Below are positions 1 to 64,000 of a stretch of 64,000 nucleotides of DNA, piece by piece. The first letter of the stretch is position 1. Every line of letters starts with the position of its first letter. Below the pieces are notes generated by a model that saw nothing but the letters and a program-made list of their open reading frames with translations, did not search any database and was not told where the DNA came from. Source of the stretch: a virus (Duplodnaviria; Caudoviricetes). A program made the position numbers and the translations under genes. The DNA lies in IMG/VR virus record IMGVR_UViG_3300030708_003042, positions 759 through 64,758 of that record; one strand, 5' to 3'.

Positions 1-10
1 CAAGAAGGAG

Positions 11-310
11 ATGCAGGATATTACTGAACTCCAAGAAAAAATCTATGAGAGTGTCTTTAAGTTTCACTCTATGTCAAATGCAGAAAAACTTGAGCATGTG
101 GAAATGCTTGAGGATCTTTTGAATAAACAAAAAATTCTCTACACCAGACTCAGTTTGTCTGATGATCCTCAGGCACAATCAATGAAAGAAAACATCATGA
201 AGGAAGCAACCATGATTGGGTTTCCTGCAGATGTTGACCTGGCTACGGTGTTCTCTAACATGAATGCTATGATTGCCAACATGAAGAAAACTATCCAGAG
301 AGAGGGTTGA
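11..310 (+). CDS. Conserved cyanophage protein, DUF1825-like; may start upstream of the window
   Basis: KILYTRLSLSDDP motif; position just upstream of gp32 is typical of T4-like cyanophages; frame is open to the window edge. Confidence 0.6.
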   Translation: MQDITELQEKIYESVFKFHSMSNAEKLEHVEMLEDLLNKQKILYTRLSLSDDPQAQSMKENIMKEATMIGFPADVDLATVFSNMNAMIANMKKTIQREG

Positions 311-335
311 CTTCCTCACCTAAATATTCTATATT
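307..335 (+). promoter_or_regulatory. Sigma70-like promoter TTGACT-17-TATATT with a late TAAATA box (321-326) in its spacer, upstream of gp32
   Basis: Boxes and 17 bp spacing read directly from the sequence. Confidence 0.6.
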
Positions 336-400
336 GAGGCTGCCTGATCCTCTACCAAGCTAAAGGACACAGACCAAATACATCTAATACGGAGAATACA

Positions 401-1339
401 ATGTCTTTCAAAGACCTTAAAAAGCAGTCTTCCCTTGGTTCACTCACTAACAAGTTGGTGAAAGAAGTAGAGAAGATGAACAATACTGGTGGAGGTGCAG
501 ATGAACGCCTTTGGAAACCAGAAATGGACAAGTCAGGTAATGGGTATGCAGTTATTCGCTTCCTCCCTGCTCCTGAAGGAGAAGATCTTCCTTGGGTAAA
601 ACTCTTCTCTCATGCCTTCCAAGGACCTGGTGGATGGTATATTGAAAACTCCCTGACCACTGTGGGAGGAAAAGACCCTGTAGGAGAACTCAACAGGGAA
701 CTTTGGAACAGTGGAAATGAATCTGATAAGGACACTGTGCGTAAGCAAAAGCGCAAACTGTCCTTCTATGCCAACATCTATGTTGTCAAAGATCCTGCCA
801 ACCCACAAAATGAAGGAGGTGTGTTCCTCTATAAGTTTGGCAAGAAGATCTTTGATAAGATTATGGCTGCTATGCAACCTGAGTTTGAGGATGAGACTCC
901 TATCAATCCCTTTGACTTCTGGCAAGGTGCTAACTTCAAACTGAAGTTGAAGAAGGTTGCTGGTTATTGGAACTATGACTCCTCTGAGTTTGATCGTCAG
1001 GGTCCTCTCCTGGATGATGATGATGCCCTTGAAGCAATCTGGAAGAAGCAATATTCTCTTGCTGCTTTCACTGCTGCTGATCAGTTCAAGTCCTATGATG
1101 AACTGAAGAAGCGTCTTGATTATGTTCTTGGAAAGAAGTCAACACGTCCAGCACCACAAGCAGAGGAAACTGAATATGATAACTACGCAGCAGCAGAACA
1201 AAAGTCTGTTACAGAAGAGCAAGTGCTCAGGAAGCTTGAAGATTCTTACCAAGCATCAAAAACTCCTGATCCAGCACCCACTGCTACTGACGATGATGAT
1301 GACGCTATGTCTTACTTCGCAAAACTTGCTGACTCATGA
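401..1339 (+). CDS. gp32: Single-stranded DNA-binding protein (T4 gp32)
   Basis: DERLWKP, GNGYAVIRFLP, GGWYIENS, YKFGKKIFDKI, NPFDFWQGANFKLK motifs; acidic tail ending SYFAKLA. Confidence 0.97.
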   Translation: MSFKDLKKQSSLGSLTNKLVKEVEKMNNTGGGADERLWKPEMDKSGNGYAVIRFLPAPEGEDLPWVKLFSHAFQGPGGWYIENSLTTVGGKDPVGELNRELWNSGNESDKDTVRKQKRKLSFYANIYVVKDPANPQNEGGVFLYKFGKKIFDKIMAAMQPEFEDETPINPFDFWQGANFKLKLKKVAGYWNYDSSEFDRQGPLLDDDDALEAIWKKQYSLAAFTAADQFKSYDELKKRLDYVLGKKSTRPAPQAEETEYDNYAAAEQKSVTEEQVLRKLEDSYQASKTPDPAPTATDDDDDAMSYFAKLADS

Positions 1340-1354
1340 AGTGGACTTATGAGA

Positions 1355-1371
1355 GAGGGTGTCTCACCCTC
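1355..1371. terminator. Hairpin between convergent gp32 and gp53
   Basis: GAGGGTG-TCT-CACCCTC perfect 7 bp stem; weak U-tail. Confidence 0.55.
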
Positions 1372-1398
1372 CTTGTAATTGCAACCTATTATAGTTTA

Positions 1399-2064
1399 TT
1401 AAAATAGGTTTATATTGTCTGCTTTTACTAATGATCTAGTTACAAATTGGGTGCTACCATCTTTATATTCCATCAAACTCTTGATGTCTCTTATAACAGT
1501 TTGAATAAGTTCAGGTTTTAATAAGAAAATATTTCTTTTATCATCTTGAATTTTAGATTCATACTCATAGTTGGTAACACCTACATTTGTATTTGTAACA
1601 GTGCTCATTCTTCCTAGAGCACCATCATAAAAAGTAATAGAGTAATCAGAAGGGACTTCAAGTCCCTTTTTTAATACTGTATAATTGTTACTTGAATCCT
1701 TCACTTCAATAGATTCATAGTGATGGATGTTATCATAGTTAGTAACTCCATACTTCTTATTCATGTAGAGTTCAAAAGTTCTGTTGCTCATTGGCCATTC
1801 ATCTTGAATGTTAATGATATTGTTTGAAAGTAGAACTATCCAATCATAATTTGGATTGTTATAGATTTTATTAGCAACATTATCAGGTCTCTCATCACCA
1901 ACAATTTGATACTTGGTGAAGTTTGTTAAGTCTTGGAATAACTTATTACTAAGTTTTACTCTCTTAAAGAGATTTTTTACTTCTGTGTATGAGGATATAT
2001 TCTGCTCACTAGGGATCCTATTGACATACTCAAGATTGGGAAGGTAAGAAAAGTAGTTTGACAT
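1399..2064 (-). CDS. gp53: Baseplate wedge subunit (T4 gp53)
   Basis: MSNYF start, Y.I..DERPD..A...Y....YDWIVLL.NNI...EWP LysM-like motif. Confidence 0.9.
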   Translation of the reverse strand: MSNYFSYLPNLEYVNRIPSEQNISSYTEVKNLFKRVKLSNKLFQDLTNFTKYQIVGDERPDNVANKIYNNPNYDWIVLLSNNIINIQDEWPMSNRTFELYMNKKYGVTNYDNIHHYESIEVKDSSNNYTVLKKGLEVPSDYSITFYDGALGRMSTVTNTNVGVTNYEYESKIQDDKRNIFLLKPELIQTVIRDIKSLMEYKDGSTQFVTRSLVKADNINLF

Positions 2065-2066
2065 TT

Positions 2067-3500
2067 TTAGTAACCCATGTTTCTGTGTTTATCGAATGAT
2101 CCAATAGCATCATCACTTGAATCATCAAACTCATCAGCATAGATTGGTTCAAGTTCTCCAAAACTCATCTGAAGATCATAAGCTGTCAATGAACCAGTCT
2201 CATTGTATGTCATATAAGTTCCATCAGGTGTATAGTTCACATTAAGATTGGTCATTGCCATTGGTTTGAATACATTTAAATAAGGATGTATTGCACCAGC
2301 ATTTTCACCTTTAGCGTTATATATGTATTCAACAGTGAATACTCTAGGAGTTAGTAAGAAAAGATTAGAAGTAGATCTTTGAACTGCCATGTTCTTTTTG
2401 AACACTCTGATAATTTGTTTTATCTCCTCTGATTCTTTTGCTGACCTTGGTGTAAATCTAAAGTTAAAGTTAAAGGTACGCAGGTTAGGACCTTTGAAAA
2501 GAAGTTCAAGATTAGGATTGAGTGTCACACCTGCAGTTCTACCAAGGATGTTTGCACCAACTGCTTGTCCAGCAAAGTAAGCAGTCAATGCTGGTCCACT
2601 TGCTGGATCACTCAACATAGCACTTATGTCATTTCCTATTTCCTTAAGGGCACTTTGTGCTGCTTCACCCATCTTTTCAAGATTGCCAAAATTTCCTAAT
2701 GTTTCTATCCCTCCCACAGCAGCTCTACCAGCAATCATTTGAAGTGGGTTTAAGTTATCACCACCCCAACTAACAGCATTTGATTCAGAGAAATTAGGTT
2801 GCATAGGGAGAATCACAGTCTCCTTCTTCTTAGAATCTTTAATTAATCTTTGCTTTGCACTTTTTCTGCTATTAAGTGTTAGTGCTTGTCTTCCTCCAGC
2901 AGTATATTCATATGCAGTAATTCTTATAAAGTCATAACCTAAGTCAGGTATATCTAAAGGATATCTTAGAAGATCTTTACCTTCAGGTATTGCTCTACCT
3001 TTTACATTTGCAACATTGAAATCACCACCTGGTGAAACAGTTACCTGATCAGGGTCAGTGTTTGGATTGTTGGCAGTTGATTTATACTCCTCAGTTTGAC
3101 GAAGTGCTTGATATTCATCATCAGGAAGCACTTGTTTTGCAAGAGATAAAACATCATATCTTGTTTGCTTAGTTACTCTTTCCTCTTGACCTTGAGCACC
3201 ATCAGGATTGCCAGCACCAAAATATTTTGCATTCAGTGTTGGTGAGTTATGTGTTGTTGACCCATCAGATTTAACTGTACGCATCAAGGTCTCTGTTGTT
3301 GTTCTACCTTGACCAACTCCTGTAGTTGTTTTCTCAAAATATTGAACTTCGCCAGTTTTTATATTTGTCCTTACAATTACATTGCCTTTCTTTTTATCAA
3401 TTGAGTTATCAGGATCATCATACTTTTCTAGGCGCAGTGTATGCTCATATACATTATCACTCTTCTTCTTCCAATTAGTGTTGTTATTAGTAGATGGCAT
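2067..3500 (-). CDS. gp48: Baseplate tail-tube cap (T4 gp48)
   Basis: LRYP, NPNLELLFKGPNLRTFNFNFRFTPRSAKES, L.F.ELEP motifs; synteny with gp53. Confidence 0.9.
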   Translation of the reverse strand: MPSTNNNTNWKKKSDNVYEHTLRLEKYDDPDNSIDKKKGNVIVRTNIKTGEVQYFEKTTTGVGQGRTTTETLMRTVKSDGSTTHNSPTLNAKYFGAGNPDGAQGQEERVTKQTRYDVLSLAKQVLPDDEYQALRQTEEYKSTANNPNTDPDQVTVSPGGDFNVANVKGRAIPEGKDLLRYPLDIPDLGYDFIRITAYEYTAGGRQALTLNSRKSAKQRLIKDSKKKETVILPMQPNFSESNAVSWGGDNLNPLQMIAGRAAVGGIETLGNFGNLEKMGEAAQSALKEIGNDISAMLSDPASGPALTAYFAGQAVGANILGRTAGVTLNPNLELLFKGPNLRTFNFNFRFTPRSAKESEEIKQIIRVFKKNMAVQRSTSNLFLLTPRVFTVEYIYNAKGENAGAIHPYLNVFKPMAMTNLNVNYTPDGTYMTYNETGSLTAYDLQMSFGELEPIYADEFDDSSDDAIGSFDKHRNMGY

Positions 3501-3515
3501 TGATCATCCTTGCAT

Positions 3516-3893
3516 TTAAGTATTTATTAGGAAATGTTGAGTTGGAATAGATCTTGCATCTCTTAATTCAAGAGGATAAACTACATGCAAGTTGCCAATA
3601 ATTTCATTCCAAGTATAGTTTCTAAACTTACCCCAATGATAATTCAATCCCCTAAATCCCCATCTATCTACTGATACACAAGCAATCAGTGGGTTTTGAT
3701 CATACTTTATTCTTGGTGTCTTTGGTTGATATACAAAGGTGTAGTATCTACCAACATCAGGAACAACTTCTGTCTCTGTCAGCACCTCAAGAAGAGCTAC
3801 CATTCTATCATCAGCAGATGACTTATTAATGATGTCATCTACAACATACTCTAATCTATTTTCTGCGCTTTCTAGATACTCCTCTTGTTCCAT
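3516..3893 (-). CDS. Conserved cyanophage hypothetical protein
   Basis: YYTFVY.PKTP.I.YDQNPLIAC...WGFRGLNYHW motif; lies between gp4 and gp48. Confidence 0.7.
   Translation of the reverse strand: MEQEEYLESAENRLEYVVDDIINKSSADDRMVALLEVLTETEVVPDVGRYYTFVYQPKTPRIKYDQNPLIACVSVDRWGFRGLNYHWGKFRNYTWNEIIGNLHVVYPLELRDARSIPTQHFLINT
3521..3526 (-). promoter_or_regulatory. T4-like late promoter TAAATA for gp48-gp53
   Basis: TATTTA on the + strand ~20 nt upstream of the gp48 start. Confidence 0.65.
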
Positions 3894-4344
3894 AGTTCTT
3901 CCTAGTGTAATGTTTTTCTGGGAAGATTTGATTCTCCGTCATTATCTGAAACTCAATTCCATTATCTTTGGCAAACTCTGACGCTGCTTTCCACTTGGCT
4001 TTATTTATCTCAAAAGTTGCACATTCATACAAGTATGATTTTGTGACTCTACTTTTCTTTTCAGGTGGTCTTGTTTGATGGTCAGGTTTGATTTCTATAA
4101 TATATCTTTTTCCATCTGTCTTTTCAATCAAGAAGTCAGGGTAGTATCTATGGACTTTACCATCAGCAGGTGACACATATGGGATTGAAAACTCTTCACT
4201 TGCCCACTTCTTAATGCTAGGATTAGTATCACACTCTTTACAAAATCTTCTTTCCCAAGAACTTCTACAGATAATATTGTCAGGGTTCCCCATATACTTG
4301 TTGGGGTTGGTGGGTTTATATTTTGTCTTTATACTTTTTCCCAC
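3856..4344 (-). CDS. gp4: Head completion nuclease (T4 gp4, TnsA N-terminal-like PD-(D/E)xK)
   Basis: P.NPNKYMG, CRSSWERRF, WASEEFSIPY, YYPDF, IEIKP motifs. Confidence 0.9.
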   Translation of the reverse strand: MGKSIKTKYKPTNPNKYMGNPDNIICRSSWERRFCKECDTNPSIKKWASEEFSIPYVSPADGKVHRYYPDFLIEKTDGKRYIIEIKPDHQTRPPEKKSRVTKSYLYECATFEINKAKWKAASEFAKDNGIEFQIMTENQIFPEKHYTRKNYGTRGVSRKRRK

Positions 4345-4375
4345 TTCCTGTCTACATAGTAATAGTAATTAAGTT

Positions 4376-4381
4376 TATTTA
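4376..4381 (-). promoter_or_regulatory. Late promoter TAAATA for gp4
   Basis: TATTTA on the + strand ~30 nt upstream of the gp4 start. Confidence 0.6.
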
Positions 4382-4384
4382 TAG

Positions 4385-5134
4385 ATGGCCACTGATTCTG
4401 GCACAAGAATAGGTAACTACAAGTACTCTACAGACAAGTTGAAAGAGAAGTTGATGCACTCAGCAACAACTTCAAATTACTTCTTGTCTATTAATGCACC
4501 TGCACCTGTATTAACCTATATTGAAAGAAAGAAAAGAATTGGTATCAAGGGTACAAATTTAAGAGAGAGAATCAATCTCTCATGTATTGATGCCTCACTT
4601 CCTGGTTCTTCATTTGCCACTCATGATGTGAGATCTGATTTTATGGGTGTCAGTGAAAAGATGGCATATAGAAGGATGTATGATGAGCAAATGTCAGTGT
4701 CAATGATTGTTGATCCTGAGTACAAAACTCTGCACTTCTTTGAAGGATGGATGGACTTTATTGCTGGTAAAGAAATAACTGATAGGGGTAATAATGAAAC
4801 TTATAAGAATTCTATAAATGGATTCAGGATGAACTATCCTGATGGTGATAATGGTTATAGAACAAAAAGTGTAATTGAATTGTATAAATTTGAAAAAGAT
4901 ATATCAACTCGTCAGAGTATCAAGTACACTATGGTTGAGGGATTTCCAATCTCAATGAATGCTATGGAAATTAGTTATGGACCAACTGATCTTCTTAGAC
5001 TGACAGTGAACTTCTCGTTTGTCAGATATGTAACTGAACCCTATAGCAACATTGCAACCACTGATGATGGATTAGCTTTGAACTTTGTTGATAGTCAGGG
5101 AAGACTTTCTAATACTACCCAAAACATTGCCTAA
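4385..5134 (+). CDS. gp54: Baseplate-tail tube initiator, gp54/gp19-like tail-tube fold
   Basis: ASLPGSSFAT, EKMAYRRMY, FFEGWMDFI, FPISMNAM.ISYG, LTVNFSF motifs; synteny. Confidence 0.75.
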   Translation: MATDSGTRIGNYKYSTDKLKEKLMHSATTSNYFLSINAPAPVLTYIERKKRIGIKGTNLRERINLSCIDASLPGSSFATHDVRSDFMGVSEKMAYRRMYDEQMSVSMIVDPEYKTLHFFEGWMDFIAGKEITDRGNNETYKNSINGFRMNYPDGDNGYRTKSVIELYKFEKDISTRQSIKYTMVEGFPISMNAMEISYGPTDLLRLTVNFSFVRYVTEPYSNIATTDDGLALNFVDSQGRLSNTTQNIA

Positions 5135-5137
5135 ATA
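5132..5137 (+). promoter_or_regulatory. Late promoter TAAATA for the gp26 operon
   Basis: Overlaps the gp54 stop codon, ~30 nt before the gp26 ATG. Confidence 0.65.
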
Positions 5138-5164
5138 TTCACACTGATTTTTTTATAGGATATT

Positions 5165-5881
5165 ATGCCTTTACCAAAAATTGTAACACCAACATTTGAG
5201 TTGGATTTGCCTTCATCAGGGAAAACAATTAAGTATAGACCCTTCCTTGTAAAGGAAGAAAAGCTACTTGTGATTGCACTTGAGTCAGAGGACTCACAGC
5301 AAATTACTTCAGCAATCAAAGCAGTTATTTCTGATTGTATTTTGACTAAGGATGTCAAGGTTGATCAGTTACCAACATTTGATATTGAATATCTCTTCTT
5401 GAATATCAGAGGAAAATCTGTAGGAGAGGTGGTGGATGTTAATATTGTTTGTCCAGATGATGGTGAGACTGAGGTAAAGGTATCAATTAATCTGGATGAT
5501 ATTCAAGTTGTCACAAATGAAGATCATACCAAGACTGTGAAACTTGATGATGTATATTATATGGATATGAAGTATCCTTCTCTTGATCAATTTATAAAGA
5601 ACAATTTTGAATTTGAAAGTCCAGACTTAGATCAATCATTTGATCTCATTGGAACTTGTATTGATAAGATCTATAGTGAGGAAGAAGTTTATTCAACTGG
5701 TGATGTAAGTCCTCAGGAAGTAAGAGAATTTCTTGAGCAATTAAATTCAACTCAGTTTAAAGAGATTGAGAAATTCTTTAGTACAATGCCAAAACTTTCT
5801 CACACTATTGATGTGAAAAATCCAAAGACCAAGAAAAAGAATAAAGTCACATTGGAGGGACTCTCAAGTTTTTTCGCATAG
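5165..5881 (+). CDS. gp26: Baseplate hub assembly protein (T4 gp26)
   Basis: MPLPKI.TPTFEL.LPS, YRPFLVKEEKLL, FDIEYLFLNIRGKSVGE, FF.TMPKL, LEGL.SFF motifs. Confidence 0.92.
   Translation: MPLPKIVTPTFELDLPSSGKTIKYRPFLVKEEKLLVIALESEDSQQITSAIKAVISDCILTKDVKVDQLPTFDIEYLFLNIRGKSVGEVVDVNIVCPDDGETEVKVSINLDDIQVVTNEDHTKTVKLDDVYYMDMKYPSLDQFIKNNFEFESPDLDQSFDLIGTCIDKIYSEEEVYSTGDVSPQEVREFLEQLNSTQFKEIEKFFSTMPKLSHTIDVKNPKTKKKNKVTLEGLSSFFA
5869..5875 (+). promoter_or_regulatory. Candidate -1 ribosomal frameshift slippery site T-TTT-TTC joining gp26 to gp51
   Basis: X-XXY-YYZ heptamer in the gp26 frame one codon before the stop; the -1 frame reads CGC ATA GGC ATG into gp51. Confidence 0.55.
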
Positions 5882-5883
5882 GC

Positions 5884-6054
5884 ATGGCACATATGGATAT
5901 GATGTCATACTATAAACTGAACTTTGCCTTGATGCAGTACCATAAATACTCATTGACTGAGATTGAAAATATGATCCCTTGGGAGAGGGAAGTCTATACC
6001 ATTTTACTTGAGCAACATCTTAAAGAAGAAGAGGAAAGGGCAAAGAGTAAGTAA
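5884..6054 (+). CDS. gp51: Baseplate hub assembly catalyst (T4 gp51-like), 56 aa, absent from the ORF track
   Basis: Translated by hand: MAHMDMMSYYKLNFALMQYHKYSLTEIENMIPWEREVYTILLEQHLKEEEERAKSK; stop overlaps the next ATG (TAATG). Confidence 0.85.
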   Translation: MAHMDMMSYYKLNFALMQYHKYSLTEIENMIPWEREVYTILLEQHLKEEEERAKSK

Positions 6055-8240
6055 TGGCAACAACTACCCCATCTAATTTGGAAAAAGAAATTAATGAGGG
6101 TATTTTGCGCACATATCTTGGTGTAGAAGATGCCAGTGATATAGACTTTGAAACATATAGAACACTACTTAAGGAAAAAATTGCTGCTGTCAGAATGGGT
6201 GGCAGTAAAATGGATAGTGGTGACATCTCTTATCTTACCAATGAGTTTTTAAGAATAAAGAAATTTAGAGTCCCTGAGGGGCAGAAGAAAAAGAAAATAG
6301 ATGTAAAGAAGTTTGTTCAAAAAACAGAGGAGACAAGAAAAAAATCTAAGAGTTTGAAGAATAAACTTTTAGAACCAACAGAGATAAAATCAAAACCATC
6401 ACAGAGTGTTAAACCTCAGATGTTGATGCTTCCTCCTGCACAGGAGTTACAAGGTGGAGAGGATGATCAGAATTTTAAGGAACAAGTTTCTAAGGGATTG
6501 GAAAACATAGTTCCAAATCTTGACAATCTTCAAAGTACAATGGAGAGCATCCTTGGAACTTTGAAACAGCAAGCTTTGCTAGGTAAGAAGGAAGAAAGAG
6601 AAGAGGATGCTGCTGAAGCAAGAGAAAGAAGAGTAAATAGAGAGAAAGTATTAGAGAGTAAAGGTAAGAAGTCTGGGGTTGATGATAAGAATCTAGGAAA
6701 GAAAGCAGTCAAACCTGTCAAAGGAATCTTTGATATGTTGATGGACTTCTTTAAAAATATATTACTAGGTGGTGCTCTTCTTTTCTTATTGAATGTGTTG
6801 AAAGATCCAAAGAAGATGCTTCAACCTTTTGTAGATGCATTGAATAATGTCTTAGGATTTTTTAATGGTATCATTAGAGGAATCAATGGATTCATAGATG
6901 GATTCAATACATTTGTGTTTGGTCCAATCAATATGTTTATCTTAAGTCCAATTCATGCATCACTTAATTTTATTGAAGACAGAATCAATGATGTCTTAGG
7001 TCTGTTTGGTGCTGACCCATTAGAAAATATACCAGATGAATCTCCAACATTGGAAATACCTAAGATCCCTGAGATTCCAATGTATGATCCATTTAAGATA
7101 AGACCTGAGAATCAAGAACAAGCACCACCAGTTCAAACATTCTCTGGTGGTGGACAGGTTACAAATAATAGCATTAACATTACAGGTGCTGGAGCAGATA
7201 CACAATTAATCGCTGCTCAACCTGGTGAAATTGTTATGAGTAAAGGCGCTGTAAGTAAATATGGTGCTGGTAATTTACTTGCTATGAATGCTGCTGCTGG
7301 TGGTACAAATAAACCAAGAGACAATAAAGGAATACAAGGATTTGCAGGTGGTGGATTGGTAGGAGGAACAGCAGGTAACCCACCAAATGCTAAGAAGAGA
7401 AAGATATTCTTCCATTGGACTGGTGGTTTCCACAATCAAAATGTTGGCCCATATCATCAAGTCTTTAATGGTAGTGGTAAACCAATGAGAACAGCATCAT
7501 ATGGTGTTGATAATAATGATGGCACTGGTGGATACAATACAAATTCAGTAGCAATTGCTGCTGCTGCAATGGGTCACAGTGGAATGAATAAAGGATATAG
7601 TGATAAAAAAGGTTGGGCAGAAAATCCATTAACCAATGCTCAGACAACCTCAATGGCAAAAGAGGCAGCAGCACTTTTAAAATCATATGGTCAGACTGCT
7701 TCTGACGTTGATAAAAATGTGTTTACTCATGGTGAGATTGAAAGAAAGGGTGTAAGAGAGGGAAGGTTAAGTCCACCAGTTCAAAGGTGGGACTTGGACT
7801 CTCTTAATCCTGGACCATACAATCATCCAGGTGGATTCTTTACAACTAAACAGGTAAGATCTGCTGGTGGTAACGCTATGAGATCTAAGATAAAACAATT
7901 CATGGGTAGTTCAGCAACACCCAAAGAAGAGGAGAAAGTAAAATCACCTGTTGAAGCAGGTCCAGCACCCATACCATCAGCTTCTCCAAAACCTTCTTCT
8001 GCCCCTGTGAGTTCTCCTACTGTAAAACCTAAACCAAGAAGAGAAGCACCTGGTCCCAGACCAAAACCAAGCACAAATACTGTTATACAGAATTCAAAAC
8101 CAAAAGTTCCTGTTAATGCAACACCAACATCATCTGCATCTGGTGGTGGTTCTCAGAACACAGTGCCTAACTTCTCATCAACAGATTCAATGAATACTGA
8201 GACTCTTATTATCAAATCAATCTATAGTATGGTAGGATAA
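6054..8240 (+). CDS. Tape-measure/baseplate hub-like protein 1 with an Amidase_2-like domain
   Basis: Coiled-coil and amphipathic N-half; HWT...YHQ...NSVAI...T.AQ...THGE zinc-amidase pattern; Pro-rich tail; gp29-like position. Confidence 0.65.
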   Translation: MATTTPSNLEKEINEGILRTYLGVEDASDIDFETYRTLLKEKIAAVRMGGSKMDSGDISYLTNEFLRIKKFRVPEGQKKKKIDVKKFVQKTEETRKKSKSLKNKLLEPTEIKSKPSQSVKPQMLMLPPAQELQGGEDDQNFKEQVSKGLENIVPNLDNLQSTMESILGTLKQQALLGKKEEREEDAAEARERRVNREKVLESKGKKSGVDDKNLGKKAVKPVKGIFDMLMDFFKNILLGGALLFLLNVLKDPKKMLQPFVDALNNVLGFFNGIIRGINGFIDGFNTFVFGPINMFILSPIHASLNFIEDRINDVLGLFGADPLENIPDESPTLEIPKIPEIPMYDPFKIRPENQEQAPPVQTFSGGGQVTNNSINITGAGADTQLIAAQPGEIVMSKGAVSKYGAGNLLAMNAAAGGTNKPRDNKGIQGFAGGGLVGGTAGNPPNAKKRKIFFHWTGGFHNQNVGPYHQVFNGSGKPMRTASYGVDNNDGTGGYNTNSVAIAAAAMGHSGMNKGYSDKKGWAENPLTNAQTTSMAKEAAALLKSYGQTASDVDKNVFTHGEIERKGVREGRLSPPVQRWDLDSLNPGPYNHPGGFFTTKQVRSAGGNAMRSKIKQFMGSSATPKEEEKVKSPVEAGPAPIPSASPKPSSAPVSSPTVKPKPRREAPGPRPKPSTNTVIQNSKPKVPVNATPTSSASGGGSQNTVPNFSSTDSMNTETLIIKSIYSMVG

Positions 8241-8241
8241 T

Positions 8242-10482
8242 ATGGCAGTACCATTTCTAGCTGGATTAGCAAAAGGATTATTATCACAGGGTGCCAAGAA
8301 GGCTGCCACTAGTGCATTAAAAAATGCTGCCAAAGATAAAATCAAAAGTAAAGCAAAAGACTTTATTAAAAATAGAAGAAAGAAAGGTAAGGACAAAGAA
8401 GAATCATCTTTTGGTGGAGGAGGTAAAAAAGGTGGCGCTCTTGTAAAGGTGCTTGATGGTGGTGGTGTAAGTGCTATTGTAAAATCATCACCCCCTAAAG
8501 TTGAAGACCCTACATTAAAGACAGAGGGAAGTAAGATTGGTTTTGAGAAAATCAATATCAAGATTGAGAATATTGCTAAGATATCAGGGTCAATTGATGA
8601 TGCTCTCAAAGGACAGTACAAAGAAGATCTGGAGAGAAGGAAGAGAAGAAAGGCAGCATTAGCAAGACTTAGAAGAAGGAGAAGAGAAAAACTTCTTGAG
8701 GGTGGTAAGAAGGCATTTGATTCTGCTTCTGGTGTTCTTAGTGGTGTTGGAAAAGCATTCAACATCATGGATTTTATCAAGAATATATTGCTTGGTGGTC
8801 TTCTTCTGTTCTTGGTAAAGAACATTAAAAAAATTATTGATGCTTTAAACTTTGTTAAAAATAATGCTTATATTTTATTTGCATCTTTAAGGGCAGTACT
8901 CCAGGCATTCAGACTTGGTGGTTCAAAAGTATTACAATTTTTAAAATCTGTTCTTAAAGCCCCTGTCAATCTTATCAAGAATGGTTTCAAGGGATTCTTT
9001 AAATCCTTTGGAAACTTACTGAAGAAGGGTGGATCTGTCATTGGTAATGGATTAAGGAGAATTGGCAGTGCTTTATTTGATTTTGGTGCTGCTGCAATCA
9101 AAAGAATTAAAGATCTAGCAAGAGCAGTAGGTTCTGGATTAAAGAATGGATTCAAAGCAGCAAAAGATATATTTAATTATCTAAAAAACACAGCTCCACT
9201 TAAAAAATTAAAAAGTGCTCTTGCTAGTGGTGGTAAATTTTTAAAGAAAGCATTTGTCACACCAGTAGCAAAACTTGTTAAGAATTTAAGTTATACTAGA
9301 GTTGGTAATAAAGTAGTAGAGACAGCATTTGATGCAAGACTTGCTTTGAAAGAGGCAGGAAAAAAAGTAGCACCTGCTTTGAAAACAGGAAAAGAAATCC
9401 TTACTGCAGGAGCTGCAAGAGGTAAAGAACTACTAACTGCAGGAGCACAAAGGGGAAGAGAATTAGCAGGTGCTGTCAAAGATAAAGTAAGTCCTTTCCT
9501 CAGAAAATTCTTGGGAGAAAAAACTGCTAAGGAAGCAGCAGGTGCAGCACCATTCCTTAAAAAATTGAAGGGACCACTAAGCAAGATCAAGATACCAATT
9601 CTTGGTCCTGCAATTGTTCTTGCTGTAAACTTATTAGATCCAGAGGTAAGTGCAGAGGAGTCAATCTTCAGAGCACTTGGTACTGGTATTGGTGAAGTTC
9701 TGGGAACTCTCATACCTATCCCTGTTCTTGGCACACTTGTTGGTGGCATAGTTGGAGAGTATGGTGGTTCTTTACTTTATACTTTATTGAGAGGTGGTGG
9801 CATAAAGCAAGTTCAACAAAGGATAAGTAAAGATTTTATGAAGGTTCTTGATTTTGGTAAAAAGGGGTGGGAGTTTATCAAGGGTGGATTCACTAGACTA
9901 ACTGAAAAGATTTTAGAAGACCACTCATTCAATGTACCACTTGTTGGTAAAGTTCCTGATCCTAGAATATTTTTTAATCTTAAATTGATGGGTGATTTAT
10001 TAAAAGCATCATTCTTCCCAGATGGATTTAAGATGCCAAACTTACCAAAATCTAAACCAGTTGAAGAAGAAAATGATGATACAGAGAGAGGTAATATGGA
10101 GACAAATGATTCTGCCTCTGCTGATACATCAACATTAATTAAAAGTCCAAAAGAAACAGATGGCAATCCTGTCACACCAAATCCACCAAAGACTGAGACT
10201 GGTGGTTCAAATGGTCGCACCGCATTGGATGCACAGACACCAATTTCAAGAACACCAACATCACCTGTTTCAGCAAGAGTCTCTAAGAACTTAGAGCAAT
10301 ATCCTTCTTATGATGATAGCAATCAAAATTTAATTATTATCAATGACAGTCAAATGCCTAATACAAGTGTGCCCTTACCAAGAAGAGGTGGAAGAACAAC
10401 AATGCCAGGTGCTTCTACAACTGACATGTTAAATAGTTACTATAAACAACAACTCTTAGGGTTACTTTATAAAGTAGGATAA
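8242..10482 (+). CDS. Tape-measure-like protein 2
   Basis: Lys/Ala/Gly-rich amphipathic helices, 11-aa repeats GKE(I/L)LTAGA.R, Gly-rich hydrophobic segment, position before the hub gene. Confidence 0.6.
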   Translation: MAVPFLAGLAKGLLSQGAKKAATSALKNAAKDKIKSKAKDFIKNRRKKGKDKEESSFGGGGKKGGALVKVLDGGGVSAIVKSSPPKVEDPTLKTEGSKIGFEKINIKIENIAKISGSIDDALKGQYKEDLERRKRRKAALARLRRRRREKLLEGGKKAFDSASGVLSGVGKAFNIMDFIKNILLGGLLLFLVKNIKKIIDALNFVKNNAYILFASLRAVLQAFRLGGSKVLQFLKSVLKAPVNLIKNGFKGFFKSFGNLLKKGGSVIGNGLRRIGSALFDFGAAAIKRIKDLARAVGSGLKNGFKAAKDIFNYLKNTAPLKKLKSALASGGKFLKKAFVTPVAKLVKNLSYTRVGNKVVETAFDARLALKEAGKKVAPALKTGKEILTAGAARGKELLTAGAQRGRELAGAVKDKVSPFLRKFLGEKTAKEAAGAAPFLKKLKGPLSKIKIPILGPAIVLAVNLLDPEVSAEESIFRALGTGIGEVLGTLIPIPVLGTLVGGIVGEYGGSLLYTLLRGGGIKQVQQRISKDFMKVLDFGKKGWEFIKGGFTRLTEKILEDHSFNVPLVGKVPDPRIFFNLKLMGDLLKASFFPDGFKMPNLPKSKPVEEENDDTERGNMETNDSASADTSTLIKSPKETDGNPVTPNPPKTETGGSNGRTALDAQTPISRTPTSPVSARVSKNLEQYPSYDDSNQNLIIINDSQMPNTSVPLPRRGGRTTMPGASTTDMLNSYYKQQLLGLLYKVG

Positions 10483-11801
10483 TGCCAAAACTCACTGAAC
10501 CTGGTGATATTAAAGATTTTAGTATCAGTTCTAATTCTAAAGATTTTTCAATTGATATCTCACCCAGTGTTGTTGAGTTTAGATATTTTGAAAGTGTCTT
10601 ATCAAACACTGTAACTGCAACAGCAGCTGTTATTGATACTGGTGTGCAGGCAGATAGTAAGATTGGTGAAGGAAGTATAATTGATGCTCTGCCTATTAGA
10701 GGAGGAGAGAGAGTTGATATTATTGTAGTGGATAATTATGGTGAAGAAATTAAATTAGTGCTCTATGTGAATAGAGTAAGAAATGCAAATCCAGGAACAT
10801 CACAAGAGGTATTTTTTATTGACTTTTCCTCTGCAGAATACTTTGCTAATGAACAATTTAGAGTAACAAAGAGATATAAAGATGCTCCCATCTCTACTCA
10901 TGTATCAGATATTAGTAAAGCAATGGGGATTGCAAAGATAGATGTTGATGATACTGCTGGTAACTATAACTTCTATGGTAATGATAGAAAACCTTTCTAC
11001 ATCTTAACTTGGTTAGCATCTAAATCTATTCCAAGTTCCTCTGGACAAGGTACAGGACTTGGTGGTGCTGCAGGATTTATGTTCTATCAAACAAAAGATG
11101 GACACTTCTTTAAGTCAATTGATAATCTACTTGACCAAAGTGCTAAAAAGACTTATGTTTATACAGGAAGCATTGGACTCCCAGATGATGAAGACTATGA
11201 TGGAAAGATACTATCATATAATATAAAAGCAGATATTGATGTTCAACAAAATCTAGCACTGGGTGTTTATAACAATAGAACTATCTTCTTTGATCCAATG
11301 AGTTTTAGTTATGTTGTTCAAGGATTTAATGTTGATCAACAGGAAAGTAAAATTACAACTGCTGGAGATAAAGAAGCATCAGCAGCTAGACTTTTAAACC
11401 CACAATTACTTCAGACACCATCTAGACTCATGTCAAGAGTATTAGATGTGGGTTTTAATCAACCAGGAACTGGTGATGAGCAAATAAAAGCAGTCAAAGA
11501 TGCAGGTCAGTCAAAACCTAATGACAATAGTACAAAGAATCTTGTGCAATCTGTGATGAGATACAATCAATTGTTCACTATACAAACTGAAATTAAAGTT
11601 CCTGGTGATTTTTCTTTAAGGGCAGGTGATGTTGTCAAATGTGTCTTCCCTCAAATTGGACCAGAGGATACTAGTGGTCCAATAAATAATGAAACAAGTG
11701 GTGAGTATTTGGTTGCCCATGTGTGTCATAGAACCACACCTAAAGATACTTACTCAAGTCTCACATTGGTAAGAGATTCATATAGGACAAAGAATGATTG
11801 A
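10482..11801 (+). CDS. Baseplate hub protein, gp27/late-control-D-like
   Basis: FESVLSNTVTA, FMFYQTKDG.FFKSID, I.VPGDFSLRAGD, SG.YLV..VCH motifs; directly before gp5. Confidence 0.65.
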   Translation: MPKLTEPGDIKDFSISSNSKDFSIDISPSVVEFRYFESVLSNTVTATAAVIDTGVQADSKIGEGSIIDALPIRGGERVDIIVVDNYGEEIKLVLYVNRVRNANPGTSQEVFFIDFSSAEYFANEQFRVTKRYKDAPISTHVSDISKAMGIAKIDVDDTAGNYNFYGNDRKPFYILTWLASKSIPSSSGQGTGLGGAAGFMFYQTKDGHFFKSIDNLLDQSAKKTYVYTGSIGLPDDEDYDGKILSYNIKADIDVQQNLALGVYNNRTIFFDPMSFSYVVQGFNVDQQESKITTAGDKEASAARLLNPQLLQTPSRLMSRVLDVGFNQPGTGDEQIKAVKDAGQSKPNDNSTKNLVQSVMRYNQLFTIQTEIKVPGDFSLRAGDVVKCVFPQIGPEDTSGPINNETSGEYLVAHVCHRTTPKDTYSSLTLVRDSYRTKND

Positions 11802-14800
11802 TCAAGGTTTTCTCAAGTCACATTTTGTAGGAAGAGACGGATTTGTCTGGTGGATAGGACAGGTTGCGCCTAAAGAAACTTGGAAGAACAACTTTGGCAC
11901 TGGTGATTTAAAAGATCAACCAACTATTAATTCTGGATTTGGTGAGAGATATAGAGTTCGTATTATGGGTTACCATACTGCGAATAAAGAAGACCTTCCT
12001 GATAATGAACTTCCATTTGCCACAATAATGTATCCAGTCACTGCTGGTTCAGGCAGTGGTGGTGCATCTCAATCATCAAACATTACACAGGGTAGTTTTG
12101 TTTTTGGATTCTTCCTTGATGGGGAGGAAGCACAACAACCTGTCATCATGGGTGTGATTGGTTATAATGATTATCAAACTATAGTTGATGACATTCCAAG
12201 TGTTGGATTCAAACCATTCTATGGTCTTGATGAAAAGAAACCTCCAGGTGGAGAATTACTAAAAACAAATACAAGATCTGTTGCTACAGTTACTACTGCT
12301 AATGAACAAGGTGGTGGTGCATCTGCTGGTGGTAGAAATATAGCAGCAACTGATATTGTCAGTGCAGAAGCATCTAAAGGACTAAAGACAAAAAGAATAC
12401 ACAATGATGCTAATAATGCAGCTGAAAAAGTTGCAGATTATATCCCCTCTGCAGATTCAAATGAACTTCCTATAAAAGGAATGCAAAAAGCATTGCAGAA
12501 AGCAATTCAACAGGTTGAGACACTTAAAAGAACAATAAGAACTATTGGTGAAGAGCAGACTGATAGATTAAATGCAATTGAGGATGAGATCAATACAAAG
12601 ATAGAAGAAGCATCAACTGCTGTGGCTGGTGCCATCAAATATGTCTATCAGATGATTGAAGAAAACATCTTCAAGAAGATGGATCAAGCATTTAAGAAAG
12701 TTTTATCACTTACAAGACCAAGTGAAACTGAAATTGCAAAGACTACCACTGATAAGATAATAGAAACACTTGCTTGTTTCTTTAGGAAATTATTTGCTAG
12801 TTTGCTTGGGATGGTGAGAAACTTTATCAAGGAGACAGTTGATAAGGTAGTAAATGTTCCAACATGTTTTGTTGAGAAATTTGCAGGTAATGTTCTTGGA
12901 ACTGTAAGTGGATTCCTGGGTAGTGCAATGGACTCAATCCAGGGCATGGTAGAAGGTGTGGTTGACTTGGCAGGGCAAGGACTTGATCTTGCAGGTGATG
13001 TGATGGGTATGGTTGGTAACCTGTTGTCCTTTCTTAATTGTGATGATATTCCTGAGAACTCACCAGTTAGTGAGTGGAGTCATCTCTATGGATCAGGATC
13101 ACAATTTGGTAAAGGTGATGTAGCAAATGTAATTAATAAAGCAAAAGAATATGCTGGTGCAGTTCAACAAGGTGGTTTAGATGCACTTGATACATTTGAT
13201 TTTGCTAACAACACAAACTTCAGTAATATTCTTGATCCAAAGAGTCAGTTAGATGGTTGTATTACTGATGAGTTACCTTGTGGTCCTCCAGATCTTAACA
13301 TTTTTGGTTCAAAGCAAGGAATAGGTGCTGCTGGTAACCTTGTAGTCAATGCAGCTGGGTCTGTGATTGGTGTTGATATGCAGAGTTTTGGAGTTGGATA
13401 TGATGAACAAGCAAGGGCAAATGTTATTGATAAGTGTGGTAATGGAAAGGGTGCTGTTGTAAGACCTGTTTTTGGTAATGTAAATAATAACTTTCCAGAT
13501 GATAAAAAAAGAAAGAGAAGAACTGTTAATTCAGGAACACCTGCTCTTGCGCCAGATAATCTTGGATTTGGTCCATTTGATCCAAGTCCATATCCATTCA
13601 ATGAAAGTTTTGATGATTCAACAAGAAGAGATCCATACAGTCCTGAAACAAAAGCATTTGGAACACCTTCTTATGGTTTAGGACCTAGTTTCTCTAAGAT
13701 TGGTAAAAGATCTCCAAAGCAACAACTTTCAATTAGAGAGGAAGATAGCACTGTCAATTTTACAATTGAAACTTTCTCCATTCCTGTTGCAAAAACAAAA
13801 GAAAAACCTACAATTAAATTTGTTCTTCAGGATAAGTCAATCTTAAGAAATATTGACACTGATTTTGACTTTGCTCCTGATGATATATCTGGTCAAGGAG
13901 AACTTGTTGGTGGGCAAGTTGTTGTGGGCGCAGGGACTACAAGATCATTTCCAATTGCACCAAAAAGTTCCATCATTAAAGATGGACTTGAACTTCAATT
14001 TAGGGAAGCCTTTGAGGGTGGTCAGAGGCAGAGAGTTGTAAAGGATGAGAAATACATTGTTAGAGGATTTCAATTTGATGGTGAACCATTGTTCAATCCA
14101 TTAAAGATTAGTAATGATGGTAAGTGTGTGCAACTTGATGATGTATTTGGAAGAAAAATTATAAAAGAGAAAAAACAAACTATTATAAGAGATGCACCCT
14201 CAGTAGTTACTATTGGGTGGGATTTTGGCAACCAGAGAGAAAGAGATAGATTTAATGCTAATCCATCAACATACTTTAGGGACAAGATTAAAAATAATAA
14301 TAAAACTATTGAATTATTGGATGGACATGGTGATGATACTAATGCAACATTTGAAATTGAAAGAGGAGATGCAAGATTCAGTGATGATGGTCTTACAATT
14401 ATTGGTAAAGGAAGTGTTGGATGTAGATTAAAGTGGGATGACAATCCCAGAACTGCTGGAACAGCAATTAATGAAATTAGAATTGAAGGACCTACAGTTA
14501 GACATAATGGACCTGATACAACCTGGTCACAAGATGGTGAGAAGGGAGATGATTTTGAATCCTTCACTATGTCTACTGAAAATAGAATAGAAACATATTG
14601 GGTTGAAAAACTTGATCCAGGTAAAAGTGATAATGATTATGATGACTTGGTTATTTGTGCTAAGAGAGGTAGATTTAGATTACCAAATTCAAGTAAACTT
14701 AAAAAAGAAGGTGCTGTCATTTATGAATTGACTGATGATGATGTAATACCAAGTGATGATGAACCAGTTGTTCCTTCAGTAATTCCAGCACCAACTACAC

Positions 14801-16164
14801 CTGCGATACCAGGAGGATATACATTCCCATCATCTGGTCCAACAGATGGTGGTATTCCTGGCATTTTGACACCTGGACCAAGTGTCAATTCAACATTCCA
14901 TCCATTCCCAGGATCTACTACTTTGGGACCAGGTAAGTGGGTTCCTGGTCCTATTCCACCTGGTGGTGGTGGACCTCATGTTGGACCTGCTGTGTTCATT
15001 CATGATGGAAAATTATTTGGTGAACTGACTAGCCAACAGGGAACACCATTTCCAGGTACTGGTCCCATAGGTGGATTTGCTCCATCCACTGGTGGAGGAG
15101 GAGGTGCTCCTGGAAGTATTACTCCTGGAAGCATCCCACCATCATGGGATCCTGGAGGTATTGGTGGTGGAGCTGGTGGTGGTCCTGGCAGTATTCCACC
15201 AGGTGGATTTGGTCCTGGTCTTGGACCTCCAAGTGATGATCCTACTGCACCACCTGGATCAATTGGACCTGGAGACGCTACTCCAGGTGGATTTGGTCCT
15301 GGTGACCCAGGAGGTATTGCTCCTGGAAGTGACCCAGGAGGTATAGCTCCTGGAGGAGGTGGTGGTGGCATTCCAATCACTGTTCTGCCACCTGGACCTG
15401 GTACTTTCTATCCAGATAAAACACCAAATTATGGTCCTATTGTAGGAATACCTGTCTATCCTGGCACTATGGTTCCACCTGAACTTGGTGGTATAACTGG
15501 ACCTGGTATTGGCATTGTTGATATCATTGTTGAGGATGGTGGATCTGGATACTTACCAGGACCTGATGGTAGCACTGGTGGTGATGGAAGAACTTATTCT
15601 GGTCCTAATGAGACAAGAATTACATATAGTGATGGTGTGAAAGAAATACCAGCAGAACCTGGAACAAGAATTTGTCTTGATGAAGGTGACATTGTTATTT
15701 TGCCCATAGGAACCACTGTTACAACTGAACCATTTGACGGTCAAGGTGGTGGTGAAGTAATTAAAGGTGGTGCTCCTCATGTCATGCAAAGACCTGGATG
15801 TCTTACTACACCTGATGGTGGTGAAAAACCACCATCTGAAAATACTTACCCTGTTTTAATGTATCTTTGTGATGTTATTGTCAAGAAACCAGGTTTTGGA
15901 TACAAGAACACAGACAAGGTTGTAATTGATCCAGACATGGGTGCTGAAGCAGAGTTGGTTGTTGATAAGTTTGGAAGAATCTCAGATGTTATTATTACCA
16001 AACCTGGTGAAGGATTCCAAGTCTTGCCAACTATCACAGTTGAAAGTTTAACTGGTCAAAAAGCAGAATTGTTAGCAAAACTTTGCATAGATAGAGTGAG
16101 AGATATCTCACTTGTGGATCAGGAAAAAGTCATTCAAGTTGTAGATTGTGTAGGTAAGTTTTAA
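11794..16164 (+). CDS. gp5: Baseplate central spike gp5-like protein (OB-fold N-terminus, no lysozyme domain recognised, Pro/Gly-rich insertion)
   Basis: WWIGQV...RYRVRIMGYH...LP.A....P...GSFVFGFFLDG...QQPVIMG gp5 OB-fold motif. Confidence 0.85.
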   Translation: MIDQGFLKSHFVGRDGFVWWIGQVAPKETWKNNFGTGDLKDQPTINSGFGERYRVRIMGYHTANKEDLPDNELPFATIMYPVTAGSGSGGASQSSNITQGSFVFGFFLDGEEAQQPVIMGVIGYNDYQTIVDDIPSVGFKPFYGLDEKKPPGGELLKTNTRSVATVTTANEQGGGASAGGRNIAATDIVSAEASKGLKTKRIHNDANNAAEKVADYIPSADSNELPIKGMQKALQKAIQQVETLKRTIRTIGEEQTDRLNAIEDEINTKIEEASTAVAGAIKYVYQMIEENIFKKMDQAFKKVLSLTRPSETEIAKTTTDKIIETLACFFRKLFASLLGMVRNFIKETVDKVVNVPTCFVEKFAGNVLGTVSGFLGSAMDSIQGMVEGVVDLAGQGLDLAGDVMGMVGNLLSFLNCDDIPENSPVSEWSHLYGSGSQFGKGDVANVINKAKEYAGAVQQGGLDALDTFDFANNTNFSNILDPKSQLDGCITDELPCGPPDLNIFGSKQGIGAAGNLVVNAAGSVIGVDMQSFGVGYDEQARANVIDKCGNGKGAVVRPVFGNVNNNFPDDKKRKRRTVNSGTPALAPDNLGFGPFDPSPYPFNESFDDSTRRDPYSPETKAFGTPSYGLGPSFSKIGKRSPKQQLSIREEDSTVNFTIETFSIPVAKTKEKPTIKFVLQDKSILRNIDTDFDFAPDDISGQGELVGGQVVVGAGTTRSFPIAPKSSIIKDGLELQFREAFEGGQRQRVVKDEKYIVRGFQFDGEPLFNPLKISNDGKCVQLDDVFGRKIIKEKKQTIIRDAPSVVTIGWDFGNQRERDRFNANPSTYFRDKIKNNNKTIELLDGHGDDTNATFEIERGDARFSDDGLTIIGKGSVGCRLKWDDNPRTAGTAINEIRIEGPTVRHNGPDTTWSQDGEKGDDFESFTMSTENRIETYWVEKLDPGKSDNDYDDLVICAKRGRFRLPNSSKLKKEGAVIYELTDDDVIPSDDEPVVPSVIPAPTTPAIPGGYTFPSSGPTDGGIPGILTPGPSVNSTFHPFPGSTTLGPGKWVPGPIPPGGGGPHVGPAVFIHDGKLFGELTSQQGTPFPGTGPIGGFAPSTGGGGGAPGSITPGSIPPSWDPGGIGGGAGGGPGSIPPGGFGPGLGPPSDDPTAPPGSIGPGDATPGGFGPGDPGGIAPGSDPGGIAPGGGGGGIPITVLPPGPGTFYPDKTPNYGPIVGIPVYPGTMVPPELGGITGPGIGIVDIIVEDGGSGYLPGPDGSTGGDGRTYSGPNETRITYSDGVKEIPAEPGTRICLDEGDIVILPIGTTVTTEPFDGQGGGEVIKGGAPHVMQRPGCLTTPDGGEKPPSENTYPVLMYLCDVIVKKPGFGYKNTDKVVIDPDMGAEAELVVDKFGRISDVIITKPGEGFQVLPTITVESLTGQKAELLAKLCIDRVRDISLVDQEKVIQVVDCVGKF

Positions 16165-16778
16165 TGTCATCCAAGATCAATTATGAAGCCTATAGATTAG
16201 GCACAAAAGATGGTGAGATCAAGTTTGGTCACCTCTCAGAGAATCAGCAGATTTATTCAGTCTATCTGAATAATTACATGACTGACTCACCACATTACAT
16301 TGCTATGGTTCAGACAGGTGAAAATGATTGGCAGAGAGATAGCACTCTTTGTAGATCAGCAGGTTCTTTTGCTGTTGTTGCTGGTGACAGAGCAAAAGAT
16401 GGAACACCATCAATTAATTTAACTGCAAATAGTGGTGACATTGTTCTTAAAGCACCTAATGGTAGGATTAGATTAAGTGCAAAAGACATTGAGTTGGTTA
16501 GCACTGGAGACACTGGTGAAAATGGTAACATCAGACTAAAAGCAAATGAAAAAATTATCTTAGATGCTGGACAAATTATAGATATTCATGCTAAAGTATC
16601 TGTTAAAATTGTATCAGATAAAGATGTTGAATGTATTGCTAGAAATATTTTGAATTTGATTGGCAATTTTGTAAACATGACAGATGGTAATGATGCTGCA
16701 TCTGCTGCTCTTGGAAGAGTTAGAAAGGGTGGTTCAGTTACAGATGCAAGAGAAGGTGCTGCATCAATCGCAGGATAG
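16164..16778 (+). CDS. Putative gp5 C-terminal beta-helix-like spike protein
   Basis: Alternating beta pattern (GDIVLKAPNGRIRLSAKDIEL); TAATG coupling to gp5. Confidence 0.5.
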   Translation: MSSKINYEAYRLGTKDGEIKFGHLSENQQIYSVYLNNYMTDSPHYIAMVQTGENDWQRDSTLCRSAGSFAVVAGDRAKDGTPSINLTANSGDIVLKAPNGRIRLSAKDIELVSTGDTGENGNIRLKANEKIILDAGQIIDIHAKVSVKIVSDKDVECIARNILNLIGNFVNMTDGNDAASAALGRVRKGGSVTDAREGAASIAG

Positions 16779-16787
16779 GAGGTAAAG

Positions 16788-17471
16788 ATGGCACAAACAG
16801 GTCAATTTCATGTTGGTGGACAATTAGAAGTTGGTGAAGGTAAACCAGAACAATTTGGTAGAGGCGTCACTAAAGTAAGAGGGAGTGCTTACATTGAGGG
16901 TCCAGAGATGGTTGGTGACCCATCTCAGTTTGCTGTCCCAGTTTATGAGAGAGCAAGTCTGATGGCAGGACAAACTGCTAACCCTGATGTTGCATCACCA
17001 GCATTTACTGGTACTCCTTTCTATGCATTCTTTGCCTCTACATTTGCTAGGATTAAAGGTTTCCTTAAGATTGATACTCTTCTAACAGTAAAGGTTATCA
17101 AGTCAAAAGTAATCTATGCTGAAGTGATCATGGCAAAGATCAAAAACTTTGCTATTCCACATCCAACTCTTCCCAATACAAATCTTGTTTATGCATGTCT
17201 TGAGGGACCAGAGAATGCTGTCTATGTGAGAGGAGTGTTAAGAAACAAAGACACTATTCAGTTACCAGATGTCTGGAAGGATATTGTCTCTCCAAATTCT
17301 ATTACAGTATCTCTTACATCAGTTGGTATTGATCAGGGACTGATGGTCAAGAGAGTTGCAAATAATCAAGTGGTAGTACAGGCAAAACCAGGTCTTCCCA
17401 TTCATTGCCACTATCATATCTTTGCAGAAAGAAATGATGTAGAAAAACTTATAACAGAGGTTCCATTATGA
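16788..17471 (+). CDS. Tail-associated protein with K.F.I.HP...LEGPE..VY.RG C-terminal domain (paralogue 1)
   Basis: Domain shared with the next gene. Confidence 0.55.
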   Translation: MAQTGQFHVGGQLEVGEGKPEQFGRGVTKVRGSAYIEGPEMVGDPSQFAVPVYERASLMAGQTANPDVASPAFTGTPFYAFFASTFARIKGFLKIDTLLTVKVIKSKVIYAEVIMAKIKNFAIPHPTLPNTNLVYACLEGPENAVYVRGVLRNKDTIQLPDVWKDIVSPNSITVSLTSVGIDQGLMVKRVANNQVVVQAKPGLPIHCHYHIFAERNDVEKLITEVPL

Positions 17472-18334
17472 GTTGGGAAAGTCTTTTTCCAGGAAATCCA
17501 AAGGGTGGTGTAGAGGGTTCTCTTCCATTTAGATTTGAAAACTTTGGTACGTTTGCTGGTCCACAGAATAGTTCTACGAACTATGACTATGATAAGATGA
17601 GTATTGAGGGCACTTGGCCTGAATCAGTTCCTGGAGACTATGCATTCAAGAATGTAGATCTTGGTGCTTATCTTTACAATAATGAGACAAATTATGTTGG
17701 ATTCCATTGTGATGGAGTCTCAACAGCACAGATGTACCTTCAGCATAGTGCTGGTAATATTCCAATCTTTAATGTACTTGCAGATACTACTAATGTTTTA
17801 GGTAATATCAATGTTGTTGGCAATATTGTAGCAACTGGTAATATTACTTGCACTGGTAAGTTTATTTTTAATGGTACAATGCAACTCACTGGACTGGGTG
17901 ATGTTGCTCAAAAAGTTTTATCAGTTGAGGCAGTTGCTAATAGTAAAAAGTCTTTTGATATTTCACATCCATCAAAAGATGGGCATAGACTCAGATATAT
18001 TTGTCTTGAGGGTCCAGAAGCAGAAGTTTATCTCAGAGGAAAATTAAAAGGAGATAATAAAATTGAGCTCCCTCATGTTTGGAGAGATTTAGTTGATCTT
18101 GAGACTTTAGGTGTAACCCTTACACCTCATGGGTGCTATCAAGAATTGTTTGTTGAGAAGATTCAATGGGGAACTCAAATTACAATTAAGAATAATCTAT
18201 CTGGTCCAATTGATTGTTCCTATGTTGTTTATGGCAGAAGAAAAGATACACCAAGAAACATTCCTGAGTATGAGGGCTTGACACCAGCAGACTATCCAGG
18301 TGATAATAGTGAATATACGATTAATGGTAAGTGA
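17468..18334 (+). CDS. Tail-associated protein with K.F.I.HP...LEGPE..VY.RG C-terminal domain (paralogue 2)
   Basis: Short beta-repeat stretch NVLGNINVVGNIVATGNI followed by the shared domain. Confidence 0.55.
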   Translation: MSWESLFPGNPKGGVEGSLPFRFENFGTFAGPQNSSTNYDYDKMSIEGTWPESVPGDYAFKNVDLGAYLYNNETNYVGFHCDGVSTAQMYLQHSAGNIPIFNVLADTTNVLGNINVVGNIVATGNITCTGKFIFNGTMQLTGLGDVAQKVLSVEAVANSKKSFDISHPSKDGHRLRYICLEGPEAEVYLRGKLKGDNKIELPHVWRDLVDLETLGVTLTPHGCYQELFVEKIQWGTQITIKNNLSGPIDCSYVVYGRRKDTPRNIPEYEGLTPADYPGDNSEYTINGK

Positions 18335-19008
18335 ACAAAGTACATGAGTTATTTCCTTTAGTAGTTTACCAAGGTAGTATTGATTGTCATGATGAATTTA
18401 AAGAAAACAATCTTGATTCTCTTCGTGACTACTGGTTTAATGGATATGAAAATGAAAGTCCTGAGTATTCAGGAAGAATTTTTGCACATCTAAACCCTAA
18501 CTATAAGGTATTCTTTGACTCATTAAAGAAAAATCTAGATGAATATCTTCAACATCTTAATGTAAATCACAATCTTATTAACTACCACATTGTTAAAACT
18601 TGGGTAGGATATCATAAGGATGATGAAACTCCATCAATCCCCTCTCACTTTCACAATGAATCAAACATTAGTTTTGTTTACTATTTGAAAACAGATACAT
18701 CATCTGATAAGTTCTGTGTATCACAGTCTAGTAATTGTAATGAAATTGCTGGAGGACTATTTGAAACTGCTGACAGAAAGAATACTCTTATTGGATTCAA
18801 CAAATATAATTGTAATCACTACACAATTACTCCAATAGAGGGGACAGTATTATTATTTCCTAGTAAAACTCTTCATCACACTCAGAAATTTGCAAGGAGA
18901 AATGATGAAAGAATTGTTATTGCAGGAGATATTCGTATCACATTGAGGAAAAATAATGCAGACTACCATCAAGGATGTACACACCCAAGTCAGTGGTTGG
19001 AATTATGA
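18331..19008 (+). CDS. 2OG-Fe(II) oxygenase-like protein (TIGR02466-like), GTG start
   Basis: W.....HFH..SNISFVYYL and P.EG..LLFPS...H double-stranded beta-helix pattern. Confidence 0.7.
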   Translation: MNKVHELFPLVVYQGSIDCHDEFKENNLDSLRDYWFNGYENESPEYSGRIFAHLNPNYKVFFDSLKKNLDEYLQHLNVNHNLINYHIVKTWVGYHKDDETPSIPSHFHNESNISFVYYLKTDTSSDKFCVSQSSNCNEIAGGLFETADRKNTLIGFNKYNCNHYTITPIEGTVLLFPSKTLHHTQKFARRNDERIVIAGDIRITLRKNNADYHQGCTHPSQWLEL

Positions 19009-19331
19009 CTTGTTATAAATTTGTCACTGATGATAGAAAACCAGTTCTAATTGAACACTCTAAGATCTGTTATCCACCAGCAAATGAGAATAATATTGAT
19101 CAGGTGGACACATCATATCCTGGTATAGTCTTAGAATTTGATAAAGGGTATCTGTTAGAGGATGGTGTTCATAGAATTGCTAAACTTCAAAAGCAAGGTA
19201 TTTTTGAATCATTGTTTTATGTTGTCACCATTGAAGAATATAAAAAAGGTGTGGTTCATATGATGTTTCAGGGAGAACCAATCCCCCTGGGTGAGTGGAA
19301 CCACAATCAACTTTCACCAACTTCACACTAA
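18975..19331 (+). CDS. Hypothetical protein with ParB/Srx-like DG.HR motif
   Basis: YPGIV...YLLEDGVHRIAKL. Confidence 0.45.
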   Translation: MYTPKSVVGIMTCYKFVTDDRKPVLIEHSKICYPPANENNIDQVDTSYPGIVLEFDKGYLLEDGVHRIAKLQKQGIFESLFYVVTIEEYKKGVVHMMFQGEPIPLGEWNHNQLSPTSH

Positions 19332-19353
19332 ATATTTAAAAAATTTTATTGAA

Positions 19354-20463
19354 ATGGGATTTGCAGTAACATCATATAAAGATGATGCAGTTGGTATTTT
19401 ATCAGCAAGAATTGTTTCGCTTGATCAGACCTTAAATTTTCCTGAGAGTATCACTCAACTTCAGGTTGACCAAGATAGATATGAAATGTTTAAAAAACCT
19501 GCTGAAAAGGTAGATGCAAACTGCTTGAGTAGATTTATTGACCCCATCAATGCTGCTAAACAAGTTGTTATAAACACTGGATCAGGAGATAATTTCTGGA
19601 GTAATTATGAACTTCATGCAAGTGAAAGTGCAGCCATTAGTAAACTGAACTCCATATATGGCAACTATACTGATCCTGATGGATTATATTCTTCAAGAGA
19701 TGCAGCACCTGCCCTTGAATTCACAGGACTTGGCACTCTTCCCATAGCTGGTAATTTTTCTGCTGGTATTGCTGTTTCAGATGCTAATGGAGGTGCTGGA
19801 GTTCTTGCTTTTGACTTTAACCCAGTTGTAGGTGTTTCAACTGTAGCAATTGTAAAAAATGTTACTGGATCTTTTTCATCTGGTGTAGGAAATACTGTTT
19901 ACTTTGGTGGAAGTGCTTACAATAATAATGATGGTATCAAATATATTGGGGTGGGAAGGATTTATCAAGATGTTGCTGTTATGCATATTCATCCTAAACT
20001 TGAACCACCTGATCCTGGAACAGATGACATCTTTGGAAATTCAAGTAATGTTCTTCTTACTACATCCAATAAAGGTGTAGGATTTGCTAATACATTTTAC
20101 AGAAATGGTTTAAACACCTCAACTTCTTCACCTTCACCAAACTTAGATACATTTGTTCAAAGCACACCAGCACCTCCATTGATGGGTGAAGTCTTCACTT
20201 TTGATACAACTAGTGGTGCATCACAAAATACTATAATTACTAACAATAAAACCACTGTTAGAAATTTAAGAGTTGGTGATCCTACATCAAACAGTGTTGG
20301 TGTTGGTTCATTTAATCAAGCATCTGTTGAAATCAAGAAACAGAAGAAATCACATGCAGTTAATATATGGTCTGGAAAGAGAATGAGAGTTGTAGCAACA
20401 CAGGATAAAGCAGGATATCAAGCTGCTATTGATATTCTTTCAGACCCATCATACCAGGATTAA
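19354..20463 (+). CDS. Putative virion structural protein; likely start is ATG 19354, not 19291
   Basis: Late box TAAATA at 19329-19334; S/T/G/N-rich composition. Confidence 0.55.
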   Translation: MGFAVTSYKDDAVGILSARIVSLDQTLNFPESITQLQVDQDRYEMFKKPAEKVDANCLSRFIDPINAAKQVVINTGSGDNFWSNYELHASESAAISKLNSIYGNYTDPDGLYSSRDAAPALEFTGLGTLPIAGNFSAGIAVSDANGGAGVLAFDFNPVVGVSTVAIVKNVTGSFSSGVGNTVYFGGSAYNNNDGIKYIGVGRIYQDVAVMHIHPKLEPPDPGTDDIFGNSSNVLLTTSNKGVGFANTFYRNGLNTSTSSPSPNLDTFVQSTPAPPLMGEVFTFDTTSGASQNTIITNNKTTVRNLRVGDPTSNSVGVGSFNQASVEIKKQKKSHAVNIWSGKRMRVVATQDKAGYQAAIDILSDPSYQD

Positions 20464-20479
20464 AACTGGCACAATGCTC

Positions 20480-20508
20480 TTGACTCTGCCCTTACTCTGC
20501 CCTATACT
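20480..20508 (+). promoter_or_regulatory. Sigma70-like early promoter TTGACT-17-TATACT
   Basis: Boxes and spacing read directly; AAGGAGG follows. Confidence 0.75.
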
Positions 20509-20529
20509 AAGGAGGTCAGCATAAATCTT

Positions 20530-20769
20530 ATGACCTCCTCTTACCAACCAGAAGACTATTATCGTGACAGTGAAGATGAAGAGTATCTGACCAAAGTTGT
20601 TGTGGACACTTGTGGACGCAAGTTCTACTTGTATTCTAATGAAGGTGAGACAAGAGAAGTTGATTGTGATAATGTAGAAGAGTTCATGAATGTGTTAGAA
20701 CTTGTGAGGGGTGTATGTGATGAGGAGATTGTTTCCTATGCTGAACCCCTGGTCAAAAACCAACTTTAA
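20530..20769 (+). CDS. Acidic small hypothetical protein
   Basis: ORF behind a sigma70 promoter and AGGAGG. Confidence 0.65.
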   Translation: MTSSYQPEDYYRDSEDEEYLTKVVVDTCGRKFYLYSNEGETREVDCDNVEEFMNVLELVRGVCDEEIVSYAEPLVKNQL

Positions 20770-20828
20770 TTTCAAAAATGGGGGAAAAAATTCTCCAGGA
20801 AAAAAATGACCCCTTTACTTTTTTTTAA

Positions 20829-20999
20829 ATGAGACCTGAGACTAGAAAATCCATGGAAATGCTGTTTTCTGCTAAGTGGAACTTGCCTAAAGCAGCAAAA
20901 CACGCTAACCTGACTAACAAGGAGATGAAAATCACCTTCAATGAGTATTGTGCATTTCATGCACCAACTTGGGACTCTGATGGGAGTGTGGCGGAATAG
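20829..20999 (+). CDS. Small hypothetical protein (56 aa, MRPETRKSMEMLFSAKWNLPKAA...) overlapping the tRNA 5' end
   Basis: Hand-translated ORF; stop TAG lies inside the tRNA D-loop. Confidence 0.55.
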   Translation: MRPETRKSMEMLFSAKWNLPKAAKHANLTNKEMKITFNEYCAFHAPTWDSDGSVAE

Positions 21000-21066
21000 G
21001 TAGACGCACCAGACTTAAAATCTGTTAAGCATTGTGCTTGTGGGGGTTCAAGTCCCCCCACTCCCA
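20982..21066 (+). tRNA. trnL: tRNA-Leu(UAA), 85 nt, CCA not encoded
   Basis: Acceptor GGGAGTG/CACTCCC, D-loop GGCGGAATAGGTAGACGC, anticodon loop CT-TAA-AA, long variable arm, GGGGG-TTCAAGT-CCCCC T-arm. Confidence 0.95.
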
Positions 21067-21114
21067 TGATATATAAGGTGCCCCTGTGGCATTAATACAC
21101 ACAATACACCTTAT

Positions 21115-21426
21115 ATGTACCCAACACCAAACAAATACGACAAAATCTACACAAAATCTAGAAACCCATACAAAAAGAATATTCCAGTAGAAAAACTCAT
21201 AGATGAAAAGTATAATCAACTTAGATTTTATTTCAGATGTGAAAGTTCATTCTTCAATAAAACAATGAAAGTCAATCTTTGGTACTCAGAGCACTCCAGT
21301 GAATGGAGATGGACTTTATGTTGTGATGAAGACCCCAAAATACAAGAAAGTGGTGGTCAGGAAGATTTGAGAGAGGCAATGAATGATATTGCTAATACAG
21401 TAGAATATTTAAGGGCAACTAAATAA
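21115..21426 (+). CDS. Hypothetical protein
   Basis: Intact ORF followed by a terminator. Confidence 0.6.
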   Translation: MYPTPNKYDKIYTKSRNPYKKNIPVEKLIDEKYNQLRFYFRCESSFFNKTMKVNLWYSEHSSEWRWTLCCDEDPKIQESGGQEDLREAMNDIANTVEYLRATK

Positions 21427-21448
21427 GTTGTGTGAAGGAAGTGCAAGA

Positions 21449-21474
21449 GGGGGGCAAGTTGCCTCCCTTTTTTT
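21449..21474 (+). terminator. Intrinsic terminator
   Basis: GGGGGGCA-AGT-TGCCTCCC stem followed by a T7 run. Confidence 0.75.
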
Positions 21475-21479
21475 GCGGA

Positions 21480-21485
21480 TAAATA
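21480..21485 (+). promoter_or_regulatory. Late promoter TAAATA opening the fibre array
   Basis: ~30 nt upstream of ATG 21514. Confidence 0.7.
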
Positions 21486-21513
21486 AGTCATAATAGAAAG
21501 TCTGCGTAGAGAA

Positions 21514-24500
21514 ATGCCCTTAGCACGTCTTGATAATTTCCTGAAGAATGTAAGAGGAAATATCCTTTATGTCAGTCCCAATGACCTAGATTCTACTGAC
21601 TCAATTGAGAATCAGGGTAATTCTGCAGCACGTCCCTTTAAAACTATTCAAAGGGCACTGATTGAGGCAGCAAGGTTCTCATATCAGAAGGGATTGGACA
21701 ATGATAGATTTGGTAAAACCACCATTCTGTTGATGCCTGGTGATCACCTTATTGATAATAGACCAGGATTTATTCCACTAACAGGGTCAAACTATCTCCA
21801 AAGAAATGGTGTTGAGACAACAGGTTTTTCTGCTTTTGATGCAAACACCAACTTTGATGTTGAATCACCAGACAATGCATTATATAAGTTAAACAGTGTC
21901 CATGGTGGTGTCATTGTACCCAGAGGTACGTCTATTGTTGGTTATGATCTGAGAAAGACAAAGATCAGACCACTTTATGTTCCAGATCCCACTAATGCAA
22001 ATATTGAAAGAACTGCCATCTTCAGAATAACTGGTGGATGTTATTTCTGGCAGATGACATTCTTTGATGGTAGACCAAATGGGTTGGTTTATAAGAACTA
22101 CACACCATCACAGTTTGTTCCAAACTTCTCACACCATAAAGTAACTTGTTTTGAGTACGCTGATGGTGTAAACAAGGTCTTTATTAATGATGCTTTCAAT
22201 GTAAACAAGCAGTTTGATAGAACTGACCTTGACATGTATTATGAGAAGGTTGGTCTGGCATATGGACCTGCCTCTGGTAGAACAATTGAACCAGACTTCC
22301 CATCATCTGGACTTGATATTCAGGCAAAGGTTGATGAATTTAGAATTGTTGGACCAAAAGGTGGTTCTGTAGGAATCTCCACAATTAAAGCAGGAGATGG
22401 CACCACTGGAACCAAAACAATCACAGTCAACCTTGGAACAGGTGCTGGTAATGTTCAGGGCATTGAGGGTCTCCAAGTAGACACAATGTTCCAGGTAAAT
22501 GATTGTGCTGACTCAGCGTATAATGGACAATTTGTTGTAGATAGTATTACTAAGGTAGATGGTGCTACTGGAAGAGTTCTTGAATTCACATATCAAGTTC
22601 CTGTAATTCCAACAGATGCATTGGAGAATCCAGCATCTGCTACTATTACTTTAGACACAGATACTGTTAAATCAGCATCACCATATATTTTCAATATCTC
22701 AATGAGATCAGTGTATGGCATGTGTGGTATGCACGCTGATGGTAGTAAGGCAGGTGGATTTAAGTCCATGGTTGTGGCACAGTTTACTGGTGTGTCACTT
22801 CAGAAGGATGACCAAGCATTCATCAAATATAAGACTGATGGAACATTTGAGAGAGGAACACCAAATATTCACAGTGATGGTGATGCTAAGTATCACCCAG
22901 ATTATTACAGTTATCACATCAAAGCATCAAATAACTCTGTAATTCAGATTGTATCTGTATTTGCTATTGGTTATGCACAACAATTCCTCACAGAGTCTGG
23001 TGGTGACTTCTCAGTTACCAACTCTAACTCCAACTTTGGTGAAATTGCTCTTAACTCAGTAAGTTATAGGGAAGAAGCGTTTGCTAAGGATGATGTAGGA
23101 TACATCACACATATTATTCCACCACAGGAGATTACATCAAGCAGCTTTAACCTTGAATATGATGCTATTGATGTTCTTAAGACATTGAGTGTTGCTGCAG
23201 GTGCTGCAACAACATCAAAATTATTCTTAGCAGAGAAAACTAATGTTGATGATGCTCCAAATACTCTTGTGCAGGGATATAGAATTGGTGCTGCTGTAAA
23301 TGACACAATCAATGTAGGTATCTCATCTGATATCACTGGCACCAAGAATTATGCCTCTAGGATTTCAATGCCTGGAACCACAGATACTGCTTCAATGAAG
23401 GAGTTTACTGTTGGAAGAGTAGGAACTGCAAATAGTATTACTAGTGATATCATCACCCTGACTCAAAACCATACCTTCCTTAATGGTGAGACAATCAGAT
23501 TTATCTCTGAAGATGCAAGACTGCCTGATGGACTTGAGAATAACAAAGTTTACTTTGCAATCACAGATGGTTTAAATGCTGATCAACTTAAAGTAGCATC
23601 AACATTTACTGAAGCATCTGCTGGACAACAACTGCCTTTGAATAATCTTGGTGGTTCACTTAAGGTACAGAGTAGGGTAAGTGATAAGATTGTTGGAGAT
23701 CTAGGTCACCCAATTCAGTTTGATACTGTTAATGAGCAGTGGTATATTAATGTACCCACAGATTTGTCACTGAATAGTATTTACCATGCTATTAAGGGTA
23801 TTGGATCTGGAATTGTGGGTGATGCAACCTCAAGAACCTTCATCACAAGAAAATCTGATACCAGACCACTTGGTGATAAGATTTATAAGTTTAGATATGT
23901 TCTTCCAGCTGGTGCTGGTATTTCATCTGCTAGAGAACCTCTCACTTCATATGTTGTTGAGGAGTCAAATACTGTTATTGGTGCAACAAACAGTGAAGTA
24001 GCACTGCAGTTTAGTCCTACTCCTCAGACAATGAGTAATCAGTCTGAATTGAGAAACTTTAGATTCATTAAAAATGCTACTACTGATGGCACATTTAATT
24101 ACTTTACCAGTGAACTTCCTCATGGTCTAACACTTGGTTCAGAGGTAAGAATTAATCAGGTTACTAGTACAGTAAACCCAATTGGTATTGCAAACTCAGG
24201 TTATAACCAGAAGTACACTGTTGTTTCTGTTCCTAAGTCTGACCAATTTGTTGTTGAGATGGGTACACAGAACCCAGGAACATTCACAAATAATACATCA
24301 CAAAGAAATACAAGTCTCCCTAACTTCAATAGAGTCAAGGCACCAAATAACTATTTCATCTATGATGTAAACACCATCAATGAATATAAGACTGGTGTTC
24401 AAGATGGTGTTTACTATCTGACCATTGTTGATGCTACTAATACACCAACAATTGCACCATATAATGACAGACAGAAGTTTGCTTTCCCACAACCAATTAA

Positions 24501-27402
24501 GGATCTCTTCCCACAATATGATAGAGACAATCCTAACTCAAACCCTGACGCTGCCACAGCATATGCTTCATCTAGAACTCTAGGTAATGTAGAGATTGAT
24601 GATCCTAAGCACTCTCTCACAAGATTTGTTGCTTCTCAGGGTCAGGTTGACCTTGCTGTTGGTTTTGGTATTACTGATATTGTATCCAACTCTGCTGGCA
24701 CTGCTCATACAATCTTCACTAAGACTGAGCATGGTCTTAATAGAATTACAGATGTAAGCATTACTATTGCTGGTCAAGGTTATGGTAACAATACTGGTGG
24801 TGTAGAGAGTCTGTATAATGCCACACTTACAGGTGGAAATGGTGTAGATGCAAGTGCCAGAATCACAGTTGACTCTTCTGGCTCAGTCACAGATGTTGAG
24901 ATAATGAACCCAGGTTCAGATTATCAGGTTGGTGATCTTCTTAACATTTCTGGTACATCAACATTCACACCATTCCAAACTGCACAAGTAAGAGTAGACA
25001 AGATTCTCAATAATGTTGGTGACACCATTAGAGTTGAAAATATCACATCATTTGAAAGAAAAGAATATAACAAGTTGTATGAAATTACAGGAATTTCTAC
25101 AAATAAGGAACTCCAAGTTACATCAATTGGAAGCACAATTTCAAATCCATCATTCACTGGAATTGGTGCCACAGTAACAAATGGTGCATTTGGCACACTT
25201 ACTGGTATTGGTCTTACTGTAGATAATACAAAGTTTGTCTATGATAATACCTCAGGTATTGCTACTGTAACCACTACTGCAAATCATGGATTTAGAGCAA
25301 GTAATCAAATCACAATTGATGGTTCTAATGCATCATTGTTCAATGGTGACTTTATTGTTAAGAAAATTGTTGGTCTGACTACTTTCACTGTTGATATTGG
25401 TAAGAGTGATACAGCACCAAGTATTAGTGGTTCTGTAAGAGCATACACTCCAGGTTTGATTCCACAACCAGGTATCATTAACTTGTTTGATGAAAACTTT
25501 GGTGGTAGAGTTCTTAATGTTTATGATAACCTGACAGCACAACTCTCATCACCAGTTTCAACATTAGTTACTGATGAAGTCAATATTGCTAATTTAAATG
25601 ACTTTGACTTTAAGATTGGTGATTACATGAGAATTGATGATGAAATTATGAGAATTAAGACATCTGTCACCTCTAACCCCGTTAAGGTATTCAGAGGTCT
25701 GATGGGAACTAAAACTGCAACCCACATCTCTGGTTCTGTTGTAAGAAGAGTTCTTGTAGAACCAGTTGAACTTAGAAGACCATCTATCATCAGAGCATCT
25801 GGTCATACTTTTGAATATCTTGGTTTTGGTCCTGGCAACTACTCTACTGCTCTGCCTGAGAAGCAATCTAAGCAACCTACAACTAAGGAGCAACTTGCTA
25901 CTCAATCATTCAATAGTGCTGGTGGTATAACAGTATTTACTGGAATGAATGACAGAGGTGACTTCTTTGTTGGTAATAAGAAGATTTCCTCTAACACTGG
26001 TAAGGAAGAGGTGTTTGATACACCAATTCCAACAGTCACAGGTGAAGATATCTTCTCTGTTGGTACTGATACAGGTATTGATATCATCAACCCTGCTGAG
26101 GTTACAGTTTCCAGAGCAGTTAAAGTTGAAGGTGGTAACACTGGTAGTCTTCTGTCTCAGTTTGATGGTCCTGTTCTGTTTAACAAGAAGATTACTTCTA
26201 CCTCACCAGAGGGTATTGAGGCAAACCATGTATTCATCCAGGGTGATGCCACTGTATCAAGAAAATATTCAGTTGGTATTGCTACTCCAACAAATTCTGC
26301 CACAGCAGGTGATGTAGTTTGGAAAGCACAACCTGAAGAGGGTGGACACCATGGTTGGGTCTACACAACAGATAATGAGTGGTATCCATTTGGTAACATC
26401 AGCATTAACAAGGATAAACAAATCTATATCTTTGATGTCATTGGTGTTGGCACAAACTCACCTGGAACTAATACTTTACAAGTTGGTTCAGGTACATCAT
26501 TAGTTGCCATTGATGGTAATGGTGGTGTTGGTATTGGAACCACTGCCAATGGATATGATATTAGAACCAATGGTGAGGGTATCTTTGTTGGTTCAGGTGG
26601 TACTTACTATGGTGATGGTTCAGGACTTTATGGTCTGGCAAATGATAGTTTGTTTAGTGGTGTTACATCTGGTCTTGGAACAGGTATTCATCCTATCTCA
26701 AACCTCAATGTTGGAATTGGAACCACAGTATTTGATAACAAATTTACCCTTCAACTTGGTTCTCCAGGCACAGGTAAGACTGATTTGTTAGTCAATAATC
26801 AGTCAAGATTTATCTCAACAGCAACATTTGTTGGTGATGTTAATATTGGTGGTAGACTTGAAGCAACTAACTTTGATATTGACTCTTCATCTTCAAATAT
26901 AACAGTTGGTATTCTAACTGCCACTGAACTTTGCATAGGAACTGGTTGTACTATTCTTACTGTCAAAGCAACAGGTGTTGGCATTAATTCTACTCAACCA
27001 AGTGCTGCTCTTGATGTTACTGAACCTGCAAGAATTCAAAGTTCCTATGATTTCCCTCAGACAGTTACCAGTTCTTCTAACACAATCAATCTGAGGGTTG
27101 ATGAGGCAACTACATTCTTACATACCACCAGTGAGAATGTAAACAAATTTATCTTGTCTGGCATCAAAGCAGGTGCATCAGCATCCTTCACTCTTAAGAT
27201 TGTACAAAATGCTACAACAGCAAGAACAGTTGCAATAGACACATTTGAAACTACTGGAGGAGTGAATATACCAGTGTATTGGCCAGGTGGAGTGGTGCCA
27301 ACATTGACAAATGCTGTCAATGCAATTGATGTTTACTCTTATATCACATTTGATGGTGGTGCATCACTCTATGGAGTTGTAGGAGGACAGAACTTCTCAT
27401 GA
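21514..27402 (+). CDS. Very large virion structural/tail fibre protein (1962 aa) with C-terminal adapter domain
   Basis: MPLARLDNFLKN start, pectin-lyase-like N-region, many beta-sandwich repeats, C-terminal YWPGG..P...DVYSY domain. Confidence 0.7.
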   Translation: MPLARLDNFLKNVRGNILYVSPNDLDSTDSIENQGNSAARPFKTIQRALIEAARFSYQKGLDNDRFGKTTILLMPGDHLIDNRPGFIPLTGSNYLQRNGVETTGFSAFDANTNFDVESPDNALYKLNSVHGGVIVPRGTSIVGYDLRKTKIRPLYVPDPTNANIERTAIFRITGGCYFWQMTFFDGRPNGLVYKNYTPSQFVPNFSHHKVTCFEYADGVNKVFINDAFNVNKQFDRTDLDMYYEKVGLAYGPASGRTIEPDFPSSGLDIQAKVDEFRIVGPKGGSVGISTIKAGDGTTGTKTITVNLGTGAGNVQGIEGLQVDTMFQVNDCADSAYNGQFVVDSITKVDGATGRVLEFTYQVPVIPTDALENPASATITLDTDTVKSASPYIFNISMRSVYGMCGMHADGSKAGGFKSMVVAQFTGVSLQKDDQAFIKYKTDGTFERGTPNIHSDGDAKYHPDYYSYHIKASNNSVIQIVSVFAIGYAQQFLTESGGDFSVTNSNSNFGEIALNSVSYREEAFAKDDVGYITHIIPPQEITSSSFNLEYDAIDVLKTLSVAAGAATTSKLFLAEKTNVDDAPNTLVQGYRIGAAVNDTINVGISSDITGTKNYASRISMPGTTDTASMKEFTVGRVGTANSITSDIITLTQNHTFLNGETIRFISEDARLPDGLENNKVYFAITDGLNADQLKVASTFTEASAGQQLPLNNLGGSLKVQSRVSDKIVGDLGHPIQFDTVNEQWYINVPTDLSLNSIYHAIKGIGSGIVGDATSRTFITRKSDTRPLGDKIYKFRYVLPAGAGISSAREPLTSYVVEESNTVIGATNSEVALQFSPTPQTMSNQSELRNFRFIKNATTDGTFNYFTSELPHGLTLGSEVRINQVTSTVNPIGIANSGYNQKYTVVSVPKSDQFVVEMGTQNPGTFTNNTSQRNTSLPNFNRVKAPNNYFIYDVNTINEYKTGVQDGVYYLTIVDATNTPTIAPYNDRQKFAFPQPIKDLFPQYDRDNPNSNPDAATAYASSRTLGNVEIDDPKHSLTRFVASQGQVDLAVGFGITDIVSNSAGTAHTIFTKTEHGLNRITDVSITIAGQGYGNNTGGVESLYNATLTGGNGVDASARITVDSSGSVTDVEIMNPGSDYQVGDLLNISGTSTFTPFQTAQVRVDKILNNVGDTIRVENITSFERKEYNKLYEITGISTNKELQVTSIGSTISNPSFTGIGATVTNGAFGTLTGIGLTVDNTKFVYDNTSGIATVTTTANHGFRASNQITIDGSNASLFNGDFIVKKIVGLTTFTVDIGKSDTAPSISGSVRAYTPGLIPQPGIINLFDENFGGRVLNVYDNLTAQLSSPVSTLVTDEVNIANLNDFDFKIGDYMRIDDEIMRIKTSVTSNPVKVFRGLMGTKTATHISGSVVRRVLVEPVELRRPSIIRASGHTFEYLGFGPGNYSTALPEKQSKQPTTKEQLATQSFNSAGGITVFTGMNDRGDFFVGNKKISSNTGKEEVFDTPIPTVTGEDIFSVGTDTGIDIINPAEVTVSRAVKVEGGNTGSLLSQFDGPVLFNKKITSTSPEGIEANHVFIQGDATVSRKYSVGIATPTNSATAGDVVWKAQPEEGGHHGWVYTTDNEWYPFGNISINKDKQIYIFDVIGVGTNSPGTNTLQVGSGTSLVAIDGNGGVGIGTTANGYDIRTNGEGIFVGSGGTYYGDGSGLYGLANDSLFSGVTSGLGTGIHPISNLNVGIGTTVFDNKFTLQLGSPGTGKTDLLVNNQSRFISTATFVGDVNIGGRLEATNFDIDSSSSNITVGILTATELCIGTGCTILTVKATGVGINSTQPSAALDVTEPARIQSSYDFPQTVTSSSNTINLRVDEATTFLHTTSENVNKFILSGIKAGASASFTLKIVQNATTARTVAIDTFETTGGVNIPVYWPGGVVPTLTNAVNAIDVYSYITFDGGASLYGVVGGQNFS

Positions 27403-29618
27403 GCACAGGTATTCCTTTCTTTAGAAAAATTCAATCAGAGTTTGATCTCAATGGTCCAACTCTCAGTATGCAAAGACAACCAGTTGGCACATCATGTAGT
27501 GTTGCATCAGGAATTGCAACATTTATTGGAATTGGAACTGCAATTTATCCTCCTGGTCAAGGAGGAAGGGATACAAATACTGGATCAATTACACATCAAT
27601 GGCATAAAGTTGGTGTTGGTGCATTGACTGATGGTGCAAATGTTGCTGGGTCAGGGACAACAACTTTGACTCTTTCAGGACTTACAAGTCCATTAGATAA
27701 TGGATCTGAATATTTTTGTCAAATTGGTTACACTCCAAATGCATTATCTCCTAATGCTATCAATGAACCATTTGACTCTGCCTCTGCAGCATTGACAGTA
27801 TCTCCTACAATTTCTATTACAACTCAACCAACAGATGTTACAATTCTTGAGGGATTAGAAGCTCAATACAGTCTTGATGCATCAGTAAGTGATAATTCTA
27901 CAAACTTGTTGAGTTATCAATGGATGTTGGATGGAGTTGATTTATCTGATGGCACTACTGATAATGGAACAATCAGTGGATCAAGAACAAGTGTACTTAC
28001 AATAAGTAGAAGAATTCCTAATTTATACAGAGTTTCCTGTAAAGTTTCTCATCTTACAGCAAATCCTAGTGTTGTGACATCAAACACAGCAAAACTTGAT
28101 GTAAGCTCTGCTGCAACTAGAGCAATTATTAATTATGAAAGATATGGTGGTAGTACATTTGTAGCTGAAAGAGGATCAAGAGATATTGGAAATATGGGTG
28201 GTTTGTCTTTCAGAGCAAATGCTTCTGTAAATGCAAGAATTGTTGTTGTACATGCTCCTGAGCAAGACCTTGAGGTAAAAATTACAATGGGTGGAGCAGC
28301 AGGAGAATCCTCTGGTGGAAGATCTGGATCAGGAGGTGTCTCTGTTTTCAAAACAACACTTAAAAGAAATCATGAGTATTTGATTAAATTGGGTGTTCAC
28401 CAGGGTCAAGGTGGTGGACCAAGAGGTGGTAATAGAAATGGTGGTGGTTCAGGTGGTGGAATTGCTGCCATTTATCACAAAGCAAAATTAATTGCTGTAT
28501 GTGGTGGAGGTGGAGGAGCAGGTCAATCTGGAGGTTTATCTGATGGCGGAGCAGGTGGAGGACTACAAGTTGCTGGTGAAAATGGTCAAGGAAGGTTTGC
28601 TGGTATAGGAGGTAGAACATATTCACAAGGTTCACTGCCTATAGGTGGCATGACACAAGCTGGTAGAACAGGACCTGACGATTTTGATGGTAATTCACAT
28701 GATGGTGGTAGAATTGATGGATGTACCACAGGAAGTAGATATTGGAGAAATACTTTAGGATTTTCACCTTGCCAAGATGTTCCAGGAAGGACTCAATTCA
28801 GAAATGCTGAAGGAACTATAAACCCACAAACATACTCAATTGAAAGAGGTTATAAATCTGGACAGGGACACAGAAACAATGGTGGTGCATCTAGAGGAGC
28901 TGGTGGAGGAGCTGGTGGTGCTGGAGCTAATGGAGGGTCAGGTGGTGCAAACAGCTCTGGGGGAGGTGGAGCATCTGGATATGCAAGTGATGAAGTAGAG
29001 CTTCTTCCTAGTAGTGTTATGCCAACAGGAACAATGTTAGGTGGTAATGATGGTGTGGCATTTATCACTTTTGAGCATTTTAGGCCAAATGAAGATCATG
29101 TACCTATTATTCCACCAAGAGTCATTGATGAAGTTGCTTTCACTGTTAATAGAAATTCAAGCAGAGAAAATGGAATAACTTTTGTAAAATCTGAATCACA
29201 ATTATATCCAAATATAAACTTAATACCTGGAGTTCCAAATCATTTAGCTTTTGGAGCTGCTTCTATCACTCTTGGTCCAAATGAAGGAAGATTCGTATCA
29301 CAAATGGTGAGAGGAGATACTTACGACTTCTGGACTGCTTTAGTTGGCACAGCATATCCAAATGGATTTGAACTTAGACTTGATATGAGTGACCAATATA
29401 GAACTGGAACAAACTCAAGTAAGAGAATTATATGTGATGATAAAGTTTTTGGATTTGGTGGATTAACAAACTTAATAGGAGGAGATAATGATTTTGATGA
29501 TTTGGTAATTACAGTTGATCAGGGTCATTTTGTTCTAAACAAAACAGGCACAGTGAATTCTCTTAATTTGCAACCATCAAGCAGTGATTTACAATACATA
29601 TATGATGTAACTGTATGA
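27399..29618 (+). CDS. Fibre tip/adhesin with two Ig-like domains, a glycine-rich domain and a DNDFDD motif
   Basis: I..QP...YQW....L.DG...G..T..LTI Ig pattern twice; GGGGG runs; ATGA coupling to the upstream gene. Confidence 0.65.
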   Translation: MSTGIPFFRKIQSEFDLNGPTLSMQRQPVGTSCSVASGIATFIGIGTAIYPPGQGGRDTNTGSITHQWHKVGVGALTDGANVAGSGTTTLTLSGLTSPLDNGSEYFCQIGYTPNALSPNAINEPFDSASAALTVSPTISITTQPTDVTILEGLEAQYSLDASVSDNSTNLLSYQWMLDGVDLSDGTTDNGTISGSRTSVLTISRRIPNLYRVSCKVSHLTANPSVVTSNTAKLDVSSAATRAIINYERYGGSTFVAERGSRDIGNMGGLSFRANASVNARIVVVHAPEQDLEVKITMGGAAGESSGGRSGSGGVSVFKTTLKRNHEYLIKLGVHQGQGGGPRGGNRNGGGSGGGIAAIYHKAKLIAVCGGGGGAGQSGGLSDGGAGGGLQVAGENGQGRFAGIGGRTYSQGSLPIGGMTQAGRTGPDDFDGNSHDGGRIDGCTTGSRYWRNTLGFSPCQDVPGRTQFRNAEGTINPQTYSIERGYKSGQGHRNNGGASRGAGGGAGGAGANGGSGGANSSGGGGASGYASDEVELLPSSVMPTGTMLGGNDGVAFITFEHFRPNEDHVPIIPPRVIDEVAFTVNRNSSRENGITFVKSESQLYPNINLIPGVPNHLAFGAASITLGPNEGRFVSQMVRGDTYDFWTALVGTAYPNGFELRLDMSDQYRTGTNSSKRIICDDKVFGFGGLTNLIGGDNDFDDLVITVDQGHFVLNKTGTVNSLNLQPSSSDLQYIYDVTV

Positions 29619-29666
29619 TCCTGTATAAATAACTAAAACCTGTGGGGATAGTGAACCACCTAGCTT

Positions 29667-30497
29667 ATGGCTGTAAATAAGAATTTTGTAGTCAAAAACG
29701 GATTAGAGGTTGGTAGCAGATTAATTGTTGCTGATGCTCAGGATCTTCATGTAGGTTTGGGGACAACTGCTCCCCTTACAAGACTTGACGTCAGAGGCGA
29801 TGTAAGATTTGCTGATGATGGAGGCACTGTCAACACTGTTGATATTGCTGGTATCACTACCTTCAGGAAAGATGTTGTTATTGGTGTTGGTGCCACTGTT
29901 GCCAAGTTTGATATAGACTCTGGCAATCTTGGTATTCATTCTACTTCTCCAAGATTTGCACTTGATGTAAAAGCAGGTGCAGGTGATACCTTAGCAGCAT
30001 TATTTCATGATGACATCTATGCTCCCAATATAGTTGTATCTGGGGGTTCAATTAATTATATTGTTGCTATTGCTGCAACCATTGGCACTTTAGGTGTCAC
30101 TGGTATTGCAACAGCAAATCAATTGGCAGTTTCAGGTGTAACAACACTTGCTCAGAATGGTGGTATTACAACCACTGGTGGAGATTTGTATGTTGGTGGT
30201 GACTTATTTGTCAAAGATGATGTAGTATATGATGAAGTAACAGGTAGAAACCTCAACATCACTGGTGTTGGTACTATTGCCCAAATTCATGGTGATGGTT
30301 CTAATATTACAGGTCTTGCAACTGCACTTAATGCTGCCATTGGAATTTCCTCTGGTACATCTTTCATAGGTGCAGGTGTCACAGTTCTTGATTTTGGCAC
30401 TGCTGGTACTACTGTGTCTTCACCTAGTGCAGGTATTGCAACTGTTGTAACTCCAGTTGGAGCATCAATAGGTCTTGTTATTGCACTTGGTGGTTGA
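29667..30497 (+). CDS. Fibre stalk protein
   Basis: MAVNKNFVVKNGLEV start, G/T/V-rich repeats; TAAATAACTAAAA at 29626. Confidence 0.65.
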   Translation: MAVNKNFVVKNGLEVGSRLIVADAQDLHVGLGTTAPLTRLDVRGDVRFADDGGTVNTVDIAGITTFRKDVVIGVGATVAKFDIDSGNLGIHSTSPRFALDVKAGAGDTLAALFHDDIYAPNIVVSGGSINYIVAIAATIGTLGVTGIATANQLAVSGVTTLAQNGGITTTGGDLYVGGDLFVKDDVVYDEVTGRNLNITGVGTIAQIHGDGSNITGLATALNAAIGISSGTSFIGAGVTVLDFGTAGTTVSSPSAGIATVVTPVGASIGLVIALGG

Positions 30498-30523
30498 TAA
30501 ATATCTCTAACACGTAAAGAAAA

Positions 30524-31063
30524 ATGGCAGAATCTTTTTCAAATAAAGTTGCAAGGGCTGTGGGAATTGTTAATTCCAGCGCTGCTGGGGCAATTGGCAT
30601 CACCACTAACTTAATCACTGGTATTTCTACTAGTGGGGTGACACTTGGTGACTTGGTTGATAATCAAAACTATCTTGCAGGAACAACTGTTTCTTCAATT
30701 GGTGCTGGTCAAGTAGTTGTTGATAGAGATTCTACCAATACATCATCAACAACAAATCAAAGTGTTAAATTTTTGAAACCAACTGTTGTTTACACATCTC
30801 CTGCAAACACCAAGTCAATCCTAATTGGTGGCACCTTTGCAAATAACACAAATAATCAAGTGGAACTCACTGTGACTGTGTTAGATCAAAGTGCAGGTGT
30901 TAGTGGCGCAATTGCAAGTAAGATTCCTGTTCCTGCTGGTTCTTCCTTTGTCATCTCTGACACTGGTAAGACACTTCTGGAAGCAAATGATGCCATCAAG
31001 GTTTCATGTGACACTGCAAATGCTATTGATGTTAATCTCAGCATTCTCACAGGAGTTAACTAA
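30524..31063 (+). CDS. Small virion structural protein
   Basis: Beta-rich; K.LLEAND.IKV..D.AN..DV.LS pattern; late box at 30498. Confidence 0.6.
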   Translation: MAESFSNKVARAVGIVNSSAAGAIGITTNLITGISTSGVTLGDLVDNQNYLAGTTVSSIGAGQVVVDRDSTNTSSTTNQSVKFLKPTVVYTSPANTKSILIGGTFANNTNNQVELTVTVLDQSAGVSGAIASKIPVPAGSSFVISDTGKTLLEANDAIKVSCDTANAIDVNLSILTGVN

Positions 31064-31578
31064 TGGCAGATAGAAACGGTTATGTAGGAAGAGCCCCTGC
31101 TGATTCATCAGTAGTAGTTGCAAGACAAATTTTTACACCCACTGGTGTTCAAACTCATTTTACTTTTAGTTCTGGATACACACCTGGATACATTGACTTA
31201 TATCTTAATGGTGTAAGACTTATTGAAGGAACTGACTATGTAGCTTCTGATTCTACCACCATCAATGTTTTAAATGGTGGTGCTATTGCTAATGATGTTC
31301 TTGAGGGTGTTGCTTACAAAGCATTTAATCTTGCCAATGATAGAGTTGGCATTCAGTCTGGTGGTGTAAATATTGGAAATGCTCAGACTCTTAATTTTGT
31401 TGGCACTGGAAATACCTTTGCTGTAAATGGATCTACCATTGATGTAAGCATCTCAAGTGGTGCTGCATCAATTATGACTATTGGTGTCAGAGTAGGCACT
31501 GCTGTTACTTTTGCTATCCCTTCAACAAATGTCATAGGTGTTGTTGGAAGATCTAGCACAATCAATGTCCCTGTCTAA
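31063..31578 (+). CDS. Small fibre-associated protein
   Basis: Y.PG.ID.YLNGVRL..G.DY.A domain and GIQS.G...G.A.TLNF.GTGNTF motif shared with 37484. Confidence 0.6.
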   Translation: MADRNGYVGRAPADSSVVVARQIFTPTGVQTHFTFSSGYTPGYIDLYLNGVRLIEGTDYVASDSTTINVLNGGAIANDVLEGVAYKAFNLANDRVGIQSGGVNIGNAQTLNFVGTGNTFAVNGSTIDVSISSGAASIMTIGVRVGTAVTFAIPSTNVIGVVGRSSTINVPV

Positions 31579-31597
31579 ATAAAGGAAAACCAAGAAG

Positions 31598-32416
31598 ATG
31601 GCAAACAGATTTCCACTAGTAGTTGATAGTTCTGCCTTACAGATTAAAGAAATCCCTAATGGTGACAATCTTGATCTGACAGGTAATAGTATTGTAAATG
31701 TTGTAGATATTACTGCGAGTGGCAACCTTTCGGTTGGTGGAACTTTAACATACAGTGATGTAAAAAATGTAGACTCAGTTGGTCTTGTAACTGCTAGACA
31801 GGGTATAAGAATAGGTGGTGGATCAACTGTTGGACCTATCTCTGGTGTTGTAACCTACTTTGGTAATGCTTCTGGATTAACCAATATTCCTGCTGGCAAT
31901 TTAACTGGTGCTCTCCCTGCCATTGATGGTTCAAACCTAACAGGAGTTATTTCTGGAGTAGGTATTAGTAGTGATGGAACTGCAATTGGTTTTGGAGTAA
32001 CCTTCCTTAATTTCACTGGATCTGGAATTGGAACAATAACCACACACGCTGCAAGTGGTATTGGTACAATAGTTGTTAGTGGTGGAGGAGGAGGATCTAT
32101 CCAGTCAGTATCAGGAACTGCATCTGGTATTGTAACTACACTTAATCTTACATCTGCACAAGATCATAAAATTACTGCAACTGGCATTTGTACAGTTACA
32201 TCTACTGGTGGAGCAGAGGGAGAATCTCATACTATAAGAATTGTCAATTCTGGTATTGCAACAGTAGGTTTCAGTACACACTTCTTATTCCCATCAGGTA
32301 ATGCTCCTGTATTGCCTACTGCAGATGGTGCAATTAGTCTTATTTCATTCACAGTGCATAGAGTTGGTGGAGCAGGAACACAACTGCTTGCTGGCGCTTC
32401 ACTCAACCTTAGCTGA
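31598..32416 (+). CDS. Fibre stalk/adapter protein (partner of 32430)
   Basis: GGTLTY.DV..VDSVG..TAR motif; C-terminal F.FPSG.AP.LPT..GA.S.ISF adapter domain. Confidence 0.65.
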   Translation: MANRFPLVVDSSALQIKEIPNGDNLDLTGNSIVNVVDITASGNLSVGGTLTYSDVKNVDSVGLVTARQGIRIGGGSTVGPISGVVTYFGNASGLTNIPAGNLTGALPAIDGSNLTGVISGVGISSDGTAIGFGVTFLNFTGSGIGTITTHAASGIGTIVVSGGGGGSIQSVSGTASGIVTTLNLTSAQDHKITATGICTVTSTGGAEGESHTIRIVNSGIATVGFSTHFLFPSGNAPVLPTADGAISLISFTVHRVGGAGTQLLAGASLNLS

Positions 32417-32429
32417 GGAGGACAATTAA

Positions 32430-35400
32430 ATGGCAGGTACAGTAATTCCTCAGGTTGTTACAGAGGACAGGGCATCTGGTGCTTTTTTAGTTGATGGTAG
32501 TTTGACGTTTGATAATAGTAAGAATAATTATCTAAAGAGAACACCAAGTTCTGCTGGTAATAGAAAGACGTGGACTTGGAGTGCTTGGGTCAAAAAACAC
32601 GAGGTTATAGCATCTGGTAGGCAACGACTTTTTTCAGCGAGACAAGGTACAAGTGCCAATCAAACTTATATTCAGTTCCGCGATGACAACAAGTTGTATG
32701 TCGAAGGTCCCAACATTGATTGGCTTGTAAACACACCAGCAGTTTTTCGAGATACTGCTGTCTGGGGGAATGTAGTTGTTGCGTTTGATACTACACAAGC
32801 AACTTCTTCAAACAGGGTGCGAGTCTATTGGAACGGAGTTGAGCAAACTCTGAGTGGCTCTCAACCCGCCCAAGATTATGCAAATGGATGGATTAATAAT
32901 ACTTTTGTACACAGCATTGGTAATGAAGGTGGTGCTGTTGCAGAGTTTTTCAATGGGTCCATAACCAATACTTATTTCATAGACGGACAACAACTTGATG
33001 CATCATATTTTGGATACACTGATCCACTCACAAATACTTGGAGACCTAAAAAGTTTGATATTAGTGAAACTCCTAGTGGAAGTTGGGGAACAAATGGTTT
33101 CTATCTCCCATTGAATGGAAACACACCCATAGGTAAAGACCAATCTGGTAATGGAAATAATTGGAATACTGAAGGACTTGGTTCTAATTCCATTGATAAG
33201 GCAACAGGTGCAAGACCAATTCTTAACACTGTTAATGGTGGTAATATTGCAAGACCTGGTGTATTTGGCAGTGATGAAAATGCTACTTACAAAACAACAT
33301 CTGCATCAAATAGTGGAGGTCAATATGTATTTGAGGGATTAGGAACTAGACCAAACTTTAGTTTTGTAAGAGGTGCAACTTACACCTTTGATTGGTCTGC
33401 TTCAACCTCTCATCCACTTAGATTTGCCACTCAGGCTGATGCTGCTAACAGTTCAGAATATACTGATGGAACTAGTGTTTTGGGAAATGTTACCACAATA
33501 ACTGTACCTCATAATGCACCTGATACTCTTTTCTACTACTGTAATGTGCATAATGGTATGGGTAATAGTATCAGTGTGACTACTGATGAGACAAAGGCAG
33601 ACCCATATGCATGGAAGTGTGTTCTTGCTTTACCATTAGTTGGAGATGATGATGATGAAAGTAAAAACATCAATGTCACTCAGTCAGCAGCAAAGGCTGT
33701 TTCACCAAATGGTAATGCTCAAAAAACATTTTTAAAAAGTAACTTCTATGGAGGAAGTTTTGTCTTTGATGGAAGTGGTGATTATTTAAGTATTCCAGCA
33801 TCATCTGATTTTAGATTTGGAGGTGATGATTACACTATTGAATGGTGGATGTACTGGGAAAATAGAACTGGTTATCAATCAGTATATGATTGTGGATACA
33901 CTACTAATAGTGGTAGTACTCTTATTCAAAGCAATACATCAACTTCAAGATTTATTGTTTATGCTCAGGGTGCTAATGTAGCTGAAGAAACTACAAATGC
34001 TCCACTTGATAAATGGATACATTATGCCTTTGTGAGAAATGGTAATAATGTCACACTTTATAGAGATGGAAGTATTTCATATGCAGGCACACACTCAGGA
34101 ACCAATCATGGAAGTAGTAGTTCAGGTGTTCGTATTGGTAGTGATATTAACAATTATCACTTTGAAGGAAACATCCAAGACTTCCGTATCTATAAAGGAG
34201 TAGCAAAATACACTAGTGAGTTCATCCCAGCATCAACCAAACCAGACATTCTCCCAGACTCTCCATCAGGTGTTCCTTTTAAGACAAAACTGACTAAAAT
34301 TACTGATGGTTCTGTGAATTTTGATGGTAGTGGTGATTACTTATATGTTGCTCCAAGTAATGACTGGAACTTAGGAACAAATGCCTTTACTTTGGAGGCA
34401 TATATCAATTTAGTTGAAGCTGGACTTGATCAGGAAATTTTTAACCTAGGTTTGGATGGAACCCATTCAACTGGGTCTGATATGAATTTTAGACTTAGAA
34501 TAGCATCAAATGAAAGATTATATGCTGCTTGTCATAGTGGAAATAGTGTGATTGGTCAGTGTTATGATGCTTCTGGAAAAAAATGTAATCCAGGTAGATG
34601 GTATCATGTTGCTTATGTAAGAGATGGTAATAATTTTGCTACTTTCATTGATGGAGTAAGAATTGCCACTGCAACAAGTTCTGCATCATGTAACTGGAAT
34701 GCTGCTTGGGGAGTTAAAATTGGATATGCTCATGCTGGAGGTGCTCAAAACTTTAAGGGAAAAATTTCCAATGCAAGAATTGTAAATGGAACTGCTCTCT
34801 ATGATCCAACATTATCTAGGGTTGAGATTCCAACATCACCACTGACTAATGTAACCAACACAAAACTTCTGTGTTGTCAGTCAACTGATTCTGCTGGTCG
34901 TGCTGCTGTTTATCCTGGAACTGCTCCACAATATGCATTGCAAGTGAATGGAAGTGACTATAATGCTAATTATGATAAGTACAATATGTTTGATACCTCT
35001 ACCACTAGTTCTTATCTTGCTGGTGATTTATCAAAAGTAACTTGGACAATACCAGGTGGTTTAGCATTTTCTTCCTCACTGAGAGTTAGAGCTCAACATA
35101 CTAGTGGTGCTGGAACCATGACTTTCAACTGGTCAGGTGGTAGCTACAATCTTTCAATTCCTAATACAGGACAGGCTGACTGGTATAATGTTACATCAAA
35201 TGTAACCAGTCCAATCACCAGTGTTACATGGACAACAGGGAATGGTGCTATTGGACCATATGTAAGTGCATGGGAAGTTGATGGTACAGAGTTAGTAGAT
35301 AGAGGTCCATATCCAAATGGAAATGCGATACCAGACACCTTTAACCCATTTAATACAGATGTCAGTGCAGTTAGGGGACCACAATCTGGTTATTGTGTAT

Positions 35401-37463
35401 TTGATACTCTAAGAGAGAGAAATGCTGGATATAATCCTACATTTAAAGAGGGTAATCTTTTTATGGATGGAAGAGGAGATGGAACTGGCACACTTTCAGC
35501 ATCATCTGGAAAATATTATTTTGAAGTTTTTATTGATACTGTGACTAATTCTAGTCAAATATATGTTGGAATTCAGGACGCAGAATATTTTAGATCAGAA
35601 AGAAGTTGGTCCACTTCACAAATTGCAGCTTTGAGAGATCAGGGATCATTTTTTGGAAATTATTCTACTGGATCAGCAGTTAGTTATGGTGAAGGTGACT
35701 TATTATCAATTGCTTATGATGTTGATGATAAAAAATTGTACATAGCAAAGAATGGTGTCTATCTCAATAATGCAATTCCTTCTCAGGGAATAGGATGGTG
35801 CTTTGATACAAGAACCTTTAATGGATTTACACCACTTATTTCTGATGGATTCACAGGTCAGAAATTTAGAGCAAACTTTGGTCAAACTCCCTTTAGGTAC
35901 ACACCGCCTGATGGTTTTGAACCACTTGCACTTTCAACCATTAGAAAAAATTCTATTATTACTCGTCCTGATCAGTATGTTGGTTTAACAACTTATCGTG
36001 GCACTGGCACTTCTTCACCTACAAAGAGTCTTACTTTAGGATTCAAACCTGATCTTTTGTGGTGTAAGGTCAGAACAGCAGCATCAGACAACTTTTTAAT
36101 TGATACTGTTCGTACAAGATCTAAAGTTTTATCTGCTAATAGACAATGGCAACAATCCACTTGTGATGCAAACAGAGATGTAGTTTCATTTGATCCATTT
36201 GGATTTACAGTAGGACAAAATAATCAGACAGGTGTTAATGAGAATAATCAAGACATACTTGCTTGGGGTTGGAAAGCAGGTGGTAATAAAAACACCTTTA
36301 ACAAAGATGATGTAGGTTATGCAAGTGCTGATGGTGTATTATTGAATGCTGGTGCTCAGGATAACATTAAGTATAATATGAGTGAAGTGTGGAGTAGTCG
36401 TGTCTCTGGAAGTTCACTTAGTAGTGGTACTACTCCTGTCAATGCTTTTGATGGAGATGGCACTACCAATGCAATTCCTAATGATAACACAACACAAACG
36501 TTTACACCAGCAAATCCAATAACTGGTACTTTTACATTCAGATATGAAAGATCTGGTTCTGGAGCACTTTATATTAATGGTGTAGATCAAAATGTACCTG
36601 TTTATAGTGGTGACCCTGGAGGCACTTATACCTTCACTGGAACTCTCAATAATTTTGCTTGGAAAAGAGTTGACAGTTCTAATCAAATTCAACTTAAACA
36701 AGTTACACTTGATGGAAAGATTTTAAGAGATAGCAATTTACCTAGTGTCCCAACAGTACCTGCAACTGCCTGTTCTATTGGAACTAAACAAGGATTTAGT
36801 ATTATTCAATATACTGGAAATGGGACTGCAGGTACACAAATAGGTCACGGATTGAATCAGAAACCTGATATGATCATTGTTAAAGCCTTAGAAAGAACCT
36901 CAGATTGGTGTATTTACACCAGCATGACTGCTAAAGATCAGTATTTAAAATTGGGAACCAATGGTACTGATGAAGCTAAATCAGGATCTTTTTGGAACAA
37001 TAAAAATCCAGATGATGTAGCATTTACTTTAAATTCTTCTACTGATGTGAATGCTAATAATGAAAGTTATATAGCTTACTGCTGGCACAACGTCTCGGGA
37101 ATGCAGAAATTTGGACAATTCACAGGAAATGGTAATGCAAGTGGACCACACATTGTATTAGGTTTCCGTCCAAAAATTCTCTGGATTAAGAGAATACAGA
37201 ATGATGGTTTTAATTGGAATGGTTATGACTCTACAAGAGGTACAATAGAAGGTGTTAATCCTGCAAATGATGTTATAAGACTTAATATTAATAATGCTGA
37301 GGAAGCTAGTTATAATTCTGGCAACATAGACATTCTTTCCAATGGTTTTAAGATCAGAGGAACATGGGCAAACATTAATTCTGATGATAAGAATTATATC
37401 TACTGTGCATGGGCTGAAGCACCATTAGCAAACTTGTATGGTGCTCAGGGCAATGCTCGCTAA
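32430..37463 (+). CDS. Multi-domain adhesin (LamG/ConA x3, cupredoxin-like, discoidin-like, SPRY, C-terminal adhesin domain)
   Basis: TWTWSAWVK, W.H.A.VR.G...G.I...RI..G.A.Y LamG patterns; GKYYFEV SPRY pattern; YYC..H..M; C-terminus homologous to 44399 and 47211. Confidence 0.7.
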   Translation: MAGTVIPQVVTEDRASGAFLVDGSLTFDNSKNNYLKRTPSSAGNRKTWTWSAWVKKHEVIASGRQRLFSARQGTSANQTYIQFRDDNKLYVEGPNIDWLVNTPAVFRDTAVWGNVVVAFDTTQATSSNRVRVYWNGVEQTLSGSQPAQDYANGWINNTFVHSIGNEGGAVAEFFNGSITNTYFIDGQQLDASYFGYTDPLTNTWRPKKFDISETPSGSWGTNGFYLPLNGNTPIGKDQSGNGNNWNTEGLGSNSIDKATGARPILNTVNGGNIARPGVFGSDENATYKTTSASNSGGQYVFEGLGTRPNFSFVRGATYTFDWSASTSHPLRFATQADAANSSEYTDGTSVLGNVTTITVPHNAPDTLFYYCNVHNGMGNSISVTTDETKADPYAWKCVLALPLVGDDDDESKNINVTQSAAKAVSPNGNAQKTFLKSNFYGGSFVFDGSGDYLSIPASSDFRFGGDDYTIEWWMYWENRTGYQSVYDCGYTTNSGSTLIQSNTSTSRFIVYAQGANVAEETTNAPLDKWIHYAFVRNGNNVTLYRDGSISYAGTHSGTNHGSSSSGVRIGSDINNYHFEGNIQDFRIYKGVAKYTSEFIPASTKPDILPDSPSGVPFKTKLTKITDGSVNFDGSGDYLYVAPSNDWNLGTNAFTLEAYINLVEAGLDQEIFNLGLDGTHSTGSDMNFRLRIASNERLYAACHSGNSVIGQCYDASGKKCNPGRWYHVAYVRDGNNFATFIDGVRIATATSSASCNWNAAWGVKIGYAHAGGAQNFKGKISNARIVNGTALYDPTLSRVEIPTSPLTNVTNTKLLCCQSTDSAGRAAVYPGTAPQYALQVNGSDYNANYDKYNMFDTSTTSSYLAGDLSKVTWTIPGGLAFSSSLRVRAQHTSGAGTMTFNWSGGSYNLSIPNTGQADWYNVTSNVTSPITSVTWTTGNGAIGPYVSAWEVDGTELVDRGPYPNGNAIPDTFNPFNTDVSAVRGPQSGYCVFDTLRERNAGYNPTFKEGNLFMDGRGDGTGTLSASSGKYYFEVFIDTVTNSSQIYVGIQDAEYFRSERSWSTSQIAALRDQGSFFGNYSTGSAVSYGEGDLLSIAYDVDDKKLYIAKNGVYLNNAIPSQGIGWCFDTRTFNGFTPLISDGFTGQKFRANFGQTPFRYTPPDGFEPLALSTIRKNSIITRPDQYVGLTTYRGTGTSSPTKSLTLGFKPDLLWCKVRTAASDNFLIDTVRTRSKVLSANRQWQQSTCDANRDVVSFDPFGFTVGQNNQTGVNENNQDILAWGWKAGGNKNTFNKDDVGYASADGVLLNAGAQDNIKYNMSEVWSSRVSGSSLSSGTTPVNAFDGDGTTNAIPNDNTTQTFTPANPITGTFTFRYERSGSGALYINGVDQNVPVYSGDPGGTYTFTGTLNNFAWKRVDSSNQIQLKQVTLDGKILRDSNLPSVPTVPATACSIGTKQGFSIIQYTGNGTAGTQIGHGLNQKPDMIIVKALERTSDWCIYTSMTAKDQYLKLGTNGTDEAKSGSFWNNKNPDDVAFTLNSSTDVNANNESYIAYCWHNVSGMQKFGQFTGNGNASGPHIVLGFRPKILWIKRIQNDGFNWNGYDSTRGTIEGVNPANDVIRLNINNAEEASYNSGNIDILSNGFKIRGTWANINSDDKNYIYCAWAEAPLANLYGAQGNAR

Positions 37464-37483
37464 ATAACTAAAAACTAAATGCG

Positions 37484-38194
37484 ATGGCAATAGGAAGACC
37501 CGTATCATTAACTAGTAATGTAGCTTCTAAGTCCATCAGTGTAACAGCAACTGAGAATCAGACTCTCTTTACTGTAACTGGTGGATATAGAATTAATCAG
37601 ATTGCTGTCTTTCGTAATGGTGCCAGATTAGTTGATGGACAAGATTTCACTGCAAGAGATGGTGCAACTGTCACTCTAATTCAAGGTGCAAACCTTAATG
37701 ACACTCTTGAATTTCAAATCTTTGATGATTTTAGAGTTGCTGATGCAATTGTTTCAGCAGAAGCATCACAGACAATTCTAGGTGATTTAACAGTCACTGG
37801 CACATTAAGTGGTGCCACTGTAACTGGTGCTGCAATTGGTATTCAATCTGCTGGAACAGTAGTTGGTGCTGCTAAGACACTGAACTTCATTGGCACTGGT
37901 AATACCTTTGCAATGAATGGAGATACTGTTGATATCAGTATCTCTGGAGGTGGTGGAGGAGGAGGACTTGGCACTGCCATTAACTATAGTGATAATACTG
38001 CATCTCCATTCAGTTTCATTGATAGTGAAACTCAAGTAACTGAAGACTTACTATTAGATGCAACCAATGCTGGTAAGTCAGGTTCATATGTAGTATCTGT
38101 TATTCCAAATGTCACAGTCAATGCTGGTGTTGCAGTAACCGTTGGTGCTGGCAAGACCATGGTTATTGATGTACTTCAGATTGGTGATATTTAA
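37484..38194 (+). CDS. Fibre-associated protein
   Basis: Shares motifs with 31063; preceded by TAAATAACTAAAAA (37461). Confidence 0.6.
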   Translation: MAIGRPVSLTSNVASKSISVTATENQTLFTVTGGYRINQIAVFRNGARLVDGQDFTARDGATVTLIQGANLNDTLEFQIFDDFRVADAIVSAEASQTILGDLTVTGTLSGATVTGAAIGIQSAGTVVGAAKTLNFIGTGNTFAMNGDTVDISISGGGGGGGLGTAINYSDNTASPFSFIDSETQVTEDLLLDATNAGKSGSYVVSVIPNVTVNAGVAVTVGAGKTMVIDVLQIGDI

Positions 38195-39990
38195 TGTCTG
38201 AATTAAGAGTTTCAAGTATTAGATCCAGAACAGGTACTACTCCAAAGGCACCTGATGGTATAAGTGTTAGTGGTGTTGCAACTGCTACTACATTTAATGG
38301 TAATCTGACTGGCAATGCAACAGGTAATGTTACAGGCAATGTAACTGGCAATGTTACTGGTAATATTTCTGGAGCTACTGGAACCTTTAGTGGTAATGTA
38401 TCAATTGGTGGTACATTAACTTATGAAGAAGTATCTGCTGTTGATTCTGTTGGCGTCATAACAGCAAGAGGTGGTATTAGAGTTGGTGCAGGGCAAAGCA
38501 TCTCTGCTGTAAGTGGGATTGTAACCTACTATGGTGATGGATCAAAACTATCTGGTGTAGAATCTGGAGTATTTAATTTTATTGCTAGTGGTAATATTGG
38601 TAATGGTGATACAGTAATTGTTAACACAGATGGAACCGTTAGTGTTGTTGCTGAAACAGTTTCTCCCAATCCAAGTGTTGGAACTCCTGCTGTATTTGAA
38701 TCTGCTTATAGTGAAAATATGGCAGTAGTATATGACTCTACTAATGATAAAGTAGTAATTGCTTATAGAGATAAAGGAGATCCATCACAACGTGGAACAG
38801 CAGTTGTTGGAACCGTATCTGGTACTAGTATTAGTTTTGGCACTCCTGTTGTATTTGAATCTGGTCAATCAGAATTCATTACAGCAACATATGACTCTAC
38901 TAATAGTAAAGTAATTATTGCTTATCAGGATAATGGTGATTCTAACAAAGGAAAGGCTATTGTAGGAACTGTAAGTGGTACTAGTATTAGTTTTGGTTCT
39001 GCTGCTGTATTTGAATCTGGTACTACTACTTATATCTCAGCAACATATGATTCTACTAATGAAAAAGTTGTAGTTATTTACAGGGATAATGATAACTCAT
39101 ATTATGGAACAGCAGCTGTAGGCACTGTTAGTGGTACATCAATTAGTTTTGGTTCTCCTGTTGTATTTTACTCTGGTAGTTTTGATTTTGGTGCAGCAAC
39201 ATTTGATTCCAACAGTAATAAAGTAGTTATTGCTTATAGAGATGGTTCAGACTCTGATCATGGAAAAGCAAGAGTTGGAACTGTAAGTGGAAATAGTATA
39301 AGTTTTGGTTCTGCTGTTGAATATAATGCTGGCAATACTCCATACAACGCACTGATATTTGACTCAACTAATAATAAAGTAGTTCTTGCTTATCGAGATG
39401 TTCCAAACTCTAACTATGGAATAGCAAGAGTTGGAACTGTAAGTGGAAATAGTATAAGTTTTGGTTCTGAAGTAGTATTTGAGTCTGGTGAATCCAATTA
39501 CATTCAAATGAATTATGATTCTACCAATCAAAAAGTACTACTCACTTATAGAGATGAGGATAACTCTGGTAATGGAACATCTGTTGTAGGCACGGTTAGT
39601 GGTACATCAATTAGTTTTGGTACTCCTGTTGTATTTTTTACTGGTGCTCCAAGTTCTCTGGGCGCAGCATATGTTGGCAGTAATAAAATTGTGAATGCTT
39701 ATCCAGATAATACAGATAATAACTATGGAAAAGCAGTTGTTTTTACCTCCAGTAGTGTAAGTACCAACCTTACATCAGAAAACTATATTGGTATTGCAGG
39801 AGAGGCAATCTCTAATGGAGCAACTGGTAAGATTAATATTGCCACTGGAATTAATGAAGGTCAAACAGGACTAACCACGGGTCAAAAATATTATATTCAG
39901 AACAATGGATCTCTTGCTACATCTGCAGGAAGTCCATCAGTGGTAGCAGGTACAGCAATTTCTTCTACAAAAATTATTGTCAAAGGATAA
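38194..39990 (+). CDS. Fibre with 7-repeat beta-propeller head, paralogue A
   Basis: GNVT stalk repeats, seven ~52-aa YDST..KVVIAY.D....G.A.VGTVSG.SISFG repeats. Confidence 0.75.
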   Translation: MSELRVSSIRSRTGTTPKAPDGISVSGVATATTFNGNLTGNATGNVTGNVTGNVTGNISGATGTFSGNVSIGGTLTYEEVSAVDSVGVITARGGIRVGAGQSISAVSGIVTYYGDGSKLSGVESGVFNFIASGNIGNGDTVIVNTDGTVSVVAETVSPNPSVGTPAVFESAYSENMAVVYDSTNDKVVIAYRDKGDPSQRGTAVVGTVSGTSISFGTPVVFESGQSEFITATYDSTNSKVIIAYQDNGDSNKGKAIVGTVSGTSISFGSAAVFESGTTTYISATYDSTNEKVVVIYRDNDNSYYGTAAVGTVSGTSISFGSPVVFYSGSFDFGAATFDSNSNKVVIAYRDGSDSDHGKARVGTVSGNSISFGSAVEYNAGNTPYNALIFDSTNNKVVLAYRDVPNSNYGIARVGTVSGNSISFGSEVVFESGESNYIQMNYDSTNQKVLLTYRDEDNSGNGTSVVGTVSGTSISFGTPVVFFTGAPSSLGAAYVGSNKIVNAYPDNTDNNYGKAVVFTSSSVSTNLTSENYIGIAGEAISNGATGKINIATGINEGQTGLTTGQKYYIQNNGSLATSAGSPSVVAGTAISSTKIIVKG

Positions 39991-41872
39991 TAAATAACTA
40001 AAAATATAAATCCATGTCAGGTTTAAGAGTAAGTAATTTGAGAGGAGTGGCAGGATCTGCTCCTACATTTCCTGATGGTGTTGTTGTCACTGGTGTTTCT
40101 ACTGCTACTACATTTGATGGTAATCTAACTGGTAATGTTACAGGTAATGTAGTTGGAAACGTAACAGGTGATGTTACTGGTAATATTACAGGAACCACTG
40201 GTTCATTTAGTGGTAATGTTTCTGTGGGTGGAACTTTAACATATAATGATGTAACCAATGTTGATTCTATTGGCGTTGTTACTGCAAGAGGTGGTATTAA
40301 AGTTGGCGCAGGACAGAGTATTTCTGCTGTAAGTGGAATAATTACGTATTATGGAGATGGATCTCAACTTCAGGGTGTTGAATCTGGTGTATCTAATTTT
40401 GTAGCAAGTGGCACTATTGCTAATGGTGATACAATCATAATTAACACTGATGGAACAGTCTCTAGTGCAAGCACATCTGCTGTTACCCAATCTGCTGGAG
40501 CAGGATATAGGTCCTCTCCAGGAGGAACTGGTGCATATACTGACTATGCTTATATTGGTAATAATAAAATAGTAGCAGTATATGCTGATGGTAGTAACAA
40601 TCTTTATGGAACAGCAGTTGTAGGAACTATCAATGGTAATACTATTACTTTTGGCACCCCTCAGGTTTTTCATTCACACAGAGCAAACTACACCAGTGTA
40701 GTATATGACTCTGGAAATGATAGGTTTGTAATATCTTTTGGTGATGGAAACCAAGGTGGTGCTACAACTGGAAATGGAAAATCAATAGTCTGCTCTGTAA
40801 ATGGAACAACAATTACCTTTGGAACAACCACACAATTCCATGGAGGAAATACTGCATGGATTGATTCAACTTATGATTCTACTAGTGGTAAAATAGTCAT
40901 TTCTTTTGAAGATGCTTCACAGAATTGGGGAAAGGTATGTATTGGAGAGATAACTGCTGGAACTACAAATATTACTTTTGGGTCTGACACCAAATATCAT
41001 GGAAACAGTAATGTTACCGTCTCTGCAGTGCAATTTGATCCAAGCAGTAACAGAATTTTTGTTGCTTTTCGTAATTGGGGGGATAATAATAATTGTTGGG
41101 GTGTTGTGGGGACAATTAGTGGGACAAGTGTTAGTTTTGGAACTGCAACAGTAACAAACACTACTGCTTTTGGTGACGTCACATCAGCGTATGATCCTAA
41201 CTCACAAAGAATATCAATAGCATACTATGATGCAAGAGACAATGATATTGGCAAATCATATACTGTTTCAATAAACCCCTCTAATAATACATACTCAGCT
41301 AGTTCTACAACTACTTTTTCAAGCTCTGTTCTTTTAGGAACTAGACACGTTTATGATACTCTTGCTCAAAAATATGTAGTATTTTATAGGGATAGAACTG
41401 CACAAAAAGCGTATGCAAAAGCAGGAACTTATAATAGTAGTGACAATACCATAACATGGGAGAGCACTCAAACATTAGTTTTAAATGAGGATGTGAACCC
41501 TCAAACTGCTACTTATGACACAGACAACAATAAACCAATTGTTGGTATCAGTAGTGCTAGTAGTATTGTATATGCACACGTGTTTACAACTGGTAGAATA
41601 GGGACTAATCTTACAGCAACCAACTACATTGGTATTGCAGGAGAGGCAATTTCTAATGGAGCAACTGGTAAGGTTACTATTTTTGGTGGAACTAATTCAG
41701 GACAAACTGGTCTTACAACAGCTCAAACATACTATGTCCAAACTGATGGATCATTATCAACAACAGCAGGTAATCCATCTGTAGTTGCTGGTACTTCTAT
41801 CTCCTCCACAAAAATCCTAGTTAAAGCATAATAAATAATTAAAAATATAAATCCATGTCAGGTTTAAGAGTA
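39991..41872 (+). repeat. 41 bp direct repeat (40/41) covering late promoter plus gene start (39991-40031, 41832-41872)
   Basis: Base-by-base comparison. Confidence 0.9.
40014..41831 (+). CDS. Fibre with 7-repeat beta-propeller head, paralogue B
   Basis: Same N- and C-termini as A; seven diverged repeats. Confidence 0.75.
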   Translation: MSGLRVSNLRGVAGSAPTFPDGVVVTGVSTATTFDGNLTGNVTGNVVGNVTGDVTGNITGTTGSFSGNVSVGGTLTYNDVTNVDSIGVVTARGGIKVGAGQSISAVSGIITYYGDGSQLQGVESGVSNFVASGTIANGDTIIINTDGTVSSASTSAVTQSAGAGYRSSPGGTGAYTDYAYIGNNKIVAVYADGSNNLYGTAVVGTINGNTITFGTPQVFHSHRANYTSVVYDSGNDRFVISFGDGNQGGATTGNGKSIVCSVNGTTITFGTTTQFHGGNTAWIDSTYDSTSGKIVISFEDASQNWGKVCIGEITAGTTNITFGSDTKYHGNSNVTVSAVQFDPSSNRIFVAFRNWGDNNNCWGVVGTISGTSVSFGTATVTNTTAFGDVTSAYDPNSQRISIAYYDARDNDIGKSYTVSINPSNNTYSASSTTTFSSSVLLGTRHVYDTLAQKYVVFYRDRTAQKAYAKAGTYNSSDNTITWESTQTLVLNEDVNPQTATYDTDNNKPIVGISSASSIVYAHVFTTGRIGTNLTATNYIGIAGEAISNGATGKVTIFGGTNSGQTGLTTAQTYYVQTDGSLSTTAGNPSVVAGTSISSTKILVKA

Positions 41873-43636
41873 GATAATTTAAAAGGGACTCCCACATTTC
41901 CTGATGGTGTTGTTGTTACTGGTGATGTATCATCCACAAGTTTTAGTGGCAATCTGACAGGTAATGTAACTGGAATAGTAACTGGTAATGTCACTGGTAA
42001 TGTCACTGGTAATATTGCAGGAACTACAGGATCATTCAGTGGTAATGTATCAGTTGGTGGCACTTTAACATATGGTGATGTAACCAATGTTGATTCTGTT
42101 GGTGTCATAACAGCAAGAGGTGGAATTAAAATTGGTGCAGGACAAAGTGTTAGTGCAGTAAGCGGAATAATCACATATTACGGGGACGGATCACAACTTG
42201 GTGGCATTGAATCTGGTTTTTCTAACTTTGTAGCAAGTGGAACTATTCCTAATGGTGCAAATGTGGTTGTCAACACAGACGGAACTGTTAGTGTCATAAC
42301 TCAAACAGGTTCTGCTGATCCAAGTGTTGGTACTCCTGTTGTATTTCAATCTTCTGCAACTTATTACACTGGAGCAACATATGACTCTACTAATGGTAAA
42401 GTTGTGCTTGTTTATAGAGATGCTGGAGCTAGTAGGGGAAAAGCAATTGTAGGGACTGTATCTGGCACTAGTATTAGTTTTGGTTCTGCTGTTGAATTTC
42501 ACTCTTCTGCGTCACAAGACAATCAAGTAGAATTTGTTGGTAGTGGTAAAGTAGTTGTTGCTTATCAGGAAGGTGGAAGCCCGTACTATGGAAAAGCAAG
42601 AGTTGGAACCATATCTGGTAATTCAATTAGTTTTGGCACTGAAGTCACATTTGAATCTGGTAATACTACAAATATAGGAATGGCATATGACTCCTCCAAT
42701 GATAGGATAGTCATTGCTTATAGGGACGGCGGAAATTCAAGTTATGGAACAGCAGTTGTTGGAACCGTATCTGGTACTAGTATTAGTTTTGGCACTCCTG
42801 TTGTATTTGAATCTGCTGGTATATATTATGCCTCAGCAACATATGACTCTGCTAATGGTAAGGTAGTTATTGCTTATAGAGATACTGGAAATTCTGATTA
42901 TGGAACAGCGATTGTAGGAACTGTAAGTGGAACTAGTATTAGTTTTGGTTCTGCTGCTGTATTTGAATCTGGACAGGCTAATTACATAACATCAACATAT
43001 GACTCTACCAATCAAAAAGTAATAATTGCATATGGTGATTGGGGAAACAACTCTGGTGCTGGAACAGCAGTTGTAGGAACTGTATCAGGCACTTCAATAA
43101 GTTTTGGTACTCCTGTTGTATATGAGACTTCTCAATCTGCTTTTAATGCAGCAGTATATGACTCTGCCAAGAAAAAAGTAGTTATTGCTTTTAGGGATAA
43201 TAATAACTCTTCTTATGGAACAGCAATTGTAGGAACTGTATCTGGTGACTCAATTAGTTTTGGCACTCCTGTTGTATTTGAATCTGCACAGTCTAATTAC
43301 CAGGTAGCAGCATATGATTCCACTAATGAAAAAGTAGTTATTGCTTATTATGATGCTGGAAACTCTGATTATGGAACAGCAGTAGTCTTTAGTTCTAATA
43401 CTTTAGTAACCAACTTAACTGCAAGCAACTATATTGGTATTGCAGCAGAAGCAATTTCTAATGGAGCAACTGGTAAGGTTAATGTTGCTGGTGGAGTCAA
43501 TTCAGGACAAACTGGTCTTACAACAGCCAGAACATATTATGTTCAAGGAGATGGATCTCTTGGCACATCTGCGGGTGATCCATCTGTAGTTGCTGGCACT
43601 TCTATCTCTAGTACACAAATCATTGTCAAGGGATAA
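41855..43636 (+). CDS. Fibre with 7-repeat beta-propeller head, paralogue C
   Basis: Same architecture; repeats close to A at the DNA level. Confidence 0.75.
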   Translation: MSGLRVDNLKGTPTFPDGVVVTGDVSSTSFSGNLTGNVTGIVTGNVTGNVTGNIAGTTGSFSGNVSVGGTLTYGDVTNVDSVGVITARGGIKIGAGQSVSAVSGIITYYGDGSQLGGIESGFSNFVASGTIPNGANVVVNTDGTVSVITQTGSADPSVGTPVVFQSSATYYTGATYDSTNGKVVLVYRDAGASRGKAIVGTVSGTSISFGSAVEFHSSASQDNQVEFVGSGKVVVAYQEGGSPYYGKARVGTISGNSISFGTEVTFESGNTTNIGMAYDSSNDRIVIAYRDGGNSSYGTAVVGTVSGTSISFGTPVVFESAGIYYASATYDSANGKVVIAYRDTGNSDYGTAIVGTVSGTSISFGSAAVFESGQANYITSTYDSTNQKVIIAYGDWGNNSGAGTAVVGTVSGTSISFGTPVVYETSQSAFNAAVYDSAKKKVVIAFRDNNNSSYGTAIVGTVSGDSISFGTPVVFESAQSNYQVAAYDSTNEKVVIAYYDAGNSDYGTAVVFSSNTLVTNLTASNYIGIAAEAISNGATGKVNVAGGVNSGQTGLTTARTYYVQGDGSLGTSAGDPSVVAGTSISSTQIIVKG

Positions 43637-43663
43637 TACATAAATAACTAAAAAATTCTAGAA

Positions 43664-44386
43664 ATGTCAAGAATAAGGGCTAATAGATTTACAAACAAAT
43701 CAGGAAATGGTGCTCCTCTGTTTACAGATGGTGTAAATGTAGTTGGTCTCACCAGTCTTTCCAATGTTACTGCAGGTGTTTCTACAGTTACAACTTTAAA
43801 TGCTTCTTCTGGATCTTTTACTGGTAATGTTACAGCTACTGGTAATGTTACAGCTGATAATGTTGCAGGAACCACTGGTACTTTTAGTGGCAATGTATCT
43901 ATTGGTGGAACATTAACGTATGAAGATGTCACCAATGTAGATTCTGTTGGTATTGTTACTGCAAGGGGTGGATTAACCACTCAAAAACTGCTGAAAGAAG
44001 AAGTAAATGTAGTTGCAAATAAATTAAGTGCTGCTCCAAACATCTATCTTGAGAATGGATGTGTTCATATATTTACGACTACTGAAACAACCACATCAAC
44101 ACCTGCCATTAAATATAATGCATCCACAAACCTAAAAGACAAGATGTCTGTGGGTGAGTCAGTAGTAGTGACACTTATCACCACTGCTGCTGCGGGTGCT
44201 TATTCTGAGCACATTACTATTGATGGTGATGCAGTAACAGAGAATTGGATAGGTGGTAGTGCTCCAACTGCTGGAGGAAGTTCTGGTGTAGATATTCACA
44301 CCTTTACCATCATTAAGGTTGCATCATCTGGTACAACTGATCAACAATTAACTGTCATTGCTAATCATAGTAAGACTTCTGTTTGA
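43664..44386 (+). CDS. Fibre stalk/adapter protein (pair with 44399)
   Basis: TLTYEDVTNVDSVG motif; NWIGGSAP..GGSSGVDI.TFTIIK C-domain. Confidence 0.7.
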   Translation: MSRIRANRFTNKSGNGAPLFTDGVNVVGLTSLSNVTAGVSTVTTLNASSGSFTGNVTATGNVTADNVAGTTGTFSGNVSIGGTLTYEDVTNVDSVGIVTARGGLTTQKLLKEEVNVVANKLSAAPNIYLENGCVHIFTTTETTTSTPAIKYNASTNLKDKMSVGESVVVTLITTAAAGAYSEHITIDGDAVTENWIGGSAPTAGGSSGVDIHTFTIIKVASSGTTDQQLTVIANHSKTSV

Positions 44387-44398
44387 TAGGAGAATATA

Positions 44399-46441
44399 AT
44401 GTTAGATTTATTTGCAAAAAAAGAAGCACCCATTCAAGGCATGATGGGATTGGGTGGTGGTGTTCCAAGTAGATTATTAACTCTTGCTTCTGGTGAGATT
44501 ACATATGTTGACGACGTGTTCAGCACGTTTTTGTGGGAAGGAGATGGTGGATATAACCTGAGCCCAGCAGCAGCAACAGTTACCGTTGACAATGGCATTG
44601 ACTTGTCAGGCGAAGGCGGCTTAGTTTGGCTCAAGAACAGAGATGACTCTTACAAACATTGGTTGTTTGATACTGAACGTGGCGGCCAATATGCTTTGAG
44701 TTCTAATGCCAGCAGCGCACAACAGGATGGTGCCGCTACAAACAGAGATTTAACTTTTAATTCTACTGGTTTTGTAATTGGTGAAGATGATAGTGGCGGC
44801 GGATTAAATAGGCGAGGGGAAGATCATGCCTCTTGGACCTTCCGCAAATGCCGTGGATTCTTTGATGTAGTTACTTACACATCTCAAAGTGGTGTCACTG
44901 CGATTAACCATAATCTAGGTTCTGTTCCTGGATGCATCATGGTTAAAAAATTGAATGGTAGTGCATCTTGGCAAGTCTATCATCGTTCTTCAGGTGCAGG
45001 TAAAGAATTTGAACTGGATGGTACTGACCGTGAACGTACAAACGGGGCTTTCCCTTCAACACCTACTTCTACACAGTTTTTCATTAACGCTGCTAATAAT
45101 AATGTTTTTGGAACTGTAGGAGATCAATTTGTTGCATATCTTTTTGCACACAATGATGGTTCATTTGGTGAAGATTCAGATGAGGCAGTCATTAAGTGTG
45201 ACAGTTATACTGGGACACAATCAGAAGATACTGAAATTAATGTTGGGTTTGAACCTCAGTGGATTCTTATTAAAAACGCTTCATCCAATTCTACTGACTG
45301 GGTTGTAGTTGATACAATGAGAGGACTTCCAGTTGGATCAGATAGCGAAGTTCTGAAAGCAAATAGTTCTGGTACTCCTTCATCATATAGAGCTGCAGCG
45401 TTAACGCCAACAGGATTTAAGTTGGGGCAAGGAGTTACTAGCGTTAACAGATCTGGAGATACATACATCTACATGGCAATTCGTCGTCCCCATAAACCAC
45501 CCGAAGCAGGAACTGAGGTGTTTAAACCGTTCAGCCTTTCCGCTGGTGAAGGTCAAGATACTTTTATCTCTACGGGTTTTGATGTTGACACTTTTATTTA
45601 CGCTAAAAAAGGTAACGGTCTTTTTATTTTTGGCGACAGACTGAGAGGGAAAAAAGGCGGTGGAGATTTGCGATCAGATAATAACAGCGTTGAAGACACA
45701 AATACAGGTTCGTTTTTCTTAGATCAGAGTCGTGGAGCAAAGGTTGATTATTCAGGTGGACATAATTACAGTGCTCCTGCTGCAACAGATGAATCTTATG
45801 TCCGTTATTTTCTACGCCGTGCTCCTGGATTTTTTGATGTTGTGACTTACAGTGGCTCAAATTCTGCACAAAATATCTCACACAATCTTGGTTCCAAACC
45901 TGCACTGATTATCTGTAAGAGAAGAAATTCAACTGGTAATTGGCAAGTTTATGCAGATGTTCCAGCAGGGGGTGCTACAAAATATATGATGCTGGATGAT
46001 ACTGGAATTTTTAACACTAACAGTAATCGTTGGAATAATACTGAACCAACAGCAACACAGTTTACGGTTGGTACTTACTCTGATTTAAATACAAGTGGTG
46101 GTACATACATTGCATATCTCTTTGGCAATTTGGATGGAATATGTAAAATAGGACAATACACCGGAACTGGTAATGATATAACCATTGATTGTGGTTTTAA
46201 TCCAAGATTTATTATGATAAAACAATGCACTGGTCAGGGTGATGGTTGGTATGTAATTGATTCCGCTCGTGGAATTAATGCTGGTAATGATCCTTGGCTT
46301 AGATTTAATCAGGCTTATCAAGAAATAACAAACACAGATATTGTGGATCCAACCTCAGGTGGATTTATTGTTCAAGCAGGGGGTGGTTCGCGTGTTAATG
46401 ATGCAGATGGACGTAAGTACTTGTATTGGGCTATTGCATAA
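44399..46441 (+). CDS. Adhesin/tip protein with tandem duplicated domain
   Basis: KKEAPI..GLGGG N-terminal tag; repeated PGFFDVVTY.G...HNLG..P..I..K motifs; ends YLYWAIA. Confidence 0.7.
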   Translation: MLDLFAKKEAPIQGMMGLGGGVPSRLLTLASGEITYVDDVFSTFLWEGDGGYNLSPAAATVTVDNGIDLSGEGGLVWLKNRDDSYKHWLFDTERGGQYALSSNASSAQQDGAATNRDLTFNSTGFVIGEDDSGGGLNRRGEDHASWTFRKCRGFFDVVTYTSQSGVTAINHNLGSVPGCIMVKKLNGSASWQVYHRSSGAGKEFELDGTDRERTNGAFPSTPTSTQFFINAANNNVFGTVGDQFVAYLFAHNDGSFGEDSDEAVIKCDSYTGTQSEDTEINVGFEPQWILIKNASSNSTDWVVVDTMRGLPVGSDSEVLKANSSGTPSSYRAAALTPTGFKLGQGVTSVNRSGDTYIYMAIRRPHKPPEAGTEVFKPFSLSAGEGQDTFISTGFDVDTFIYAKKGNGLFIFGDRLRGKKGGGDLRSDNNSVEDTNTGSFFLDQSRGAKVDYSGGHNYSAPAATDESYVRYFLRRAPGFFDVVTYSGSNSAQNISHNLGSKPALIICKRRNSTGNWQVYADVPAGGATKYMMLDDTGIFNTNSNRWNNTEPTATQFTVGTYSDLNTSGGTYIAYLFGNLDGICKIGQYTGTGNDITIDCGFNPRFIMIKQCTGQGDGWYVIDSARGINAGNDPWLRFNQAYQEITNTDIVDPTSGGFIVQAGGGSRVNDADGRKYLYWAIA

Positions 46442-48304
46442 AAGCATAAATAACTAAAAAGTAGATAAGATGTCAAAGTTACAAGTTGACAATATTGTTA
46501 ATAAGGCAGACAATGGTGCCCCCACTCTTTCAAGGGGTGCTATTGTTACTGGTGTTGCCACTGCCACCACATTTAATGGTAACTTGATTGGTAATGTAAC
46601 TGGCACTGCAACTACTGCAACCACTGCCACCACTGCTACTAATGCGCAGGGATTAACTGGAACACCAAACATCTCAGTAGGTACAATTTCAGCAAGTGGT
46701 AGTGTCTCTATTGGTGGTACACTGACATATGAAGATGTAACTAATGTTGACTCTGTTGGTATTGTCACAACAAGAGGTGGTCTGACCACCCAAAAGATGC
46801 TGAAGGAAGAATTTAATACTACTGCTGGTAAGTTAAGTGCTAACTTAAATATTGACTTATCAAATGGGATGGTGCATTTATTCACCACTCAAGAAGATGC
46901 AACCTCAGTTCCAAATATCAGATATAGTTCATCAGAATCACTGAACTCAAGAATGGCAGTTGGTGAGACTGTATCTGTTACAATAATTACCACTGCTGCT
47001 GCAGGTGGTTATTCAACTGGTATTACTATTGATGGTAATGCTAATGGACAGAACTCATATACTCTCTCTACTAATTGGACTGGTGGAGCTGCACCTGCTG
47101 CAGGTGGTGCAAGTGGTGTAGACATTTATGCATATGGTATCATGAAGACTGCTGATAAAACATTTACAATTATTGCAAGTCAAACAAAGACATCTGCTTG
47201 AGGGGGATAAGTGATGAAAGAACATCATAAGAAAGAATCTCCAATTATCTCCTTGCTTGGATTTGGTGGAGGTGGGACTGGCACTGCTTTTGGTGGTGTT
47301 GCTGGAGGTCCAAAAACATATGTTGATGATGTTTTTGCACCATATGTTTATACTGGTGACAATAGTGTAGCTACACAAACATTCAACACCGGACTTGATA
47401 TGTCTGGTGAAGGTGGTATGATATGGTTTAAAAGTAGAAGCAATTCTCAAGCAGCTCGTATTCTTGACACAGTTCGTGGTGCAAATGAATCTTTGATTCC
47501 ACACAGCGACACAGACAGCGGCGGTTTAGGTGCAGATGGATTGACCTTTTTAAGTAATGGATTTTCTCTTGGTTGGACTGGAGGTGACCTTGATGCTCCA
47601 AATGATTATATTTCTTGGTCATTTCGTAAAGCACCAGGGTTCTTTGATATAGTTACTTGGACCGGCAATGGAGTTGATGAGCGTTTAATCCCCCATAATC
47701 TAGGTTCAACACCAGGGATGATTGTGGTTAAATGCACAAGTAATAATGAAAATTGGATTGTATGGCACAGAAATATAGCTACAACCAGTTACTTACAATT
47801 AAATACAACTAATTCCCTTTTAACTGGAATTAAACCTTGGGGGACTAATACTCAGACAATTAACAGCACTCATTTTAGTGTTAATAATTATGGAAGTGTG
47901 AATAGTAATGGAAGAACATATGTTGCTTATGTCTTTGCTCATGATGATCAACAGTTTGGCACTGGTGGTAATGAAAGTATTATTGAGTGTGGACAATACA
48001 CAGGATCTGGATCAGTTGGAAAGACTGTCAATTTGGGTTTTGAACCCCAATTTGTTATGGTTAAAAGCACACAGCAATCAAGACCCTGGGTGATGATTGA
48101 TACCGTTCGTGGTATGCCCAGAGATGGAGATGGAGTTCGTTTACTTGCAAATGATAGTGCTGGAGATGTTACATCAGCAAGTTTTTTAGCACCAACTCCC
48201 ACAGGATTTGAGGTTACTCAACAAAACACTTATGTAAACACCTCAGGTGAAAACTACATCTACATGGCAATTCGTCGCCCCAATAAACCACCTGAAGCAG
48301 GAAC
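45464..48304 (+). repeat. 50 bp repeat (47/50) at the inter-domain hinge of adhesins 44399 and 47211 (45464-45513, 48255-48304)
   Basis: Base-by-base comparison. Confidence 0.85.
46470..47201 (+). CDS. Fibre stalk/adapter protein (pair with 47211)
   Basis: Paralogue of 43664. Confidence 0.7.
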   Translation: MSKLQVDNIVNKADNGAPTLSRGAIVTGVATATTFNGNLIGNVTGTATTATTATTATNAQGLTGTPNISVGTISASGSVSIGGTLTYEDVTNVDSVGIVTTRGGLTTQKMLKEEFNTTAGKLSANLNIDLSNGMVHLFTTQEDATSVPNIRYSSSESLNSRMAVGETVSVTIITTAAAGGYSTGITIDGNANGQNSYTLSTNWTGGAAPAAGGASGVDIYAYGIMKTADKTFTIIASQTKTSA

Positions 48305-49184
48305 AGATGTGTTTGCTATAGATGTAAATACTCAATCAGAACCTGAGTATGTTTCTAACTTTGTTGTTGACTGGGCTTTCCACAGAAACGTTGCATACAC
48401 AGATAACTTTGAAAGCTATTCACGCCTGACAGGGTTTAATAAGCTTGAGATAAATCGACTCTCAGCACAAAGCAATAATAATGCTGCTAAGTTTGATTTT
48501 ATGAATGGTTGGGGAGATAACCTAGCAAATGATACTAATTATCGATCATGGATGTTCAAGCGTGCCCCTGGATTCCTTGATATTGTTTGTTACAACGGAA
48601 ATGGATCTAATAGAACTATTAATCACAACCTTGGAAAAGTACCTGAAATGATATGGGTCAAGAAAAGAGAATCATCAGGAGCCTGGGCTGTATATCATTC
48701 TGCCATTGGACCAACAAAATATCTTCAAGTGAACAGTCCTAACCAACCATCAACATATAATGGTGTATGGAATGATACTGCCCCAACAAGCACAGTTTTT
48801 TCACTTGGTTCTGATGGTTATGTTAATGGTGGTTCTAGTAATAAATATATCGCCTATCTCTTCTCCTCTTTACCTGGTATAAGTAAGGTTGGTAGTTACG
48901 CAGGAACTGGTAATAATATAGATGTTGACTGTGGTTTTGCTAGTGGTGCTAGATTTGTTCTGATTAAAGCAACTCATGACAACAGTACAGAGTGGTTCAC
49001 ATGGGATTCTGTTCGTGGAATTGTTGCTGGTAATGATCCTTATCTTCTCTTTAGTAGCAACGCAGCTCAAGTAACTAATACTGACTACATTGACCCTCTA
49101 AGCACTGGATTTACAGTTACCTCCAATGCTCCTGCTGCACTAAATGCCGTTGGAGGTGATTATATCTTCCTTGCTATTGCCTAA
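47211..49184 (+). CDS. Adhesin/tip protein, paralogue of 44399
   Basis: KKESPI..GFGGG tag; same tandem domain; ends YIFLAIA. Confidence 0.7.
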   Translation: MMKEHHKKESPIISLLGFGGGGTGTAFGGVAGGPKTYVDDVFAPYVYTGDNSVATQTFNTGLDMSGEGGMIWFKSRSNSQAARILDTVRGANESLIPHSDTDSGGLGADGLTFLSNGFSLGWTGGDLDAPNDYISWSFRKAPGFFDIVTWTGNGVDERLIPHNLGSTPGMIVVKCTSNNENWIVWHRNIATTSYLQLNTTNSLLTGIKPWGTNTQTINSTHFSVNNYGSVNSNGRTYVAYVFAHDDQQFGTGGNESIIECGQYTGSGSVGKTVNLGFEPQFVMVKSTQQSRPWVMIDTVRGMPRDGDGVRLLANDSAGDVTSASFLAPTPTGFEVTQQNTYVNTSGENYIYMAIRRPNKPPEAGTDVFAIDVNTQSEPEYVSNFVVDWAFHRNVAYTDNFESYSRLTGFNKLEINRLSAQSNNNAAKFDFMNGWGDNLANDTNYRSWMFKRAPGFLDIVCYNGNGSNRTINHNLGKVPEMIWVKKRESSGAWAVYHSAIGPTKYLQVNSPNQPSTYNGVWNDTAPTSTVFSLGSDGYVNGGSSNKYIAYLFSSLPGISKVGSYAGTGNNIDVDCGFASGARFVLIKATHDNSTEWFTWDSVRGIVAGNDPYLLFSSNAAQVTNTDYIDPLSTGFTVTSNAPAALNAVGGDYIFLAIA

Positions 49185-49208
49185 TATAAATAACTAAAAA
49201 GTCATAAG

Positions 49209-50309
49209 ATGTCAAGAGCACGCGACCTATCAAGACTTACTAACCCAGTAAATTTTACTATTGATTCAACCAATAATAGGATTGGTCTTAACAGTACAAG
49301 TCCTACAGCAAAATTAAATGTTGCTGGTATTGTTAGTGCTACTGAATTTTATGGTGATGGTTCTAATCTGGAAGGTGTAGCTAGTGCTGGACTTGGCACA
49401 GCATTAGGAGAAACTGACCCTCTTGCTGTTATATACTTTACTGATCAGCAATTAAATGTTAGTTCAAGCACACAAGTCACTGTCCCAGACAGTTCAGATG
49501 TAGCATATACACAATATTCTGAAATTGTTGTTGATGATAGCAATGATTTAATTATTAATGATGGTGATGATTTTGTACCTGATATTTTAGGTCTTTCAAC
49601 AACAGGAATGAGTGCGCCAGCAGGTGCAGGAAATGATGTTTTTAATACTGTATATGCAGACTTTATTGAGGATAGAGCAGGAAGAAGTGCTCCAACATTT
49701 AATCATGGTGCCAATGTAACTGGTGTTGTTACTGCAACAAAATTTGTTGGAGATGCCTCTGGTCTAACAGGAGATGGTTCTGGTCTAACCAATATTGTTG
49801 GCACTGGATCTGGTATAGTAGTTAAGAATAATGGGTCCTCTGTTGGTACTGCTGGCACAATTAACTTCAGCACAAACCTTGATGTTTCTGCAATTTCTGC
49901 TGGTGTAGTTACTGTAACTTCATCCAATAGTAGAACAAATGTATCTGGAACAACAGGATCTGTTGGAGCAGCTGCTACAACTAACTTAAATATTACAGCA
50001 TTTAAATCTTATGGGTTGTTGAAGGTAGGAATCAGTAGTGCTGCATGGGTCAGACTTTATGTTGATGCAGACTCAAGAACTTCAGATTCTACTAGATCTT
50101 ATCTGACAGATCCTGTACCAGGGTCTGGGTTGATTGCAGAGGTTCGCACTGAAACTGCTGGTGTAAGCACTTTCTCTATGACACCAGGAGTAATTGGATG
50201 GAATAATGACACCACACCTGCAACAACTGTCTATGCTGCAGTTACTAATAATGAATCATCTGCTGCAGCTATCACTGTCACATTAACTGTGGTTAAGATG
50301 GAGGATTAA
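49209..50309 (+). CDS. Fibre-like protein coupled to the subtilase
   Basis: MSRARDLS start, IGLNSTSPTAKL.V.G, F.GDGS.LT repeats; TAATG overlap with the next gene. Confidence 0.6.
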   Translation: MSRARDLSRLTNPVNFTIDSTNNRIGLNSTSPTAKLNVAGIVSATEFYGDGSNLEGVASAGLGTALGETDPLAVIYFTDQQLNVSSSTQVTVPDSSDVAYTQYSEIVVDDSNDLIINDGDDFVPDILGLSTTGMSAPAGAGNDVFNTVYADFIEDRAGRSAPTFNHGANVTGVVTATKFVGDASGLTGDGSGLTNIVGTGSGIVVKNNGSSVGTAGTINFSTNLDVSAISAGVVTVTSSNSRTNVSGTTGSVGAAATTNLNITAFKSYGLLKVGISSAAWVRLYVDADSRTSDSTRSYLTDPVPGSGLIAEVRTETAGVSTFSMTPGVIGWNNDTTPATTVYAAVTNNESSAAAITVTLTVVKMED

Positions 50310-51973
50310 TGAACGAATACATTGTAACTTGCAGATCTAGAGCAGACTTAGAGGATCTTTACAATGACATGGAGACTCCTGGAGGTTCTCTATACATTCC
50401 TGACAGAGAAGTTGAATTAGTTCACAGAAGAGCGATTAGTCGCAATACTCATTATATGCTGACTGAAGAAGAGGCAGCAGAAATTCGTAAGGATGAAAGA
50501 GTAATTGCTTGTGAACGTTTAGCAAAAGACAGAGGCATTGTTCCAGAATATTTTTGGACACAGACAGGTGACTTTGAAAAAACAACAGGAACTTTGCAGT
50601 CTGATGACAAGAATTGGGGACTATATAGAGTAATTGAAGGTGCTACAGTTTCTAACTGGGGGAGTGATAGTACCTCAGAGATATCAAATAGAACTATTAC
50701 TACTACAGCATCAGCAAAAAATGTTGATGTTGTAATTGTTGATTCTCACATCAATCCAAATCATCCAGAGTTTGCAGTCAATCCTGATGGAAGTGGTGGT
50801 AGTAGAGTGAATCAATTTAATTGGTTCTCGTATAATTCTGTATTGGGTTATGGATCTAATGGAACTTATACTTACAGCAGTTCTGGTGCTTCACCAAATA
50901 GTAATCATGGAACTCATGTAGCAGGAACAGTTGCAGGTAATACACAAGGATGGGCAAGAGATGCTAACATCTATAACATGGCTTTCAGTGATTCCTTGTC
51001 TGGTGTGACTGATTGGGATGAAAAGTTATGGGATTATCTTCGTCACTTTCATAAGAATAAAGCAATAAACTCTGCTACTGGAAGAAGAAATCCAACAATC
51101 ACTAATCATAGTTGGGGATATTCCTATAGTAATATCAATCTTTCAACACTGACCTCAGTTAGATATAGAGGAACAGTAACTAGTCTTAGTGGGACAGATT
51201 CTCAGAAGAAAACTGTTTTGGAAGATAATGGTGTTCCAGTTCCTGCTAACACTTATCTTTATAAAACTCCTGCTAGAGTCGCTTCAGTAGATGCTGATAT
51301 CCAGGATGCTATTGCTGATGGTGTGATTGTTATTTCATCTGCTGGAAACAGTTATTGGAACTGTGACACTTCAAGTGGTAATGACTATGATAATTACACA
51401 TCTGGTTCTGGTGGAACTGTGTATCATTCAAGAGGTTCAACACCAGGTTCATCTGATAATGTTATTTGTGTAGGATCTATTGGTTCTAAAGTTGCTGAAT
51501 ACAAATCAAACTTTAGTAATTGGGGTGAACGTGTAGATATCTGGGCACCTGGTAGTGATATTATTTCTGCTGTTTATGATCAGTCAAGTGCTAACTCTGC
51601 TGGTTATGGTTCTTTACCACAAGATCCTAGAAATAGTTCTTATTACTTAGCATCAATCAGTGGAACAAGTATGGCATCTCCTCAGGTTTGTGGAGTTATT
51701 GCTTGTCTTGCAGAATCTGAACCAAATATAACTCAAGCACAAGTGCGTGAATATTTTTCTGAAAATTATTTCTTACAAGATATTGGAACTACTGGAACCA
51801 TAAATCACAGCAGTTATGAGGCACTGGGGGATAGTGCTAATAAATATCTTTTCTATTTTCAAAAGAGAAAACAAACAGGATCTCTTCAGCAAACTATTGT
51901 TGGACCCAGAAACAATAATACTTCTGGAGTAAAATATCCAAGGACAAATAGGATGGTAACAAATCGCCAATAA
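50309..51973 (+). CDS. Subtilisin-family (S8) serine protease with N-terminal prodomain
   Basis: Catalytic triad motifs VDVVIVDS, NHGTHVAGT, SGTSMASPQV; also SAGNS and SNWG..VDIWAPG. Confidence 0.9.
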   Translation: MNEYIVTCRSRADLEDLYNDMETPGGSLYIPDREVELVHRRAISRNTHYMLTEEEAAEIRKDERVIACERLAKDRGIVPEYFWTQTGDFEKTTGTLQSDDKNWGLYRVIEGATVSNWGSDSTSEISNRTITTTASAKNVDVVIVDSHINPNHPEFAVNPDGSGGSRVNQFNWFSYNSVLGYGSNGTYTYSSSGASPNSNHGTHVAGTVAGNTQGWARDANIYNMAFSDSLSGVTDWDEKLWDYLRHFHKNKAINSATGRRNPTITNHSWGYSYSNINLSTLTSVRYRGTVTSLSGTDSQKKTVLEDNGVPVPANTYLYKTPARVASVDADIQDAIADGVIVISSAGNSYWNCDTSSGNDYDNYTSGSGGTVYHSRGSTPGSSDNVICVGSIGSKVAEYKSNFSNWGERVDIWAPGSDIISAVYDQSSANSAGYGSLPQDPRNSSYYLASISGTSMASPQVCGVIACLAESEPNITQAQVREYFSENYFLQDIGTTGTINHSSYEALGDSANKYLFYFQKRKQTGSLQQTIVGPRNNNTSGVKYPRTNRMVTNRQ

Positions 51974-52038
51974 ATTATTAGTGGTGAACTACTTATTCCT
52001 TGCTATTGCTTGATATAAATAACTAAAAAGAAGTCAAG

Positions 52039-53712
52039 ATGTCACAGATTAATGTTGACAATATAAAAGGAAGAACAGGGGGTGCTGTATCAGCACCTGC
52101 TGGTATTGTTGTGACTGGTGTTGGTACATTCACTGGTAATGTTTCAATTGCAGGAACATTAACTTATGAAGATGTAACTAATGTAGACTCTGTTGGTATC
52201 ATCACAGCAAGAAATGGTATCAATGTAGCTGGTGGCACTATAACTGGTGATGGTTCTGGATTAACTGGTGTTGCACCATCATTTAGTGGTATTGCATCTG
52301 GGTCTTTATCTAATGGACAAACAGTAATTATTACACATGATGGTAAAGTAACAGGTATCACACGCACTGACCTACCTACACCAGAAGAAGGGCAAATTGC
52401 TACTTTTGAATCTGGATCAACTAGTGGTGCTTCCATGCAAGGTGTGTATGATCCTGATACTGGAAGAGTTATAGTTGTATATTGTGATGCTGATGCTTCT
52501 AATGCTGGAAAGGCAGCTGCAGGATTAGTATCTTCTGATGGATCAATAACATTTGGATCTGAAGCAACTTGGCACTCAGGAGCTACTGAAAATGTTGGAG
52601 TAGCATATGATACTGCAAATGATAGGATAGTTGTTTGTGGTAGAGATAATGGTGCTGCTAATGCAATTTATAATGTTGGTTCACTAGTTGGTAGCACTAT
52701 TACATTTGGATCATATGGAGATTTATCAACTGATGGTTGTAGAGAAGTTAAAGTAGCATATGACACTAATGCAGATAGAGTTCTCTTCATTTATCAAGTA
52801 GGAACTGGAAGCGCGGGAAAATGCCGTGCAGGTGAAGTTTCAGGACTCACAGTATCTTTAGGAGCTGAAGCTACATTTGAGTCAGGTGCTATTCTCGCCA
52901 ATATGAATTCAGTTACATATCATGCTGCTGCTCAAAAAAATGTCATTACATATACAATGGGATCTGGAGGAAGTTATGATGGACGTGCTAAAGTAGCAAC
53001 AATTGATCCTAGTGATAATTCTGTTACTTTTGGAACACATGGAACATTCCACTCAGCATCAAATGTAACTGATTGTGATTCAGTTTATGATCCAGATAGT
53101 GAAAGAATAGTAATACATTTTATAGCTGATAATGTAATTAATGCCATTGTTGGAGAAGTAACTGGAACTAATATAACTTTTGGTTCTAAAATAGTAGCTT
53201 ATAACACTCAGGCATATAATTTAGATTCAACTTATGATACAACTAATGATAAAGTTGTTCTCATGTGTAGAAATGCTAGTGACGGCAGAGCTCAAATGCT
53301 TGTAGGAAATGTAAATAATTCAGATAATTCTATTAGTATTGCTTCTACTACTCAGATTCACAGTGGATCTGCTACCAGAATTGGCGGTACATTTGATTCC
53401 AATACTGGTCATGTGGTATTTTTCTTTAATGATGGTGATGATGGTCAGAAAGGAAAAGCTAAAACATATAAAACAATTACTGCTACTACTAATTTGACAG
53501 ATGGAAACTTTCTTGGTTTCTCTAATGCTGCATATAATGATGGTCAAACTGCAAAGATTCAAGTTGTAGGTGCTATTGATGATGCTCAAACTGGTTTGAC
53601 AACTGGTGCAAAGCATTATGTTCAGAAAAATGGATCATTAGCAACCAATGCAGACTCTCCAAATGTTGAGGCAGGTACTGCACTTTCTGCCACCCAGATT
53701 CTGATCAGGTAA
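52039..53712 (+). CDS. Fibre with 7-repeat beta-propeller head, paralogue D
   Basis: TLTYEDVTNVDSVG stalk, seven diverged repeats, conserved TNLT...GLTTG..YVQ..GSL C-terminus. Confidence 0.75.
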   Translation: MSQINVDNIKGRTGGAVSAPAGIVVTGVGTFTGNVSIAGTLTYEDVTNVDSVGIITARNGINVAGGTITGDGSGLTGVAPSFSGIASGSLSNGQTVIITHDGKVTGITRTDLPTPEEGQIATFESGSTSGASMQGVYDPDTGRVIVVYCDADASNAGKAAAGLVSSDGSITFGSEATWHSGATENVGVAYDTANDRIVVCGRDNGAANAIYNVGSLVGSTITFGSYGDLSTDGCREVKVAYDTNADRVLFIYQVGTGSAGKCRAGEVSGLTVSLGAEATFESGAILANMNSVTYHAAAQKNVITYTMGSGGSYDGRAKVATIDPSDNSVTFGTHGTFHSASNVTDCDSVYDPDSERIVIHFIADNVINAIVGEVTGTNITFGSKIVAYNTQAYNLDSTYDTTNDKVVLMCRNASDGRAQMLVGNVNNSDNSISIASTTQIHSGSATRIGGTFDSNTGHVVFFFNDGDDGQKGKAKTYKTITATTNLTDGNFLGFSNAAYNDGQTAKIQVVGAIDDAQTGLTTGAKHYVQKNGSLATNADSPNVEAGTALSATQILIR

Positions 53713-53745
53713 TAGTTCAAACATATAAACTAAAAAGTCATAGTC

Positions 53746-53808
53746 ATGACCAGAGCAGTAAATCTTGCCAATTTAGCAGACACAACTATTCTTGCAAAGG
53801 ATAATTGA
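53746..53808 (+). pseudogene. Truncated copy of the start of gene 58041 (MTRAVNLANLADTTILAKDN*)
   Basis: 53 bp identical to 58023-58075; the late box is mutated; the stop overlaps a sigma70 -35 box. Confidence 0.75.
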
Positions 53809-53833
53809 CAGTCTGTATAATCTGATATATACT
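53805..53833 (+). promoter_or_regulatory. Sigma70-like promoter TTGACA-17-TATACT for the oxygenase pair
   Basis: Near-consensus boxes with 17 bp spacing. Confidence 0.8.
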
Positions 53834-53856
53834 AGACTTGAACACATTATAAGTGT

Positions 53857-54477
53857 ATGGCATTTCAATCAATTTGGTATTATACTGACCTGCCTGAAGA
53901 CATTGTAGATATCATTGAGAGGGATGTATCTGAAACTTTTGATGAGCAGATGGCAGATTCTAAACTGCATGGTGATGCTCTGAATAAAGAAAAGCGTAAC
54001 TCGCAAAACGCTTGGATTCCTACAAACCATTGGCTTGGTGGTTTCCTGTGGCACTATATTATGCGTGCTAACCGTGAGAACTTCCTTTATGATCTTCGGT
54101 GTATTGATGGAGAATCAATGCAGTACACCAGATATGGTGAAGGTCAGTTCTATGGATGGCATAACGACGCAGGACTTGCTACACAATATAAACCAGTAGC
54201 TGTTGGTAATCGTGCTGAGGGTCTGGGGCATGACTTTGTGAATGAGAATATTGAGATGGTTCGTAAACTGTCTTTTGCAATGCAACTCTCTCATCCTGAT
54301 GATTATGAGGGTGGTAATGTGCAACTACTAGATGAAGCAGGAAAAAGCTATATTGTTCCAAGAAGACGTGGTACAATTGTCTTATTTGATTCAAGAACTC
54401 AACATAGGGTTCATAAAGTTAGAAAAGGTATAAGAAAATCAATTGTTGGTTGGTGTGTTGGTCCACGTTGGAAGTGA
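53857..54477 (+). CDS. 2OG-Fe(II) oxygenase (prolyl-4-hydroxylase-like)
   Basis: QYTRY..G.FYGWHND, RKLSF..QLS..DYEGG, HRV..V..G.RKS.VGW motifs. Confidence 0.88.
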   Translation: MAFQSIWYYTDLPEDIVDIIERDVSETFDEQMADSKLHGDALNKEKRNSQNAWIPTNHWLGGFLWHYIMRANRENFLYDLRCIDGESMQYTRYGEGQFYGWHNDAGLATQYKPVAVGNRAEGLGHDFVNENIEMVRKLSFAMQLSHPDDYEGGNVQLLDEAGKSYIVPRRRGTIVLFDSRTQHRVHKVRKGIRKSIVGWCVGPRWK

Positions 54478-54483
54478 GGTAAT

Positions 54484-55200
54484 ATGGCAGAACTAATGAC
54501 AGAAGAGCAAGTAAATTTTACTGAAAGAAACAATACTGGAACCTCATGGACTCTTAATGATAGTTTTGAAAAGAATGGTTACCTTGTTGTAAAAAACTTA
54601 TATGACCCAGATAAATTGTACCATCCTGTTCCTGAAAAGAAAGGTCAATACAATTACTATGGAAAAAATCTAGACAAATTTAATTATAGAGAAGTAGAAA
54701 ATCAAGTAGAGGGTTCCACTTCAAGATATTGGCATCCACAATATCGTCAAGCACACACTGATATTAGACTTAAACTTGAAAAAGTATTAGGTCGTAAGTT
54801 ATATAATACTTATTATTATGATAGGTTCTATTATCCTGGACAAGAACTGACTCGCCATGCTGATCGTGATGCATGTGAAATTTCAGTGACTGTTCATATA
54901 AGCACAAATTTAGAAGATGAGGAAAAAGATTGGCCTATCTGGATAAAAACTCCTGATACCTATTCTGACAATAAAAAGACATCAATTGTTGTTAATGGTG
55001 AAAATCGTTCAGTAATTTTGCAACCTGGTGATGGAATGATCTACAAGGGATGTGAGCGTCCACATTGGAGAGATCCAATGCCTGGCAAGAAAAAGAGTGT
55101 ATTTGGTAAAAGTGTAGAAACTTATTATCATCAGATCTTCTTTCACTATGTTTTACAGGATGGACATAGGGCACATTGTGCATGGGATGCATCAAAATAA
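54484..55200 (+). CDS. 2OG-Fe(II) oxygenase-like protein
   Basis: Y..GQEL.RHADRDACEISVT, LQPGD..IYKGC...HWR, Q.FFHY motifs. Confidence 0.75.
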   Translation: MAELMTEEQVNFTERNNTGTSWTLNDSFEKNGYLVVKNLYDPDKLYHPVPEKKGQYNYYGKNLDKFNYREVENQVEGSTSRYWHPQYRQAHTDIRLKLEKVLGRKLYNTYYYDRFYYPGQELTRHADRDACEISVTVHISTNLEDEEKDWPIWIKTPDTYSDNKKTSIVVNGENRSVILQPGDGMIYKGCERPHWRDPMPGKKKSVFGKSVETYYHQIFFHYVLQDGHRAHCAWDASK

Positions 55201-55246
55201 TTCTTGATAATCAACATGTCTAAATAACTAGAAAGATTCTAGAAGG

Positions 55247-55957
55247 ATGTCCAGAATTAGAGCTGATAGAATTGTTGATAGGGCAGCCACTGGTGCTCCA
55301 CTGTTCCCTAATGGTGCAGTTATAACTGGTGTAGCAACTGCAACCACTTTTGATGGTGCATTGAGTGGTAATGCCACATCTGCAACCACTGCAACCACTG
55401 CAACAAATGCGCAGGGATTGACAGGTAATCCTAATATATCTGTTGGAACTATCACAGCAAGTGGTAATGTATCAGTTGGTGGTACATTGACCTATGATGA
55501 TGTCACTAATATTGACTCTGTTGGTATTGTCACTGCAAGATCTGGTGCTGACCTTCAAGGATTTAAGGTTGAGGAAGGAAAACAAGATGGTTCTACAAGT
55601 TTAAATGGAGAATTTGATTTTCTCTTAGAGAATGGTCATGTACAAAGATTCTCTGCAGCTACTGGTGGAAACTACTTCCCTGATTTTAAGGTAAGTGGTT
55701 CAAAATCATTGAGTTCAATTATGGATGTTGGTGATGCTGTATCTGTAATGTTGATAGTTGCTTCATCATCACATTATTGCACTACAGGAATCAAAATTGA
55801 TAATAGTACATCAAACTTAGATATTGATTGGGTTGGTGGTGCTGCACCTTCTGCTGCTAATGGATCAGGATTTGATATCTACTCATTTACTATTATTAAA
55901 ACAGCATCTACACCTGCTTATCACATCATTGGTAATGCAGTTGGTGTGGCAGGTTGA
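55247..55957 (+). CDS. Fibre stalk/adapter protein (pair with 55970)
   Basis: TLTYDDVTNIDSVG; DWVGGAAP...SGFDIYSFTIIK; late box at 55221. Confidence 0.7.
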   Translation: MSRIRADRIVDRAATGAPLFPNGAVITGVATATTFDGALSGNATSATTATTATNAQGLTGNPNISVGTITASGNVSVGGTLTYDDVTNIDSVGIVTARSGADLQGFKVEEGKQDGSTSLNGEFDFLLENGHVQRFSAATGGNYFPDFKVSGSKSLSSIMDVGDAVSVMLIVASSSHYCTTGIKIDNSTSNLDIDWVGGAAPSAANGSGFDIYSFTIIKTASTPAYHIIGNAVGVAG

Positions 55958-55969
55958 TAGGGAGGTAAT

Positions 55970-58006
55970 ATGAAAGAATTTCATAAAAAAGAGGCACCAA
56001 TCGTAGGATATGCTGGTTTTGGTGGTGGAACTTCCTTCCTTGCAAAACCAGCAGGTGGAGCAGTAGTAGACATCTCTGAACACTTTAAGTCTTTGAGAAG
56101 AACTGTAACTAGCGATGAAGACAATAATCATTACAGTGGTTTATGGGATTCAGGATTGGCTATTGGTGAATTTGTAACAGGTGAAGTAGTTTTTGATGTA
56201 CCAGGCACTTATACTTGGACTGTTCCAAATGGTGTTTCTGTAATCACAGTTGTAACTGTTGGAGGTGGTGGAGCTGGACAGGGGTATTCTGGAGGAGGTG
56301 GAGGTGGTGCATTAGCATATGGTAATAACATTTCTGTAACTGCAGGACAAAATATTACTGTGGTGGTTGGTCATGGTGGACAGAATGCACCTAGTCCTGG
56401 AACTGCTCCCTGGGTAGAGACTCCTGGTGGGGTATCATATGTACTAACTCCACCAGGAGCTTATGCAGCAAGAGCAGGTGGAGGTAGTGGTGGAAACAGA
56501 ACTAACATGGGTCCACCGTTTGCAGGATCAGGTGGAGCAGGTGGAACTGTTCTAAATGGTGGTGGTGGATCTGGTGGATCTGGTGGCAATATGCCTAACC
56601 GTGGAAGTGGATATGCTACTGCTGGAGGCGGTGGTGCTGGTGGATATTCTGGCAATGGTGGAAACGGTGGTAGTGCTGGTAATGGATATGCTAATTCAGG
56701 TTCAAGCGGAAGTGGAGGAGGTGCTGGAGGTGGTTCTGGTTCATGGGACGCACCTCCTAACAGAGGTGCTGCTGGTGGTGGTGAAGGTGGAGGAGTTGGT
56801 ATATATGGTCAAGGTCCTAATGGAGCAGGTGGTCCCAACGCCAATGCTACAAACGGATCAACAGAGCAACCTGGCGTAGGTGGTGGTGGTGGATCTGGTG
56901 GCACGGATGGTGGTGACAGTTTTGGTCATGACGCTGCTGGTTTATATGGTGGTGGTGGAGCTAATGGATATGTTGGAGGTATGAGTGGTGCAGTAAGAAT
57001 TATTTGGCCTGGCAATACTAGATCATTCCCTTCAACTTCAGTAACCAAAGGTTCATATGATTCTTCTTATGAAAATGTCAATGATTATTTTATTATGGCA
57101 AAAATACAAGGATTGAGTGCTGGAAGATTTATTACTGGACTTAATGGAAATGGATCTACTGATGAATATACAAGTGTTGGAAATAATAATATAAGCAATA
57201 CACAAGGCACAAGCAACAATGAATATACATATAACAGGGGTCGTAGACCTATAAGAGAAGGAAAAGTTGGTTGGAATAAAATCACTGGTACCAGAAATAC
57301 TGGTTATAGTGAAGTGGTTCATTTCTTTAAAAAAGGTGATGGATTTTTTAATATGTTTTCATACACTGGTAATGGAAATAACACTCGTGACATTACACAT
57401 GGACTATCATCAAAACCTGGATTTATATTAATACTTCCATATACTGAATCTGCTCCTGCTTGTTGGAGATCATATGATGCAGATAATTCAAATGAATCAT
57501 TTGGTACTCTCAGTAAAACAATACAAAATGATACATCTCATAGTCAACTCTCATATGGTTATATTAGTGCAAGTAGCACCTCATCATTCACTGTAACAAA
57601 TGGAAGTGATGGATCAAATCCAACTAAAGCAGTAAATAAAAACAGCAACAGATATGATGTCATAGTATTTGAGAACAGTTCAATCTGTAAAACAGGTTAC
57701 TACACTGGAACTGGATCTGATCAAACTATATCAACAGGTTTTGATAATGGTATTCAATTTTTCATGTATAAGAGATTGAACTCTGATTCTGACCCTGGAG
57801 GAGAATGGATGTATATCACTGGAGATTTAAAAACATCTGGTAATAACTATGGTGAAAAGGTTAGAGGTGCAAATGTACAAGAAACTAAAAACATGATTGA
57901 AAGTTCAGGTAGTAACCTGACTCTTAAGACTAATGGGTCAACTATTGATTATAATATGAATGGTGGTCAATATGTTTTCTTAGCAGTTGCTGCTCCTTCC
58001 TCATAA
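55970..58006 (+). CDS. Adhesin with a glycine-rich domain plus the shared adhesin domain
   Basis: KKEAPI..GFGGG tag; long GGxG/GGGG region; C-half resembles 44399 and 47211; ends YVFLAVA. Confidence 0.7.
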   Translation: MKEFHKKEAPIVGYAGFGGGTSFLAKPAGGAVVDISEHFKSLRRTVTSDEDNNHYSGLWDSGLAIGEFVTGEVVFDVPGTYTWTVPNGVSVITVVTVGGGGAGQGYSGGGGGGALAYGNNISVTAGQNITVVVGHGGQNAPSPGTAPWVETPGGVSYVLTPPGAYAARAGGGSGGNRTNMGPPFAGSGGAGGTVLNGGGGSGGSGGNMPNRGSGYATAGGGGAGGYSGNGGNGGSAGNGYANSGSSGSGGGAGGGSGSWDAPPNRGAAGGGEGGGVGIYGQGPNGAGGPNANATNGSTEQPGVGGGGGSGGTDGGDSFGHDAAGLYGGGGANGYVGGMSGAVRIIWPGNTRSFPSTSVTKGSYDSSYENVNDYFIMAKIQGLSAGRFITGLNGNGSTDEYTSVGNNNISNTQGTSNNEYTYNRGRRPIREGKVGWNKITGTRNTGYSEVVHFFKKGDGFFNMFSYTGNGNNTRDITHGLSSKPGFILILPYTESAPACWRSYDADNSNESFGTLSKTIQNDTSHSQLSYGYISASSTSSFTVTNGSDGSNPTKAVNKNSNRYDVIVFENSSICKTGYYTGTGSDQTISTGFDNGIQFFMYKRLNSDSDPGGEWMYITGDLKTSGNNYGEKVRGANVQETKNMIESSGSNLTLKTNGSTIDYNMNGGQYVFLAVAAPSS

Positions 58007-58040
58007 CTTTATTGCCCTAAATAACTAAAAAGTCATAGTC

Positions 58041-58487
58041 ATGACCAGAGCAGTAAATCTTGCCAATTTAGCAGATTCAAGTATTCTTAAACTTGATGGC
58101 GTTAATGACCGTGTTGGTATTGGCAGTACACAACCTACAACAAAACTTGATGTTAATGGTAGCATCAAAGCAAGTGGAGGTTTCTCTGGCACCCTTAGTG
58201 CTAGTCAATTAACAGGATCACTTCCTGCTATTGATGGTTCTCAACTGACAGGTGTCAGTGGATTTGCAGATGCTCTTTCTAGTGATCAAACTTCACCACT
58301 TAATAAGTTTTTTAAAACACCAAAACAGGTGAATATTGGAGCAGGAACATCAATAACTGTTGAATCTGATGCTGCTTCAGGTAACATTGCATTTGTCAGA
58401 GAGAGTGTCATTCATGTTGCAGCAGGTGCAACATTCCATGTAAAGACTAACACCACATTGGCAACCAATGTGCTTGGTGTATTTTGA
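58041..58487 (+). CDS. Short fibre-associated protein
   Basis: RVGIGSTQPTTKLDV, GSLPAIDGSQLT motifs; late box at 58018. Confidence 0.6.
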   Translation: MTRAVNLANLADSSILKLDGVNDRVGIGSTQPTTKLDVNGSIKASGGFSGTLSASQLTGSLPAIDGSQLTGVSGFADALSSDQTSPLNKFFKTPKQVNIGAGTSITVESDAASGNIAFVRESVIHVAAGATFHVKTNTTLATNVLGVF

Positions 58488-58521
58488 TAAATAACAAGTA
58501 GCAAAAGGATTTTAGAGCAAA

Positions 58522-59250
58522 ATGTCTGAAATTAGGGTAGATAAGGTTATTGATGAAGCGGGAACAGGTGCAGTTGAGCTGACTCAAGGTGCAACTCTCC
58601 CTAGTGGAAAGACAATTAGTGGTTCTGGCACCATTGCAGTTAATAGTTCAGGCACTGCTGCTGGTCTGAGTGGAACTCCTGACATCTCTGTAGGAACCCT
58701 TTCTGCCTCTGGAAATGTAACTATTGGTGGAACACTGACATATAATGATGTAACTAATATTGATTCTGTTGGTCTTATTACTGCAAGAAATGGTATCCAT
58801 GTTACCTCTGGCATCACTAGTATCAAGGGTGCTGCAGAGAAGGTAAATGCAGGATCTTATGCTGGTGGTATTTTAACACTTGATGCTTCTACTGGTACAG
58901 TATTCACACATGACTTACAAGGAGCAACAGTTGGTTTAGTATCAATTACTAACTTCCCAGTTGTAACTAACTCATTCCATACAGTCACTGTTATATACAA
59001 CCAGAACTCTGCTGGTACAGGTAATACAACTGCTGCAACTGGTGTAAGTACAAACATCACACTTAATCCTGCTGGTGCATCTGGATTTAGCACCACTGGA
59101 TTATGTGGAACAGGAACCACAGTTACACTGTCAACAACAGCAGAAGACTTTGATATTGTCACATATGGTATTCACTACAATGGTTCAGGGTCAGGAGCAG
59201 TAGGAAACTATAAAGTATTTGTTACTAAGTCTGGTGATTTTAGATATTGA
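58522..59250 (+). CDS. Fibre stalk/adapter protein (pair with 59266)
   Basis: TLTYNDVTNIDSVG; diverged C-terminal adapter domain; late box at 58488. Confidence 0.7.
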   Translation: MSEIRVDKVIDEAGTGAVELTQGATLPSGKTISGSGTIAVNSSGTAAGLSGTPDISVGTLSASGNVTIGGTLTYNDVTNIDSVGLITARNGIHVTSGITSIKGAAEKVNAGSYAGGILTLDASTGTVFTHDLQGATVGLVSITNFPVVTNSFHTVTVIYNQNSAGTGNTTAATGVSTNITLNPAGASGFSTTGLCGTGTTVTLSTTAEDFDIVTYGIHYNGSGSGAVGNYKVFVTKSGDFRY

Positions 59251-59265
59251 TAGGAGGTATCTAAT

Positions 59266-60381
59266 ATGTCAATTTTTAGAGATTGTTTTGTAAAAGAAAG
59301 CCCAATTTTTACTGGTATCAGTAGAGGTGTTGGTGGTTTTGGTTATGGTGCTTCTGGTGGTGCTGCAGGTCCTGCAGGACATGTAGATCATATTAGTGGT
59401 CTTTCAGGTGATGGTACTAAGATTGTTACTGATGGTGTAACTTTCTATCAGGCAAATCATGCAGTTCAACTGAACAATCCTGCCACTGCTCCTAGTTTTC
59501 AGTTTACTACAGCACAACCTTTTTATGTTGCCATGATTGGTGCATCAGGTGCTGCAGGTTATAATAATGCACCTTCTGGATTAGGTGGTATAGGTGTGGC
59601 ATTGGTTACACCAGGTACAAGTACAACATATAGGTTATGGTCTGGTGTTGGTGGATATTGGTCAAATAATAACACATCATCACATGAGAAAGCAGAATAT
59701 AGAGGTGGTGCAGGTGGTATTGGTAACCAAACTGGACTATCAAACACATATAGAATCCAAGGTGGTGGAGGAGGTGCAGGTGCATTAATAAGAGGAACTG
59801 GTGGTCTGAGCTCTTCTGGCAATATATTAGCTATGGTTGGTTCTGGTGGTGGTTCAGGCAATGGTGGTGGTGCTGGAGCTGGTCATGGTGGGGGTTTTAA
59901 TAGAAATGGAGTGACAAAGACAGTAAACGGAACAGCCAATGGGCAAGGTGCAACTACTAGTTCAGCTGGTGATGGTGGAACTTTTAATCCTAATTATGCT
60001 TCTGCTGGCAATGGCGGTGGATTTCTTAATGGTGGACAAGGTGGTAATTCTGATTATGATGCTGGCCATGGTGGAGGATGTGGTTGGTATGGTGGCGGCG
60101 GTGGATCTGGTGGTGGTGGATTCAGTGGTGGCGCTGGTGGCGGTGGATCAGGAAAAACGCAAAATGTGTCAGGGGACACTGTTGACTTAAGTTCTCCTCT
60201 TACAAACACTGCAGATGGTAGTACTACTGGAAGTACTGATTTACAAACTTGGATAAGAGCAGCATCTGGTGTGAATTATGTAATTCCAAATAATGGCAAT
60301 TATGGTATGCAAGCAGATCATTCTGGATCTCGAGAGGGACATGCTGGATGGGCATGTGTATGGTCATACCATGCACTCTAA
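59266..60381 (+). CDS. Glycine-rich adhesin (polyglycine-II-bundle type)
   Basis: VKESPI..GG.G tag; GASGAAG, GGGGGAG, GGGCGWYGGGGG motifs. Confidence 0.65.
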   Translation: MSIFRDCFVKESPIFTGISRGVGGFGYGASGGAAGPAGHVDHISGLSGDGTKIVTDGVTFYQANHAVQLNNPATAPSFQFTTAQPFYVAMIGASGAAGYNNAPSGLGGIGVALVTPGTSTTYRLWSGVGGYWSNNNTSSHEKAEYRGGAGGIGNQTGLSNTYRIQGGGGGAGALIRGTGGLSSSGNILAMVGSGGGSGNGGGAGAGHGGGFNRNGVTKTVNGTANGQGATTSSAGDGGTFNPNYASAGNGGGFLNGGQGGNSDYDAGHGGGCGWYGGGGGSGGGGFSGGAGGGGSGKTQNVSGDTVDLSSPLTNTADGSTTGSTDLQTWIRAASGVNYVIPNNGNYGMQADHSGSREGHAGWACVWSYHAL

Positions 60382-60414
60382 GTCATACTAGTGACAATTT
60401 AAATACTGTCCACT

Positions 60415-60439
60415 GCACCTTGACAAGGTGCTTTTTTTT
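60415..60439 (+). terminator. Intrinsic terminator ending the fibre array
   Basis: GCACCTT-GAC-AAGGTGC followed by T8. Confidence 0.8.
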
Positions 60440-60448
60440 GTCTATAAT
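60420..60448 (+). promoter_or_regulatory. Consensus sigma70 promoter TTGACA-17-TATAAT
   Basis: Perfect boxes, overlapping the terminator. Confidence 0.85.
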
Positions 60449-60485
60449 TGCTTTGTTGCTTTTGAGATCAAGTTCTACGAGCCCT

Positions 60486-60680
60486 ATGAAGACTAAGTTT
60501 GTAACTGTCAAACCCATCAGTGTAAAGGCAAAGAATCGTTTCCATAACTTGATGGATCAACTGCACTCATGTAAAGTAGAACAAGAAGATCAAGAGAAGA
60601 TGTTTCTTGCTTCTATCTCTGGAAGGTATCACTTCTGGATGTCCAAGGAAAATGATGTTAACTGGAGTCTAATTAAATGA
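60486..60680 (+). CDS. Small hypothetical protein (64 aa; true start likely ATG 60486)
   Basis: First ATG after the sigma70 promoter, in the frame of the 60348 ORF. Confidence 0.6.
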   Translation: MKTKFVTVKPISVKAKNRFHNLMDQLHSCKVEQEDQEKMFLASISGRYHFWMSKENDVNWSLIK

Positions 60681-61060
60681 ACTACAACAAGACTTGGGAA
60701 GTAATGTCTGACCTTGAAGATTCATTTAATCGCATTATTGCTCTTGAAAAGATGATTGATGATTTGAATGATGCTGTAAGTGTTGGAGACCAAGAAAGTA
60801 TTGCTGAAGTATCAGAAGCAATGAAAACATTCATGCCTGTCTATATACGACAGTATGAAAAAGCATCACATCGTGCCTGGAACAACACAGTAAGAGAAGT
60901 TGCTAAGGTAGATAACCCTTACAAAACTTCAAGAAATGCTGGTGTTTCTTATGAAGATGTGGTTAAATATCTGGAAACTGACACTTTTGGAAACTATGTC
61001 TCTAGACCCAAAGAAACAACTGAAGACTCAGGAAGTGGAATCAATGAGGAGGGCAGTTGA
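60677..61060 (+). CDS. Hypothetical protein
   Basis: ATGA-coupled ORF in the early cluster. Confidence 0.6.
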   Translation: MNYNKTWEVMSDLEDSFNRIIALEKMIDDLNDAVSVGDQESIAEVSEAMKTFMPVYIRQYEKASHRAWNNTVREVAKVDNPYKTSRNAGVSYEDVVKYLETDTFGNYVSRPKETTEDSGSGINEEGS

Positions 61061-61145
61061 AGAATCAGAAGCAGGTATTAGAGCTATTCATCCTGACAAG
61101 TTGGAAGAATGGGCAGAACATCTTGTCAGAAAACTAAAAAAGTAG
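61044..61145 (+). CDS. Possible 33-aa protein MRRAVEESEAGIRAIHPDKLEEWAEHLVRKLKK
   Basis: Fills the gap in a tightly packed cluster. Confidence 0.4.
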   Translation: MRRAVEESEAGIRAIHPDKLEEWAEHLVRKLKK

Positions 61146-61173
61146 TATAGTAAAGAGGTAATTACAGGAGACA

Positions 61174-61410
61174 ATGAAGTATCTCTATATTATTGATCAT
61201 TTTGTTCCTTTCCCACAATCTGAATATGGTGGACAGTGGAGTGTAGTAGCAGAAAATGATGAGCAATGTTTTGATGTTGTTGTTTGTGAAGATGAGGAAC
61301 TAAATATAGGATGTTATGGTAAACTAAGGCAGAACATCAAAAAGGCATCAAAATTTGCCCTTCAAGACCCAGATCAAAAAAGTAGAGTAATTTCGTCCTT
61401 TCTTACTTAA
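61174..61410 (+). CDS. Hypothetical protein
   Basis: AGGA RBS; PFPQSEYGG.W.VVA motif. Confidence 0.6.
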   Translation: MKYLYIIDHFVPFPQSEYGGQWSVVAENDEQCFDVVVCEDEELNIGCYGKLRQNIKKASKFALQDPDQKSRVISSFLT

Positions 61411-61415
61411 TAGAT

Positions 61416-61646
61416 ATGTCTCAACCTAGACAAAAGGATCCATCTGATCCACTTTATGACCCAAATGACAAGTACAATGAGTACAAAGTAGACTTTCATG
61501 CTAATGAATCACACTCAGAAGATGAGTTTGATGCTGAGCATGATGGAAAGATTGCTGATTGGCACAATAGACACAGAGATAAGGAGTTAGATAAGTTCTG
61601 TGATGATCACCCTGGTTCACCTATGTGTAAAGTGTTTGACGTATGA
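61416..61646 (+). CDS. CP12-like protein (C-terminal Cys pair only)
   Basis: C-terminus LDKFCDDHPGSPMCKVFDV matches the CP12 C-x8-C motif. Confidence 0.6.
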   Translation: MSQPRQKDPSDPLYDPNDKYNEYKVDFHANESHSEDEFDAEHDGKIADWHNRHRDKELDKFCDDHPGSPMCKVFDV

Positions 61647-61828
61647 CTGAAAAAGAGAAGGCAGCACTTGGTCTCATGATTGAGAGCGTACATAAACCAG
61701 ATAGTAAACTAAGGGGTTGCGCCCACAACCAAGAGTGTTATAATGAGTTGATGGAATGGCGTCAAAAGATGCTTGACCTTCTCTATAGTTATGAAAACAA
61801 TGACAAATCTCCCTCATCAAGCACCTGA
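61643..61828 (+). CDS. Hypothetical protein
   Basis: ATGA-coupled ORF. Confidence 0.55.
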   Translation: MTEKEKAALGLMIESVHKPDSKLRGCAHNQECYNELMEWRQKMLDLLYSYENNDKSPSSST

Positions 61829-62075
61829 AGGATATGAATATTGGACTGATGATTTCAGTGCAAAATTTACCAGGGTGTGGATAAGAAACACTGGATATTT
61901 CACTTATTGTGAAGGTCAACCCAGCAGTGTTTGGGGATTCATTAACAAGAAGACTGGTGATATTCATTCACCAGTCAATCATAAAAAAGTAGGGAAGGTA
62001 GTAGATATTACATTGACTTCCCCATATTCTGCTATGGTATTACAATTAAATCCATTAATGGCAGCATTCCAATGA
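61800..62075 (+). CDS. Hypothetical protein
   Basis: P.GY.Y...VWGF...K.G...SPVN.KKVG motif; start uncertain. Confidence 0.55.
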   Translation: MTNLPHQAPEGYEYWTDDFSAKFTRVWIRNTGYFTYCEGQPSSVWGFINKKTGDIHSPVNHKKVGKVVDITLTSPYSAMVLQLNPLMAAFQ

Positions 62076-62272
62076 GTTTAGATCCAAATAGTATTACACT
62101 CAATAAAACATCAAAGTTATTTGAGTTTGAGAAGCAATCCAGAGCGATTGATGAGATAGATGATATCAAGGTGGTAAAAGATTTATTAAAATGTTACATT
62201 AAACTGTATCTCAAACAGCAGGAGACCATTGCAATCATTGGAGCACCTACAGACATCAATGGAGACACGTAA
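62072..62272 (+). CDS. Hypothetical protein
   Basis: ATGA-coupled; FEFEK..R.ID...L.K.Y.KLYLKQQE. Confidence 0.55.
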   Translation: MSLDPNSITLNKTSKLFEFEKQSRAIDEIDDIKVVKDLLKCYIKLYLKQQETIAIIGAPTDINGDT

Positions 62273-62540
62273 AGACAGAATGGCACATGAATATGTGCCT
62301 AAACTTCATGATTATGTCATCTGGCATCATAATAAAACCACAGAAGAGGGATGGGTTTATTATGCTGGAGATGAACACATCTCTATTGAAGTTGGTGTTA
62401 AAGATAAACCAATTTGTGACCTAACAGCACATCACAAACATAGAAAAAATCATATCTTATTAGTTTGTCAAAATTATCATTGGCATGAATTAGAATATGT
62501 CAAACATAGAAAAGACTTCTGGGATTGTGAAGAACAATGA
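62259..62540 (+). CDS. Hypothetical protein
   Basis: GWVYY....ISIEVGVKDK motif; start uncertain. Confidence 0.55.
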   Translation: METRKDRMAHEYVPKLHDYVIWHHNKTTEEGWVYYAGDEHISIEVGVKDKPICDLTAHHKHRKNHILLVCQNYHWHELEYVKHRKDFWDCEEQ

Positions 62541-62664
62541 GTATTTACCTCATGTTATATCATTGTGCTTGATTTTTGTGGCATGTCTTGCTACAATAGC
62601 ACTAGGATATTTCCATGGTAACATGCACTTGCTTACCACACTTAAAAATGCTTACACATCATGA
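62527..62664 (+). CDS. Possible 45-aa membrane peptide (GTG start)
   Basis: Hand-translated; hydrophobic VISLCLIFVACLATIALGY; ATGA coupling to 62661. Confidence 0.4.
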   Translation: MKNNEYLPHVISLCLIFVACLATIALGYFHGNMHLLTTLKNAYTS

Positions 62665-63311
62665 AAAAATTATTAGCATCATTAGCAATTATTGCTAGTC
62701 TTGGAGCACCAGCACTTGCTGATCCTGAGATTGAGAAATGGAAAACACATCATGCCATGGGATGCATGATGCTTGGTGATTGTAAAGAAGGTGTAGAAGA
62801 GATTACAAAGTGGGAGGACTTAGGTCCACAATATGAATCATTTGGTGATGAATTATCACAACTGATTGCTGCTGCTAATAAAGCAGGTATCAAAATTTTC
62901 CTGGCAGAGGACAAATACTTTGTCTTTATGACTAGAGGATTGTATAGTGTTGCTGAAAATACTTTCTTCCTGAACAAAAGATATATTGATAACCCAATGA
63001 TGATGACTAAAGTTATCAGGCATGAGGGATGGCACGCTGTGCAGGATTGCATGGCAGGAACATTAGATAATACTTATACTGCTGTAGTCTTTCAAGATGG
63101 TGTAGTTCCTGATTGGATTGTTAGAGGTGCAGAGAAAACTTATCCAATGAGTGCAGCACCATATGAAGCAGAGGCAATGTATGCTGCATTTGATGATAGA
63201 TTGACTATTCAAGGTTTAGAAGCATGTGCAGGTGACAAACCTATGTGGAAAGTATTCACTCCAACTCCTTTAACAAAGAAATGGTTAATTGAGCAGGGTT
63301 TCTATAAATAA
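62661..63311 (+). CDS. Signal-peptide protein with HExxH metallopeptidase motif
   Basis: MKKLLASLAIIASLGAPALA signal; IRHEGWHAVQDC; E.EA downstream. Confidence 0.65.
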   Translation: MKKLLASLAIIASLGAPALADPEIEKWKTHHAMGCMMLGDCKEGVEEITKWEDLGPQYESFGDELSQLIAAANKAGIKIFLAEDKYFVFMTRGLYSVAENTFFLNKRYIDNPMMMTKVIRHEGWHAVQDCMAGTLDNTYTAVVFQDGVVPDWIVRGAEKTYPMSAAPYEAEAMYAAFDDRLTIQGLEACAGDKPMWKVFTPTPLTKKWLIEQGFYK

Positions 63312-63350
63312 ACACTAGATATGGACAGTCATTGTGCTGTCCATCTGCTC

Positions 63351-63379
63351 TTGACCAAATCAGTCTAATGCTTTAAGAT
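63351..63379 (+). promoter_or_regulatory. Sigma70-like promoter TTGACC-17-TAAGAT with an upstream inverted repeat (63321-63344)
   Basis: ATGGACAG-N8-CTGTCCAT precedes the -35 box. Confidence 0.65.
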
Positions 63380-63403
63380 AACAAAGTAGTTCAGGAGTCC
63401 ACC

Positions 63404-63577
63404 ATGCCTTCCTTCACACTAGCACAGAAGCAACGCTATCGTATTACCCTTGATCTAGATGTATTGAGTGATTTCAATCCACATGAGATTGATTGGGCAA
63501 AATTGCTTGACATTCAAGGTAGTGAAACAGTGGACACCTATGTGGAAGATTTGAGTATGCCTACTGAGTGGCACTAA
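63404..63577 (+). CDS. Small hypothetical protein (57 aa), absent from the ORF track
   Basis: AGGAG RBS; MPSFTLAQKQRYRITLDLDVLSDFNPHEIDW... Confidence 0.6.
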   Translation: MPSFTLAQKQRYRITLDLDVLSDFNPHEIDWAKLLDIQGSETVDTYVEDLSMPTEWH

Positions 63578-63636
63578 ATTTTCCATGCATAGCATGTGTG
63601 TGGTCTAAATAACCATATAGAGTTAGTAGACCACAC

Positions 63637-63828
63637 ATGGCATTTTATATTAAAAAACCACATATCTTAGACAGCAGCAAAGATATGTATTATGAAGGCA
63701 ATCGTCAATGGTCTGATGATGCCTCAAATAAAAAAGATTATGTAGATGCTGATGCTGCTAATGCAGAGATGGTAAATACTGATGGCAAAAATGGTGGTTG
63801 GACTGGCGCACAGGTTCTGTCAGAATGA
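63637..63828 (+). CDS. Small late protein
   Basis: TAAATA at 63606. Confidence 0.55.
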   Translation: MAFYIKKPHILDSSKDMYYEGNRQWSDDASNKKDYVDADAANAEMVNTDGKNGGWTGAQVLSE

Positions 63829-64000
63829 AAACATTTACAGATCTCTTTGAGGTCTATGATCCTGAAGTTCAGGGCAGATCTCAAATCAAAAAGATGGGTG
63901 ATGGTGGCAGAATTCGCCCTGACAGAAAGAAGACTGAACCTGAAAAACGCAGGATGAAAGCAGCAGGTGGGGGCAAGATGGTCCCTGCTAAAGATTACAA
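63825..64000 (+). CDS. 5' part of a basic protein (MKTFTDLFEVYD...), runs off the window
   Basis: ATGA coupling; frame open to the end. Confidence 0.5.
   Translation, partial: MKTFTDLFEVYDPEVQGRSQIKKMGDGGRIRPDRKKTEPEKRRMKAAGGGKMVPAKDY

Follow-up and report, generated by a model that had tools for sequence, protein, structure and literature searches.

Probable traces of short ectopic gene conversion between tail-fibre-like propeller paralogues of a marine T4-like cyanophage

Results

Four tail-fibre-like paralogues among baseplate and fibre genes

The window analyzed here is a 64,000-nt stretch of the record IMGVR_UViG_3300030708_003042, which at 64.7 kb covers ~31% of the genome of an uncultured marine T4-like cyanomyovirus. 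Four paralogues, A to D, are surrounded by baseplate and fibre genes (Table 1). Each has seven YD/FD anchors, in line with the seven repeats per gene of the original prediction. The divergence that it noted for the blades of B and D also holds: their units are far more diverged, and a unit HMM detects only 4 and 6, respectively, with low scores. The 236-aa gene preceding A matches PHROG 18345 ‘tail fiber protein’ (E 3.9e-18). Moreover, the N-terminal module of the paralogues yields weak PHROG tail-fibre matches and is similar to annotated tail fibre proteins of the phages Bellamy, P-TIM68, and S-SRM01. Megablast of A–C against the phage collection gave no match, while tblastn against the same collection hit the N-module and, among propellers, one with 31% identity from Lentibacter phage ICBM2, but nothing else.

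The A/B spacer with its late-promoter-like motifs (repeat families D11 and D14) recurs ahead of C and of other fibre genes, and an exact TATAAATA is found at 52014-52021, near D. A–D are probably part of a larger set of late-expressed tail-fibre-like paralogues.

Table 1. Genes, shared tracts, and patch at the propeller locus, in window coordinates
Feature	Position	Strand	Remarks
236-aa fibre-like gene	37484..38194	+	From ORF list; ATGA overlap, translational coupling to A
Paralogue A, 598 aa	38194..39990	+	Anchor aa 1-162, propeller aa 163-520, C-module aa 521-598
Tract 1, A copy, blade A1 framework	38793..38863	+	71/71 identical to C copy, maximal exact match; putative conversion recipient
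Tract 2, A copy, blade A2 framework	38959..39020	+	Putative donor type; state common to A orthologues
Tract 3, blade A4 framework	39267..39313	+	47 bp, identical to A5 copy
Tract 3, blade A5 copy	39423..39469	+	156-bp spacing from A4 copy
A/B intergenic spacer	39988..40013	+	T4-late-promoter-like motifs, one mismatch to TATAAATA
Paralogue B, 605 aa	40014..41831	+	Termini as in A; 7-unit core diverged
Paralogue C, 593 aa	41855..43636	+	7 units; orthologues 92% aa identity
Tract 1, C copy, blade C3 framework	42745..42815	+	Putative donor
Blade-length C3/C4 patch including loop AGIYYAS	42745..42910	+	Allele 1: window, L034, L035
Tract 2, C copy, blade C4 framework	42911..42972	+	Putative recipient
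Paralogue D, 557 aa	52039..53712	+	Anchor truncated, 7-unit core diverged, C-terminal module D-type

A predicted seven-bladed propeller of a large family

The AF2 model of A is all-beta with seven repeats and a pLDDT >90 for residues 160-520, while the N- and C-terminal modules, which are probably oligomeric, are modeled at low confidence. The modeled propeller aligns best with that of CylK (7ron; VIA Z 37.8, rmsd 2.2 Å, 332 residues aligned) and with YncE (3vgz; VIA Z 34.0), both seven-bladed, in matches covering residues 161-521. Virginiamycin B lyase (2z2n; VIA Z 30.9) and the PLL/BP39L lectins (Z 29-30; Foldseek TM 0.75-0.78 for the PLL lectins) follow. The predicted model and the seven sequence anchors per gene thus point to a seven-bladed β-propeller. 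With all these proteins the cyanophage propeller has the fold in common at a sequence identity of 8-12%, and the likeness does not establish function. The fold and the gene neighbourhood make these proteins putative virion components, with the propeller as the probable host-binding head.

The Pfam scan of A–D returned a Cyclophil_like2 match only, without a significant stretch; the Pfam repeat models for WD40, Kelch, RCC1, NHL, and YVTN do not include A–D. Likewise, a sequence search against PDB chains gave no match at E ≤ 1, nor any meaningful one for the conserved C-terminal module of ~80 aa. The unnamed viral propeller family, for which there is no Pfam model and no solved structure, comprises >8000 metagenomic relatives. 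Proteins with 7 units (30) and 14 units (117) are its dominant classes in unit HMM counts, which are off by one where the closing unit is partial. Blade number in the family, for variants of which the original prediction suggested a search, is therefore 7 or 14 and not free. Genes of 523 and 494 aa in relative L028 were considered as blade-number variants and rejected, since this nanopore contig carries frameshifts that account for their lengths.

Shared DNA tracts in shifted register

Tracts 1 and 2 lie at the same offset of 3952 bp, such that A units 1 and 2 pair with C units 3 and 4, confirming the proposed two-blade register shift. The A and C copies of tract 2 are identical at 61/62 positions, in exact runs of 20 and 41 bp. 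The loops between the two tracts are unlike each other, reading GQSEFIT in A and AGIYYAS in C as originally described. All three tracts exceed chance in a Sawyer-type permutation of polymorphic sites across the 12 A/C units: for A1-C3, 39 sites in a row are concordant (global P < 1/2000), for A4-A5 there are 25 (P = 0.0135), and for A2-C4 there are 23 (P = 0.04). Identity runs in these three pairs thus go beyond their overall divergence, as in gene conversion.

Repeats with a 156-bp period are a known hazard in short-read assembly, and an assembler might have threaded near-identical repeats into chimeric blades. We regard this as exceedingly unlikely. The tracts were recovered in three assemblies from different samples and assemblers, with 1-4 differences over 5-6 kb: L036 (a SPAdes contig) differs at 4/6153 positions of the A-B-C region and L037 (a MEGAHIT contig) at 1/5196, and both contain every tract, which argues against an artefact. 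In addition, a patch, unlike a crossover, requires two switches inside 71 bp, and for a relative, contigs from long reads (L028) and from short reads (L031) agree with each other. Across the three samples the locus is 99.9% identical, with no chimeric variants among those assemblies. Exact-pattern scans for the tracts or a chimeric junction found none in viral-contig and metagenome-contig collections, from which close relatives may have been withheld.

Framework DNA is variable where framework protein is constant

Over 1138 units, entropy places the tracts in the repeat's most conserved peptide. This would be compatible with a constraint on DNA or RNA, such as codon use, RNA structure, or a protein-binding site, which keeps the tracts identical without any exchange. 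Such a constraint is largely refuted by the orthologues, from which the tracts differ synonymously, and we consider it very unlikely; other blades moreover encode the same framework peptide with different codons. Between orthologues, synonymous changes fall mainly in the frameworks, which means that framework DNA is unconstrained. The “constant DNA frameworks” of the original prediction are thus constant as protein only.

The loops behave differently from the frameworks. Pooled dN/dS is 0.77-1.14 for loops and 0.19-0.55 for frameworks, values in which recombination inflates the counts. Hot positions in the unit are 6, 15-20, 31, and 45-51; going by strand order, the variable positions may lie on one face of the propeller.

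Orthologues resolve the direction of transfer

The direction of transfer was examined with three A orthologues and seven C-type genes from relatives with 7-8% nucleotide divergence. The useful relatives came from contigs encoding matching proteins, while a single-protein locus search yielded distant loci only. The A1 tract of the window matches window C3 at 71/71 positions and C3 of L034/L035 at 69/71, but its own three A orthologues only at 61-63/71, with 8-10 sites differing. Further, GGAACC is a derived state present only in the two tract-1 copies of the window. In C4 of the window, three states common to the seven other C-type genes are replaced by A-type states. Blades A4 and A5 have in common a derived codon for Asn, together with synonymous states on either side (GGA-AAT...ATA), that are found in the window lineage only and are missing from both blades in the three orthologues.

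The recipients are thus unlike their own orthologues and like a resident paralogue, a pattern indicative of gene conversion. From these comparisons we infer that blade C3 was the donor of 45-71 bp in blade A1, and blade A2 the donor of 22-62 bp in blade C4. All three conversions appear to postdate the split from the 7-8% diverged relatives. This bears out the proposed recombination at framework tracts within A and between A and C, and places the events in the window lineage. The three recent tracts comprise framework codons only and carried zero loops.

Blades keep their gene and position

A tree built from 72 blades of 12 genes recovers each of the positional classes A1-A6 and C1-C6 as monophyletic (12/12). 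Paralogous blades are 58-83% identical at the nucleotide level and orthologous blades 90-99%. A circular permutation linking the blade orders of A and C was also considered and rejected: A1-A2 resemble C3-C4, while A4-A5 versus C1-C2 are at nucleotide background.

These results bear on a dedicated or selected combinatorial system, in which frameworks would serve as recombination sites for frequent reassortment of blades and loops into an antibody-like repertoire. The conversion tracts in shifted register, the loop dN/dS of about 1, and the loop-bearing patch described below, framework-bounded with two alleles and common to a distant gene, speak for it. Against it stand the strict clustering of blades by gene and position, which the original prediction had itself named as a refuting outcome, the well lower identity of paralogous than of orthologous blades, the three loop-free recent tracts, the near-identity of the locus in three samples, and the fixed blade number of 7 or 14. 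We therefore judge such a system improbable, and the predicted shuffling of blades into an antibody-like repertoire is not upheld.

Patch alleles and propeller cassettes in the wider population

While the recent tracts are loop-free, exchange that includes loops is seen among relatives, and to this extent the blade exchange of the original prediction stands. A second allele of the C3/C4 patch, found in L028 and L030-L033, is 79% identical to allele 1 within the patch and 95-100% in the flanks. Its loop DNA has a 43-bp exact run in common with an otherwise 51%-identical 921-aa gene of L039. No donor of the window allele was found: blastn over all retrieved loci gave 86% at best and a region-restricted protein search 83%; in the latter, summed multi-repeat scores swamped the search. 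At the position of B, relatives carry a different propeller cassette between conserved termini: window B and the L028/L031 gene are 93-100% identical in the flanks and 33-67% in the core (nucleotides). Patch alleles and propeller swaps hence indicate that exchange bounded by conserved sequence occurs, slowly, as ordinary homologous recombination.

No sign of a diversity-generating retroelement in the available record

A diversity-generating retroelement targeting the loops might lie elsewhere in the genome, of which just ~31% is in hand. A search of the 64.7-kb record for RVT_1 gave no match. Moreover, mismatches in the pairs A1/C3, A2/C4, A4/A5, and A3/A6 span all bases in both directions and are not confined to the adenines of one copy, in contrast to the template-adenine-only pattern of such elements. 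Variation is also spread over 7 blades in at least four genes instead of one C-terminal variable region. This makes a retroelement a vanishingly improbable source of the loop variation.

Discussion

We consider it probable that the locus encodes tail-fibre-like propeller paralogues that undergo short ectopic conversion by general recombination, with no dedicated generator. Each paralogue would combine a common N-terminal anchor, a seven-bladed propeller, and a conserved C-terminal module of ~80 aa. The exact tracts would be traces of recent short-tract ectopic conversion between blades of tandem paralogues, from C3 to A1 over 45-71 bp, from A2 to C4 over 22-62 bp, and as a 47-bp exchange between A4 and A5. 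The first two would have taken place in the same shifted register but in opposite directions. A single ectopic pairing that left heteroduplex on both partners might account for this, as might recurrent pairing at an older two-blade homology (A1-A2 like C3-C4) that offers the best match. At one site of tract 2, window C agrees with the A genes of L028/L031 and not with window A, which weakens the reading as a single event.

Such conversions would homogenise framework DNA and leave the loops in place. Diversity of the binding face would instead arise from rapid amino-acid change in two loops of each blade, from infrequent exchange of blade-length patches flanked by framework sequence, and from replacement of whole propellers between conserved end modules. 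Given the established recombination-dependent replication of T4, general homologous recombination as in T4-like phages is the most likely agent. A dedicated diversity generator would be unnecessary.

Marine cyanophage host range shapes the mortality of Prochlorococcus and Synechococcus, while the receptor-binding proteins of these phages are, to our knowledge, largely unknown. The locus offers a clean, direction-resolved case of change in putative host-binding genes of a cyanophage at three levels: blade conversion over tens of bp, blade-length patches, and whole-head cassettes. The very large propeller family is in addition a prime candidate for cyanophage binding heads. As the mechanism would be conventional recombination, documented for T-even adhesins and fungal WD40 genes, the value of the case is descriptive and comparative rather than conceptual. 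We read the locus as a case of the ordinary mosaic evolution by which phages alter their host-binding genes, rather than as a machine for antibody-like shuffling.

Its closest analogues appear to be the motif-mediated shuffling of T-even gp38 and the fungal HNWD WD40 repeats. In T-even gp38 adhesins and the g37 distal fibre, hypervariable segments lie between conserved glycine-rich motifs, and exchanges in or near these motifs lead to chimeric adhesins (Tetart et al. 1996, 1998, cited in Trojet et al. 2011, PMC3157838). Like the putative cyanophage one, gp38 is a host-recognition locus of the T4 superfamily in which scaffold motifs alternate with hypervariable segments and whole modules are swapped between conserved ends. 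Neither fold nor sequence is related: while gp38 is a small monomeric adhesin with a polyglycine sandwich, the cyanophage domain is a predicted seven-bladed propeller in a fibre-like protein. Unlike those of gp38, the cyanophage motifs are seven internal repeats in several tandem paralogues, which allows ectopic, out-of-register exchange. An effect on host range is established for gp38, while the cyanophage locus is known from sequence.

In the HNWD/NWD WD40 genes het-d, het-e, and het-r of Podospora anserina, exchange of repeats takes place inside single genes as well as from gene to gene, and a few surface positions per repeat diversify (Paoletti et al. 2007, PMC1805685; Chevanne et al. 2010, PMC2873952). 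Concerted evolution is dominant in these genes, the number of repeats varies widely, and a contribution of RIP to the mutations is proposed. Both systems would thus have a β-propeller repeat domain in a paralogous family with exchange within and between genes. A phage counterpart of this fungal diversity engine, operating between co-infecting cyanophages and bearing on host range within the phototroph–virus system that is most abundant in the ocean, would follow if the repeat framework were kept as homology sites, with conversions keeping blades recombination-competent and patches and heads traded far oftener than in non-repeat fibres; we hold this extension to be doubtful. In contrast to HNWD, cyanophage orthologous blades (90-99%) are far closer than paralogous ones (58-83%), at odds with strong concerted evolution, blade number is 7 or 14 instead of variable, and the conversion tracts measure just 22-71 bp.

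Framework tracts are shared between propeller blades

Blades 1 and 2 of gene A (A1 and A2) pair with blades 3 and 4 of gene C through two near-identical framework tracts (71/71 and 61/62 positions, both at an offset of 3952 bp), and a third, identical tract of 47 bp links A4 to A5 (Table). These tracts are exactly as in the original prediction, which likewise proved right in that A, B, C and D each contain seven units, counted here from repeat anchors, and in that the units of B and D are far more diverged than those of A and C. In a Sawyer-type test on 12 codon-aligned full units of A and C (108 polymorphic sites, 2000 permutations), the longest concordant run of A1-C3 spans 39 sites and was reached in none of the 2000 permutations. 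The corresponding runs of A4-A5 (25 sites) and A2-C4 (23 sites) have global P values of 0.0135 and 0.04. The shared tracts are real and well supported.

The exact B protein is also encoded outside the window record, and two contigs argue against an assembly artefact. The A-B-C block recurs in L036, assembled by SPAdes (4 differences over 6153 bp), and in L037, built by MEGAHIT from a Tara run (1 difference over 5196 bp), and both copies of every tract are present in each. Across window positions 37484-43636, at least three assemblies from marine metagenomes show 1-4 differences in 5-6 kb, making the phage lineage nearly clonal; its nearest relatives outside this lineage are 7-8% diverged, and the population structure looks discrete.

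Features of the fibre block (window coordinates)
Feature	Position	Description
A	38194-39990	tail-fibre-like propeller gene, + strand
B	40014-41831	tail-fibre-like propeller gene, + strand
C	41855-43636	tail-fibre-like propeller gene, + strand
D	52039-53712	tail-fibre-like propeller gene, + strand
Tract 1	38793-38863; 42745-42815	A1/C3
Tract 2	38959-39020; 42911-42972	A2/C4
Tract 3	39267-39313; 39423-39469	A4/A5
GNVT-type repeats	38282-38371; 40102-40203; 41931-42020	12-bp periodic, in anchors
Gene pairs 1-3	43664-49184; 55247-58006	~240-aa, then ~660-680-aa protein
Larger protein, pair 1	44399-46441	DUF7483 type, Pfam match
Larger protein, pair 2	47211-49184	DUF7483 type, as called on contig L036
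Larger protein, pair 3	55970-58006	glycine-rich
Subtilase gene	50309-51973	Peptidase_S8, E 6e-29

Frameworks are constant as protein and loops diversify

Across 1138 units, positions 7-12 and 21-36 hardly vary, and positions 13, 15, 19 and 42-51 are highly variable. NG86 dN/dS between orthologues amounts to 0.77-1.14 in loops, 0.19-0.55 in frameworks and 0.09-0.45 in the end modules, with nonsynonymous changes accumulating at unit positions 6, 15-20, 31 and 45-51. Synonymous changes fall mainly within the framework. Thus, the predicted constancy of the frameworks holds for the protein but not for the DNA, which is unconstrained, and this synonymous divergence largely rules out DNA-level selection as the force that preserved the identical tracts.

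Three recent conversions explain the tracts

Exact-protein look-up yielded A orthologues in L029, L028 and L031 (92-93% nucleotide identity to window A) and C orthologues in L028 and L030-L033 (93%), to which L034 and L035 add C-type cores. L028, a 206-kb nanopore/pilon contig, carries frameshifts (7465-13600) in the orthologues of a 236-aa gene, A and C, so that its called gene lengths are misleading.

In tract 1, the window copies in A and C are identical; the three A orthologues have 8-10 other states in common, the C3 blade of L034 and L035 departs from the window tract at just 2 of 71 sites, and the state GGAACC is confined to the two window copies. From these states we infer that C3 overwrote at least ~45 bp of A1 in the window lineage. 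In tract 2, three states common to all seven other C-type genes are missing from window C, which has A-type states there, indicating that 22-62 bp of C4 were overwritten by A2-type sequence. At one further site window C agrees with the A genes of L028 and L031 rather than with window A, and thus the donor may have been an earlier or co-infecting A allele. In tract 3, window A4 and A5 both read GGA-AAT...ATA (Asn), and both blades read GG[T/C]-ACT (Thr) in the three orthologues, where the longest identical A4/A5 run is only 21-23 bp. All three conversions postdate a split of ~0.1-0.2 dS.

The conversions at tracts 1 and 2 share the shifted register and run in opposite directions. A1-A2 and C3-C4 are 79-83% identical in all genomes, and ectopic pairing may have occurred where this older two-blade homology matches best, either in a single event that left heteroduplex on both partners or in two.

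Blades keep their positions

In a FastTree of 72 blades (A1-A6 from four genomes, C1-C6 from eight genes), each positional class forms a clade (support 0.875-1.0). Mean identity is 90-99% within a class and at most 83% to any other, and the three recent tracts all lie outside the loops. Conversion at framework tracts, both within A and between A and C, stands, but the proposed blade shuffling within and between genes, if taken as frequent, does not: blades cluster strictly by class, an outcome that the prediction itself had named as its refutation, none of the three tracts moved a loop, and the lineage is near-clonal in three samples. An antibody-like repertoire is not supported on the timescale visible here; the tracts are best explained by ordinary homologous recombination and gene conversion within a mosaic locus of putative phage adhesins. 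A dedicated DGR, which the prediction did without, is unlikely: no reverse transcriptase was found in the 64.7-kb IMG/VR record (nearly all in the window, an estimated 31% of a genome) and repeat-pair mismatches are not adenine-specific.

The same logic is described for T-even gp38 and g37, where exchanges via conserved motifs between hypervariable segments produce chimeric adhesins (PMC3157838). Repeat exchange and diversifying surface positions also resemble the Podospora HNWD WD40 repertoire, whose repeats are exchanged within and between paralogues (PMC1805685); in contrast, the concerted evolution that dominates there and the variable number of repeats are not seen in these cyanophage propellers. 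A literature search on cyanophage tail-fibre propellers or gene conversion gave nothing specific.

Patches and whole propellers as units of exchange

A patch of ~145-166 bp, reaching from the C3 framework to the C4 B-C loop, has two alleles, with 79% identity to each other and 95-100% in the flanks. The allele-2 loop ASTRYMQ is also found in a 921-aa, 14-blade gene of L039 that is otherwise 51% identical; the common stretch comprises a 43-bp exact run and ~90% identity over ~85 bp, with just ~70% in the upstream framework. Transfer of patches that carry a loop and are flanked by conserved sequence thus occurs, though rarely. The allele-2 patch has a CpG-rich ACCCGG within its loop codons (L030:938-1103; L039 gene 314-3079).

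Judged by sequence comparison, whole propellers behave as cassettes. Genes at the B position of the window and of L028/L031 are 93-100% identical over their first ~400 nt and last ~135 nt, but 33-67% in their cores. Moreover, a 533-aa gene (L034:8173-9774, L035:168-1769) couples a propeller core 93-100% identical in nucleotides to window C with a short, unrelated N-terminus and a C-terminal module of the D type. It lies at the D position, just ahead of a 2OG-Fe(II) oxygenase gene, and represents a whole-head transplant between gene contexts.

Propeller family and gene neighborhood

AlphaFold2 (13-sequence alignment) models A residues 160-520 as an all-beta, sevenfold repeat with pLDDT >90; the first 158 and last 78 residues are modelled poorly. 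By Foldseek and VIA-align, the core is predicted to be a seven-bladed beta-propeller. The best VIA match is the CylK propeller 7ron (Z 37.8, rmsd 2.2 Å, 332 aligned), followed by YncE 3vgz (Z 34.0) and virginiamycin B lyase (Z 30.9), with PLL and BP39L lectins and many WD40 proteins near Z 29-30. The propeller proteins have no real Pfam family and no PDB relative by sequence. The family is very large (at least 8000 scored candidates in each of two protein searches), and its ESM Atlas neighbors are viral. Unit counts in 188 relatives fall mainly on 7 (30 proteins, ~600 aa) and 14 (117 proteins, ~900 aa, two propellers); blade number is therefore not free but follows ring closure.

The N-terminal module, which resembles annotated cyanophage tail-fibre proteins and is common to at least five further window genes, carries GNVT-type tetrapeptide repeats and a conserved TLTYEDVTNVDSVG motif. 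Anchor homologues differ by 8-12-residue indels at these repeats, and repeat slippage thus appears to alter the length of the stalk. The T4 late promoter TATAAATA is matched exactly 18 nt before the start of D, and with one mismatch in the spacers ahead of B and C.

The propeller genes sit in a long block of fibre-like genes, all on one strand, in a window of 38% GC with structural genes that match those of T4-like cyanomyoviruses; for a 439-aa tail/baseplate protein, identity is 49% to its Prochlorococcus phage P-TIM68 counterpart and 47% to the proteins from Synechococcus phages S-B05 and RB11-B. Within the block, a subtilase gene directly follows a 366-aa fibre-like gene. In three gene pairs, the smaller protein carries the A-D-type anchor module; consequently, the anchor is fused to the head in A-D and forms a separate adapter in the pairs.
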